This document shows, one piece after another, positions 1 to 64,000 of a stretch of 64,000 nucleotides of DNA; the stretch's first letter is position 1, and each line of letters starts with the position of its first letter. Position numbers and translations under genes: made by a program. The stretch lies in the NCBI GenBank assembly GCA_946965045.2, contig OX337233.1:2170001-2234000 (forward strand), given 5' to 3'. The notes beneath the pieces were generated by a model that was given only the letters and a program-made list of their open reading frames with translations, was not told where the DNA came from and searched no databases. Origin of the DNA: Epithemia pelagica (taxonomy: Eukaryota > Protista > Bacillariophyta).

Positions 1-1254
1 GGCATAACTTGCAGTGTCGTCCCCTACACCATCCCCTGTTTCACAATTCGGTTGAAATCGCTGTGCATTGGATTCGGCCCAACCAATCTGAACCAATCCA
101 CCCGTGATCAACTTGACTTCCCAATAAAGTTGGTGTGGCTGATCTTGCTTCTGTGGCGACCGCGGCGACGACGACGACGACTGTTGGCTTGGTTGTCGTT
201 GTGTTACACTGTCGTAACTAAGCACAATACCAAAGGTACCAAAATTGGACTGACATTGAACCTGCCATTTTCCCTCCTCGTATGCCAATACCAAGTCTCC
301 TGACAATGTCAGCAAGGCTGTTGGGGGATCAGGTTGATGTTTGGAGCGTTTGGCGGGGACATCTGGCTGGATTGGCGACTGTGGCTTTGGATTCTGTGGG
401 TTGAGCTTTTGTTTTTGTTGTTGTTGTTTGGCCAATCCTTGTTGCAAGGCCGATTGAAGGGAGGCCCGTACCGATTCCGACGCCTGTGTGGCTGTACTCA
501 CGTAGTCTTGAACTCGAGCCTCGGATTGTCGCTTCTTTTCCTGTTTTTGCTCTTGTTCTTTTTCTTGCTGCTGTTTCCACAACCGAAATTGTCGTTGCCA
601 TTTGCGATACTCTTTTTTGGACAAATCGGACCAGGCCGGCAATTCCAAATACCACCCGGGAATGCGCGAATCCGTTTCCATAATGCCACGAGCCCGATCA
701 AGTGCCAGTTGGTGGTCGTCGGCCGTATTTCCCGCCCGTTTTTGGTCATGCCATTCCTTGGCTCGTGCCGCCGCCACGGCATCATTGACATGTCGCAATC
801 GACGACCTTGCAAATCGCGACAGGCACCAAAATTGGTAGTGGCATTGGCACCAGCTTGACGTGATTGACTCTTGAGCAACGATCCAAAGCCTCCCTTGCC
901 TCCCAAAATGCGAGATTTGGTTTTCACGACAACATACGGATCGAACCAGTGATTGTCGCTTGATTGTAACAGGTGCGCTTGTGACGATTGTGAGTGACAC
1001 GTTGTCAACAAATGGACAGGCCAATTGGAATGATCACTGTCGAAATGCAAGACGGATGCTATGGTCGGTGTTGTATTGTTGTGAACAGGAAGCAAATAGT
1101 GCCGATTTTGAAACACCACAATGAGATCACGGGGCTGGTCTTTCTTGTTTCTCGCTCCATCACGATCCCCGTCCCCACTACCGTCGTCAGAAGGGATAAG
1201 GCCTCTAGTAGAATGAGCAAAACGGGATGGCACTGCCGTCATCATACTCTCCAT
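1..1254 (-). CDS. SDE2: SDE2-like protein with C-terminal SPRY domain (3'-partial, runs off the window start)
   Basis: Manual translation of the minus strand from ATG 1254 is open to position 1 (not in the ORF track because it has no stop). Contains RILGG-KGGFGSLLKSQ...TNFGACRDLQGRRLRHVN (Sde2 signature) and ends YWEVKLITGGLVQIGWA...GDGVGDDTASYA (SPRY-type). Confidence 0.8.
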   Translation of the reverse strand, partial: MESMMTAVPSRFAHSTRGLIPSDDGSGDGDRDGARNKKDQPRDLIVVFQNRHYLLPVHNNTTPTIASVLHFDSDHSNWPVHLLTTCHSQSSQAHLLQSSDNHWFDPYVVVKTKSRILGGKGGFGSLLKSQSRQAGANATTNFGACRDLQGRRLRHVNDAVAAARAKEWHDQKRAGNTADDHQLALDRARGIMETDSRIPGWYLELPAWSDLSKKEYRKWQRQFRLWKQQQEKEQEQKQEKKRQSEARVQDYVSTATQASESVRASLQSALQQGLAKQQQQKQKLNPQNPKPQSPIQPDVPAKRSKHQPDPPTALLTLSGDLVLAYEEGKWQVQCQSNFGTFGIVLSYDSVTQRQPSQQSSSSSPRSPQKQDQPHQLYWEVKLITGGLVQIGWAESNAQRFQPNCETGDGVGDDTASYA

Positions 1255-1960
1255 GGAAGGAAAAGAACAGAGCTTGTATCTCTTGAATGGTTTGAGAAGA
1301 AGTTAATACAGATGGGCCGTCGTCGTGCATGTGTTCAACGTTGTTAGAGTGAATAGTTGGAGGAGATCCGTATGTCGCTCCAAACCCTTTGCCATGTCTA
1401 CGATTGAGCAGCCTTCCACCTAGCCCTAAACCCTAACCAATATCTACTGGTGGTAATTGGTGCTAAGGTATGGGGAAGGCCTCTAGCTAGAAGAGCAAAG
1501 GTTGGTAGAGTGTAGAGCGTACAAGAGCTTCTCGACATGTTTGACCATGAGACTGAGACGAAACTATGAGAGAACTTCCGCACTCATCCTATCCTTTGGT
1601 GGATGGTTCACCGCATACGGAAAGAGCGGCTATCCCGATGCCCCATGTCGCCTCTTACATGTCTCGAACGCACGCACCTACTACAGACAAGTATTCCAGA
1701 TGATTCAGCTTCTAGGTATGGAAGCCATTCGTCATTAATAGGAAAAGAGACCATGGTAGCTCTTGTTACCGACCAAAATCAAAAGCCCATTGAGAATCCA
1801 TGTTGAGGCATCCACCGGCAACAGTTGAACTTCTAGCAATCCATTGAAACAACCCCTGTCGGTGTGGGTCGAAGACGAAGCTTGTTGCACTGCGAATGTA
1901 TGATTGTGTAAATCACTCTGCTTTTAACGACCCGAATTCTTGTTTTCTTGGTTGGCATCA

Positions 1961-2335
1961 TCATGCTTGTTTGACTTTGACCAGCGATTGTTCCAGTCGA
2001 TTCGACAATTTGGAGGCCGTTTGTTTCGATTGTTTCTTGTTTCGTTCCTTGATTTGTTTCTTCATTTCTTGTGTCCCCCGTTGTTTCATGTCGGACAAGA
2101 AAAATCTGGTGCCACTACTGACCGCCTTGGCTGCCACCAAGGTTTCGTTGCGATGATTGATGGATTTGGTCGTCCGTTCCTCTTCCATTCGGTGACTTGT
2201 ATTGGCATTCTGTTTCGTAGAACTGTACCGTTTGCGGCCTTTGGAAATGGTTTTCTTGTTACGGACAGCTTGTCGTTTCTGAGAGCCCTTGGACTTTTGG
2301 GCCTTGCCCAATTTTCCCGAACTCCCTTGCGCCAT
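1961..2335 (-). CDS. Small basic protein, Leydig cell tumour 10 kDa / C19orf53 (UPF0390)-like
   Basis: ATG 2335, 124 aa, MAQG start, very Lys/Arg-rich, with TKSINHRNETLVAAKA resembling the family's I..IE..A.KA segment. Confidence 0.45.
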   Translation of the reverse strand: MAQGSSGKLGKAQKSKGSQKRQAVRNKKTISKGRKRYSSTKQNANTSHRMEEERTTKSINHRNETLVAAKAVSSGTRFFLSDMKQRGTQEMKKQIKERNKKQSKQTASKLSNRLEQSLVKVKQA

Positions 2336-3076
2336 GGTCGTCGTGGTACATGAAGTGCCGTGGTTGGTGGTTGGGTGACGAAGACGAAGACGAAGCTCCA
2401 GCTCCAGTGGATCGTCGGCCAGACGTCTTCGAAAGGGGGCGCGCAGACAAAACCACACCATCCTTCGCCCCCATTTAGTTAGAAGGATCCACGTGTAGAA
2501 CCCCCCAAACGGGGGGTCGTGTCGCCGCGAGTCTTTTTTTCGTCACGCAAAATGTCCTCATCCAACTCCCTGTTCTTTGGGATCCATTGATCGTTGGTGA
2601 TTCCACTTCCAGAGAGCGTTGTGGTTGTTCCAATAGCCAAGCATTGCGCTGGTGTACATTGCAAACGACGACATTGCGCTCGAGACGACACGCAAAGAAG
2701 ATCTGAGATTTTGGTACACGAGTGATATTCTTCCCAGTGATATCTTTGCTGGAGGGTGTCGTGACGGTCTTACTTGTTGTTATTGTCTCGTTGGTACGAG
2801 TGGTCATACTACGGTATTGATACAGACGGAGCATATTCTAGTGAAAGTGCCGAAAGGAAAAAAGACAGAGATCTCTGGTTTGGTGTGCACCTCTTGCTTC
2901 GTTCCAACGCTTCCAGATCCTGATTTGGGGGGCTTGGATTCGAATCTGCAGTGAACAAAGGAGAAAAGGAACTTGCACAAGGAAACGGTCGAAGAGAACG
3001 GACAAACCTTGTCCCCGAGTTTGGAATAGTCGACAACCCTAAGAAACAGCCTGCGTAAGAACACCAACGTATCGTC

Positions 3077-6000
3077 ATGAAATCTCAATTGGTGCACATT
3101 CTTCCCGTCTGGGAAGCCTGTGACATTTTGGGAGAACCGGTCGTCCGTCGCATGGTGCAATCCTTGGTCCGGTTGCGTCCTCGACCCCTGTCGTCCCAGC
3201 GGCAAAAGAGTCACAACCATGACCAAGATACGAACAACAACAACAACAATAACGACGACGACGACCAAGAGGACGATAACGAACACATGATTCATGTCTT
3301 GACGCGTGCCTTGTGTTATCGTTCAGAAGCCTCCTCCGCACAAGTACCAACTCAAGTCGCCAATGCGTGGAATCAGTGGTTGTCGGTCCGATGGTTGGCC
3401 TTGGACAAGGTTACCTTTATTTCCTTGATTGTCCCACACACGGTTCAACCCCATGCCGGTCCCTTGGGACATCAAGGTTTGTTTGATTGCCTCGTCCATG
3501 CCTTGCAACATCATTCCTCCTCGCCCCATCACAATACTACTACGACTGTTGGATATTATGGTGCTGGTCCCATGAATGGACCTTCGGCTGTTCCACCACC
3601 CCTCATTTGGTTCCCCGATGTCCTCATCTTGTTGGCGGCGGCCAAACAATACGTCGAGTATCGACAACAGGCACCGTCCAACCCCGAACACGACCAAGAC
3701 ACGGACGATTCCCACAACAACCAGGAAGGTTCGGAACATGCCTCGGAAGCCGATGCACCCACGACACCCGCCAAACAACCCACAACCAAATCCGATCCAG
3801 GAGGGATGGACAATCCCAATAGTGGAGATCAAGAAGCCAATCAACAAGAGAAGGACGACGAGGAACAAGACAATGAGGAAGAAGACGACGAGGATGATGA
3901 TGATGACGAGGATGATGAAATGATGGTTCGCAAGCCTCCGACACCAGGTGGTACAACGGCCATGGCCCAAGCCGCACGTCTTCGCAAAGAACGTGTCCAG
4001 GCAATGCAACGCATGTTGGAAAAACAACAACAACAAGCAGAAGTGGTGGATGAGGACGCTTCGGAAAGCACTCAGGACTTGGACGGTTCGCAACGATCTC
4101 GTCGACGAGTGTCATCGTCACGAGTGCCATTGAGTGCCAGTCGTCGTAAACATCCTTCCAAGAATAACGACGAATTTGCCATTGTCCAAGTAATGGCACG
4201 AGCCGCCTTTGGAATTTATGATTCCTATCAGAAAAAGGGTATCATCACACGAGATACCATTCATCGATTCTTAACGGATGTTCATGGAGAAGATTCATAC
4301 AAAGAAACGCCAACACGACAACTTCTCAACGACTTGTTTGCTTCGAACAACCCCAACGACGATGGGGTATCGTTTTCCCTTCAAGCGACGGTGACACAAG
4401 CTAGCTTTGTGCAACACCTTGTCGATACCTACGATTATCGCCGTCGGTCTCATTTACTATTGGATTGGCTGTCCTTTTTACTAGAGGCCATGATTCCACC
4501 CGCTCAAGTACCGGCCTCCGTCACGGCCTATTTGGATACCATGGAACATCGGCCGAAACCACTTTGTGATATTTATCAAATTGCCGAAAGTCGATTGTTT
4601 GAAGTGCGACGGCGATTCCATTCCATGGTCCGTGCCGGACCCTCTTTGATTCATGGAGATCCCATAGGTGGAGGGAGTGGCAATGGTGCCGATGGAGGAG
4701 ATGGACCAGGGTCGTCTTCCACATCCTCGGCCTCGTCCTTTTCGTCGTCGTCATCGGCTTCTTCAAACAATAACAAACAATCGATTTGTCAGTCGGCCTT
4801 TCTCGATGCAGTTTGCAAACACAATTCCGAAATGGGACATGGAGGATATTTGCCGCAATCCTTGGCACTCTTGGTCTTTTGGGCAGGGTCTCGCAACACG
4901 CATTTGCATGTGGGTGGAGCTGCGGCCACGGGGACACCACCACATGCGATCCTTCCATCACCTCGAACAAGTCGTATACGGCGTACCTCGCAGAACAGCC
5001 ACCCAATAGATGACACTTCGGAAGACCACTCGTCGTCCCGACAAATTTATTGGACCTTGCCCAATTTGATTCAGTTTGGTTGTTTGGCTGTCCGACAACA
5101 TGTCGCACATCCACATGATCCCGATATTTCCTTGTTGCGATTCTTATTTGTCGTCTTTTCCATGGCCACTACGTCGTCCTACTATAAAAACAAGGCCAAT
5201 GGTATCCACAACAATACGAACAATGGCAGCAACAAAAGCGTTCTTCTTGTGGTGGACAAGGACGATTTGGACGACGAACAGCAAGACAGTATTGTACCAC
5301 GCGTCTTGACGCGCGACCACGTCGAACGCATGTTGTTGCTCCTCATTGAACATGCCGAATATCGACTCCGGGCCGATGCTCCCATGGATCAGACGGAAGA
5401 AGGAGAACGCGATGCCGTCACTGTGTCCCCAAAGGAAGGAATCATGGTGGATGTCGAAGTAGCCTATGTACTTGGTATCTTACCACCCGAACTGGATCAG
5501 TCGTCGTCCGAGGGGACCCTGTCGGTAGTACCCTTGGACAAACTGGTGGACCACGCCATGGAATCCACGCAAGATGGATCCACCATGACATTTGAAGAAT
5601 TTTGTGCGTGGAACACATCGGTTCCCGATGAAGGTGGAGAGGCACGATTGGCCCCTCTGTGTATGGACTTGCGTTTGATTGCCTCTGTCTTGTTTGGTGT
5701 CCCTCCCACAACGGCTTCCATGGAAATTCAATTGATTGCCGAAATTGAACGTCGACACAAGGCACGCTATCCACAAACCAGCGTTTCACGACGTGGTCCT
5801 CGCGGAACCATTTGGTACATTATCAATGCCGAATGGTTGCGTGGCTGGTCCCAGTGTGTTCAACAAGTGGCTGGCACCGACGAAGATGCCGACGATGGAC
5901 GGATGCAACTCAAAGGAGGAGTGCGGGGACTGGGAAGGATTGAAAATGCCTCCCTCTTGGCCATGTCGTCTCTTGCTCTACGACAAGATATTCAATGGAA

Positions 6001-9000
6001 ACATGATTACGAAATCCTACCACCCTTGGCCTGGCAGGGTTTACAGGCCTGGTATGATGGAGGGCCACCCATTCATCGATCTGTCGTGCGGTATATTGAC
6101 ACCTCCGCAAAAGGGGCAGGGAATCTCCACAGTGGTAGTCCTTCCAGGGTCGGTGGAGCAAAGACTCGAATGCCGACGGAAAATGAAATTGAATTGTATC
6201 CCTATTTTGTGACGGTCTATCTCTGTGATTCCACTTCGGGTGGAGAAGCTAGGCCGTTTCAACAGAACTATCAATTAAGTCGCGTCAGTCCCGTCGGTGT
6301 CATGTTGGTCCAACTGTGCAAGGAATTGGAAATTGATCCTGCCATGGCACGGTTATGGGTTTTGGGCTTGACGCCTGATGGCGCCGTGGATGACGAGGGA
6401 ACCAAGGATTGGATCTTATCTTTGGAACAGAATATTGGCGATCAACGAAAAGTGCGCTTGGATGCAGTGCAAATCAAGAAGGATATTCATTTGTTGCTTG
6501 AGCTCAAACATCGCGAGACAGGAACGTGGCCACGCGGAGAAGATGGAAAGGAATGGATCCTTCGGCGCAGTCGCAATCGCAAATTGGCTGGGGCTGGTGG
6601 AGGAGGACCGGGTGGAGTGGGAGGAGCTGCACCCGAACTTAATTTGGGCGACGGCATTGTGGGTCTGTACAATATGGGGTAAGTGATCGGCTCTATATAT
6701 GAGTATGTTTTGCAGGTCGCACTTTGTACTTGTATTTTCTGCGTACACATTGTTTCTAATGGCACAAAAATGGGGTTTGTCATCTCTTGTCTTTGACAGC
6801 AATACATGCTTTTTGAATTCGTCCATTCAGTGCATCAGCCATACGCCCATTTTCCGGGAGTATTTTACCTCCAAGGCATACTTAAATGATATCAACACTA
6901 CCAATCCATTGGGATATCAAGGGCATTTGGCGCAAGTATCGGCTGTCCTCATCAACTCCTTGTGGAAGCCGTTCAATCAAACAGCGGTACCTACGACGCG
7001 GGCCAGACGCGTGACGACCCCTGGTTCCTACGTTATGGTGAATGCACAATCTCTTACACCCAAGACGTTTAAAGAATCATTGGGGAAATTCAACGACCAC
7101 TTTTCGGGAAATGAACAACACGACGCCCAAGAACTTCTCACATTTCTACTAGCCGGGTTGTCGGAGGATTTGAACCGAATTGTTGACAAACCATATACTG
7201 AAGCTCCAGATTCCGATGGTCGTCCCGATCGAGAGCTGGCGGATATATGGTGGGCGAACCATTTGAAAAGAGAATTGTCGATTGTAGTGGCTCTCTTCAA
7301 TGGCCAATACAAGAATTTACTAACCTGTCGAACGTGTAAATACGAGAGTGCCCGTTTCGAACCATTCTCCACCTTGACAGTACCTTTGCCGGAAGACGAC
7401 ACTGTGGCCGTCTCGGTAATCTTATACCCGTTTTCCGAAGGTCATGAACCTACGCGATATTGCGTCCGAGTACATGCCACTGGAAACCTGGTGGATGTAT
7501 TGCCAGCACTGGCCAAGGAAATATTAGCAGACCGTGATAAAGGGAGTGCAACTTTGGATCCAGAGACATCCAAGGACAAATTATCAGAGAAAAATGAAGA
7601 CAAACAAATAGAAGATCCTAGAATTGCTCGAAAGGCTCGAGAACTTTCCATCGTCGATATTAAAGATGGCTACATTGTCCGAATTGCTCCCTTAAACTGG
7701 GCATTGCGTGACCTGCAGAATAAGGACACTGGGGATCTTCCAACATTACATGCCTACGAGCTTGACAATTTCCCCGAAACAGAAGACGAGGAACCAGAAG
7801 CAAAAGACCAAGCAAGCGAAGGTGATAAGCAGTCCAAGTCGGGATATCTAGCAATATCACAAAGACGATCCGATCTTGTTTTTCGTGACTACCTCCACCC
7901 ATTGTCACATAAACTGTTTGGCACACCGGTTTTGATGAAATTAAAGAATATGGATGATTGTACTGGTCGCCAGTTGTACGACCTTGTCGCCAAACGTCTC
8001 CGCCCTCTTGTCCCACGAGCTGTCCTGGGCTTTTTGATGGGAGAACGGGAAATTGATCATTCAAGCAATTCAAATAGCGCCGATGCAACGAAGAAGGATA
8101 AAGAAGACGATACGAAGCATAGACTTTACAATGGGATGATAATGGGCATGACGGATGATGAAGAGATATCGGCTGGTACTTTGCCTCGGTACGGTTTTCG
8201 ACTGCGTGTCACATCTCGCGATGGGCGAAAATGCTTGATTTGTCCCTGGTACAAGTGTTGCGTCGGTTGTTTAATCAACGACGATGATTCCTTGGCCAAT
8301 ATCATTGATGGTGATAGTTTGGTGGTGGATTGGCACTTTGCCGTGGACGTCGCCACATCCGGATTTGGTTCTCGTGCTGGTTTGCTGGATCCCATTGCTG
8401 CGCGAGGATCGGGTGCCGGGATGCGACTGACGCGTCCGATTGGTACGGTGCCAGTCAAGATGCATCGTACGTGTGGAATTGGTGGCAAAGGTTCTCATGC
8501 CGGTGCCATCACATTGGAAAAGTGTCTGGAAGCCTTTGCCAAAGAAGAGCGCATTCCGGAAGCTTATTGTTCAAAATGCAAAGATTTTCGAGTCCAGACC
8601 ACGCGCATGACACTATGGCGGTTACCTCCCGTCCTGATTATCCATTTGAAGCGTTTTCAATTTACACCCACAATGCGGAGGAAATTGCGTGATTTAGTCG
8701 TTTTCCCACTAGAAGGTCTAGATCTGTCCCACATCATGGCTCCGGATGGCTCACAATCGGACGGAATTGGAAAAGCTCCCTCATGTGGTGGCAAGAGGGG
8801 CAAGGATGATGACGGCGACGATGACCGAACGGAAGCGACGGCTGATACCAAAGGCTCTTCTTCAACCACAAGAACAAGTGGAAAGGACGGGAGTATGTTG
8901 TATGATTTGTATGGAGTTATTCACCATCAAGGTGCCTTATCGGGTGGTCATTACGTGGCGTCGTTAAAATCGGAAATTGACCAACAGTGGCGTTTGTTCA

Positions 9001-9194
9001 ATGACGCGCAAATTTACGAAATTCACGCACGAGATGTGATTGATTCGAGTGCATATATTTTGTTTTATTTGCGTCGCGATGTCGCCCAATCGCGACTGTC
9101 TGATTTATGGGATTTGAAACAAGTGGCAAGCATGAGCGAAGAAGAAATGGACAATTTGGTCAAGGGCAAGGCTGATCGGTGTGTCATAAGCTAA
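3077..9194 (+). CDS. Large ubiquitin-specific protease (DUSP + UBL + USP catalytic domain; USP15/USP32-like); join(3077..6678,6800..9194)
   Basis: DUSP motif WYIINAEWL...DYEILPPLAWQGLQAWYDGGPPIHR. GT-AG intron 6679-6799 restores the Cys box GLYNMGNTCFLNSSIQC. QHDAQE box and His box HQGALSGGHY...FND present. Confidence 0.9.
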
Positions 9195-9505
9195 AGGAGA
9201 ATAGAAAAAAGGTTCAGGCAAAACATGACGTTCAACGACGGATCATTTGTAACGAATGATAAAACATTAGTAATGATATTAAATTTATTGTACTAATACA
9301 AAATGATCAGGACAGTATTCGCGTGCACACCTTGGGAACCCTGGTCTTGCAGAATAGTCCTGGGGCGGACATGTTGCAGTTCAAAACAAACTCCATAGTT
9401 GAAGCTTTGCAAAACAAGGGGAGAACTCCTGATTTTTTGACTTTTGCCTCCTCCGAGTTCCGAGGGAGGGCTGCCGTATAGAATAGCTAGTGTTGCTTGT
9501 GTTTG

Positions 9506-11137
9506 TTATTGTTCGAGAAAGGGAAATGTTCTCCTCCACCATCCTCCCATCCATTGAAAGGGGCCCTCGTCCTCGTCCTCCTCCAAGTCTCGGTGCAAGG
9601 GATCCTGCATCACCTCATGGTCCTTGTGAGCACTGTTCTTGTCCATACTGTTTGGGTTGTTGTGTTCGTCTCGACGGGTATTCCAAAACGACGCCAAGCG
9701 ATGTTTGGTGGTCGTCTCGTGTCGTGAAGGACCAAAAAAGAAACTACCACCCCGCAGTCGTTTGCGTCGTCTTGGCAAGGTGCCATCATCGTCCTCCTCG
9801 TCGTCATCATCCTCATAATCAATCGGAAAGACGGCCAAAAAATGATTGCCATCCGACAATTGTTTCCCTGGCACAATATCGGGAAATCGACTGTCGGCGG
9901 ACAAAATGTGCAAGGCACGACGTCGTCCTCCATAATCAAATTTGGGTGAACCAAAACAAGCCATGCGACGCAAACAAAATTGCGGTGATGATGATGACGA
10001 AGAATAGGAGGAACCGGACAAGGAATACTCGAGCAAATCATCGTCTGTTTCACTGTCCTGATTGGCTGGATCCACAACCCGCAATTCATAGACATGAATC
10101 GGTCTTCGCAAGACATTGGCCAAGGCAACAATTTCCGGTCCTCCTCCCCAGACCGATTCTTGCAACATGTCTCGACAATATTCATGTCGCGTCAATCCAT
10201 ATTGCCGAGCGGCCGCTTCCACCAATTCTCGACTGGGTACTGATTCGTGTCCCTGCAAAACCAATCGTCGTCCATTGCCATTGTGATTTTTCTTATGATT
10301 ATTATTATTGTGCGATTGTGTGGATGCGGATTCTCCACTCAAACAAGCCACCGCGTCTTGACGCAATTGATGACTGTGTTGATACAATTGAGGCAAGGAA
10401 GTCTTCATATCCCAATGGGTTCCATTTTCAGCGTGACACAAACAAAGACTAATGCTGCACAAACACAGATGACAAGAACACAAGAGACCAGGCACAGCCA
10501 AACCAAACCAAAGACCAACCAACCAAAGCGATCAGATACCAATCAGCAGCACCTGATCACACAGACAAGCAAACAGCACCTACCTATGAAAGAGGCAATT
10601 GCCATCGCCAGGGACTTGTCGAATACGACATGGCGTGTGCAAGGCATGGGCCGTCCGCAATCGGACTTCAGCTTCCCATTCGCCTGGAATTCGATGAAAC
10701 AAACCTGATACAAAACCATCGTCATTGATACGACGTGATGGGTTCCAGGGTGGATACACGGTCCATCGATTCGTGTCCGGGTCATCCAACGACGACGAGG
10801 ATGACGATGCACTGCGAGGAATGCCACGGCTGCGACTCGTTGTTCGACTGCTGGTGGAGGACGAGGCCAGGGTGGCTTCGGAGTGACTGGTGCTTCCTCC
10901 ACGAGATATCGTCCACGTGTCGTCTCTCTGTAGATGATTCTGGCTTTCCTTCTTCTTGATCTGGTGATGATCATCGTCATAAAAGTTGTTGGAAAAAGGA
11001 ACCTGGACATGTCCTGGATTATGACTGTTATGGTGGATGGATCCCCAGACATGTGGAGAATGCCACGTGATGGCCACAAACCAAAGCAGCCATGTGCACC
11101 CAATCGATGCTGTCAAATTGATTGTTGGTCGTTTCAT
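9506..11137 (-). CDS. OTU-family cysteine protease/deubiquitinase with N-terminal hydrophobic leader; join(complement 10584..11137, 9506..10454)
   Basis: GT-AG intron 10583-10455 gives RQVPGDGNCLFHSIS (OTU Cys loop), WGGGPEIVALANVLRRPIHVY and GNHFLAVF (His). 1503 nt, in frame. Confidence 0.85.
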
Positions 11138-12029
11138 TGTTCGACAAGTACTTCAATGGTTTCTTGCTGTCGGATCCAAGACACACCCGACCAGGAAGAA
11201 AAAAAGTCGACCAATCAAAATCACTTCAAGAACACAGTTTGTCACCGTTCGAGAAATCACAACCAGAATCACTGATGAGCACGTCCAACGATTGGATACC
11301 GTAATGTACAAAAGGAATACGAGAATCCAGCGAGAGAAAGCGTTCTCTTCACAAGCCTCTCCTCAACGACGACGCGTTTGAAGAGGTGAATGATCTGCCA
11401 AGGAAAAAGATGTGGAAAAATTTCTCCTCCCCCGCGTTTTGTTGTCTCTCTTCAAAAGTGAAACGTGGATCTCTTCCGAAGTGCCTGCGCGCAGCAGACC
11501 GGGCGACGAAAGGACCAACTGCTAGGTGCGCTACCCATCGCCACATCCACAACCGCCCACGGATGGATTGAGGGTTCCCAATTCCCGACGAAAGAATGTC
11601 GAGTGAACCTTGTTTCATCGCTTGGTTAGATGGGGAACCAAGCCTCCTGGAATGGGTTTTGCATTGGAAAAGTATGCAAGGAACAAGAAAGTACTAGCTC
11701 AACCGATTGACAAACAAAAATTCCCTTATTTTAAGACACTAAGGACGTGGACCATGATGAACTTCGCAAGAGAGTCGTTAAGTTAAAACTTTTTCCAGAA
11801 CTGCTCCCACATCTCTAACATTGGATAAATTTGTCCGAAAGACCTCAACTAGGGTGAGAACGGACAAGGTGTGCGATATCATCGGTGGACTCGACTTTGC
11901 ATGAACATTCATGGAGTTCTCAAAGAAAATACCGATTACTGCCACAATTCGTAGCATTGTACGACATGACACTGTTCTCCAAACAAAGTCGTCTACGCAA
12001 AAGATTTCCAGTTGGAGAGGGACCTCTGA

Positions 12030-12335
12030 CTAGTCCCAACTGGGCGGATCCTTGGCCTCCCAAATAACTCCAATGGTAGGAGACTTTTTGTGTGTCCGGT
12101 AAAAATTCGTAGATTCCATGACTTTCGCAGCATATTCCTTGTCTCGCGAAAACTTGGCAGACATGGCCTTGCTAAAGTCATCCCATTTGGTGCCACAACT
12201 TTCAAAGGTGCCGAATCGATAATACTTGTCTCGCTGATGCAAAATGGACGAACAGCGAACCCATTCGTCCCACATCCTGCCCAAATCCACAACTTCCTTT
12301 GGCTGCATATCTCGATTTTGTTTCTGCTGAACCAA
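12030..12335 (-). CDS. DUF3128 / EMI1 / C22orf39-like small Cys protein (5' end uncertain)
   Basis: WDEWVRCSSILHQRDKYYRFGTFESCGTKWDDF...VIWEAKDPPSWD matches the family pattern C..(H/Q)..YY.(F/Y)G...C..W and the C-terminal W..PP.W. Confidence 0.5.
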   Translation of the reverse strand: MVQQKQNRDMQPKEVVDLGRMWDEWVRCSSILHQRDKYYRFGTFESCGTKWDDFSKAMSAKFSRDKEYAAKVMESTNFYRTHKKSPTIGVIWEAKDPPSWD

Positions 12336-12854
12336 ACGCGGCCGGTACGCACGTCTTCCTGCTTGGACAAAGTCTCGGCGTCTTCACCACACTTGTACAC
12401 TTGCGTTCTTGTGTGACCCAGTATTGTGTTGCTTGTTGGCGAATTGCCATGGCATGTGTAAAATGCGCGACTGGACTTGAATCGTTTAAGGGGTATCAGA
12501 TGTAGTCTACCTAGAGGTGCAGGGTGCAGTGTTCATAGGATTAGCTCGGACAGAGGACTTGGCTCCAGCAGAAGAGTCGATTGTTGATAATTTTTAAACA
12601 GGGTTTGCTATGACCAGGCTTTTTCTGTTGGCACTGTCGTCGGAGTAGATTTCATTCGCATGTTGTTCCTCTGTGATGTATGGGATTCGTAGTTCTAGGA
12701 GTAGATGATTTCAATGGGATGCTCCAACAACGTATGCACAACTGGTCGAAAATATACAAGATGTCGCGTTACTCGAAGATGGTTCCTACCATGGAACGCG
12801 ACGTGGAAGGATAGAAAGAAGACTGTCATCACTCAGTGCATTGCAATGCCAAAC

Positions 12855-14850
12855 TCACACCAACTCAACGTTAGCAAAATCTCTTTCTTCCGACGTCCGT
12901 GCAGGTGTGTACGAATGTTTTTGAATCCCACCATTCCGAAGTCCATTCAAGCGATGGAGACTATTGGGCCGCTCACCGTTCTCGCCATAGTTTGTAGGCG
13001 TCATTTCCATTTCAGAGCCGTCCGGTGTTGGATACTGTCTTTCAGGTGGAGGGTAGTTAGAATGTCTTTCGGGTGGTGAAGGGTAATGGGAGTGTCTATC
13101 TTGCGGTGGTCCAAATTGAGAATGCTTCTCAGGTGGTAAAAAGTGAGCTTCGGGCGGCGCGAAATGAGAGTCGGGGGCCGCAAAATGGGAGTGGTTGTCG
13201 CGAAACACGTTGTCTCTGGTATTGGTACCTTGGTACACAACTCGTTCAATGAAATACGCTCGTTGGTGGAAGTAAATGGCCATAACAGTAATAAAGGCAA
13301 TTCCTCCAAACACGACGAGCACAATTCCGAATTTTCCTCCCGCCGACATTCCTTCGGCATTGGGCAAAGCCGCTGTGGCGGCCGCTACCGGCGCACCAGT
13401 GGGAGCAGGAGAAGGAGTCGGTGAAGGCACTGGGGACAGGGAAATATGGAGACCCGAAGGAGCAGATTGCACAATTCCAGTGCCCGCCGACGTAGGAGGA
13501 GGCGTCGCCTGGGTAGTCCATCCTTTGTTCTTGAGCTCACAGCGCCTTCCACTCCAGGATCGTACATCACAGGAGCAGTAATGGTCATCGCTTCCAGCAA
13601 CCTTGTAACAGATACCATTGTTGACGCAAAACGGAATCTCGGCCGAAGACATTTTGTTCAATGAGTCGAAAAGTTGGAGAGCCGAAACCTCATCAATTGG
13701 TGTCGGATTTTCACAATGATCTGTTGCTTTGAATTCACAGAAATCACCAGCCACTGCACAAGAAGCACAGGTGAGACAGAACGAAAAATACTTGCTCAAC
13801 GATGATAAACCTCAACGAAGACTTACATCTGACTCCGTTGTCATTGCTACATTCGCAGACCTCTCCTGTAGTCACTCCCTCCATGACACACTGGGAACCA
13901 TGAAAGCAGAATCTATTCTCTCCTCCACATTTGATGTAGTCGTACTCGCAATTCGTTCCAGCATGGCCTTCGCTACAGACACAATGCATGAAATCAGTAG
14001 TTCCTCCACCATTCAGATCCAATGCTCCATTTGCTCCATTATCCTCATATGGGTTGATCCCATGTTGACACATTCCAACTCCTGAGCACTCAAGTGAACA
14101 CATCTGCTGCACATGCTCCGCCATGTATTCGCAATGCCGTCCAGTGAAGCCATCTGGACAATCGCAGGGTTGATCCACAAAATTAATGGCCTGCACACGA
14201 CACAAACCATTGTTCACACAGAACATATCAATATCACGGCTACAAAAATCATTGGCTTTCACTTCAATCTGACAGTACTTGCCCACATAGCGAGCAAGCC
14301 CGAAATTTGGGGCAGTACCAACAACTTCAATGGCAGTCGAACAATCGCACAACGCATTTGGTGAATCGTAGCTTTGACCCACAGCACACTCTCCATTGTT
14401 TCTATTTATGTATCCAAAATCAAAACAGAAGGACTGTTGGAACCACGTTTCTCAAGAAATGCAGGTCAATCGCATGTCCAACACGAACACTTACAAGCAT
14501 TGCATAGCGCCGCAGTTTGTCGTGTCAAGTCTTCGACGATCCACTTCGCAATATGGTCCTGTGAAATCTTCTGTACACTGACATTCAAATTCTCCCTCTA
14601 TATCGCGAGCAACTGGATTTTCCGTTGTTCTCATTGTTTTCTTATTGACACAGATTCCTCCATTGAAGCAGTCCAGAGAGCACCGTGACGGCGTCGACAA
14701 CGAATCAACGTTATCCACAGGAGGCTCGGCATGAAGGGCGCCCACCTCGATTTCCTCTAATGGCTCCACACTGGTTATGACTGGAACAATTCTGTGAATT
14801 AGCGTAAAGCATATTATGAGCAGTTTTGAGTTCAAGCGCACCATGGTCAT
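12855..14850 (-). CDS. Type I membrane protein with six EGF-like repeats (paralog A); join(complement 14495..14850,13827..14401,12855..13753)
   Basis: Signal peptide; repeated C..C.NGG.C...C.C...G..C units; Pro/Thr/Ala stalk; TM KFGIVLVVFGGIAFITVMAIYF. Two GT-AG introns give 1830 nt in frame. Confidence 0.85.
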
Positions 14851-15410
14851 GTTTCCTTCGTTGACTTTTCTGTTCGAAACCAGAAAGAAATCCAGTGCAA
14901 GGCGGTGCAGGCGAACACGAATGGTAGAAGATACTCCGGCGTGACGAGGTGAAGATCCTTTTAGATTTTGTGTTGTTCTGAAGATCGAACCGCGTTCTCT
15001 CTATGATCCGTATTTTCCATCGCGCTAGGGTGTTTTTATAATGGGGTGTTTTCTGTTCCTGCATGGGGAATTGCCCACCAGCTGCAACAATTAACGCCCC
15101 AGTGTTCGGATGTTAAATCTGACAACACAGTTTTCGAAACTTATTTTCCCTCAGAACGGTGAGGCGTATATCTGTTCATTGACGTCACCTCTCTTTTTCC
15201 CAACAAAACCGAGGAAGTTTGAAGTTTGCTATCAGCCTACCTACATCGAACTGCAATAGCTAGCAACTCCAAACAAAAACTCCTCCTCCTCCTACAAACT
15301 CAGGAAACTGCCTACCTAGAGGAGTAAATGCTCCGAACTCTCTGTTTCTATGATGAAATAAAATCTGCTAGGAGTAACTATATAAAAGATGTGAATGTCT
15401 CGGTGAGACT

Positions 15411-17461
15411 CTAAACGATATTCCTGTCCGAGGTTTCCCCTTCCTTGGAGTCCATGTTGTCAGTACTGTTTATGGTATCCTCCGCAACCGACGTCGGTGA
15501 CAACTTTTTGGGAGTGTCCAGATTGACACTGGTCATTCCATCGGCATTATTTTCTTCCGATATCATGTCCAGTTGAAGATTGTTGGCATTGGCCGACTCC
15601 AGCTCTTTTCCAAATCGAGATCGGGTGTAGTACCGATAAATAGCAATGGCACCGGTAAAGACCACTGCAAAGGACACCAAAGTGACGGCAAATTTGCCAA
15701 AGCCTGACATGCCATCATCTTCATTAGAGTTTGATAATTGACTTGCATCTGGGGAACGATCCGGTTCGGTTGCGACAATTGGTGATGGTGATGGAGACGC
15801 TTCACTGGGATAGGGTGTGATACTGGCTTCAATGGTGGGTGGCCACGTGTCGGTCCCCATCACGGTTGGCGCCGGACTGGCTTGTGGAGAACTGGCTCTA
15901 TTTTCGCATCGTCGTCCTGTCCATTCGTCTTGACTGCATTCGCAATAGTACAAGTTGTCCGCTGGATCGAGAACACACTTGCCATTGTTGACACAAAAGG
16001 GCAATGCACTCGTTTCCATTTTGTCCTCTAGATCAGGGACAGGGAAGGAAGGATCCGGATCGGCGGGATTGTTACAATTGTCAGTGGCACGGAATTCACA
16101 CGATTCTCCCGCCACTACCATAATATTGTGAAAATAGAGATCAATTATCCAAATCATTCAGTGGCATTTGCGAAACAGAAGGGAGAGTCATGAAATTAGT
16201 AAATCATGGCCACAATTGATGAAAAGTCATTGCTCCGACATACAAAACTCTCCAAACCTACCTTTTTGGCCAGCGGCATCTTCACACTGACACACGGTTT
16301 CTTGATTGATTTTGACACATGTGGAGCCATGGAAACAAAATTTGCGTCTGCCATTGGGCTCATCGGGTTCACACCGTGAATACTCAAATTCACAATTGGT
16401 TCCCGCATGAAACTCATCGCATCGACAGTACATGTACTTTTCATTGCCATTGTGTTCTAGATCCAAAATACCGTTGGCACCATTGTCCGAAAAGGGATTG
16501 GCTCCGTGTTCGCAGGTACCAAATCCGTTGCAATCCAAGGTACAATCATCGGCCACGTCCGTGGGTGCATACTCGCAATGCCGACCCTAACACAGTCGTG
16601 ATCTGTGGTTAGAAGAGGATTGTCCGTTTCCCCTTTTCACCTTTACACAAACATACCTTGAATCCATTGATACAACGACAGGGTTTGTCATCGTAGTTGA
16701 CGGCGGACGCTCGACATTCCCCTCCATTGATGCAAAACAGTTCTCGGCTGATTCCATTTGGTCCTGGACAATAATCGGCTTCGGTCACATCAGTTTGACA
16801 GGATTTTCCGACGTATCGCTTCACTTCACCAGCGGCCAAACCAGTGGGATCCCATGCCTCAGAACAATCACACACGGGAGTGCCATCAAAAGTCGTGTGG
16901 CCTTCCATACACTGACCACCATTTCTGTATCGTCGTTGCGTGTGAGGGAAAAACACCCAACGAAACAAGAACACTTTTTGTGAGATCACACCTCCTTGCT
17001 CTAACCTAACATAAACATGTCGCTTGTCCTTTTTGCCAATGACAACAAGTAAAAGACGAAACTCGACGCAATGCGCATCCGAGATGTACGTACAAGCATT
17101 GAAGTGTTCCACAGGTTTGATTTCCACCAACCAAATTACGTGTCTTGGGACGTATTTCACAAAAGTTTCCCAGATATCCCGGTGGACACTGACATTGCCA
17201 TTGTCCTTCTTTGTTCTCTGTGGAGGCGACGGTCGTTTCTTCCGTCTTGCGTTCCACGGCAGTCACGGTAGATTCATGAGCAGACGATTTGGTAATGCAA
17301 ACTCCTCCATTTTTACAGTCAAGTGGACAAGAGCTGACAACCAGTGTGTTGTGGTGTTGGTCGGAGGCCGACGAATCGACGAACATGGACCAGCCACTCT
17401 CCACCAGTGTAGAGGCCGCCACGAAGAGCAAAGCACGGCGAGAAACGGACATCATGACCAC
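15411..17461 (-). CDS. Type I membrane protein with six EGF-like repeats (paralog B); join(complement 17094..17461,16657..16924,16262..16586,15411..16114)
   Basis: Same architecture as paralog A, with shared motifs (RYVGK.CQ, GANP..DNGANG.LDL, HAGTNCE, FCFHGS.C, WTGRRCE, GKF before the TM). Three GT-AG introns give 1665 nt in frame. Confidence 0.85.
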
Positions 17462-18796
17462 TTTGACTCCTAAACCAGAGTTTCGAAATGTACCGAGTAG
17501 AAGGAGAACTCGTCGTAGTCAATCGACAAAGAGACTACGATGGACAATGAAAAAAGTTCGAGGCCGAATGATAGAGAAATGGGCTGGTCGTGTCAAGTGT
17601 GCAGGGGAAGCTACTTTGATTATGTGTTTGGAATCATTTGAGCGTGAATCGGAAAATGGGAAACCGCCTCCTTGTCGTTCCTGGTTGTACACAAGAAAGA
17701 GATCAAGGTCTCCTCATCCTCCCTTCTTCGGCTTTCTTGTACGAGCTGCGTCCCGCAAGACCAACACTTCAAGTCTGCCGAGTACGACTGTTGACAGGAT
17801 TCATTCCGAGGGAGTCCGTTGTTTGGATCATGGTGACCACCATTTAAACGATCCATTTGGTTGTGGCTTCATTCTCGCACGCGTTCCAGATTCATGCGTT
17901 GGATCCCCTCTGGTGTCGGAATTGGTCCTCTTGGGGGACCCAAAAGAATTGCCCCTTCCAACAGCTTCCGTATTGGGCTATTCTCGAAACGGCATGCGAA
18001 TCGGATGGGGGACATCAATAGATTCCGCTCTTGTCGTCGACCAAGCTCCGGTCTTGACGCACTCTCACACTTTTCTGCCCCTACTGGCAGCTTGACAATG
18101 GGCGTCCAATATCCAGTTTTCGGATTTGTACGAGAATCATTCCGCATGTTGTCGAAGTCGAAAGACACGACCATGGAGTGACTTGCCACAGAAGCGAAAG
18201 ACGAATTGGAAATGGTGCCATGTGATGGAAAAGAGCTGTCTCAAGACGTTGTATTCTCCGAAAACAGTCCATGTTACAGGTGAAATGGATGACCGACCGG
18301 AAGCTTTTCTGGGTATCGACGAGCCGATTTATTTCAAGGAAACATCTCTTACAGCATGCCTCCGTTGATCTAGCTGCGTCAATTCTTGTGGTACTCGCTC
18401 TAGCTACTTCGAGAATGACAAAGAGAATCGAAAGTGTAAACTCAGATAGGACTTCCCCTTACTAAGACAACTGCTGAATGAGCACGTGATGACTGTTTTC
18501 ATCGGTGATCAAGTTGCGAAAGATAAACTGATCTTTAGACCTTTGTCTACGTCGTATTGGAGTTTGGAGTAGGAATAGGAGCATTACGTCGTCCTATAAC
18601 GCTATGGGGTAATAGAAGCGCTAGCAAAGAATGGAGTAAGGTAGCAAGTCGGGGAGAAAGCGTTTTTGAATTTGTATTTTGTATTTCGATTTTGGGTATG
18701 GGGAATGGGGAACCTTATGGCGATCAAAGATCCAGACATCACTCATTCCTTGTTGGAAAAAATTTGCAAGAAGACATGAAACCAAGAGAATTGATC

Positions 18797-19261
18797 ATGA
18801 CAAAAGGTCGCACTCGTTCTCTTTTGTTGATTCTCTGCCTTTGCTCCGCTTCGTTCGCGTGGAATGTTGGCCACATGCCAGCGACGACGACGACGACAAG
18901 ACGCACCCTTCTCGGCAGTGCGTTCACCGGTGGAATGGCACATCTAGTCCTTCTTCCAATACAACCAGCTCTGGCCAAGGAAGACTGCTACAAGGATTGT
19001 TATAAGAACTGTCGCGCCATTGTACCCAACGATAGCTCCAACTATTGCGAAGACAACTGCCGGGACTACTGTTCCCAACCAGATCGAACGGATGGTCTTT
19101 CGGGCTCCGTTTCTGCAGCATCGGGAGAAGTGGGCATTCTTGGAGGAACATTCGGTACAGGGACTGTGGTGAAAGGTGAAGATAAACCGCCCTCAGTATC
19201 TCTTCCGGGCCTTGATTTTACAAGTCCTCAAGGTCGTATGATGATCAAAGGCAATTCATGA
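18797..19261 (+). CDS. Plastid/thylakoid-lumen targeted Cys-rich protein of unknown function
   Basis: Signal peptide ending SASF-AW (ASAFAP-like); twin-Arg RRTLLG...PALA thylakoid signal; mature part has CYKDCYKNC...CEDNCRDYC. Confidence 0.7.
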   Translation: MTKGRTRSLLLILCLCSASFAWNVGHMPATTTTTRRTLLGSAFTGGMAHLVLLPIQPALAKEDCYKDCYKNCRAIVPNDSSNYCEDNCRDYCSQPDRTDGLSGSVSAASGEVGILGGTFGTGTVVKGEDKPPSVSLPGLDFTSPQGRMMIKGNS

Positions 19262-19802
19262 GGTCTGGGTTATTTTGCAATAGGAAGTGGCACAATTGAG
19301 ACCGATTGGAGTCAAAATCTGACATTGTCCATCCTCGTCTCACATAACAATGTCCAACGGTTTTTACACATTGTCATACCGTGAGTGTTAATGCACTTTG
19401 CCCCAGAAAAATGCACTCTAATAAAATCATCATGGTCCTCCGTCACCTGCGAAGCGTTAGGACTTTCAAACTGCCTCCACGGATTTTATATTCGGTGTAG
19501 GCGAGAAAACGTATGAGTATAACATTCAACGGATGGCTTTGCAGCAAAAGGAGTTGCTATGGCTACTTGTTCCCGCGTCTTTTTGCTAAGAGTGTTCATC
19601 ACACATTTTTTTACGCCCTAGCGGGGGTTATAATTCTATAGTCTGTCCGTCAATCATTTTTTGACTCGGAGAAGGGAATTCTCGACAGGATCCGACTAAT
19701 GTGCGACCAGAGTCTAAACCTTGCTTGGGGGTAACATCTTTTGCATGTCTCACTTTTCGCTGTCCCTGGAACGAAGTTTCCACAAAAATCCACAAAAAGA
19801 CA

Positions 19803-22800
19803 ATGGGACGAAAACGCAAGAACAGGCAGTCCAAGAAGAAAGTTCAACAGAACTACACAGCATCATGGAGGAATAGGACCATGGATAATGCATTGAATGC
19901 AGACGAATTCCGTCAGAGGCAGTCGAAATTCCACAAGAAGATTGCAGCGCAAGAGAAGGACATTCTGTCGAGATCGATTTTCGTTACCAATGTACGAGAT
20001 TTACGGGTAGAATCGAACCTGGAAGCACTCAAGAAATTCTTTAACGATGTCTATGGAGACGTCAAATACTGTCGAAGAACTGTTCGTAGCGACAGAAGGA
20101 AAGGCCGAGGTCGACCTATTATCTATCCACCGGCACGTGTTGTTTTCTTCCACAAAGACGATGCCGAACGTGTGTTCGGTGGGCAAGAACTATCCAAAGT
20201 GGTTGGAAGTCAGCAAATCCGGTGCCCTCTTGGACACAAAAATGGAGAAATCTTGGTTCGCCCTAGTATTCCTTCAAACGACATTTTGCTGGAAGAAACC
20301 GAGGGCTCACAAGTGAGGATGCGAGCTAGTGGTCTCTGGCTGGGGCATTGGTGTCCAGGAGAACGTGAAATGGATATGCTGAGTAACGATCATCAAGATG
20401 AGGGAGAGTGGCTAGGAGTTGTAGAGGGTTCCCCTCCAGTGATGGTTATTGATATCAAGGAACGGTGCATTGAATTGACTTACAAGGGACCTGCGAGAGA
20501 GTATCGAATTATGTTCAAATTCAAAGAACTTTTGACCCCCATCGCTCTCTGTCGACAGGAGTCCGATGAGCTATATCTCATCTTTTCTCTCAAGAACCCT
20601 CCTTTGGTTCATGCCAAGCTATCAGAATACGAACCAGGAGACAACATAGCGGAGATTCTGTGGCAATTGTCCGAAATCAACCTAGTCAACGAAAACGAAC
20701 CAGAATTCCGACGAACACGCACGTGGGACAGGCTTTCAGGAGAACAACTAGGCTTGTACTTAGGGTACAAGCTTTTGATCCCGGGGGTTCAGATCAAGGA
20801 ACTTTTCCTGAACGATCAACTTCGGGAAAGTGGGGTGATTGGTTTCAGTTCAGAAGACTTTCAAAACCCAACCAGGATCAAGTCGACTGACATTGGTTTT
20901 CGGTACGACGAACAATTCAATGCCGCTCTGAAAGCTGTTAGAAATTTTCAAATTGGTAAGAACTTTTTTGTCATGCGGCGGTACAGCTTCCGTCGCCCTG
21001 AATTGATGGTGGAGGAACTCACACTTGTGCAGCTTCGCTTTTGCGTCAGCTTCGTGACGAGGGAAAGTTCACAACGTATCATGCGATTACCGACAAGGCG
21101 ACGTTTGGCAATGAATGTCAGGCCAATATTTTGGAAGTACTGTCGTCGACACAAGACCGCGTTTTCCTCAAGCACGCCATACTTGTAAGTAATGCGTCAT
21201 TATCAGGTAAACTTATTTGGGACACTAAAAGGTTCATTTGTTGTCCATCACCAGGCGCTGGAGGATATGGCATCAGGATTTGGCTGCACTAGGTACCCCT
21301 CACGTTTGTTCCGCAAGTTACTGCCTGGTGCGGCTTTTCGTGATTCGCCGCCAGTGCCTCCACACTGTATACTTGTGCCACGGATACGGCTTAGTCCATT
21401 GCGCGTGCATTTTCTTGGGATGGGCATCGAGACAAGTAATCGGGCAGTTCGCCATTTTTGCCAGGAATACGGATTTGCTGTGGACGAGTTCCTTCGAGTA
21501 AGCATCACCGAAGAAGATGGATCACCGCTTCATGGATCAGAGTTGACGCAAACTGTGAGGGGACATTTGAAAGACTCTCTCGTCAACGGAATCGACTTTT
21601 GTGGAAGAAAGTTTGTCTTCTTGGCCTATTCATCTAGTCAGCTCACAGAGTGCTCCGCCTGGATGGTTTCTGAATCGCGTCATTCATGGGACGTTGTCAC
21701 AATGCGGAACGAACTTGGGGATTTCTCAAGATGTCGGACGCCTTCAAAATTTGGAGCTAGACTTGGCCAGTGTTTCTCTACCACTTTTACCAGATCTATC
21801 GAAAGGTCTTCTCTCCAAGCTCGTCCTGTTGTCATCGATGACATCGAAGGGGCCAGAGGTTGCCACTCCGACGGGACTGGTTTGATCAGGCGGAGAACCC
21901 TGTACGAACTTCTCCTTGAACTTCCTATTGGACCGAAAGATTTGAAATATGTGTCGATTATTCAGATACGTTATGGGGGTGCAAAAGGAACTCTGACAGC
22001 TTACGATGAACCAATGGTTTATTTACCAGAAGGAACTCCGAATGCAGATGTTTATATCCGGGATAGTATGATCAAATTTGGTGGAACATTTGCTGGTGTG
22101 GAGGTCTGCTCTATCGGGAAACGTGTCCCGTACTATCTTAATCGGAATGTTATCTTACTATTGGCAGCGCTTGGGATACATGAACAACATTTTTTGGATA
22201 TGCAGAGAAATATGTTGGTGAACCTGGATAAAATGCTGGATGACGGATTGATTGCACTTCAAATGGTTCGGTCTCTCACAGGAGCTGGAAACGAGTCTCG
22301 AAAAACTCTTCTAAACATGCTTTCAGCAGGACTCACTCCGTCGACAGAGCCTTTTCTGTACGATTGTTTGTCGGCAATGCGCAACCATCAACTGTTTGCT
22401 CTTAGAAAGAAATCAAGGATTCTGGTCGAGAAAGGTGCTGTGTTGGTTGGTGGACTCGATGAAACTGGTGAAGTTCCCGAAGGCTTCGTTTTTTTTCAAA
22501 TTGGAAGCTCACCCTTTGTGGGTCGTGTGTTGGTGACAAAGCACCCCGTAATGCACCCTGGAGACGTGCGCATGCTTACGGCGATCGACGTGCCGCAACT
22601 GAGAGGTCATCGAAATGTTATTCTCTTCAGTAAGCATGGAGATCGTCCGGAAGCGGACAAAATGTCAGGGTCGGATCTCGATGGCGATGAATTTGCCGTC
22701 ACATGGGACAAAAGACTTTTCCTGGAAAGCAACAAAGAGGCAATGGATTACGAAGGCACAGACACATCGCGAGTGCGCCGTTTGTCGGGTAAACCAGAAA

Positions 22801-23945
22801 AGGTGACGGAGGAACTCGTCGTTCATTTCTTGGATCATATCAAAAATGCCAGCGTTGGACAGATATCAATGCTCTGGTTAGATCATGCAGCTTCCAAAGG
22901 CGCAACATCCGATGAATGTACTAAATTAGCCGAGCTTCATTCCATCGCAGTTGACTACCCAAAGAGTGGTGTCCCTGCAGAAATCCCATCAACTCTTCGA
23001 CTGAAGTCGTCGGTTCCACGGCCGCATTGGCGGGAAAAGAAAGCATCTCCGAGCTACCAATGTAGCTCCGTCATTGGGAAGCTCTATGATCAAGTGAAAG
23101 CCGCCCGCCGTCACGAGAACAAAGACGCAGTCGCTAAGAGGAAAATCGATCAGTATGGAACTATTGTTTGTGAGGCTTACCCGGACTGGTCTCCTAGCGC
23201 TCTTCGTAAGGTGTACAGCTTGGACATTTCCATGGCTTTGATGCCATCGGAGTGTCAGAGTTCTCGGAGTAATGTGTCGCAGGATCTGCAAGCGTGGGCC
23301 AACGATGAACGCGCCTCCTATGAACAGGAACTTCTTCGCATCATGAATAAATACAAAATCAGAGGAGAAGGGGAAGCTCTCACCGGCTGCATCAGAAAAT
23401 ACCACAAGTTCTACAAGAAGCGGCAGCATGATTTCTCTCAGGAAGTTCGCCGTTTGGGCGTCGAGCTGACAAAGAAGTATCGAAGATCATTCTTTCAGTG
23501 CGTCGAACGTGTCTCAAGACATATAAAAGATCGGCCCAGTGGAGATTTTACTGATGGATTGATACGTTTTCAGTTTGATGACGCGGACAATGACGAGGAT
23601 GAAGTAGACGAACAGGCTGGTGAGGATGAGAACGAATCTAATCTTATATTTGATGAAGACGACGACAGTTGGAGCGAGGGAAGCATTGAAGATGATAAAC
23701 TGAAAGAAATCGAAGAGATAGCGCTGAAAGACCCAGCATTGTGCAATGATGACGAGGTTATTGTTCAACGCGTGGCCTTTGCTTTGGCTGGTTCATGCTA
23801 TGATTCTGCATACCATCCAGAACATCGCTGGACGGATCGAAATAGAAAATTGACACTCTACAGCTTTCCGTGGATGGTGGCAGACGTCATTTCTCATGCG
23901 TGCTTGAGCTTCCGGACTCAATCGAACCATTTCCGTCAACCATAA
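19803..23945 (+). CDS. RDR: Cellular RNA-dependent RNA polymerase (DLDGD, RDR-alpha type) with N-terminal RRM-like domain; join(19803..20955,21033..21184,21255..23945)
   Basis: Motifs SKFGARLGQCFS, HSDGTGLI, QIRYGGAKG, TKHPVMHPGDVR, SGSDLDGDEFAVTWD, HSIAVDYPKSG. Two GT-AG introns give 3996 nt in frame. Confidence 0.92.
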
Positions 23946-24326
23946 ATTCGCTTGATGGATACAGACCTAAAACTGCGGAGAGATTTATCTACGGATATGC
24001 AGATGACCATGGAATTGTATTGAACACGTGGGAAAACAGTTACCTCTATTTAGTTGAGTTTTACTAAGATTGAGAAAGCCTCGATGTACCACCCGATGGC
24101 TTTTCCAAGGGATTGAACTGACCTGGCACAACTTTACTGACACCATGAGTTGAAGCTCCATGTTCCCCGGGTTATCCTCACCAACACGATCAACCCAAGC
24201 CACGTGCAAACCAGAGGTTGATGCAGGATTCTTTGTCATTATCCACATGGTCACGCTTCATCCAAAGGTGTCAAAAGGCAACTTTGCACCGACCTGCTCC
24301 TGCTAATGGGTTGAAAGTAACAATTT

Positions 24327-26123
24327 TCACGACCAGTACTTCAGCGTCTTGTCAAAGCCACAGGTAACAAGGCCTTGGCATGCAGTCGTCTTGTTCGAGT
24401 GGTTCGTAGGAACAAAATCCAGACCACTGACTTGTCCAGCATGGCCTCGCAATGTATTCAAAGGTTTCCAATCTCTAGCACTCCATAGCTTGACTGTGCC
24501 ATCAAAGGAGGATGAGGCCAAACATTCACCACCCATGACATGGTCTTCACCCATTAAACTTGTCTGTAATGGAGGAAGAAACTTGACTTGGGAAATTAAA
24601 CTTGAATGAGCAGGAATTGCAGCAGCTTGCTTTCGACGTCGCAGGTCCCAAATGGCAATTACGCCATCGTCGCCCGCCGTGGCCAAATGAAAGCCATTGG
24701 GTGCAAAATCGGCCGACAAGATTCGTTTGGCATGTTGACCGGCCCAATGATGAATGGATTTGCCAGTCCGCAAATCCCACAAGTGAATAATAGTGGCAAA
24801 ATCCGTTGCGGCACACAAACTTCCATCATTGTGAAAGGACAGACCAAAGACTGGCGCAGCATGGCCGTCCTGGAGCAACAAATCTTGACCCGTTTCGATA
24901 TCCCACAAACGCCAGGTATGATCAAAACTTGTAGTCGCTACATGCCGTTTGAGCGGATGAAAACGAGTACGACACAAACGGGCTTGATGTCCTCGCAAAT
25001 GAGCCACCTCTTTGACCGTCAGAGCAGCCGTATCTGTGGACTTTTGACTGGAATTGTTCGTCGGGTCTTCTTCTTCTGCTTTGTTATCCTCTTCGACAAG
25101 CATGGGTTGTGTCGCATTAGGCTGTATTTTCCACAATTTGGCTGTGGTGTCAATCGAAGCCGTGACAAGCAGGGCTGTATTACTTGCAAGATTGCTTGAG
25201 CTAGACGATACGGGCGGTGGCGACATGAGATCCATTGCCATGATGCGATCTTCGTGACAAAGTGTCGCTTCTCCCAGTGGCATCAAGGAGGGAACGTCCC
25301 ACAGTTGTACAGATGCTGTCCATCCCGCTGTGACACAAAACGGTTGACGACCTTTTTCATTCATGGTTATTGAGCCCTGGCATATACTCGTCAAGGCACG
25401 TCGATCGGCGTATTGGGATCCCTCCAAGGTCACTTGTCGCAAATGCTGATAAGTTGGTCGACAAATAGCATCCAAACGTTGCAAGGGATTCATATCTGTA
25501 TTAGAAACATTTGCTTCATCTTCAACATTATTCTCTTCATTTGTTTTCTTTCTTTTACGATAGTGACTGCGAACCATGGTTCGTAGTTGTCGTTCTCGTT
25601 CCAATCGCAGTTTGGATCGTTCCATAGAAAATGCGGCGATCGCTTGTCGTGCTTGAATCAGTTCGGGAGATGCCCTAGTATACTTGGTCACTTGTTCCTC
25701 TTCTTCGTCATCCTCCTTCTCTTCTTTTACAGTTGTAGTAGCTTGTTTTTGCTCAAATTCTTGTTGGGCCAACGCCATGCGCAACCGTTGTCGTACATCC
25801 GCCAAGTTTTCCCCAAACAATCTCACTGGTTGTCCCATTTGTCGGAGTGCTTGCCGTACATCCTGAGGTAAGGTTGGTACATTTGTCAAGGTACCCGCTA
25901 GTTTGGTTATCTCCAGGTTATCCAAAACTGTTTGATGAGCAGCTTGTTGTGCTTGCGAGTCCTCGGTCAAGTCCATAACTTGTAAATGGGGTTGTTGCAT
26001 CATCCTTCCTGATTGACTTGACATTTCAGAGTACGGACCAGAAGTGATGCTGCTTGAATTGGCGCTACACGGGGCTGAGGATGATCTCGGAGGTGGTGGC
26101 GGCGGTGGAAACGAAGATGCCAT
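24327..26123 (-). CDS. PRPF4: U4/U6 snRNP protein Prp4 (PRP4 motif + WD40 repeats)
   Basis: DVRQALRQMGQPVRLFGENLADVRQRLR followed by WD40 repeats (GHQARLCR...ATTSFDHTWRLWD, LLQDGH...DGSL, PNGFHLAT.G.D). Confidence 0.9.
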   Translation of the reverse strand: MASSFPPPPPPPRSSSAPCSANSSSITSGPYSEMSSQSGRMMQQPHLQVMDLTEDSQAQQAAHQTVLDNLEITKLAGTLTNVPTLPQDVRQALRQMGQPVRLFGENLADVRQRLRMALAQQEFEQKQATTTVKEEKEDDEEEEQVTKYTRASPELIQARQAIAAFSMERSKLRLERERQLRTMVRSHYRKRKKTNEENNVEDEANVSNTDMNPLQRLDAICRPTYQHLRQVTLEGSQYADRRALTSICQGSITMNEKGRQPFCVTAGWTASVQLWDVPSLMPLGEATLCHEDRIMAMDLMSPPPVSSSSSNLASNTALLVTASIDTTAKLWKIQPNATQPMLVEEDNKAEEEDPTNNSSQKSTDTAALTVKEVAHLRGHQARLCRTRFHPLKRHVATTSFDHTWRLWDIETGQDLLLQDGHAAPVFGLSFHNDGSLCAATDFATIIHLWDLRTGKSIHHWAGQHAKRILSADFAPNGFHLATAGDDGVIAIWDLRRRKQAAAIPAHSSLISQVKFLPPLQTSLMGEDHVMGGECLASSSFDGTVKLWSARDWKPLNTLRGHAGQVSGLDFVPTNHSNKTTACQGLVTCGFDKTLKYWS

Positions 26124-26379
26124 GGTGATGACAGGGATTTGTGAGAAAAAGTAAGAATGATGTCAGGTATTGAAATGATTCTGTCGGTTACAGTTTTGAC
26201 GTACACCGTCAGTACTTTTATGCGATCCAAAAGCGGTCAGGGTATGAGAATCACCCCATCGCCCCATGTCATCAATGAATCATCGGGATCTTTTCATCTT
26301 CCCATCGACCCGACGCCCGACGCTGCGACATCGGACGCAAAGTCAGCATCCGCCGAAACTTAGCTCTGCATTTGTGACC

Positions 26380-27212
26380 ATGATGAGAAAGAGCGTGTCG
26401 GTGTTGTTGGTTCTATCCCTCGCAGCTTGTCAGGCTTTTCAGGCGAGCCCTGCTACACAGAAACACGCGATGAGGCGCCCTGACACAGCACCACTTTTGT
26501 CTCAGCATGAGGACGATACCATAATGACGATGACAAAAAAGCTTGACGTTGTACCGACGACCATTTGTGCAATCCACCATAGAGTTGGCCAAGCGTGTGC
26601 TTCGATCGCGGCTGCTGCCTGTATTGCCCTGTCAACGGTTGGAACGCCTTTACCTGCCATGGCCGTGTCTGGTGGGGGTCTCGACTTTGCTGGTTTGGAT
26701 ATCTCGAATCAAGATTTTTCAAAAACGAATTACAAGGGCAAAGACTTTACACAAGGTACGACGGTCGCCCATGACAGGCCTAACACTGTGGAGGAATACT
26801 TGGGCCCATTTCACTCAATGACGACATGCGATGCATCTGCTTCTCTAAAATGATTCCTTGCTCTCGTTTTGAAAATACAGTGATTGCTCGTGGAACCACT
26901 TTCGCTGGAAGCAATCTTCAGGGATGTCGATTTTACAAAGCCTATCTCATTAATGCGGATTTTACTGGAGCCGATCTACGGGGTGCCGCCTTGGAGGATA
27001 CGAGTATGGATGACGCCATACTTCGAAACACTGTGGCATCAGGTGCCTACTTTTCGAGTAGCATTTTGGATGTCAAGGACTTGGAAAACGCCGACTTTTC
27101 TGATGCACAATTTCCACTCAAAACCTTGCCCCTTTTGTGTGAACGACCGGATCTCAAAGGGACCAACCCCACAACCGGTGTCGATACACGAGAGTCCGTG
27201 TTCTGTCCCTGA
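26380..27212 (+). CDS. Thylakoid lumen pentapeptide-repeat protein; join(26380..26755,26881..27212)
   Basis: Signal peptide CQAF-QA, lumen signal ending PAMA, pentapeptide repeats (ADFTG ADLRG AALED), C-terminal C...GTNPTTGVDTRESVFCP. Intron 26756-26880. Confidence 0.85.
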
Positions 27213-27541
27213 CTTGATTTCCAACAAAGCACTTCCCTCCATCTTTCAATGGCCTAATAACGTCACATGATCTTGTCTGATTGATGAAAGGAAACTACGA
27301 ATCTCCTGATTGTAGACACATGTGGTACTATTCGTTCTATTCTTCAAATCATAGTTTCTACAAATCGCCATTGGCATGCGTTGCCGTCAAGGTATTGAAT
27401 GCATCAACTGAGTGAACAGACGTCATCTTGCCGACACCGAATGATTCATGGTCGAGAGTTGTTGATGCGACTCTCATATCACGAATCACAACGGGATCAG
27501 GTACTACGAGAACGAGATAATGGGGTAAGTAGTTCAGGTTT

Positions 27542-27690
27542 CACCCCCCCCAGCGGGGGTGTCTTATAGGGTGTAGTTTCTCTGGCCACAGAAACTACAA
27601 CCTGGTTCACAGAAACTACAACCTCAAAACCACCCCCGCTGGGGAGTATTTAGGGCGGGGAGACGCCATTCGGATTCCCCAGCGGGGGTG
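27542..27690. repeat. Nested palindromic/direct repeat cluster (possible MITE remnant)
   Basis: CCCCAGCGGGGGTG at 27548-27561 and 27677-27690, inverted copy at 27631-27644. CACAGAAACTACAACCT direct repeat at 27587-27603 and 27608-27624, with a partial inverted copy (GTAGTTTCT) just upstream. Confidence 0.7.
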
Positions 27691-28043
27691 TTGGACCTAC
27701 ATCTGCGATTCAAGATCAACCCAGCGATGCGGATATTGAGAAAATTAAGATAAAGGAAAGCCGAGCGTGTGTATTGATTTCCTATCGGGAGTGATAAAAT
27801 TGGACTGTCTGGTTTTTGTTATTGTTGTGGAGTCTCCTTCTTCAGGGAGTGTGAGAGACCGATCAGGATGGCGAGTGGCGAGGGATTGGGTTCTCGCTTT
27901 TTTGTCGTGCCAAGAGGTTGTATCGCAGTATCGCCATCATTGATCCGCCCGTGATGACAAGACTGTTCTATCCGTTGTGTTTGTAATCTGTCATCCTTCC
28001 CACCACAAACGGGTCATCATTCAATCCTACATCCATAGCCATC

Positions 28044-28941
28044 ATGGGTTGTTCCGCCTCGAAAAGTAAGAGAACGCTGAATCAAGTCTACCAATCTCCT
28101 CCCGAATCGGCGAAAGCGGATAAGAACGACAACTACACCTCTGAAAAGCCGAGACCTCTCATTTTTGCCATCATTCGGAACGGTCATGAGGTTGTGCGAG
28201 GGAGAATCCGAGATGTAGAAACATTTTTGCAACAAAGTGAATTGGAAAGGGCAGAAAGCGAATGGAGTCGCCTTCGATCATGGTTCAATATGCACCGCAA
28301 AATGGAACTTGGGACTGCTGACAAACCCGGCTTCTTAGCGTACGTGGACCATGAACTTTCATTATCTGTCCTGATAGCACTTCAGGACGCATTAAACAGC
28401 TCACGATGGTCAATTCTTCTTTGATTGTTGGCCTTTCTTCTCTGACCAAAGTGTTCTAGACAAGCACTGCGACAATATATCCCAAAATGAGAAGTTCTAC
28501 GAAGAATACGAACAGGTGCAAGAAAGGGCGGAGGAGCTCAATGCCGCCTTTGAGACGCGAGATCTTTTTCAGGTAAAGGGTATTTTCTACGATTATAAAG
28601 ACGCCATCTTGGCGTTACTTAAAAGGGAAGATGAAGTGCTGATGCCCAAGATCTATGACATGGCTGATAGAAACTTGAATCTCAAAAAATTCATGAAACG
28701 AGACATTCTTGGTGCCATATCCGATTCGTTTGGTTTTGAAACATTCTTAAGGTATGGCTTCACAACCCTTGAGAAAAATCACGGTGGAATGCCACGCGTC
28801 CGAGTATATGGACACGCTCTGTGGACTGTCGCATCACCGAAACAGTGGGAAAAATGGCAGGGCTGGATTCAGGATAGTGTGTCCACCCAGTCGTTCGAGG
28901 AACTTAAGGTGGCCATTGCAGAATCGCAAGTCAAGTCTTGA
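28044..28941 (+). CDS. Hemerythrin-like (HHE) domain protein with N-terminal acylation motif; join(28044..28339,28452..28941)
   Basis: MGCSASK N-terminus; RNGHEVVRG and NMHRKME helices; intron 28340-28451 yields GFLAVLDKH; 786 nt in frame. Confidence 0.6.
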
Positions 28942-29353
28942 ATTTGAGACGATTTGGCTCTCATGGGGAGAGGGGTCTGCGGGGGTGAGTCCATAGGCGA
29001 CGAACATGATTGGGATATACGCGTTTACAATCACTTCACAAGGCCTTAATAGAACACTGTGGAAACAGCCGTATCTGGCTAACAATTGCACGCCCATGCA
29101 TCAGTATCTGTCGTTATGAGCCTTCATACAACGAAAGGGGCCTCTGGACCACAGTTTTGCAATGCTGTGGCCAGTACTGAATATGACGCTCCTTCACGGA
29201 TTTTAATGATATAGCTTCCCTGTTGTGCAAATCATGATGCGTCACCCGACTTAACATGATCTTTCTTCTCACGTGAAAAGGCATCGATGGCGCTTTTTGC
29301 TCAGCAAAACATGAGTTGCAAGGCGTAACCATGATATTAGGTTTCTGGTTCCT

Positions 29354-30756
29354 TTACTCTTCGATCTTGACACGCTTTGGCGGTGGCATTGCCTCAGAGT
29401 CCGGATCGGGCGTTGGTGTAGTTGCCCGAGATTCGCTCTTTTTCTTTTTCTTCTTTTTAGAATCTGACGATGAGCTAACGCCCCAATATCGAACCTTTTT
29501 GAGTTTTTTGTGTACTTGCTTCAGTTGTACCATGGTTTCATTGGTCGTGGTGTTGGTCTTTGGCAATGCTTTCAATTGGTCACATAACAAGGGCAAGGAT
29601 TCTAGCAAAGCAGACGCTTCTGATTTATCAGGAAACCGCTGGTGCACATATCCATAAAAATCAATACGCGGTGGGGGTTGTTGCTGCTTTTGCTCCTGTT
29701 GTTCCGACGACGAAAATGATTGGTCCAGGATTTCGTCTTGTGCAACAATGAGACTGGCCAACCCAATCGGCCCAGGACTATACAGTAAAGTCAAGTCGCT
29801 GCAGATTGTGACTTTTTCCAGAATCATCCTTGCTTTGTCATAAATTGGTTTCAAATCTTGTCCAGAGATGGGTCGGACGACCAGATTTTGACCCTTATCT
29901 GATTTCAAGAATGTTCGTAGATCCTCTGTCAGAGCCAAGACGGATTTAAAGGGATGAAAACAGAGCAAATCGTAGTGGCACCCTTGTAAGAGAGTCAATT
30001 CCGCCGTTATAATTTCTTGCTGTGATACAGGTGCTTGCATCTTTTCCGTCCCCTCTTGCAAATACCGTACATCGGCCATGGCATCTTCAACTTTGGACGC
30101 CAGAAACGCCGAGGCTACCATAACTGCCTTAGGATCTGCGTCAGAAAAAAAGACAAGGTATGAGAATGTGTGTGATAAAACCTGTACTTTGCATCGTCGA
30201 ATCCATCGACAATTTGTTTCACAACGTGTGTGTTGTTTAATATGGTTGGTCAACTCAACTCACCAAATATCATAACAGAGTTGGAGAGGAAGAAACGTCG
30301 GTATAGTAGCGCTGCGGTAGCTGTTACCTTGGATTCACGACGCAGTCTCGGTACAGATGCCTTGGGGCCAATTAATGTGGCAAGTTTGGATGCATAGAAC
30401 GAAATTAATGTGGATTCTTCTGCAGGAGTCAAAAACTCATGCCCTTTGCCATTTTTCGTGGGTCCTTGTGCGGCATAGTCAACCGTCATGGGATCTCCCT
30501 GCTCAGACTTGGACTTTTGTTTCTGTTCATTGTATCCGCATGCAAAGAACAATGCCGTAGGCGCTGATGCTGATGAGGATTTTGGCGTCGTTTCCGTGTC
30601 GGTGCTAGTACCGGTGTCACGTTCGATCGATTGGCTATCTTGACCCACTAACCACACTCGAGCATCATGATTTGCCTGAGATCTGCATTCTTGCATCTGA
30701 TCGGTTGATACAAACAACCATTGATTCAAATGGCTACTGTCCTGATAGTCCACCAT
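29354..30756 (-). CDS. CCNH: Cyclin H; join(complement 30264..30756,29354..30135)
   Basis: MVDY..SSHLNQWLF, LTPAEE..LISFY, TAALLYRRFFLSNSVMIFDPKAVMVASAFLASKVED, EL.LLQG..YDL..FHP. Intron 30263-30136. Confidence 0.88.
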
Positions 30757-31068
30757 GGTCTACGCACAAAACAACAATGAGGGGAAATTGTTGGGTCTTT
30801 CCACGCCTTAGCGGTGGATGATGGCATAGATGTGATGCGCATTGAACATAATGCACATTCATCACGTTTGGGAGTGATCCACATCAAACTGCAGGGGTAG
30901 CACTGCTAGCTATCGGTCCTAGAATACTCCTAGTTTACATTGCGCATCATCAAACGACCGAAGGGATCTCGAAAAAGTTGCCAGGATATAAGCGGACATA
31001 TTTATCGAACGTAGTTACCGATACAGCTCTTAACAATCAAGGCCCATTTTCAGCTCGAAGGAAGCTCT

Positions 31069-32952
31069 CTACAAAGACTGTTGTGGTTGTTGCTGCTGCT
31101 GCGACATCCACGACGGGACGACTCGCCCTCTGCCTCTGCCCATTGATCGAGGTGGAGAATTCCGTTCTAATGGTTGCAACTGTTGTTGACCTCCAATCTT
31201 CGGGCGAGTCTCAGGAACACCAAAAGTAAAGGTCCCATCTGGAGCCAAGGCAGGAGATCCACTCTCTGTGGCACCGTATTCATCTTCTTCGTCCTCATCG
31301 TCTCTCTCGAAAAAGTCATCCAGTAAATCCAAGGCAATCTCAGCACGATCATTGACGGCGGCGAACTGAGGATTGTTACTCCCCACAGCCAGAATCGTAT
31401 GAAGGCGATCGACAACAGTAGGTTCGTGTTCGGCGGCCAAAGCTGCGGGACTATTCGGAATGCTGCGTAGAAATCGATCCAACACACGCACGGCTGACAG
31501 GGATGCACTCATGTCGGGAACCATGCTGATCTCCAACAAGGCCATCAGAAAGGTATTTTTGTCATCTGGAAGCATATTCCAAATAATGGAGGTTGTATCA
31601 TTTAGTTGATCGTCTACGGAAGCGTGCAAGGGAGGATCTGCCAATGCCAATTCCAGTGCAATCACCGCTTCACGTTTCCAATCCAATGTTCCCACGACAA
31701 CCATTCGTATCAGAGAAGGCACAAATGCTGGGATACCAACATGGGTCGATGCGTGGTGTCGCAAGCCAGCGTCCACCAGAAAACAAGATGCCGTCTTGAC
31801 ACCTTCTAGTAGTATTCCATTTTCTAGAATGCGAGTGAGATGTTGCGAGAACACGGAAAGCAACAATGGGATGAACGTCCCATCACATGCGACCGCCATA
31901 TTTCCAACGGCTTTCACAGCCGGAAACAAAAATGGAGCGTTCGAAGCTGTCGTATGCTCCATCATCAGGGCCGCCAAGGCGTGCATCAACGCTTCATCCT
32001 GACACAAGAGCTTCACAGCCGCATCTTCCCGACGAGAGACTCCCTCCAAAATCCATGCCGCATCAACAAATGTGGAGTCACTTTCTCTTTGTTGAAGCAA
32101 TGAGGTCAGTACCTGAGTCGTGAGGTTCTCCATAAAGTAGGATGCAAAGCTGGTATTGTCTTTCTGTGCCATGGCTGCGCAAAGATAGGAGGTTGTCGGT
32201 AATTGTGAAACGATTGCACTCCACGAGGGCCAGATATGATGAACAGCACTAGATCCGGCATCTTGTACAATATTTCCAAGTATGTTGGGTACCACTGGGT
32301 GGTGAACAAAAGAAAGTAGGGCAGGCAAAAGCATGGACTCTTCAAGCATTAAATCGGACCATCGCATAGGCGGGCGACCGTAATAGTTGTCATCACTCTG
32401 TTGAGCAGAGGCCGTATCTCGTCGAGTTAAGCATCCTGATATAGCGAGAAGAATTTGACAGACGCAAATAAACGTTTCTTGGTGTTGGCCGTCATTTGAG
32501 GGATTTTGATTTCGAAGTGTATGTGTGAGGAGCGTGATTATTGTTTTCGATTTATCTGGTTGGTCCGCCAAAAATTGTTCGAGAGTGACACTAGCCTGGA
32601 ATTCGCAGTTTGAAAGGGATCTTCTGATCAATTCGAGATGAGTTTGTTCTCCGGATGACGTACTGTATGTCTCCAAAGCTTGTTTGAGACGAGACGAAAC
32701 ATCATTAGAAGAACCATCAAAACCTTCACTGGAAAAAGAAGTGCTTGATTGCCCACCAAAGCGTCGAGCCTGCAACCTCTCTTCCTTGCGCTGCTTACGG
32801 ATCTGGACGCCTTCCTGCATCCGTCGTCTCACCAGGGAACGACGCAGCTCTTCCGAGCTAACCTGTCCTTTCATTTTTGTTGCGACTCGCTTCGAAGCTT
32901 TCCGTGTTGTGCTCTGGTCGACCACGCCTGAGGAGGAGGGAAACGACGACAT
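31069..32952 (-). CDS. Divergent importin-alpha-like protein (IBB domain + ARM-like repeats)
   Basis: IBB-like RRRMQEGVQIRKQRKEERLQARR; helical repeats (AAWILEG, AVKAVGNMA, KREAVIAL); acidic C-terminal LDDFF..DDEDEE. Confidence 0.7.
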   Translation of the reverse strand: MSSFPSSSGVVDQSTTRKASKRVATKMKGQVSSEELRRSLVRRRMQEGVQIRKQRKEERLQARRFGGQSSTSFSSEGFDGSSNDVSSRLKQALETYSTSSGEQTHLELIRRSLSNCEFQASVTLEQFLADQPDKSKTIITLLTHTLRNQNPSNDGQHQETFICVCQILLAISGCLTRRDTASAQQSDDNYYGRPPMRWSDLMLEESMLLPALLSFVHHPVVPNILGNIVQDAGSSAVHHIWPSWSAIVSQLPTTSYLCAAMAQKDNTSFASYFMENLTTQVLTSLLQQRESDSTFVDAAWILEGVSRREDAAVKLLCQDEALMHALAALMMEHTTASNAPFLFPAVKAVGNMAVACDGTFIPLLLSVFSQHLTRILENGILLEGVKTASCFLVDAGLRHHASTHVGIPAFVPSLIRMVVVGTLDWKREAVIALELALADPPLHASVDDQLNDTTSIIWNMLPDDKNTFLMALLEISMVPDMSASLSAVRVLDRFLRSIPNSPAALAAEHEPTVVDRLHTILAVGSNNPQFAAVNDRAEIALDLLDDFFERDDEDEEDEYGATESGSPALAPDGTFTFGVPETRPKIGGQQQLQPLERNSPPRSMGRGRGRVVPSWMSQQQQQPQQSL

Positions 32953-33239
32953 ATTTTTCCACGTGTATGAAGGTAAGCAGAAAGGAAGCCAATATCGAAG
33001 ACGTGAGAGTCGGAGAAGAACCCGCTCCGTCTCCGAGCATCAAGCCAAAAATGAAACAAGAACTCACCCGGATATATGCTTTCTGTTGTGACATTTCTTT
33101 CACGTAGCCTTACACAGTTTTCAGTGCGGATTAGACTAGTCTATGCGTAACCCAAAATCCACAACAGCCACAGCAGACAATCGTCATATCTGGTATCTGG
33201 ATATCATTCTCTCTTCAGTCACTTTGATTTTCTTGTGCC

Positions 33240-34029
33240 ATGGTGCGTTAGTTTCGGTTGGATCTGCAGCATCAGTGAGCTGGTTGTTACTGGATGGCGC
33301 CCTTTTGTGACTGGCATTCCTCATCTCTGATATTTTTTGTTCCCCCTCTGACTTTTTCTCCCCTTGATACACGAATTTTTCATTGGCGGCGGCTGTGGAT
33401 TGATCGACGACGTTTCCCACGGTCGCAATCTTTATCATTTTATGGATAATATTAGTTGCCGTTGACTTTGGTCAAGGCCGCGAACGGGTCTCCCTTGCTG
33501 GTAGAACTGAAAGATGGTGACACTTACAATGGTCGGCTGGTGTCTGCGGACGCCTACATGAACATGAATTTGAGCAATGTGATTTGCACCGTCGCGGACG
33601 GATCTAAATTCTACAAATTGCCATCGGCTTATATTCGAGGCTCTGCCATAAAATATTTGCGTCTCCCAGACTCAGTCTTGGAACAGGCCAAGGAAATGGC
33701 ACAAAAAGAAGAGCAGCAACAACATCGACAACATCATCGAGGTTCTAGCGGACGTGGAGGACGCGGTAGAGGAGGTGGTCGTGGAGGTGGTGGACGCGGG
33801 GGAAGAGGAGGACCTGGAGGAGGGAGGTAAGCGCTCGTTCTACATGTAATATTGCGTCGAATGTCGCGGACTCATGCATCCAATCATGCGCTTCTCGTTT
33901 CGTATTCGTTGATGTAGAGGGAGATATGGTGCAAGAGGAGGAGGTGGGAACAGAGGTGGCAGTGGTGGTCGAGGGCCATCACCAGGGGGAAGGTACCATG
34001 GAGGAAGGGGAGGTAGAAACAACCATTGA
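33240..34029 (+). CDS. LSM4: U6 snRNA-associated Sm-like protein LSm4; join(33240..33242,33456..33826,33918..34029)
   Basis: MLPLTLVKAANGSPLLVELKDGDTYNGRLV..D.YMNMNL...YIRGSAIKYLRLPD plus RG-rich tail. The ATG-only first exon is inferred from ATG|GTGCGT...ATTAG; 486 nt in frame. Confidence 0.88.
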
Positions 34030-34553
34030 GATCGCCATCGAGGAAGCACTTAGTTCACATGGTGTTCTTGGATTTTCAAAGCTCAGAGGATATGTGCAGT
34101 GCATTGTGTTGTGTCAAACGGTTTCTCGAGTGAGTAAGGTTCACTATTACAGCCTAAGCGTTGCACATGTTCATGGGACGGGCTCAATACTAGTTGTAGC
34201 ATAAATAGACTCCGGGCGGGTCCCATTTCAACTGAAAGCTTGTGCTTCAACTCAAAGCCACTTGCATTGCCTTCCTACACGGAATATCCATTCTATACTA
34301 CCAACCAAGTGACTATTGATTGACGAAATAAAGGAGAGCTTTCGTAGATACCTGACAAACTACAAGCTATTATCTTACAGCTTGGTCAACTTTTACTATT
34401 GATAATGGTATACAGAGAATATTGAAAAGATGAATAATAACGTCGGTTGTGAGTTGTTGTTTGGGGAGTATGCATTTCTGGCGTCTAAATGACATGCTTA
34501 ATTTTTGTAGCAGTCGATGCATTTGGAGTCAAAAGGGGTACAGCGAAAAACGA

Positions 34554-36336
34554 CTAAGAGGCGCGACGGGAGGAAGATGCACGGCTTCGCGAGGAGCGGG
34601 CCCTGGATCGGCGACTGCTGCTACGGTCGTCTCGAAACAAACCATCTCCACTCTTGGGGTCGCGAGATTTGGATCGGCGACTTCGTGAAGCTGATCGGCG
34701 ACTCTGGTGGTCATCGTCCAAGAGGCGGCGTGATCGACTCGAACGACTCTCACGGTACCGAGATCGGCGCGCAACAGCAAAAGCAAGAAAGGTGGCCACA
34801 AATAAAAGGAATGTCAGCGTCAAGAAGGCATTGGCCAAAAGCCTTGCCAATGGCGAGTCCATCTCAGCATGCAAATTCTTTGAGCTGCTTTTTGACGAAC
34901 CGCTGCTTGGATATGATTGTTGAAAGAAAGAAGATTCGGTGTAACCATAACTGTTTTCCCCGTAGTCAATGTGAAGAATGGTTCCTTGCGCATTAGCCTT
35001 GGACAAGCAGTCGTGTTCACAAATATAAGCGTCGTGCGACCAGAACTTCCAGCATTGATTGATAAGATCATCGTCGTCTGTACCGTAATCCCCAATAAAG
35101 TATCCATCTTGATAAGTTGGGTAATCCATGCAGGGAGTGCAATATTTGTATGGTTGATACACCTGGTTCATGTACGTCAATGTGTATTCTTGAGCCAACT
35201 CCCATGGTTCATAGGCGAACGAAATGGAATCTTCAACGTCCTTCGATCCAAGGTATACATCACTTGTTAGATCAAAATCATCAGGGGTTAGTCCGCTGTC
35301 GTCTTCGGTCAAGCACCTAGTGTCAGTATACAGAGCCATCATTGTGTCACCTTGCGACACAGGCTTCACTCCGCAATACAGAGTGTTATCGCCATCGTAA
35401 CCACATTCGAAACACTCATCGTCTGTCATGTAGGCCAACCCTGCCAAGGCCATCACATAATCATCATCGGTGATTGCCCACAAATGTTTGGAGATTTGTT
35501 CAATCCACTGGTAATGTTCTTGTCGGAAAACTCCAATCAGTTGCCAGTCAGTTTCCGGCAAGTGACAGGTTAATTCCCCAAGCGAGTTTCCATCCTCGTC
35601 GAAATATTCACTGTATTCGTTACCTTGGTAGTTAGGGTTAACGTACTGACAAAGAAGCGGCAGGTATACAACGTGAGACATTCCACCCAGGGCACGATCA
35701 AAATTCATTATCATCAGCTTATCACGGTGAGACTAAACTTACCGTAGCGTAAATCATCCAACGAGAACAGGCCTCTTGATCATTATCACCTCCTTCTTCC
35801 TCGTGACTGTGGCCGCCTTGTCCCCAAGGATGGTCGCAATCAATATAACCGCCCAACAGGCGATACGCTTGTGCCCATTTGTCGTATTCCTGAGAAGGAT
35901 CGGCCAAGAAACCCTCAGAGTATGCTTCATATGTTTTTCCGCTCATCCAACCAAGATTACGACCTTGGCCAAGTCGAGGCTCTTTCACGTTTCGTTGTTT
36001 CTGTTGTTGTACAGGTTGTGTTGTATTTGGGATCTTCTCCTGAAGGGAAGCCTGTGCTCTAGCTTTTCGCTCCGCCCGACGCTGTCTTTGCTCTTCTCTT
36101 GACTTTTTTAATTCTTCACGAGTCAGCTTTCTAATTGGAGTCCTGTTGTCGCTTGCCTGGTTGTCAATGGATTGAGCCTTGGTTGAAGCAGCCACTGGAG
36201 AAACCAAATTCCGAAGGAAATCTACTCCATCGGTAAGTGGGGAAGATTTCGCTGCAGAGAGCATCGACATGATTGCAAAGCAAAGGTGTAATATAACACC
36301 TTGAGGCGAGAGTTGAGCACCATTGCGGAAAAACAT
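34554..36336 (-). CDS. Single-pass membrane protein of unknown function with Arg/Ser-rich cytoplasmic tail; join(complement 35743..36336,34554..35645)
   Basis: N-terminal hydrophobic leader, Cys/Tyr/Asp-rich ectodomain, TM LLANAFLTLTFLLFVATFLAFAVA, RS-rich tail. Intron 35742-35646; 1686 nt in frame. Confidence 0.75.
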
Positions 36337-37132
36337 TGTTGACCAAGGAGTTAGATTTCAATTCACGGTCAAAGGCTCGTGAATTGCAGAGATCGACCCG
36401 TTCGATCAACAACAGCAGATCCACTATCGACCGTTCTGGATGCCACAAAGACAAAATATACCAGAGCTCCCTCCTGGATGTTGTCAAGACAGGGAGGAAA
36501 CACCAATGTACAATATCATCCAAGCCTTGGGTCGGTGATGATTGATGATGAAAACAAGAGCAGAAAGAAGCCTTAGAGGTCCCTTTTGTTAGGACGCTGT
36601 GCTTGGCGATATCGGCAAGCACAGCCTGCCGGCGAACGAGAGATCTCAACACGTGCGCTATGACAATTATTCCTGTCCAGTGCTCATGCAGAGCTGCCGA
36701 AATATACTTAATACAGTTATTCGAAATCATTGTCCGTTGATTGGCGAAAATATGCCATAGTATTCGTTTTCCATAAATATGTAGGCACATTCAATCAGCG
36801 AGAAAGCCAAGCATGAAAGTCTTTATTTATTGACCTTACGGTTATCTTTCGAGCGCTCCCGCCATATCCAGCAAAGGAAGAGCGAGCCTGCCTCAAGACC
36901 ACAAAGATGCGAAATCATAGGACAGGGCTATTATAATGGCAGAATGTTTGAGTCTTCTTAAAATTTCTACTCATTCCGGTATGAAGTCTGCCAGTCGGTC
37001 GTCCATGGCCCTCAAAATTCAAACCCTCGAAATTGAAAATTTGTTGAGACTGACTCATTGTTCCTCTTCTTCGTTTCAATGGATGGGTGAACGGCGAATG
37101 TCTCACAAGGTTCCTCCATCAAATCAACGACC

Positions 37133-38206
37133 ATGTCCCCTGTCAAGATGTCTTCAATATTGAGCGTTGTCGTCTACGCTTTGTCTGCGACACCGACTGC
37201 GGCTTTTGCGCCACCCTCATCGCAGGCAGTGAGTAATGGAGCTGGTTCACATCATGTATTCATTGGTAGTCGTCGGAGAACATCATCCTGTTCCGACAAG
37301 TGGTGGCGTCGTGCCCTGGACGCCGATACGACTGAGGTGAATGGTGCATCACCAAGCCAGAATTCCGAAAGTTCAGCCACAAATAAGGAAATTATGCAAG
37401 AAGCTTCCGAGAAACTAGAAGCTGTTGGGTGGTCCTTGCCCACTTCGGGAGATTTGACCTCCGATGATCCTTTTGTTCAGGCAATTGATGAGGGTATCCA
37501 ACGCGACGTGGGTGTGTCTCTCGATGAGTTGCTCAATCCAGCCAAGGTTGTCAATTTAGAACGAGATTTGTATTCCTTGCGGCAAGAGTTGGCCACCCAA
37601 ACCGGAATTGTAGATGCTGTTAAATTCGAAAGCACAGAAGAATGTGATTGCGGAGGGGGAGGACCCGAGGCGGATCTCTTGCGGGAAAAGATATCCAAAA
37701 AGGAAAAAGATCTTGCGATTGAACGTCGTTCTGTCTTTCGAGGATGGTTGAAGAACGTGTTCCTCGTTCAAGCAGTATTATCGTTTGGGCTATCCTTTGT
37801 CATGGCTACCAATCCAAGTTCCCTCTTTGGACAGTTTGATTGGTTTTACTCGTACAACATGGATATTTCGATTCAAGTTTTGGGGTACTGGTGGTGGTGG
37901 CTTTTCGTTGTGCCTTCACTAAGAAGTCGACGTCCCAAAGGTTTGGAAAAGAAGGCGTTGGATTGGGCGTTCCTAGGAACTCCCTTGATCAGTTTATTAG
38001 CACCGGTGGTCACCAAGGACACGGGTGTAATCTGGGCGGCCAATTTTGTTGTCGTTGCGGCATGCTATGGTGTGGCGTTCCTTGTTCCTGCTGACGGGGA
38101 TGATGATGGAGAAGACGGTGGTTCCAGTGAAACACCGGAATGGCTCAAGTTTGCCTACAAATCTTTGGATTTCGGTAGTGGTCGAGAACGTGGCTCGCGA
38201 AACTAG
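37133..38206 (+). CDS. Plastid-targeted multi-pass membrane protein of unknown function
   Basis: 357-aa ORF with signal peptide ending TAAF-AP (ASAFAP), an acidic soluble region and about four hydrophobic segments. Confidence 0.75.
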   Translation: MSPVKMSSILSVVVYALSATPTAAFAPPSSQAVSNGAGSHHVFIGSRRRTSSCSDKWWRRALDADTTEVNGASPSQNSESSATNKEIMQEASEKLEAVGWSLPTSGDLTSDDPFVQAIDEGIQRDVGVSLDELLNPAKVVNLERDLYSLRQELATQTGIVDAVKFESTEECDCGGGGPEADLLREKISKKEKDLAIERRSVFRGWLKNVFLVQAVLSFGLSFVMATNPSSLFGQFDWFYSYNMDISIQVLGYWWWWLFVVPSLRSRRPKGLEKKALDWAFLGTPLISLLAPVVTKDTGVIWAANFVVVAACYGVAFLVPADGDDDGEDGGSSETPEWLKFAYKSLDFGSGRERGSRN

Positions 38207-38603
38207 AGCGCTCCATTTCTCTGTCACCTGTTTCGGGGGTTGTTTTTCGTCGAATCATGGTTGTTCTTCTTGTATAGTCCTCTGGGCAACAGGTAGGAGG
38301 TAGGCCTCATCCACGATTTTCTTGAAAATAGAGATCAGGCCTCATCAGAAGTCGCACTTTCGCTCCACCGGACTCCCTGGCGTCGTCGTCCACTTTCAAC
38401 ATTCCCATAACCTTCGAATACCTAGGTAGATGCCTTGTCCGATGTGGGTAGTCTATTGATAACAGCAACTAATGATAGACCAATGCTTCAATAGACCTCA
38501 AGAAACCAAGTTCTAAATTTAAAACGTGAGCAAGCTGATTGGCTGTCAAGATGGACAGGTGGCTCACAAGTGGTGTAGGAGAGATGATCAAGCTGGAATC
38601 ATT

Positions 38604-39321
38604 CTAAGGAAGGTATGGGAAGCCATTGCCAGTCACAAGGGATCCGGCAACCATACCACCAATAGCAACCATAGCAAGGCGTCCGTTCTTAAGTTCCTTC
38701 AATTGCATTTCACGGAACTTGGCTTCGTCCTTGGGCTTGAGTTTGAGTGGGTCGAAGCCAAAGTCACCCGGTGCGCGGTCGAATTCGTTCATGTTGGCCA
38801 AGGCACCGAATGAGGATGCTTCAAGGTAGGAAATGGCGGCGAAGATTTGAATCATGGAGTCGGGAAGGGCATCGTGGGCATCAATGACCTTGGGAATGGC
38901 TTCGAAAGAGAATTGTTCCCCCGGGATGCGCACAAATTCTGGTAGAACAGCACCCACTGTGGCCAACATGGCAACACGGCCGTGCTTCAATTCGGCCTCA
39001 CGGAACCAGGGGACCCAATCAGGGCATGACTACAGTGCGTATGAAACACAGAAACATACAGACATTCATTCAGCGCCCTATGCCTTTCAAATAAGAAACA
39101 CAAAGTCATGCATGACCAGCCAATAGACTTACCTCTGTGAAGCCAACAGGGTCAAAGTTCTTGGAACCAGTTTCACCCACGAACATAGGTTCGACACTGT
39201 CACCACCAGCGTAGCCATTGCAGAAGTCCTTCAAGGCCGATGTTCTGGCAGTTTGTTGGGCAGGGGCAAAAGCCAAAGCCGAAGTCAGCAACGACGCAAA
39301 TACAAGGGATTTCATCATCAT
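38604..39321 (-). CDS. Lhcr: Light-harvesting complex protein, Lhcr-type; join(complement 39133..39321,38604..39029)
   Basis: ALAF-AP presequence; WFREAELKHGRVAM and KELKNGRLAM chlorophyll-binding motifs; GDFGFDPL. Intron 39132-39030. Confidence 0.92.
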
Positions 39322-39525
39322 GGTGGTAAAAACAGAGATGTGATAAGGAAGGAAGTGGGGCGTATCGTCAAATTGTGTCCAGCTAGGGAGTGCAAGATCG
39401 CAGTTCAACCTTGCATGGTGGGGCAAAGAGTACGAAGTATCTTTGCCAATAGAGGGCCTTCAAATTCCCCTCCAACAACAAGACACGTCAACTGGGGTGT
39501 ATCAATTTACACAATCAAATCCACC

Positions 39526-40204
39526 ATGAAGTTCCTTGCCGTCTTTGCGTCTTTGATTGCCTGCGCGACAGCATTCGCTCCGTCTTCCAAGCCGGCTGTC
39601 ACCTCCACCGCCCTTGCTGGTGCCGTGGACTCCATGCCTGGAAAGATTGACTTCCGCAGAAAAGAGTTCTTCTTTGACCCTCTTTCCTTGAGCACCACGT
39701 ATGAACCTTTCCTTCCTTTCTTCCGTGAGGCTGAATTGCGTCACGGACGAACAGCCATGTTGGCCGTCCTTGGAATGATCGTTCCCGATTATTTCCGCAT
39801 CCCGGGAGAAGCCTACTCATTCGAAGCCATCCCCAAGACTGTCGATGCCCACGATGCTCTTATCTCGGGCCCCATGACCCAACTTGTGCTCTGGATCAGT
39901 CTTTTCGATACGGTCATCACTAGCCCCGCTGTTGCCGCTACAATGAAGGGAGAACGTGAACCTGGTGGTACGTTTGGGTTAGAATCATTCACGACTTTTG
40001 AAACTTTTTAACTTTCGTCTTACGCACTTGATCCTACGCATTTATTTGACAGACTTTGGATGGTACACCTGGAAGCCAAAGGACGAGGACCGTTACTTGT
40101 ACTCTGTTGATAGCGAACTCCTTAACGGACGCTTGGCAATGATGGCCTGCGGAGGTATCTTCACTCAAGCTGTTCTCTCTGGCAAGGGCTTCCCTTTCAT
40201 CTAA
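39526..40204 (+). CDS. Lhcr: Light-harvesting complex protein, Lhcr-type; join(39526..39967,40053..40204)
   Basis: ATAF-AP presequence; FREAELRHGRTAM and SELLNGRLAM motifs. Intron 39968-40052. Confidence 0.92.
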
Positions 40205-40387
40205 ACTAGCTTCACCATCTTCTGGGATTGAACAAGATTCTATTTTGTTCCCTCGATCACCTGATCTCGGTACTTCGAAGTAGAACAGTTTGACTGTCTG
40301 CTGCTAGAGTTTCATGATTTATTTTTCATCCTAAAATAATCAGCTGCTCTTCTCTTGCGATCGCTTTTCGCGAGTTGTAGTAGTTTC

Positions 40388-43300
40388 TTAATTTGACATG
40401 GCCACTTCAAAACGTTTTCGATCTCGTTTCTTTTTTGAGTTGTGCTTGATCTTTGCCTCTTGAAGTCTCCGAGTTACGAGGGAGTCTGGTTTGTCCGAAC
40501 AGCAAATCGAGGCCTGAAAGGCATCCACTGCGGCTGACCAATCGCCTTGTTCCATCTCAGCCGATCCCAGTCGAAAGTAACCTTTCGCTTGCAGTGCTCT
40601 CGCATGCTTATAGGTTTCCTCAGGTTCATCTTCGTGTATGACGATATATTCCTCTCTGTCTCGCGGATCGGGAATAACGACGGCACCGCGACGTGCTGTG
40701 AACGGACTCAATAGTCGTAAAGCTTCCACTGCATGCGAACACGCATCGGCAACTGCCGAAAACCGTGGCTTGAGCAACAGCAAAGCCATGTTCAGCCTGG
40801 ATGTGATTAACACCCACAACAGTGGGGACCACACTATCGGCAGACACTCCTGTCGTTTCCCAGTTGCCACACATAAACCCGCCTTCAAATGTGCAAGCTC
40901 ACCGTGACTCCCTTCGAAGTATCTCATAAAGGCTACAGAGCAATATTGAATGGACTTGTCATACCGTCGAGCAGCAGTGTCTAGCTGACCATCTTTCGTA
41001 GCTTCATTGCCACCCTCTTTCAGTAAAACAGAGGTTTCGAACAAGTACCTTTGACTTCGGGCTTTGGCATTCTCACTTAACACCACATGAGCACCTTCAC
41101 TCTCATCATCATCTGTCTCGTTCCCTGATGAGCGACGTGATGACTGTGTATCATCTTCCTCTTTGGAGTCGTCGTCGCTAATATCCCACACTGGCCAGGC
41201 AAAGTCATCCTTTCCACTTCCTTTATATAATCGAAGCCAGATCGGAGGATCATCCAACAAAGAATACTGTTTGTTGTCGTGTTCAACAAATTCTTTCAGC
41301 AAATGGCTTGGACCAACTTCGTTGCGTGTCAGAAGATAGTCACTCCAATTTTTCCAGTTTAAATGGTACTTCTCCAGCTTAAGCGGGTCAGTAGTCATAC
41401 GTTCGTCAAGCAAAATCCAATCACTGGGGTGGTCCGGCACCAGATCAGCTGGATGCGTTTTCCCCACGTTTCGGAAATTCCACGGTTGGTGATTGTGAAA
41501 GCTGAACGAAACTCCCAATCGCTCGGCCTGATGTCTCAGTCGGCATATGCTTGTACGGACAGTCAATGGACACAAACCATGTGAATCGATTGGAACGGCC
41601 ATTTCTGTTTGCGCTGTCCGATAGCATTCATATCGATTGGAGCGGAGTATTTGAGGAAGTGATTTATATGCATTTCCGATGCGGGGAGAATCGTAATCCA
41701 CCATTCCACGTCGATTCGGTGCCGAAAATTTGCCGCTCGCAGAAATCTCCTGCCGACTGGCAATAAAATCTGGCAGAATTCCAGGCGAAGTTTTGAAGAG
41801 TGAACATAACATCTGTGCAGCTTTGGGGTTCTGTGCAACTGGACTCATTTCAAACTTGTCCTTTTGCAAGCACATTGCCCGGCCTTCTCGAGAATCATTC
41901 ACAGATGGATCGATTGGGGGTGTAGCTCTCCAGAGGCGAGCGGTTGAATCAATCCCATAGGTGATGAAAAAGGGGAGTGATGGATGCGGAACGACCCCAT
42001 TACAGGTGGACGTATCGGCACTCATGAGGGAGACAACTGCGCCTGTATCACGTTCCATTATCCAGGCATGGCCTGAATCTGACCCGGTGCAGATGTATTC
42101 ATCGTGAGGACCGGCATATCTTGCATTCTTTAAAAATGTGAACCTGTTCAAATGACCACCATATACCATTGCGTCGGAAACGGGTCTCCGAGTGCTACTA
42201 TTCGCTGCTCTGAAATCGATTTCATCCAGAGTTGGTCCTGCAGGACAGGAAGACTTTTCGCCCAGAATAGGAAATGAGTAGATTTGATCACTTTCATACG
42301 ATACAAGTAGTTCTCTTCCATCTTTGGAAACATCCAACCCACTAACCGACACGTCTCCGGTCAAAAGGACAAAGCGGGGTTTGTACGATTCTACCACCTG
42401 TCGTCTACTTCCATCCACTCTCAGATCGTAAAGATCCACAAAAGCCGATGAACCACCGGCAAACACGTAATGAGACTCAGTTTCCGCTGACGATGGTCGC
42501 CACACTGCACATGCCTTGCAACAGCGCGACGATGACCGACTATCCAGGCTCCTATCTCCACTGCTAGCATCTGAAGCCTCACCCAACAACGACTGTCGTG
42601 TCTGTTCCCTTGGTGAGAGGCGCAAATCGAACAGGTGCAGACCGCGGTCGCTGCACAATAAGCCTGTCTGTGCATTTAGCATTTTATGAGAGAACGCCAA
42701 TCCTGAATGAAGAAGGAAGGAAGGTTCTTCGCCATGAGACAGCAATGGATCAATGATGACGGAAGAAGATTGTGCTTGGACATCGACCAACCGCAGGAAT
42801 CCATCGGCAGCGCATGTCAACATTTTTCCAGGATGTTGGGGGAGAGGAGCCACGTCGAACACATTGCCTCGGTGCCCTGTCGCGATAGTCGCCAACGGGA
42901 CGATACTTCCCGCAACCGTACAACTAGGGTTGTTCTGATAGTGCTTTTTCCATTCACCTTGAAAGCCGGCAGGACGTTTCGTAGTTGATAAGGGACAATA
43001 GGTATCCCATCCACCGACCATCGGGTTTGCAGTTCCCATGGCGTTGCGAGCATCCCAGAGTTTGACAACGCGATCATCTCCCGACGTTGCCAATTGTGTG
43101 GGGCAACTTTCGACACCACCCCATTCATCTTTGACAATGGATGCAGCATAATTCGAGTTCTGAGAGGCAGCCATCCCCGGAGGGGCCGCCAATCTCCACG
43201 GAACTGACATCCAGCATGCTGTGTTGATACAACCTCCATGTCGAAAGTCAGGCTTCCAAAAGATTTTTTTGTTCGACCTGTTACCTCCTTGTGTTTCATC

Positions 43301-43723
43301 ACCTGGTTGATGCCGAGAACTTCTTGGTTGGCTGTCTTCTTCCATTACATCGCTATCGTCTTGATCTTCGATTGACTCGACATTACTATCGATATCGTCC
43401 GAATCTTCGTTCCGGCGGCCACTGAGAAAAAGAGCCATCTCCTCCAAATCCTCATCGGTCATTGGATTCTCATCTTCTTCTTCTCCATAGTCGTCGTCCT
43501 CGTCGCCCTCCTCCTCTTCCTCTGAATGTGCAACGTGTCGATGGCCCAATCGTGTCCATGTAAACTGCGCGTCATCGTCATCGTCATCGTCGTCATCTTC
43601 ATCGCTCCCTGTATCAACGTGATCATCCTCTCGTCCAGAACGCCGAGCTTTCCTCTGTAAGTTGGCAGCGTACATGATACTAGCGGGAGTTCCTGGACCA
43701 GTCGCTAGCATAAGATTGTGCAT
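40388..43723 (-). CDS. WD40 protein with C-terminal TPR-like region, DCAF8/WDTC1-like
   Basis: HGGCINT, GHRGNVF, ELLVSYESDQIYSF, GHLN..TFLKNARYAG..DEYICTGSDSG, NGVVPHP..PFFITYGIDSTARLW. TPR-like LKEGGNEA..DG....A...Y and KGYFRLGSA. Confidence 0.8.
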   Translation of the reverse strand: MHNLMLATGPGTPASIMYAANLQRKARRSGREDDHVDTGSDEDDDDDDDDDAQFTWTRLGHRHVAHSEEEEEGDEDDDYGEEEDENPMTDEDLEEMALFLSGRRNEDSDDIDSNVESIEDQDDSDVMEEDSQPRSSRHQPGDETQGGNRSNKKIFWKPDFRHGGCINTACWMSVPWRLAAPPGMAASQNSNYAASIVKDEWGGVESCPTQLATSGDDRVVKLWDARNAMGTANPMVGGWDTYCPLSTTKRPAGFQGEWKKHYQNNPSCTVAGSIVPLATIATGHRGNVFDVAPLPQHPGKMLTCAADGFLRLVDVQAQSSSVIIDPLLSHGEEPSFLLHSGLAFSHKMLNAQTGLLCSDRGLHLFDLRLSPREQTRQSLLGEASDASSGDRSLDSRSSSRCCKACAVWRPSSAETESHYVFAGGSSAFVDLYDLRVDGSRRQVVESYKPRFVLLTGDVSVSGLDVSKDGRELLVSYESDQIYSFPILGEKSSCPAGPTLDEIDFRAANSSTRRPVSDAMVYGGHLNRFTFLKNARYAGPHDEYICTGSDSGHAWIMERDTGAVVSLMSADTSTCNGVVPHPSLPFFITYGIDSTARLWRATPPIDPSVNDSREGRAMCLQKDKFEMSPVAQNPKAAQMLCSLFKTSPGILPDFIASRQEISASGKFSAPNRRGMVDYDSPRIGNAYKSLPQILRSNRYECYRTAQTEMAVPIDSHGLCPLTVRTSICRLRHQAERLGVSFSFHNHQPWNFRNVGKTHPADLVPDHPSDWILLDERMTTDPLKLEKYHLNWKNWSDYLLTRNEVGPSHLLKEFVEHDNKQYSLLDDPPIWLRLYKGSGKDDFAWPVWDISDDDSKEEDDTQSSRRSSGNETDDDESEGAHVVLSENAKARSQRYLFETSVLLKEGGNEATKDGQLDTAARRYDKSIQYCSVAFMRYFEGSHGELAHLKAGLCVATGKRQECLPIVWSPLLWVLITSRLNMALLLLKPRFSAVADACSHAVEALRLLSPFTARRGAVVIPDPRDREEYIVIHEDEPEETYKHARALQAKGYFRLGSAEMEQGDWSAAVDAFQASICCSDKPDSLVTRRLQEAKIKHNSKKKRDRKRFEVAMSN

Positions 43724-44621
43724 ACGATCTTGATTCCTAAAGAATAAAGATACAAAGATTCAAAACAGGGACCACAGTAAGACCTTCACACAGCGATTCA
43801 TTCCACAAGAACGAGTCCGACCGCGGTGCCGAGCAAACTTATTGGAGGCGCAGAAACCCGGCAAATGGGGTACTTAGGGTTGCGAAAGGTACATACCATG
43901 CCATCGATGAAAGATGAGACGTCAATGATGACGGTCTCAGAGCGGTTCCTCCCAAAGTTTGCCGTCGCCATAGGATCGAATTCAAACTCAAATCTTTCCC
44001 TCCCAAGGCACCGGATTCTCGAAAAATCTCCAGGATTGGATCTTTCATAATGGGACGATCATCACACCAGTGAGAATGTCCCTCTCCAAGGTCCATTTCT
44101 TTGGTTTCTTTGATTTCACTATTGTTTTCGACCTTCCTTCCTCCCAATTGAGAGTCACTCTAAACCACGACGACTCTAGAACAACAAGAAGCCGTTCTTT
44201 GGGCACTCCCCGACCTTCGACATTCACGAACCAAGTATGCCGCGGATGAGGAACTAATAGTCTTCACAATACTCACACGGCCATTTTTTCTGTTTCTTCG
44301 TTTCCGTGCGAGCGATGATGGGGTGAAGGACTGATGCTGATGCCTGATGCCACTTGCCTTGCCGTTATTATTAGGATTCAGAAACAGACATGGTCTCTCT
44401 ACACTCTGCTCTACTGTGATAAAGATAAAGGGATCTTCGCTCTTCGGTTGAATAATGTTGTGTCGTTGCGTTTTTCCGCCTCTCGCAGTCGCAGCTGATT
44501 TTGGTCGCAGAAACACATATATCCGGGTCTGACATCTCTGGACGGACGCAATGATGCCAAAACGCCAGAACAACAATTAACAAATAACAACACGCCGTTG
44601 ACGACCACAACCACTACTACC

Positions 44622-45692
44622 ATGTCCAGCTCGGCAAAATCAGGAGACGGACCCACCACCGCGACAGGGACAAGTCGAGGGTTTGGTGGGAAAGGACGCC
44701 GTGGAGGCTCCAGCGCAGGAAAGTCGGGTGGAGGAAGCGGAGGAACCAGTCGGTCCTATCCTCGTGGCGTCGGTCTCGATTTCCGAAAGTTGGCCGGTCT
44801 TACCCTGCTCGGTTATATCGATCATCATGGTACGTATCCTTTCTGCTGTATTTGTGGAGGTATAGGTATGAGCGATTTCCATGGATTTGATTTTGCCCTC
44901 GTTGCATGGACGGTCCTGCCCAGATTGACCACAATAGCCTTCTGACTGACAGCTTGTGACTATTAAACCGTGCTGGCTTTTTGTGACACTTACCAACGCT
45001 GGACAGGAGTCCAAGTTCGTCCCGAAGCTCCTCCTTCAGAGCTTGCAGTTGCAGTAGCACGTCATTTTGAGCATGTGGAAGTTGATGAAGAAGAATGCAT
45101 TGGGGGATTCTTGGAACGCCTCGAAAAGGGCACCAGCGTCTTGCCAACAGATTATTCACGCAAAACAGCCTTTTTCGATGGCCACGACCAGTCTCAAGCA
45201 CAACGGAAACGTCGCCGCTCCAAGTGGGCTGCTCGACAAGGTGAACAAGTGGCAGCTAAAGTGACGCGCACAGATGAAAATGGCAGCTGGATTCTGGCAT
45301 CGGTTCAACGCTTCTACAGCGACACCGAAACCTACGACGTCCAAGACGAAGATGACACATCTAAGCTCATTCGCTTGCCGTGGTCTCATGTCATGCGATT
45401 GTCCACGGGAACAGAAGGCTGTTTTCAAAAGGATACGGATTGTATGGCCATCTTTCCAGAAACAACCTCGTTTTATCGGGCCAAAGTGAGCAAGTCTCCA
45501 GTCTGGAAGATTGATCGGTCGGGAAACCCTATGGTGAAGGAAATCATTGTCCAATTTGAAGACGACGAAGATAACCAAGGACGCACCCCGCATCGCCGCG
45601 TTCCTAGTCGCTATGTCATTCCCATTCCGCAAGATTACTTTTACGATGAAGGTGAGGAAATTGAGCTGGCGGCTACCGCTGGCACCAAATAG
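44622..45692 (+). CDS. SGF29: SGF29 tandem-Tudor protein with N-terminal SAP30-like Sin3-binding domain; join(44622..44829,45007..45692)
   Basis: GEQVAAKV...WILASV...YDVQDEDD, MAIFPETTSFYRAKV, VQFEDDED (SGF29). LDFRKL...L..YIDHHGVQVRP.....ELAVAVARHF..VEVDEEECIGGF (SAP30 C-terminal pattern). Intron 44830-45006. Confidence 0.8.
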
Positions 45693-45862
45693 CTTCAAGT
45701 CGATGATACCAAGTCAAAGTGTGGTGAGGAAGAAGACGGACAGAAGGTATCTCAATTAGCGTTATAAGGGGATGACAATTATAGTTGTTCTGTTTCCGAA
45801 CATACAGTATGTACAAACTGATTGGCTTCAGCATAAACTTCGAGTGACGTGGGTACCAGCAG

Positions 45863-47013
45863 CTATGCATTCTCTGCTGTCGATCCATAGGATGGACTTC
45901 CTTTCAACAGTGACATTACTTCTGACCCTCTTGGGCGGTTGGTGTTTGATGAAGCAGATCCCAGAGAGTCAACCCTTTTTATTGATGACCCAGATGACAC
46001 GAGCGGTGGTGTCCCTTTCTTCCCCGATGATCCCTCTTCAGGAGGGTGCGGATGTGGAGACGTTCGATCTGCCTTGTGCGGATTTGGATTCATGATAAAC
46101 AAGAAAGTCACCGCCGGTGCCAGTTCCAAAATTCCATAGTTGACCCACCAGTAAACTTTTTCAGGGGGAGCAATCACAATCCGAGCAAAGACCACTGTGT
46201 GTCCGGCAAAAACTAGCAGGCACAGAATCGTACACACATACAATCGAATCACCAAGGGCCGATGATTGGACAGACTGGGTCTCAGTAATATCCACAACTG
46301 TGGGCAGAGGTAGGCTATTGCTCCAAACAAAGCCGCATAAATACAGCAGAGGAGTGCATAGAGAAGAACCGAGGCGACGCTATTGAAGAGCTCTAAAACA
46401 ATCAAGCCGCTGTAGACAATGTATGCAGTGGCTTGAATGACAAAACTTGCTTCTGTACCAGAAAAAGTCCCTGCAGCACTCCCAACCAACTGCACAAAAA
46501 ACATAACCATCAACGTCCAGGCAGTACAAAAAATCATCTCAGGCAATGTGTCACCAACAAACTGAAGCCATAATGGATGAGTCCATATCATTATTGGCAT
46601 AGAAATCAATCTCGATGTAGTTGCCAGAAGCAAAAGACGGCGAAACTGATTGATGCACATGTCACAGTGAGAAGAGAATGGTTAGAGTTTCGATGGGAGT
46701 GCGACCAAGCAAATGGAGAGAAACATACTGTACATCGGGTTCGATCGGCTTGGGAAACCGCTTCTGCTCCGCCATGTTCGACATCTGCTGCCTCCCGAGA
46801 TCTCAGGATTTTACTTTCTCTAAAAACCTGCCATGTTAGAACAGACGAAGCAAGAAAGAAGGCTAACCATAAAATACTCCATGATATCATATAGTCTTCG
46901 CGTGGAGTGACACGAATATGAACCGTTGATATGATGGTAGTTGCGTTGACATCATGCCTCCATGCTGTGAATGTTTGGTCAGTATCTGCGGTTTTGTCGC
47001 TCAGTTCAATCAT
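45863..47013 (-). CDS. Multi-pass membrane protein, TOM1/THH1/TOM3 (DUF1084)-like; join(complement 46729..47013,45863..46645)
   Basis: About seven hydrophobic segments; DTLPEMIFCTAWTLMVMFFVQL and YGILELAP segments. Intron 46728-46646; 1068 nt in frame. Confidence 0.5.
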
Positions 47014-47100
47014 TGTTACTGCAAGACCACATTAGATCAGATTTGAATGCGATGGTGATACTTCGAACTACAATATGCCTTTTCGGTGTGAGTGTGAATG

Positions 47101-47130
47101 CGAGGGGCGAGGGGCGAGGGGCGAGGGGCG
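47101..47130. repeat. Short tandem repeat (GCGAGGG)n, about 4 copies
   Basis: gcgaggg gcgaggg gcgaggg gcgaggg gcga, visible directly in the sequence. Confidence 0.8.
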
Positions 47131-49795
47131 AAAAATAATGGTCTAAAGGAGAGTGTGAAATCTGACAACTACGGATACTCCACCTGGTAGTGGCTCTACT
47201 ACCTTGAAGATAATCGATTAGACTCTTGCTCTACTCTAGAGACTCTAATTAGAGAGATCTACTCTGTTGTAATGAGCTCTACTTTCCGTATGTAGAGTGA
47301 TTAGAGAAAAGCTTGGTGCTAGATAGACAGAGGTAGATCTACTAGTAGAGAGCTCTAACTGTCCGATTCGGCGGGTGCATAACTTCTGTCATCCATCCGA
47401 CATTTTTCTTTTTTCATTTTAGTTTTTACTTGAAATTATAACTCAGTTTTTTTCTCTAAAAGCAGTAATTATAACGTCCATAGCAACTGTCATAACTGGC
47501 TTCGCGCGCTTCGCCTTGGCTTTGGCTTGATACGGAGCACGACGCGAAGAAATCCCACACAAGGATGAACAGTGAACACACACGTGAAACAGAAAAAACA
47601 TGCACAAACACAAGACAAGTGGCAATGGCCCACAACAAGGAAAGCTCTTAGTACATTGACTGCAACTAAAATACAAGCATAGTCAACTCTATATGTATCT
47701 AGGTACTCCTCCTATTTGTTTAGGCTTCCTGGCCCTATCCATTGTATTCTGTCCTTCCTTAGACTCTGATGTCGTCCACACACTGGTTGATTGTCATCTT
47801 GTCATTTTTCATCCTTCTTCTCATTCGGTTGATTGCCGCGTTTACTGATGATCCAGGGGGTAGATCTTGACAGTAGTATTCATGCTATGGTCATTCATTT
47901 TGCTGGACTGTTCGATTTTGTTGCAGCCCCATTGTCATTTCTTGTGGTTCGTCGAAAAGTGAGAAGTGAGACGATTCATGGCACAAAATACGAGGCGAGG
48001 CCGGCGTTCAGATTTCAACGATCGAAGGCAGGCTGACGATTTGACATGGCAGGCGCTTTGGAAAAAAAACAAGAGGCCAAAGTTGGGCAACGTACGAAGG
48101 ACAGAAAATATACACCTCTTGAATCGTTCCCGTAGAGCCCAGATTGGGTGCGATTGGGGGGGTACCTTTGTTCGTCCGTCATCCGAAAGGAAAAAATTGT
48201 CTCGTATTTTTTCCCAAAGCGCCAGCCGGGTGATATCGCCAGCCTCCCTTCGACCGTTCGAAATCGACGCGCCGGTCACGCCTTGTATTGCTAGCACAAG
48301 GGCCAAGAATCGTCTCACTTTTCGTGTAACACCACAAAAGACGACCATGAGCACACCAAAAACCAAAAGAAAACCATCCAGCCGAACAAACGACCACAGA
48401 GACAACTTTGTGGTCAAAACCATCCACGTAGATCACAGGTGAAGGCGGAATGCATCAAAGGAAGGATGACAACATGAAACATGACAATCAACCACTGCAA
48501 TGAACAATCAACCACTGCGCAATGATGAAGCCAAGGTTTGACAGCGTCATCATGGGGTATATAAGCCCAGGAAGCAGGAAGCCTAAACTAGTAGTGGACT
48601 ATGCTTTTATATTTCCCATAGACAAAGTGCCAGGAGCTTGTGTTGATACTCCTAGAGGTGCATTGCACCATGTGCCATGTGTGTGTATTTCATGGTTTGG
48701 TGTGTGTGTGTGATGATTCCGTGAAGCTTGATCCACTACTGCGTAAAGAGTACTGGCTTCGGAAATAGTATAGACTATAGAGTACAAAATGGGCTTGTAA
48801 ATTTCTTTGTCCATGTCTCGTCACGTCTCACGGCCCACGCGGTTCGTGCATGAGCGCAAGCGGCTACACAATAGGCGGACGTTAAATAATCAGAAAACCG
48901 AAACAGCAAAGAGTGTGAAGGTGCAAAATCAAAAGAAATTTGACAGAAATAATTTTTACATTTTTCAGGAAAATTTGGGAATAACCGTATGGACAGCAGA
49001 CGGGAGGTACCCCCGCAATCGGAGGGAAAAAATAATGATCTGCGGTGTACGAGTACAATAGGCTTTAGTAGCGTAGCTCTGAGTTCTGAGGCTAAATACA
49101 GTAGGAGTACAATAGAAGGCCTCTGGTTAGTCTAGCTACTCCTAGCTAGTACCTCGAGTAGATCTTGCCGTGAAAACGAACGGGACCCCCTATCAGAAAT
49201 CAGAAGTGCATGTGTTTGTGTTCCTCATTAAAGAACACGCAATGATAAAAACTGTTACGTCATGATTCGTTATACCTTCCTACCGTAACCGTAGATGAAA
49301 GTAAAGGCATAAAGGCGTACCGAAAGAAAAGAGAAGCAGAGAGGATCACGAATACTCGTACCGAATACGAGTACGGTACGAGAAGGAGTGTTGTAAGAGT
49401 AGTGTACTCGTAGGCTAATAACGTACTCGTACCAATAGCATGATATTTCATAATATATTGTCCTCTTATTAAAGCCCATGTCGGGCAAAGAGTCTATAGC
49501 GCGTCCTTCAGCCATATTCTCCACACTACGATTATCAGTACGAGTACGAACCACACAGTATGGGTCATCGACCCCTTCGGTTTTCTCTGTTTGAAGCCAA
49601 GAGTAAGAGTGCGAAGGTGCGGAACGTGGGGCATTTTGTCTCTGACCAGTAACCAGTAAGCCCAACGACCAACACGCCCACAGCCTGCACTCTATGCACT
49701 CTGGGACGCACTCTGCAATTCTCTCAAAAAAAGAAACACGACGAGGCAAAACAACTCTTAATTTTCTGCCATAGATACGAGGGGATCCAACAACG

Positions 49796-51059
49796 ATGAA
49801 CACAGATCAAGCTCGTCTTCAGAAGATGATGGATGCCGCAAGTGCGTTGACTGTGCTCGCTGAAGACAATGGAGGAAAGAACGATACGAAAACTTCGGAG
49901 ATCAAGACCGATGAAGCCTCATCTGAACAAAGCAAAGAACAGCAGAAGAGGCGCTACCTGCCAGATCACAAGAAGCCCGATGCAGCCCCCACATTTCCTG
50001 AAAAGGTGAGCCTACTGATGATGTGACTTGCAACAAGCTTTCTCTCGAATGTGAGACGATTGGCGCAAAGTTGATTCTTTGGCTAAGTTGGATCCATTGA
50101 TGTTTGGGCGTGATTGCGCGTAGTGTTTCGTGTGATGTAGAAATTCGCGCAGAAACACTACCATGTTGAACGTGAAAGAACTTGCTGATAAAAACTCAAC
50201 ATGTCATGCCATTTGTCGCGACACTCTAAACTTTTTTTTCTTCTTTTCCATCTGATGCTTTATCATTCAGCTCATGGCGATGATGCGCTATGCTGAATCA
50301 CAAGGAGACAGCTTTTGTGTAAGATGGCTTGAGGACGGGAAGTCGTTCATAATAGATGATTCAGATACATTCACCAAAAAAGTGGTTCCGCAATACTTCA
50401 AACCCACAAAATTCTCAAGCTTCACCAGGAAGTTGTACCGTTGGGGTTTTCGTCAGTTAAACCGGGGGATGGGTCAGGATGACCCTGTGATTTTTGGAAA
50501 TGTTTACTTTCAACGGAATAAGCCAGAGCTCATGGCCAAAATGAAGAGTACGACAGCGGCTGCAACCCGGAAAGCCGAGGAAGAGATTGCTCTTTCCAAA
50601 TCCAATTCGGTTGTTTGCGGAATGAAAAGACCAGCTGAAATTGGACAAATTGAACTACAACAGCAGCTCTTATTGAGTGAACTTTTGAGGAAAAAGGGAA
50701 ACTACGAAAACCCGGCCTCGACGTTTGTTCCTTCTGTTACACCGGCTCATTCCGCTCATGTTTATCCGTCATCCGTTGCCCCCATGGGCAATCAAAGGCG
50801 ACCAGTGTTAAATGCTCATGATCTCTCCCTGACGAAGATGATGTATCCAAGCGCAAATCTCACGCTGAATTCGCCGCGTTACTTGTCTCCAGCCCGGGAT
50901 ACATCGCTACTGAGCCAGTTCATTCCACGAAACACTGTGAATCCAGTCGTTGGCATGCCAAGTCTCACGGGGCCACCTCAAAGCTTGCAATTCACACCGA
51001 CTGCCGCTACAACTGCTGAGATTGTCAATGCTGCTATTCAAGCTTTGAAGAATGCATGA
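49796..51059 (+). CDS. Heat-shock-factor-type transcription factor; join(49796..50005,50271..51059)
   Basis: HSF DNA-binding domain FPEKLM...W..DGKSFII....F...VVPQYFKPTKFSSFTRKLYRWGF. Intron 50006-50270 falls right after FPEK. Confidence 0.9.
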
Positions 51060-51542
51060 ACTGGCGACCGCTTGCCTCCGCCATCACCAGTTTTTAATCA
51101 CCCAAGGACCTAACTTTTTTTACAACGAGGGACAGAGGTTATGTACGAAATAGAGAAATCCACATCGCTTTTGATATAATGTCCCGGCACTCACCAACTA
51201 TCGCATCGCATCTGATCGAAAAGCTGACTTGCGCACCGGACCTTTTGCAGCTTTTCTGCTGACACATCCATTTTCTATTCTAAATATTATATATTAGTAC
51301 TTCTTGTTTTTCTGATGTCTCTTGGGTCCGGTTCCGAGCTTCGAGAGTACCCGTACTTCAGTTCGCTTTCATAGTAGCGCTCCCAGTAATGGTAAGTGTT
51401 GCAGGTTGCAGAGGTATACTTCATCATTCATCAATATGCTTCTCTCTTCCAGTCTACGTTCTACTTTCCCGTGTCTACCTACCAACCTACCTAGAGCCTA
51501 GGTAGAGCGGTAGATCGTCCATTTGGAATTTGGACTTTGGAC

Positions 51543-52182
51543 TAGTGCGTTCAAACTTAGGTAACAGAAATTGGAGTGTAGTTTCTTCCCTAAGTTTAGG
51601 TAAACTTAGGTAATGAAATTTAGGTAGTTTAGGTGGCTACCAGTTCCGCCATCTATGGTGACTTAGTTCACATCGTAATGACACCGTACAAATCCTTGTC
51701 ATCTTCCTCCGGGCCTGTTCATTTGTTTGTTTGTGGTAAGTATATCTTACCTTCATCAAGTATCTGAGATTAAGGCCAACTCTCAAGCCTCAAGCAAACA
51801 TCAGCCTTGTCTTGCCCATGCATATGTTACGGAGGTAACTCCACACATTATTTTTCATGGGTTTGCAATACGCTCAACTGAGATCCCACCAGTTGACTGA
51901 TCGACAGTAGAGGTTCAATCACAAGGTTGTACAGTTGCGATAGTGGCTCAATGCTGAGGAAGATCATCCGCCCTGTGTGTCCACCTGTACTGACTCACCA
52001 TTGCAACAATCAAGCTGCGTTCACTGTTCAACCCGGCGTCACATAGTATGGTAGCATCCATAGTTTCTTGGAGAGGACCTACCTAAACTTTGGTGGGCAC
52101 TTTCGGCGTCGTGAAAGATAGGCAAAACTTAGGTGCCTAAATTTAGGGGATGAAGTTTAGGAAATGAAACTTGAACGCACTA
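51543..52182. mobile_element. Non-autonomous hAT-type element/MITE (640 bp)
   Basis: 12-bp perfect TIR TAGTGCGTTCAA / TTGAACGCACTA; 8-bp TSD CTTTGGAC at 51535-51542 and 52183-52190; subterminal (C/T)TTAGG repeats; no ORF. Confidence 0.9.
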
Positions 52183-52328
52183 CTTTGGACCAGTGAGCGT
52201 TCGACTGACCACTGACCACCGATGACCCGGGATCCGATGCCTGTTGTCTGATTGGTGGAACTCAGCGACTGATCAATCACGTACACGCCGCAGCTGCCGC
52301 GCACCTACCTACTACGGTTACCTACCTA

Positions 52329-52761
52329 CCGTAGTTTGCGCATTCCTGTCCCCCCTATAGTCCTGTCCCCCCCACTCCCCTTAGACGTACATGGCCCCCT
52401 AACTTTTTATCTGTAGGCTCTTTCTGGGCTTATGGGTTACCCCCACATTCCTCACGTTCCGAGCTTTCTATCGCACTGCCTGACATTACATGGGAGTGAA
52501 TCAAAGAGGAGAAACAAGAGATGAAGCATGATGGGTATTATGATTAGGGTTAAGGCTACGCATTGAAGCACGGTCTTTCCCCTGACTGGAATTGTGCGAC
52601 CAAACCTTATCTACAACCCCGAGGTTGAAAATTAATTTACTAGGAAATTAATTGTTTTGTGTGAATGGAATCTTAAGAAAAATTATCAAAAATTGCGTAG
52701 TCCTGTCCCCCTCCTCTTAATTTTTGTACATTCCGGGGGGACAGGAATCCGCAAATTACGG
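52329..52761. mobile_element. Tc1/mariner(pogo)-type MITE (433 bp)
   Basis: 27-bp TIR CCGTAGTTTGCGCATTCCTGTCCCCCC vs GGGGGGACAGGAATCCGCAAATTACGG (2 mismatches), flanked by TA on both sides. The symmetric flanks CCTACC/GGTAGG could instead extend the TIR. Confidence 0.75.
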
Positions 52762-53533
52762 TAGGTAGGTTAGGCAACGTCGACCGACTTGAGCATCTGG
52801 CATCTGATATGTCGATTGTCGATGGTATGATATATTACTCCTATTATGTACTTGTACTTGGTCAGATGATTACAGATTGCCTTCCCCCCGACCCGAGGCT
52901 TGCCCGAGTGCCGGAGTCCCTATTCCTATTCCCTATTCCCTATTATTTTCTGTGCAATAGGAGCCCTTGGTTACCAAATCAGAGGCCCGTGCTGCGAAGG
53001 ACCATACCCGCGCGCAATCGGAATTCCTCTGATTCTATATATGTCCAAACAGTACTAGCGTTTTTAGTTAAGTATAAGCACTGTCTTAGAGAAAAAATTC
53101 TGTTGGAAATCCAACGGTTTCATATCTCAATAACTAAACCATAGAATTTTCTAAAAATTGTTTCGTTGGAAAGATCATATTCAAATTGTTACAGTTGCAA
53201 TCTCTTTAGATCGTGAGAAACGATTCAACGTACCCAAAAATGCCGACATTGCACTGACCCGTTTTATGAGAATGATTCTACACGACCAGTCACACCCCGC
53301 GCGACGAGAACATAAAAAACTTTCATGGCTGAATACAATATAAATGGTATCAATCGCATATCAATCGACGTTGAATCGTCTGTTTCAAAATTTTGGCATG
53401 AAATTTCTGTTTGCAACAAGATTCAACGACACTCATTCATGTCATCTTTCATCGATCCCCTTGCCGAAGCCCCGTAGATAGTTGTTATCTCTTCGTAACT
53501 TACTTTTCCGTAGATACTGTCACCATTGTCACC

Positions 53534-56500
53534 ATGAGTCCGAAGAAATTCAAGCGTAAACCTCCTCCCCCTCGTCCTAGGAAGATGCCTCAACTCGTCT
53601 CTCCTAGACATCAAAATCCGAAAGACCGCCTTGATGCCATTCGAAAACTCCACCAAAACATCCCTCGTAGAACACCGTCCCCAAGAAAACAACGTCCTAC
53701 AACAACAACTGGTTCCACGGCTACGAAAGGGGTTAATCTGGCAGAGGCTTTCTTTTCGACGCCTGATTACGAGCGTATTCGAGACCTATCTCCTTCTCCT
53801 AACCTACAAACACGTCAAGTTCGTAAAACCACTGGCGTACCCATCTACATGAGCAGCAATGAACGTGACCGCATTGCTAGATTAATGATTGAGTTCGCGG
53901 AAGACGACACCAAGCCGTGCTCCGTATTCGGAAGTCAACGATCTGAACTATTTCGCGCTTTTTATTTCTGTGGCAACTGCCTTCTTGCCGACAGACAGGA
54001 AGAATCAAATCCTAAAGTGCCAGTGAACCGCCGTGCTGAAAATGGCACTTACACATGCCAAGCAGCCCACACTGATTTTGGTTTTCCCACTCATCGGCTT
54101 GATGACGAAGAAGAAGAAGATGAAGAAGCAGATCCAAGCAAAAAGAAATCGTACAAGGCCAACACTGTGCAGACGACGTCAGACAAATCATCTAATGGCC
54201 CTTCCACCGTCAACACCGTACAACCGTTGTCTAGTCGTAACACCGTTGTCACTGTCGCCGATAATGAAGAAAAAGAAGATGGTTCCTCGTCGTCGGAAGA
54301 CAATTTTTCACCATCGGACTCTGAAGAAGAACGGGAGATGAACTCGCATATTTGCCGTCCATGTACGACTGCCTCTGTTGGTACTCAAACTACCCAAACA
54401 ATGAATCCCATGATGTTTCGCAATGTTGAAGGAGACAACTCAACGACAACATCCGAACAAGAAACCATGCAAGCAGCCAAGATTCGTCAACTTCAATTCT
54501 CCAATGACACTCTTAAGCAAACGGTCAGAGAACTGAGACTCGAGAATAGGGAGTTACTACGTTCAATGAAAGCACATGAGATCAAGATAAGGTCGAAGGA
54601 CGACAAGATTCGCCGGTTACGAAAGGAAATGGATGATCTTGTTCGGAAATTTGGGAACGTTCCTAAATCATGTACCGACACCAAGAAATCCAAGGTCATA
54701 GTGAAACACATCAAGCGTGTAATCAAACGCACAGTATGCAGGCACGCAAGCAATAGTCATCGCAGTAAAACTTTCTTCAAATTACTCGCGGAAATGCTGC
54801 TACAAGACAACATACACGATTGGCAGCTAAGAGACACTATCATTACGGTGTTTCGGAAATACATGCGAAAGCACGTGTTCACGCCCCATCGTATTCTAAA
54901 AGAAATGGATCTGTCTGGTGGCACAGCCAACTTCGAGTCTATCGAAATCCTACGTCGAGTGGAGAACAATGGCAGACGATACATGCACACAATGCTACCT
55001 AGCACCTCCTCTATGCAACGGTACGCCGACTGTGTTGAACGACTTGGCCAACACATCATTCCATTCCACTCCATTCGCAACTCGGTGGACGACTGTGAAG
55101 GATTTTATTTCCGCGTTGCAGACATCATGAGAGAGATTCTGAAATCGGGGAATCTTTTGGACAGCGTCGCCAAGATTCGAAATATCCTTCTCTCTCAAAG
55201 CCTGGATGGAGCAACACTTTCCAAGAACCTTAATCATACCTTGTGCGGAATTAAATTCAACGATCGAAGCAATCCACTTCGTCGTTCAAGACATGCTGTC
55301 TTTCCAGTAGTTTGCATCATTGGAGGAGAGACAAAACTTCGTGTCCGCGGGCTTTTCTCGAGAGTGATTAAGGAAGGAACTGAGGCGGCATTGCAAGTCC
55401 TTGTGAAGAAATATGGCATCAAGCCTGTTATTCTTGCATTCAACAGTGATATGAGCTGTGAATGGAAGATTGCAGATTGTGGGGGCGCTGCCAAAAACAC
55501 AATCTACCCCTGTACCAAGTGCTGTTGGACGAGTGAGGACTTGCACACTCGTTCTCAAAAACCATATGGTTGCAATTGGTGTGTCAAAATGGGACACACC
55601 CGAATCCCTGGTTGGAGATGTCGCCATTCACGCATGTGTAATCCAAAACACTTAGAGAAACTCAAAGAAGAAATGGACGACTTTGAGAAATCGATGCCAG
55701 CCATTGGGAAAGCTGTCCAGGAGATGTGGGACAAGTCTGAAATAAAGGTGACAGCGGACCCGAGACTAGAACCAACTCCAGCACAAACAAAGAACATTCG
55801 CTCGATCCACTTTGATGTTACAAAGTGTTCCAGGCAATCGCGGTCAAAGTACAATACCTACATCACAGGTGACATGCAACTACGAGAAATGGATGTGGGG
55901 GGGCCTCTGGTGGAACGTCAACGTAGATTACAGATTCAACTTGGTAGAGAGTGGATGTACAAGGACTCCTTGCTTTGTCGAGAAAAGCACGGAAAAGGAG
56001 GTGCGAACACGGCTCTTGTTATGATGATGTCGGTATTACCTTGTATTCTCCACATGGAGATACGAGTCGGAGTCAAGATGTTGTCGTTACTGTTCAAGGA
56101 AGGTCTGACTCGAGCGAAGATGGACGAACTGGAATGGATGGACGTTTCCAAACGAGGGGGTGTTGGACCACGATGCAATCATTTCATTGACACTCTTCGG
56201 CATATCTCAAATACGAAAATACAGGGCACAAGAGATCGACCGGCCCAAACCAAAATCCCATTTGATAAGCAAACTAACTCGTTGGGGATCCTGAAATACA
56301 ACAACGTTCAGATCAGGAAGTTTTTGGAGAACATAGATCTGTTGATTGAGAAGTGCATCGTAAAAGAAGATGATGTGGCTCTCTGGAAGTCGTCCATTGA
56401 GCAATATCGTAAGGCAATGACGATCGTTCGTAGGAGGCATCGGTTGTCCTCCTCCGAAATATGGGATTTTCAACGACACTCTGACTTTTTCTTTCGCGAC

Positions 56501-57073
56501 TGGTTGCAACTTCACGGAGCAGAAGGGATGACCAACTATGTACATATGATTGGAAGCGGTCATGTTCTAGAATACCTACAGCACTGGGGGAACCTCGCTA
56601 ACCATTCCCAGCAGGGATGGGAAGCGTTTAACAGTCAGTTCAAAACGTATTTCTTCAATCGCACGCAGAGAGGTGGTTCCGTAAACAAGGGTCGTGGGAA
56701 ACAGAGCAGGATGCTTCCGATGGCGCGATGGTTGCAACGCAGATTGATTTTCATGTCAGGATACAGCGAACAAGAAATTATGGACCGACACAACGACATT
56801 TCAGAGGAAGAGAAGGAGGCAGCCAAGAACTGGGTGCGTGACCATGGCGGTACGATCGAATTTGGACAGCTCATTCAAGCGGAAGAAGATTCAGAATCCA
56901 TCAATGAAGATGGAGAATATGTTTTTAACTGGGAAGTAGGTACGGCGGATCTATATGGAGAAATTGTTGATGTCGAAGCGGATGTTGATCTATATGATGA
57001 GCAACAGCTGGTGGAACAGGAAAGTGATTTAGAGTACGACTCAAACGTGCCGTCTACAGATGATGAGCAGTGA
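53534..57073 (+). CDS. RAG1/Transib-related DDE transposase (1179 aa)
   Basis: Motifs in RAG1-core order: QSLDG (D558; cf. ESCDG), FNSDMS (D639; cf. GYDEK), YPCTKC (cf. YICTLC), CILHMEI (cf. ALHCDI), MTNYVHMIGSGH (cf. ITNYFHKTLAH), GNLANHSQQGWEAFN (E1030; cf. GSIGAWASEGNESGN). Confidence 0.8.
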   Translation: MSPKKFKRKPPPPRPRKMPQLVSPRHQNPKDRLDAIRKLHQNIPRRTPSPRKQRPTTTTGSTATKGVNLAEAFFSTPDYERIRDLSPSPNLQTRQVRKTTGVPIYMSSNERDRIARLMIEFAEDDTKPCSVFGSQRSELFRAFYFCGNCLLADRQEESNPKVPVNRRAENGTYTCQAAHTDFGFPTHRLDDEEEEDEEADPSKKKSYKANTVQTTSDKSSNGPSTVNTVQPLSSRNTVVTVADNEEKEDGSSSSEDNFSPSDSEEEREMNSHICRPCTTASVGTQTTQTMNPMMFRNVEGDNSTTTSEQETMQAAKIRQLQFSNDTLKQTVRELRLENRELLRSMKAHEIKIRSKDDKIRRLRKEMDDLVRKFGNVPKSCTDTKKSKVIVKHIKRVIKRTVCRHASNSHRSKTFFKLLAEMLLQDNIHDWQLRDTIITVFRKYMRKHVFTPHRILKEMDLSGGTANFESIEILRRVENNGRRYMHTMLPSTSSMQRYADCVERLGQHIIPFHSIRNSVDDCEGFYFRVADIMREILKSGNLLDSVAKIRNILLSQSLDGATLSKNLNHTLCGIKFNDRSNPLRRSRHAVFPVVCIIGGETKLRVRGLFSRVIKEGTEAALQVLVKKYGIKPVILAFNSDMSCEWKIADCGGAAKNTIYPCTKCCWTSEDLHTRSQKPYGCNWCVKMGHTRIPGWRCRHSRMCNPKHLEKLKEEMDDFEKSMPAIGKAVQEMWDKSEIKVTADPRLEPTPAQTKNIRSIHFDVTKCSRQSRSKYNTYITGDMQLREMDVGGPLVERQRRLQIQLGREWMYKDSLLCREKHGKGGANTALVMMMSVLPCILHMEIRVGVKMLSLLFKEGLTRAKMDELEWMDVSKRGGVGPRCNHFIDTLRHISNTKIQGTRDRPAQTKIPFDKQTNSLGILKYNNVQIRKFLENIDLLIEKCIVKEDDVALWKSSIEQYRKAMTIVRRRHRLSSSEIWDFQRHSDFFFRDWLQLHGAEGMTNYVHMIGSGHVLEYLQHWGNLANHSQQGWEAFNSQFKTYFFNRTQRGGSVNKGRGKQSRMLPMARWLQRRLIFMSGYSEQEIMDRHNDISEEEKEAAKNWVRDHGGTIEFGQLIQAEEDSESINEDGEYVFNWEVGTADLYGEIVDVEADVDLYDEQQLVEQESDLEYDSNVPSTDDEQ

Positions 57074-57118
57074 TATAGGTATAATTATATAAAGAGTGGA
57101 GAAATATGATCAAACAGT

Positions 57119-58903
57119 CTACGAGTAGTTTGTAATGGCTTGTCCAATCTCATTGGTATGGACGAAAAGGGTCATATGCTGTTCCTCTCGACTCTTTTTA
57201 CGACGGAACAGATTTCCCCCGACGACGCGGCAAAGGTAAGTGGGCGAGACAGGGTGGTCCACCTTTCCAATGTAATGAAAGGAACGAAGATTTGGACTAT
57301 GATGACGGGTTGGGTCTTTGTTACACAGATAGGTAGCAAAGTCTTCTTTGTGTTGTAGCACGTAAATTGGTTTCCTGTTTCCCGGAGGGAAGATACCACT
57401 GATTTCGTAGACGGTGTTGTCGTAAAAGAATGAGTCGCCCAAGTAAATCATTTGTTTACCAACCTGGCATCGAACCACTGTGTTCATGGATTCTATAGAT
57501 GCATCATCTTCAGAAAGGGGCGAAACCAGATCAGATTTCTCTTTCGGACGAACTGAAACGGAAGAGAAACTGGAGGTATCCGAGGTATCATTATCCATGG
57601 CGAGAATCTTGTCAAAGGTGGAGGGTTCTTTGTTCTTGATGAGTTTGTCTTTCGGGGGAGAATGATATTCTTCTTCGTCATCAGGGTCGGGCATCTCATG
57701 AGAGTCAACGAGAACATCTTGATTGAAAACCGTGTTGGTGGTTTCCTCATGTTTCGTTTGGAGTAACGTCGATTCCAAATGATCAGTTGGGGGAGGAACC
57801 TTCAGGGACCCGTCAGCCTTCGTGTCATACCTATAGGTCTGACAGCCAACAGTTACTCGGACTTGATGCGGGGAAAAGTGAAGATCCACGCGTTGCTCGT
57901 TGGACATTCGTTTGAATTGCTTGGGTCTATCCTCGGGAGCACATCCCTTGACTATGGTTAGGCAATGGCCCCTTTTCAACTCTTTTCCCATAGATCCGTC
58001 CTTGAGAGTGGGCTTGATTTCCGTTGAACCGTATACAGCGGGGAGTCCAACGAATTGACGGAGCATATCCAAGTCGTTCTGTGTGTTGAACCGGATGATG
58101 CCCTTCTCGAACCTCATTCTAATCTTTCTACGGGTTAGCTTACCATCGATGTCTAGGTAAGACTCAGACCCTGGAAAGAAGTGACAGAACAAGGACGGTA
58201 CGTTAGAGTTTGCAAGCGTAAAAATATAGTTCAATACTTCATTGGGAATAGGACCGATGGAAAGGGACTGTACCGATTTAGATTCGGCTTGTCCACTACA
58301 ACGATTCAACAATTTCATGAGAGCCTTCCGGATCTGAAACAGACCGAACCAGACATTTTTATGGTAGCAACGAGAGGCTATCACGAGTTGAGGGAAATCT
58401 CCTTTGCGTTGGTAATCCGTTGGGAAACACTTGATCTCTTGAGGATTGGCAAGGGTCATCTTGTGTTGTCCGTCTTTGTTCTTGAAAGCAGAATAGCGCA
58501 CTACGTATACATTTTTGATGCCTTCGGCCCATGAATTGTCCGGTTTTTCAAGATCCGACGGGTGGAAGACAAAAGCCGGATACAAAACTTCAATGGATTC
58601 TCGTTCGGAATCTTCGATGTCCATGGAAACGTCAGTCTGGTACAACTCAATGTTATGAGATCCAGTTGAGTGCTCGATGGGAGCATAGTTATGAATCGGT
58701 GGAGTTGGGTGACAATTGAGCTTCTTGCGAGGAAAGAGGGGAAGATAAAGAATGATGGATTGCTTGCTTCCTTCTCGGATAATCAACTTGCCGATGGTCG
58801 TCGTACCATCATCTTGATTCGGAAGTCGGGCATGGACAAAGGTTCCGAGACGAAAGTAATCGTCAACTTGCTCGACGTAGATGGCTCCACGGGCAGAAGT
58901 CAT
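57119..58903 (-). CDS. Orphan 594-aa protein inside the transposon, tail-to-tail with the transposase
   Basis: Uninterrupted ORF from ATG 58903; its stop lies 45 bp from the transposase stop; no recognisable domain. Confidence 0.75.
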   Translation of the reverse strand: MTSARGAIYVEQVDDYFRLGTFVHARLPNQDDGTTTIGKLIIREGSKQSIILYLPLFPRKKLNCHPTPPIHNYAPIEHSTGSHNIELYQTDVSMDIEDSERESIEVLYPAFVFHPSDLEKPDNSWAEGIKNVYVVRYSAFKNKDGQHKMTLANPQEIKCFPTDYQRKGDFPQLVIASRCYHKNVWFGLFQIRKALMKLLNRCSGQAESKSVQSLSIGPIPNEVLNYIFTLANSNVPSLFCHFFPGSESYLDIDGKLTRRKIRMRFEKGIIRFNTQNDLDMLRQFVGLPAVYGSTEIKPTLKDGSMGKELKRGHCLTIVKGCAPEDRPKQFKRMSNEQRVDLHFSPHQVRVTVGCQTYRYDTKADGSLKVPPPTDHLESTLLQTKHEETTNTVFNQDVLVDSHEMPDPDDEEEYHSPPKDKLIKNKEPSTFDKILAMDNDTSDTSSFSSVSVRPKEKSDLVSPLSEDDASIESMNTVVRCQVGKQMIYLGDSFFYDNTVYEISGIFPPGNRKPIYVLQHKEDFATYLCNKDPTRHHSPNLRSFHYIGKVDHPVSPTYLCRVVGGNLFRRKKSREEQHMTLFVHTNEIGQAITNYS

Positions 58904-59572
58904 GATCTGGGATGTCGGAAATCAATTCAGGAGATGAATGGAGAGTTTGTTGGGACAACAAAACGACCAGGGATCATTGGAAAGATCAATGGCGTCCATT
59001 GTTATCAAGAATCGGTGCGATGTGCGATTGGCATTAGGAGTTGCCTCCGAGTTGGTCAGTACCGGTGGAGAAAATATGAGAGAAAACGACAATTCTGTGT
59101 CAAAATGCATTAAGTACGATATGTCTTGGAGTTTTTCTGATTATATGTAATTTCCGTTGAAATTAGCGCGCGTGTTAGGTTTTGCAAGCGCCAGCCAAGA
59201 CTTTTGGTCTTAGGGGGGGCGTGAATGTGAGCGAATTTGGTATGGAAAGGCTCCTATTGGCAATGTAGACACATCTCCATTATCCATTATGTTTATCAGT
59301 CGAGTTTAGAGTAGAGGCAGAGGTTAGAGGTTAGAGGTGCTGAAATCTATGATGGTAGATGCAGAGCGACGTTAACAGCGGAAGCTCGCATGCGGTACCA
59401 AAATATCGCACTTCCGCTTCCGACGGTCCCCATAAAGGAGAATTAGTGGTTAGGCCCTATCTTCGCAGGACCATCCTGCATGGATCTCCCCGGTACCAAA
59501 ATAGAGCTTGACGGTACAGCAGATCCTGTAAGAGGCTTAACCGATAACCCCATCGCAAGGAAATGTCGAAAT

Positions 59573-59877
59573 TAGAGGTTGGACCCGCACCGCGGTGCTG
59601 CGGATCGGATCCGCGAATCCGCGGTGCTGATCCCTGGAACCGCAGCGAAAGAGACTGGCGGGTCCGATCCGCGCTACTCGCACCTACGCACAGTAAAGGC
59701 AGGGTGCACCGATTTGGTGCTTTCGAGGTCGGACCGCCCGTACGTCAAATTTGTACAGAGTACATAAAATCCCATGGTGATGCGGAACTGCGGAACACGC
59801 GGGTATTTGGAACCGCAAAGGCTGGGATGCGCGGGTATCCTACCCGCATCGATTTGAGCTCGCGGGTCCAACCTCTA
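59573..59877. mobile_element. hAT-type MITE (305 bp)
   Basis: 16-bp perfect TIR TAGAGGTTGGACCCGC / GCGGGTCCAACCTCTA; 8-bp TSD GTCGAAAT at 59565-59572 and 59878-59885; interior rich in CCGC/GCGG repeats. Confidence 0.92.
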
Positions 59878-59983
59878 GTCGAAATGTCTTTTCGTGTTGT
59901 CGTCAAGTTCCTTCTGTGATAGAGATTCTGGATTCTTGACATTACTTGTCTTGAAGGCTTTGTTGTCCTCAGTCAACTCGTTT

Positions 59984-61382
59984 CCCTCGGTATCAGTGTC
60001 CACTGCTTAGCTGTTTTTTGTCTGTGCCACCTTCATAGGTTCCCAAGTGGACACAGACAGAAAATTTCACTTTTCGTCTGTCCTTTTCACCAATATGGTT
60101 CCTCGTGCTGGTGGAAATGCCGGCGTGCAAGTGACAGTTGGCGGTTAGCATCTTCCTGTGACCGTGACCACGATTCAAATTTGGAATCCTTTCACACGAC
60201 TCTCGTCTCGTCACAAAAATCTCACACGCGGTGTCAAAAACATCGACATTGACCATGAAACGAGCTCTTTCCGAATCCTTGCGACCTGAAGCAGTATTTT
60301 GGTTTTTCTCTCTTGTTGCTTGTTGTTTGTCTCTTAGCTTCTTTCATGTCCTGCATAGTTTTCTCACACGTTATCTCATTAATCTTTGTCCCTGTTAATG
60401 TTGATGCTTGGTGCTCCTTTGATTTTGTCGCAATGAAATGGAGGACAAGTCATTGTAGGCCGTTTGCCACAACTTCTCCTTGCTTTAATCGTAGTGCTGT
60501 TTGATTGTTGGTTGGTTGTGTTCTTATTTTTGTAGCATGTTTTTTAACTGTCATCATTGTGCTTCGCCCATCTCCATGTTGACCACAGATCAAGAACCTT
60601 TCGTTGTGTGTCGGATACTCAAGTACCTAGACCTAGAGATGACGACAAACTGAGGCAGCTTGTTGCCACTAGGCCTACTCAAACTAGTCTTCATAGATCA
60701 CAGAGTTGATCAGATATGCTTCAAGATGGCCTCAAACCTACACCAGAGTGTCATGGTTGTTGAAAGCACGGCAATAACACGCACGATCTTACAAAATCTA
60801 TGAAAGATTACAACTAAACTTCTGATAGAAACTCCTAAAATACTCCTACAAAGAAATGAAGCTCTATGTGGTCTCCAATTTTAAGCCGAGGCTCGAATGG
60901 AGAATTGGCATTCCATAGGCACAAACATTCACTCTCAATGAAGTGGACAGAGAAAGAGACAGTTGTCGAATGTCGAATATCAGAAGAGAAAAACGAATAC
61001 AAGTGTGAGGGAGAAGTTAGAATGACAGTACAAGAACTGTTGTTGTCATGGAAACATTTTTGTACGTTCAAACTTACCTCAATTGCATGAAAGGCGACAA
61101 TTCATGCCATGCCATTGTGGGTGATGGCCTCTGAATGATTTTATGGGGGATTTGGATGGCGCATTCTGCAAAGACCAACCAACCGTCATCCACGCAGGGC
61201 CGCTTGCTGGGCATGCGTCTGATTCATGAACTGCGAAAACTCCAGCTGTGTATGCGTGCCAATTTGCAATTTAGTCATTTCCTTTTGCGTCAAAAAGGAA
61301 ATTTTCTGTCTGTGTCCACTTGGGAACCTATGAAGGTGGCACAGACAAAAAACAGCTAAGCAGTGGACACTGATACCGAGGG
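59984..61382. mobile_element. Non-autonomous element with 85-bp perfect TIRs (1399 bp; CCCT termini, piggyBac-like or unclassified)
   Basis: 59984-60068 is the exact reverse complement of 61298-61382. Flanked by TTT on both sides rather than TTAA; no long internal ORF. Confidence 0.85.
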
Positions 61383-62344
61383 TTTTATCTTTATATTTGT
61401 TATCATCATCTGTTGTCTGTTGTCTAAGGTACAATAGAGATTAGTAGCAAGAGTAGGTAGGTACCTAGACCTAGGTACTCGGTACTCATGTCTCTATCTT
61501 CCAATAAATTAATTCGTCTTTCGGTCAATAATCTCCTTTCGCCTTGTTTATTATTCGAGTTCAGAATTAGACGCTAGAGACTAGAGACGCCAAAGCAGTA
61601 CCTTTCGCAAATGGGCGATGGACACATAGCACATTATATATTATATTATGTGCACCCCTAGCTAGTAGGGGAGGTGTTTCTGAGCTCCTTCTATCCACAA
61701 TCCACATCCGCTCGCCTACCTAGCAACAAAGTCTTGAGAGAAGGAAGGAGGAGGAGTGAACAGGTAAGAAGAAAAGATTAGAATTCTTGAGGACCCACTC
61801 TAATTCAAGCCAGCTTGGACTTCGATAGCACTGTCTGTCCGTGCGAGTATTCTCAGCTCTCAGCTTGCTAAGTCGTACTATAAGCATTCTGGAGAATGCG
61901 ACTTAGGCGGGACTCACCCACAAGCTGTCGAAGTCGCTTTTGAGTCACCGACTGAAATTCAGCCACGTCACGCCACGAGGCTTTTTCTTTTCTGAAGCGC
62001 GGACTGGCAACAATGCGGACAACAAGCAACGAATCCGGAGTCCAGAGCCCACTGTGGATGAGGACAACAGAATTGACGGCGATCACACTGGCTCTTAAAA
62101 GAGTCTCTTTCCTGCAATCGATACGAGAATAAGTTGCTGGAAGCACGGCAACGAGTCCGGATTCTACGTTTTTGTTCGGTCCGTGCTGAAAAGAATCAAG
62201 GCGATTCTCGTACCCAAATAGCAACGACTGAATTCCACCCAAGCGAATACTAGAGCTCATCGACGCCGACGAACAGAGAGAGACAAAAAAGTGACAAACA
62301 AAATTACTCGCCGTCGTGGAAAGAGAACTGTCACAACTGCAGCC

Positions 62345-63655
62345 ATGAGCAGTATTTTGGGTAGCATGAAAAAGACGGCTCGGACCGCCCGTCTGAAAAC
62401 AGAGCTCATGTTGGTGGATCGGGAAATTCGAATTCGACAAGAAGCATTTGGCGTGCAATTGTTTGACTATCTGGAACCTTTGGCGCAAAATCCTAATTTC
62501 TTTTCGGCTGATGATCGTTTGACACAAGTGCTTCGACCACCTTTGCTGGAAGCGCAACGGGAAATTGCAGTTGTTTACAACAAGAAAACTCAATTGAAGG
62601 AACGAATGAAACAAGCGGAAGCAAAACGCGCTGCGGCCTTTCCCAAAAAGGCAGAAAATTGGCAAGAAAAATTAACAAATGTTGCCAAGTCTACCTCGTT
62701 AGCAGGCGGAGAAGCCAAACTCAAGGCGGAAGATATGGTATTGGACAATACACTGAAATCGCATAAACAAGTGTTTGGAACGAAACTGTATCCTGTGTTA
62801 GAAGACTTGGAAGATCGTGAGTCATGGTTGCCCACTGATCGAGAAGTTCGAACGATCTATGACAATTGTCGCAGAGATATTGAAAACTCACGCAAAAAGG
62901 CCAAGGCCAAATACGATGAATTGGAGACTCTAGGAGTATCACGCAAGGAAATACAACAAGAGCGCGATGCCTTGAACAGTCAAGAACAACAGCAGGACGG
63001 AGGTTTGTACGGGGCTCCCTCCTCGACCAATATGACACCTGTACATGCACCGCCTGCCCCACCTGTACCTACCATGCCACGACAGGAGCCTCAACACGAC
63101 CCATTTGCAATGACGCCCACATCAGCTCTGCCTGTCGCTCAGCCCGTCAACAATCCTGGCTTTCCGTCGGCTGAAACCCCGGTTTTGGCATACGCAACCA
63201 CAACACCCGTGCCACCACCTCCGCCTCCACCACCACCCCAACATGAGCTTCAACATCAACAACCGACACTTGACTTTGGAAATGCCGGTGTAGGCCCCAT
63301 TGGTGGAACTCCTATGGGTGGAGCAGGAGCTTCCATGGGAGGAATGTCGTTTGGTAGTAACCCTGGAAATAGTGGCACTGGAATGATGGGTGGATCCATT
63401 GGTGCTATGGGAGGATCAGCTTTTGGTGGTGAAGACGACAATGGTTTCATGATGGGTGGTTCGGCTGGTATGGGAACTTTGGGCCACAACTCCAATTTCG
63501 GAGGACAACAGCCACAAGGCGCGGATCCATGGGCTGGAAACGATCCGTTTGCATCATTTGCGTCTGCACCTGCTCCTGGTGGAGGGCCCCAACCTCCTCA
63601 GCAGCATCAGCAACAACAACAACAGCACAAGGACAGCAACTTGTTTCTGTATTGA
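62345..63655 (+). CDS. Coiled-coil protein with internally duplicated N-terminal domain and Pro/Gly-rich tail carrying DPF/DPW motifs
   Basis: ATG 62345. Repeated unit RLKTELMLVDREIRIRQEAFGVQLFDYL / KLKAEDMVLDNTLKSHKQVFGTKLYPVL; HDPFAM, GADPWAGNDPFASF. Confidence 0.75.
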   Translation: MSSILGSMKKTARTARLKTELMLVDREIRIRQEAFGVQLFDYLEPLAQNPNFFSADDRLTQVLRPPLLEAQREIAVVYNKKTQLKERMKQAEAKRAAAFPKKAENWQEKLTNVAKSTSLAGGEAKLKAEDMVLDNTLKSHKQVFGTKLYPVLEDLEDRESWLPTDREVRTIYDNCRRDIENSRKKAKAKYDELETLGVSRKEIQQERDALNSQEQQQDGGLYGAPSSTNMTPVHAPPAPPVPTMPRQEPQHDPFAMTPTSALPVAQPVNNPGFPSAETPVLAYATTTPVPPPPPPPPPQHELQHQQPTLDFGNAGVGPIGGTPMGGAGASMGGMSFGSNPGNSGTGMMGGSIGAMGGSAFGGEDDNGFMMGGSAGMGTLGHNSNFGGQQPQGADPWAGNDPFASFASAPAPGGGPQPPQQHQQQQQQHKDSNLFLY

Positions 63656-64000
63656 TCTATCCAAAGAGGACAACGAGAAGGCGGTTCCACATATGCGTGC
63701 TTTTGACCTTCCTATCAAAAGCATGTTCGGTTGTTTGCTCTGAGGCAACCGCCCCACAGTAGCCATCGCAAGTCGCAACCTCTCGGAAGAATTCTAGCTA
63801 GGGCATACACCCTGTAGAATTCGCCGTTTTGTCTACAAACGCGCCATGCTTATACCGTAGAAAAACTGATTCCGTCCAAATTTTCCTGAAGCGCAACAGT
63901 CATTGTGATTAAGAGAACAAGGGTGTCTATAGTGTACCTGTGGTTATTGGCGTATGTCTGGCAAATTGAGTGGTAGTGCTACAAGCCGGCCAATTCGGCT

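Follow-up and report, generated by a model that had tools for sequence, protein, structure and literature searches.

A probable two-gene cut-and-paste transposon with a transposase of predicted RAG1/Transib architecture and a BAH-like partner gene in the diatom Epithemia pelagica

RAG1 assembles antibody genes, and the RAG1-RAG2 pair is the textbook example of a domesticated transposase. A central question is what made a Transib-like enzyme require a second, chromatin-reading subunit, and by what steps. Second proteins are also familiar in CACTA elements, which are classically two-protein systems. RAGL and Transib elements have been reported in another stramenopile and in bacteria (PMC10462144), and the length of the target-site duplication (TSD) is reported to vary within Transib (bioRxiv 10.64898/2026.08.26.747230). 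For the broad CACTA/EnSpm-Mirage-Chapaev-Transib (CMCT) clade, TSDs of 2-5 bp are reported, and TET/JBP dioxygenases are an example of the cargo borne by its DNA transposons (PMC12730594); CACTA transposases are treated in PMC4158355. Here, a locus within a window of 64,000 nucleotides, the whole stretch of DNA analyzed, was compared with these systems. It is interpreted, with a probability of roughly 0.78, as an autonomous cut-and-paste transposon of an undescribed two-gene family that encodes a DDE transposase of RAG1/Transib architecture and a BAH-like accessory protein. Its features are collected in Table 1.

Table 1. Features of the element, with positions in the window.
Feature	Position	Strand	Basis or detail
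Target-site duplication (G), 1 bp	left copy 52954..52954, right copy 59260		empty-site contig
Whole autonomous element	52955..59259	+	6,305 bp; BLASTN with L001 and empty-site contigs
Left terminal inverted repeat	52955..52979	+	CAATAGGAGCC, 6-nt variable stretch, then TACCAAAT
5' non-coding region, transposase gene	52980..53533	+	left-end alignment
Transposase gene, 1179 aa, no intron	53534..57073	+	ORF from ATG
Catalytic core, aa 440-1110	54851..56863	+	D558, D639, E1030; C660/C663 with H1004/H1010; H840
Spacer between convergent stop codons, 45 bp	57074..57118		ORF ends; related-locus median gap ~45 bp
Partner gene, 594 aa, no intron	57119..58903	-	ORF
5' non-coding region, partner gene	58904..59234	-	end alignment
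Right terminal inverted repeat	59235..59259	-	both blocks of left end, spacing equal

The limits of the element are defined by a paralogous copy (L001) of 88% nucleotide identity that lies between other flanks. The BLASTN alignment of this copy spans exactly 52955-59259 and nothing beyond, so the terminal repeats are not a product of chance. The second copy demonstrates that the unit bounded by terminal inverted repeats (TIRs) in the original prediction, 52959-59255, is real, with coordinates that were 4 bp too short on each side. The proposed search for other copies with the same termini also succeeded, since further subfamily copies were found in addition to L001: CAATAGGAGC ends are present in four subfamily copies, each with different flanks, and in their alignment these terminal 10 nt are identical at all eight ends. 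The inverted ends of the window element agree at 21 of 25 positions. In this element and in most relatives the termini take the form CA[ACT]TA[GC]...[GC]TA[AGT]TG, in which position 3 changes complementarily between the two ends; the window element ends in CAATA, and CACTAC/CACTATAG termini occur in relatives L049, L055, and L093. An exact scan of metagenome contigs for the TIR pattern gave no match, and TIRs of relative L094 were looked for and not found. Alignment of left ends places a conserved ATTTTATATAG-type (TATA-like) motif approximately 80-90 nt from the left end, a putative promoter of the transposase gene, while ACCAAA-type subterminal motifs approximately 50 nt from the right end may likewise have a role.

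Contigs of three sequencing runs (kind unrecorded) contain the empty site, in which 52953 is joined directly to 59260, so that the insertion is polymorphic and a single base has been duplicated. The empty-site contig reads ...TTATTTTCTGT followed by G (59260) and CAATG, that is, one G versus a G on each side of the filled site. The 1-bp duplication is based on this one empty site and on the flanking bases of long-read insertions, which are identical at both ends in five of five. It is 1 bp in the subfamily of the window element and 2 bp in L007 and L008. In short-read metagenome contigs the flank pairs agreed in 3 of 11 (mixed flanks); these were set aside, as the flanks of a multi-copy 5-kb repeat may stem from different loci in a short-read assembly. 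Longer duplications were considered and rejected. An AT duplication in a CAATTG target was discarded since the third terminal base varies complementarily at the two ends (CAATA/TATTG, CACTA/TAGTG, CATTA/TAATG) and so belongs to the inverted repeat and not to a direct duplication. A 5-bp duplication of GCAAT, for which the right flank in the window reads gcaat, was dismissed since other copies possess CAAT at the left end and a right flank without it, and duplications of 2-3 bp fitted none of the five long-read insertions. The window element is intact and recently mobile, in agreement with the recent activity predicted for it, as the empty-site contigs and the two intact reading frames demonstrate. 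Being both intact and polymorphic, it is a candidate active element.

The coordinates of the two reading frames bear out the predicted arrangement of intact, intronless genes converging on a 45-bp gap, and all of the motifs named in advance (SLDG, NSD, YPCTKC, ILH, TNYVHMIGSGH, and SQQGWEAFN) are located at the residues given for them. The transposase begins with a basic N-terminus bearing a conserved zinc-finger-like motif, C..FG..F.FC..C..C.A.H (approximately aa 130-190), followed by an acidic stretch, a coiled coil (approximately aa 340-400), the catalytic core, and an acidic C-terminal tail, the last 70 residues of which are without Cys or His. D558, D639, C660, C663, H840, H1004, H1010, and E1030 are conserved without exception in 30 family members with only 24-36% identity to the window protein. 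C660-x2-C663 lies 21 aa past D639 and H1004-x5-H1010 lies 20 aa ahead of E1030, compared with 19 and 20 aa in RAG1. A second Cys/His cluster is formed in the core by C680, C683, C696, and H698. When solved structures (PDB) were searched with the predicted core, the top matches were HzTransib and RAG1, end to end, and the alignment began at RAG1 residue ~458-460, past the NBD. The RNase H-fold DDE core, the ZnC2/ZnH2 modules, and the C,C,H,H zinc site are present, with the domain order of RAG1. The predicted structure thus points to a core of RAG1/Transib architecture, comprising dimerization/DNA-binding, pre-RNase H, and RNase H regions and two zinc-binding modules with the bridging CxxC/HxxxxxH.

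For the partner, a structure model of moderate quality (pLDDT 70.6, 13 sequences) displays a BAH-like region at aa 1-165, a middle domain at aa ~180-380, a disordered acidic linker at aa 389-475, and a small SH3/Tudor/KOW-like barrel at the C-terminus (aa 476-594). The BAH beta-fold was found in the predicted structure, the match taking in one-quarter of the protein; with the BAH model of Pfam (PF01426) no match was obtained at E up to 1, and the language-model neighbors of this region are weak (PWWP, BAH, and Agenet; 0.71-0.81). The middle domain, the best conserved part, is alpha/beta in the model and had no match in the structure search. An Atlas shape search with the whole partner and a feature search with the middle domain likewise returned nothing meaningful, and neither a RAG2-like propeller nor a RAG2 chain was present among the PDB matches of the model. 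The recognizable domain of the partner appears to be of chromatin-reader type, and the partner is not a RAG2 homologue. The partner may read chromatin; the aromatic character of W124 and Y133 is retained in distant partners, at most a hint of histone binding.

The two genes travel together. The family is represented by 4,107 relatives in the database at E up to 0.001, as well as by 419 stretches of metagenome sequence. At 59 of 60 related loci, including those where transposase identity is as low as 25%, the partner is found in the same place and facing the same way, the opposite of the refuting outcome that had been named, in which homologous transposases would never be linked to the partner. 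No published description of such a two-gene family was found in the literature, which agrees with the suggestion that the family is undescribed. Throughout the family the partner diverges in step with the transposase, both genes are under selection, and that on the partner is as strong as that on the transposase. If the partner was captured, it was therefore captured once, at or before the origin of the family. Of the captured non-RAG2 accessory gene originally proposed, the non-RAG2 nature and the tail-to-tail geometry were upheld, and its capture, in view of the co-divergence, is hypothetical. That the partner is passenger cargo outside the transposition reaction, either a captured host gene or one of other service such as anti-silencing, is improbable. 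Cargo is carried within the CMCT clade (PMC12730594), and a BAH-type protein could plausibly target host silencing instead of transposition, but the conserved linkage, the co-divergence, and the equally strong selection argue against it, as does the lack of a free-standing host homologue among 12 database matches, the contexts of three of which were inspected.

Regarding the placement of the transposase, searches of Pfam and PDB sequences with both proteins, as single sequences and as profiles, returned coiled-coil noise and no named transposase family. RAG1/Transib models were matched neither by the protein nor by a 25-sequence profile nor by any of 55 family members (E up to 10), and no sequence match to Transposase_21 (PF02992) was found among the protein and the family members scanned. 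With no sequence-level link to named families, placement follows from predicted structure and motifs, which suggest a lineage within the broad CMCT clade. A CxxC/H..H zinc site of CMCT type was found, its H-H spacing one residue longer than in the clade definition, as were 5'-CA..TG-3' termini in the window element and most relatives; the 2-5 bp TSD reported for the clade is replaced by 1 bp in the window subfamily. Within the clade, true membership of the Transib/RAG1 lineage, whether as a sister group of Transib or nested in it, would make the family a second independent "Transib plus helper" besides RAG1L-RAG2L. This appears rather unlikely. It is favored by the end-to-end matches to HzTransib and RAG1, by Atlas feature neighbors that include RAG1_RNase_H clusters (0.95), by the near-RAG1 spacings of the zinc ligands, and by the reported occurrence of RAGL/Transib in another stramenopile and in bacteria. 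However, no solved structure of EnSpm, Mirage, or Chapaev is known, so that the PDB ranking is unable to separate these from Transib, and predicted EnSpm/CACTA (Transposase_21) clusters are slightly closer (TM 0.55-0.58) than the Transib-type Atlas cluster (0.53). Further points against it are the absence of RAG1 Pfam matches, a D2-E insert of ~390 aa versus ~250 in RAG1, the additional CxxC..CxH cluster, and the first 25 nt, which show neither a CACAATG-like heptamer nor an asymmetry of the 12/23 type and have only the CA start in common. The 1-bp TSD also counts against it, but does not alone exclude Transib, given the reported variation. The RAG1-like core architecture of the original prediction stood in the predicted structure, and membership of the RAG1/Transib clade was not established, no RAG1 or Transib model having matched and the TSD and ends differing from those of Transib; the structural comparison proposed against RAG1, Transib, and CMC favored HzTransib and RAG1 among solved structures, with predicted EnSpm structures matching about as well. 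It is similarly doubtful that the element is a diverged member of the CACTA/EnSpm or Mirage type (CMC), with a partner that would be a TNPA-like counterpart binding subterminal DNA and not chromatin. The CACTAC/CACTATAG termini of three relatives, the family-wide CA..TG, the very short TSDs (2 bp in L007 and L008, like Mirage), the Transposase_21 clusters, and the two-protein nature of CACTA elements agree with it. Against it stand the missing Transposase_21 sequence match, a TSD of 1 bp versus 3, genes that are convergent and neither co-oriented nor alternatively spliced, a partner domain of chromatin-reader type instead of a known DNA-binding fold, and window ends without the densely repeated subterminal arrays that characterize En/Spm.

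In the two-gene transposon preferred here, the transposase most likely binds the conserved terminal block as a dimer, and would excise the element by nick/hairpin chemistry and reinsert it with strand transfers one nucleotide apart, giving the 1-bp duplication. The partner most likely acts with the transposase, probably in a physical complex in which its conserved middle domain would contact the enzyme or the element. It would tie the complex to chromatin and so serve regulation or the choice of targets, a logic like that of the RAG1-RAG2 pair, although the partner is not homologous to RAG2. A broader proposal, of a superfamily-level RAG1-fold lineage widespread in aquatic protists with an obligate BAH/Tudor-reader complex and a one-nucleotide stagger, convergent with the V(D)J design, is tentative and falls somewhat short of even odds. 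If true, it would represent a convergent invention of the RAG1-type nuclease with a chromatin-reading partner, the design behind animal V(D)J recombination, and the 1-bp duplication would widen the known range of strand-transfer geometry for this enzyme class. It seems that a helper protein was acquired by RAG-type enzymes on more than one occasion, and the family offers an independent natural experiment, in which the enzyme fold and the tail-to-tail arrangement of two genes are shared and the partner has another fold of chromatin-reader type. The intact polymorphic copy is directly assayable and is a possible genetic tool for diatoms.

Compared with known systems, the element resembles RAGL/ProtoRAG in its two convergent genes between inverted ends (RAG1L and RAG2L there), in a transposase with the RAG1 core fold, DDE triad, and CxxC/H..H zinc site, and in a chromatin-reader-type partner module comparable to the RAG2 PHD finger. 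However, the diatom partner has neither kelch propeller nor PHD, whereas RAG2-like proteins have six kelch blades and usually a PHD; the TSD is 1 bp versus 5, without RSS-like heptamer/nonamer or 12/23 asymmetry; and the transposase, with its acidic tail, is without the CCGHC C-terminal clamp/zinc knuckle, the GRPR/K NBD, and a sequence-level RAG1 signal. Transib (e.g. HzTransib) is a single gene with a canonical 5-bp TSD and a CACAATG-type heptamer, in contrast to the two genes, 1-bp TSD, far longer D2-E insert, and additional Cys/His cluster of the present family. Two-protein systems are known in CACTA, and predicted structures match there at TM 0.55-0.58. With CMC/CMCT elements (Kojima 2025, PMC12730594) the family further shares CA..TG termini, CACTA in some relatives, and short TSDs, but it differs in the lack of a Transposase_21 match, in H(5)H versus H(3-4)H, in a 1-bp TSD versus the reported 2-5 bp, and in convergent genes with a BAH-like partner; from EnSpm/CACTA specifically it is set apart by CAATA ends in the window, a TSD of 1 bp versus 3, and no PF02992 match. 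PIF/Harbinger belongs to an unrelated transposase superfamily, with another partner fold and a 3-bp TSD, yet it is likewise an obligate two-gene cut-and-paste element, in which a second, Myb-like protein is required with the transposase.

The original prediction placed a transposon at 52959-59255, with two intact genes converging on a 45-bp gap. The unit proved real, but each side had been drawn 4 bp short. An inverted repeat alone could be due to chance, and the ends were therefore checked against a second, end-to-end copy, L001, which a protein search located on a 916-kb contig of ENA assembly ERZ21939226 by its transposase, 95% identical to that of the window. The alignment of the two copies (88% nucleotide identity) is confined to 52955-59259 and their flanks are unrelated; since it stops at these two positions, the element measures 6,305 bp. 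The two ORFs are intact and convergent as predicted, with 45 bp between the stop codons. At either end of the window element, the terminal inverted repeat (TIR) consists of the blocks CAATAGGAGCC and TACCAAAT, with 6 nt between them, and 12/23-type asymmetry is absent from the first 25 nt. It can also be observed that a ATTTTATATAG-type motif lies approximately 80-90 nt inside the left end, at the same offset in L001 and in a further copy, L002, and kept in three subfamilies; judged from sequence, it is likely a TATA-type promoter element of the transposase gene.

Features of the element, its two products and the surrounding window
Feature	Position	Strand	Remarks
ORF1 (transposase)	53534-57073	+	uninterrupted, 1179 aa counted from ATG
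ORF2 (partner)	57119-58903	-	uninterrupted, 594 aa
Inverted repeat, 25 nt	52955-52979 and 59235-59259		21/25 positions match
ATTTTATATAG-type motif	53030-53045
N-terminal Cys/His motif of transposase	53880-54110		aa ~115-190
Second Cys/His cluster of transposase	55571-55627		aa 680-698
Partner, best-conserved stretch family-wide	aa ~180-380
Partner, acidic part	aa 389-475		disordered (model)
Inverted repeat pair, 36 nt	52320-52355 / 52735-52770		94% complementary, around 379 nt
Other very long ORFs	3059-9191, 19665-23942, 40391-43759		1207, 835, 507+918, 1123 aa

The more diverged copies in ERZ21939226, with transposases 49-66% identical, include L002 (6,330 bp) and L003 (6,033 bp), which carry the same gene pair and share the CAATAGGAGC...GCTCCTATTG termini. 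In three contigs, a distant relative from metagenomes (36% identical) forms a 5,646-bp unit with CAATAGC... ends and differing flanks. The terminus of L093, another related locus, is CACTATAGAG, and the ends of 80 further metagenome loci read CA[ACT]TA[GC]...[GC]TA[AGT]TG. The third terminal base is part of the TIR, because it changes in a complementary manner at both ends; by the same change, duplication of AT in a CAATTG target was ruled out. Among 1.84 billion representative proteins, a profile search recovered 4,107 transposase relatives with E no higher than 0.001, of which 647 reached 1e-30 or lower, and the transposase family is therefore large. A second, partial transposase homologue (HMM score 177) occupies L001 positions 1-1992 on the minus strand, 3.4 kb from the L001 element, which points to copies being clustered or nested in this assembly. 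In run X3, summed contig word depth reached 290-770 at 56500-56899 and 57100-57499, compared with ~60-120 in the rest of the element, the first peak covering the stretch of the transposase with the strongest conservation (the SQQGWEAFN region). These peaks fit many related genomic copies, or transcripts.

Mobility was analyzed by comparing the contigs of three public runs in which the element occurs with 53300-59295. In all three runs, one contig matches the window from 59260 rightwards and is preceded by left-flank letters exactly matching 52929-52953, ending one base short of the element. The empty site thus reads ...TTATTTTCTGT-G-CAATGTAG, and at the filled site a G stands at either side of the element. 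The contig of the third run has an overhang of 112 letters with a nearby mismatch to the window, as expected from another haplotype or a paralogous site. The insertion is therefore polymorphic in the sequenced material, with one base duplicated, which upholds the recent activity originally proposed. All five insertions in long-read assemblies have identical flanking bases (G/G in the window, A/A in L001, T/T in L002, L003 and L093; chance probability ~0.001), and a duplication of 2, 3 or 5 bp fits none of them. L007 and L008, of a distant subfamily, have duplications of 2 bp (ca/ca and gg/gg). Short-read metagenome contigs gave conflicting flanks, with 3 of 11 pairs matching; these were discounted because flanks of a multi-copy repeat can stem from different loci. 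CA follows the duplicated base in the right flank of the window, L001 and L093 (three of the five), like the element's own start; in the window (59260-59264), the letters after the duplicated base are CAAT, as at the beginning of the element. This may reflect a target preference for end-like sequence, or chance.

Pfam and PDB sequence searches, by single sequence or profile, left the transposase unrecognised, and not one of 55 family members gave a match to a RAG1 or Transposase_21 model, with E values up to 10 allowed. Across 30 members, 24-36% identical to the window protein, D558, D639 and E1030 are invariant, as are C660, C663, C680, C683, C696, H698, H840, H1004 and H1010. The AlphaFold2 model of aa 440-1110 (mean pLDDT 86.4, pTM 0.80) was compared with solved structures in Foldseek, where the first 49 matches were all RAG1, amphioxus RAG1L or HzTransib (E down to 3e-10), followed by Hermes at E 0.03. 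This ranking supports the RAG1-type fold that had been predicted. Structure comparison with the transposase core gave 11.5 for the P element, 9.0 for ISCth4 and 7.5 for Hermes. The second invariant cluster (CxxC, 12 residues, CxH), 17 residues past the RAG1-like CxxC, looks like an extra zinc site; we know of none like it in RAG1. A family-wide N-terminal motif, C..FG..F.FC..C...C.A.H, without a Pfam match, is probably a zinc-finger DNA-binding domain.

Membership specifically in the Transib/RAG1 clade, as originally proposed, is favored by the solved-structure ranking, from which EnSpm, Mirage and Chapaev transposases are absent, having to our knowledge no solved structure. Against it, no RAG1 model matched, and among predicted-structure clusters Transposase_21 (EnSpm) reached TM 0.55-0.58 versus 0.53 for arthropod RAG1_RNase_H (Transib-type); unnamed or DUF1280 clusters from fungi, rotifers and cnidarians gave 0.58-0.63. 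RAG1/Transib and EnSpm-type transposases have already been grouped in one clade, CMCT (PMC12730594), and the window family fits this clade apart from its H(5)H spacing and its 1-bp target-site duplication (TSD). Transib TSDs vary between 5, 3 and 2 bp (2026 preprint 10.64898/2026.08.26.747230), and TSD length alone therefore does not exclude Transib affinity. Within CMCT, a position on the Transib side and one on the CMC side are equally tentative, and the remaining probability falls to a separate deep branch. The original interpretation was thus partly right: the RAG1-type fold, the obligate non-RAG2 partner and recent activity stand, and specific clade membership and "capture" of the partner are tentative.

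A convergent ORF directly follows the transposase at every locus fetched. With HMMs built from our own alignments, an opposite-strand partner homologue was detected in 59 of the 60 loci having at least 1,300 bp past the transposase, usually 10-110 bp away. In the sole exception, L074, with 1,307 bp of downstream DNA, the partner may have been lost or may have diverged beyond detection. Distant partners are 16-25% identical to that of the window, with significant pairwise matches (E 1e-7 to 6e-11). Among 42 non-redundant elements, partner divergence correlates with transposase divergence (Mantel Spearman r 0.65, reached in 0 of 2000 permutations), and comparison of the window with L001 (dS ~0.5) gives dN/dS values of 0.079 (transposase) and 0.091 (partner). 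From linkage, co-divergence and dN/dS, the partner is therefore ancestral to the family and under selection, not a passenger gained recently. The partner model (pLDDT 70.6) has four parts, including a BAH-like domain (aa 1-165) and an SH3/Tudor/KOW-like barrel (aa 476-594); structural and feature searches with the best-conserved stretch gave no match. Because the model contains neither kelch propeller nor PHD, the partner is not RAG2-like, as predicted; its modeled domains point to a candidate chromatin reader.

Alongside the anatomy, conservation, selection and mobility observed here, we infer the cleavage chemistry and protein contacts as follows. The zinc-finger-like motif and core of the transposase would recognise the 10-nt terminal block, and the two ends would be paired by a coiled coil and a RAG1-like dimerisation domain. 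The DDE site would then cut, and the joints made in the target would be offset by one nucleotide. In the partner, the conserved middle domain most likely contacts the transposase or the element, and the BAH-like and barrel domains most likely contact nucleosomes; the partner would in this way direct or license integration, much as RAG2 acts on behalf of RAG1.

Elsewhere in the window, the 36-nt inverted repeat pair, a short distance upstream of the transposon, could represent a small non-autonomous element from another family, and the other very long ORFs may belong to retroelements or to mobile elements of other kinds.

A literature search, with Repbase and Dfam outside its scope, found no description of this family, of a BAH-type transposon partner or of a 1-bp TSD. 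RAGL transposons are arranged TSD-TIR-RAG1L-RAG2L-TIR-TSD, their genes converge, their heptamers are RSS-like and their TSDs measure 5 bp, and a divergent RAGL is reported from the stramenopile Aureococcus (PMC10462144). The window element shares their geometry and enzyme fold, but differs from them in its partner, which is not RAG2L, in its termini, which lack the heptamer, and in its TSD.
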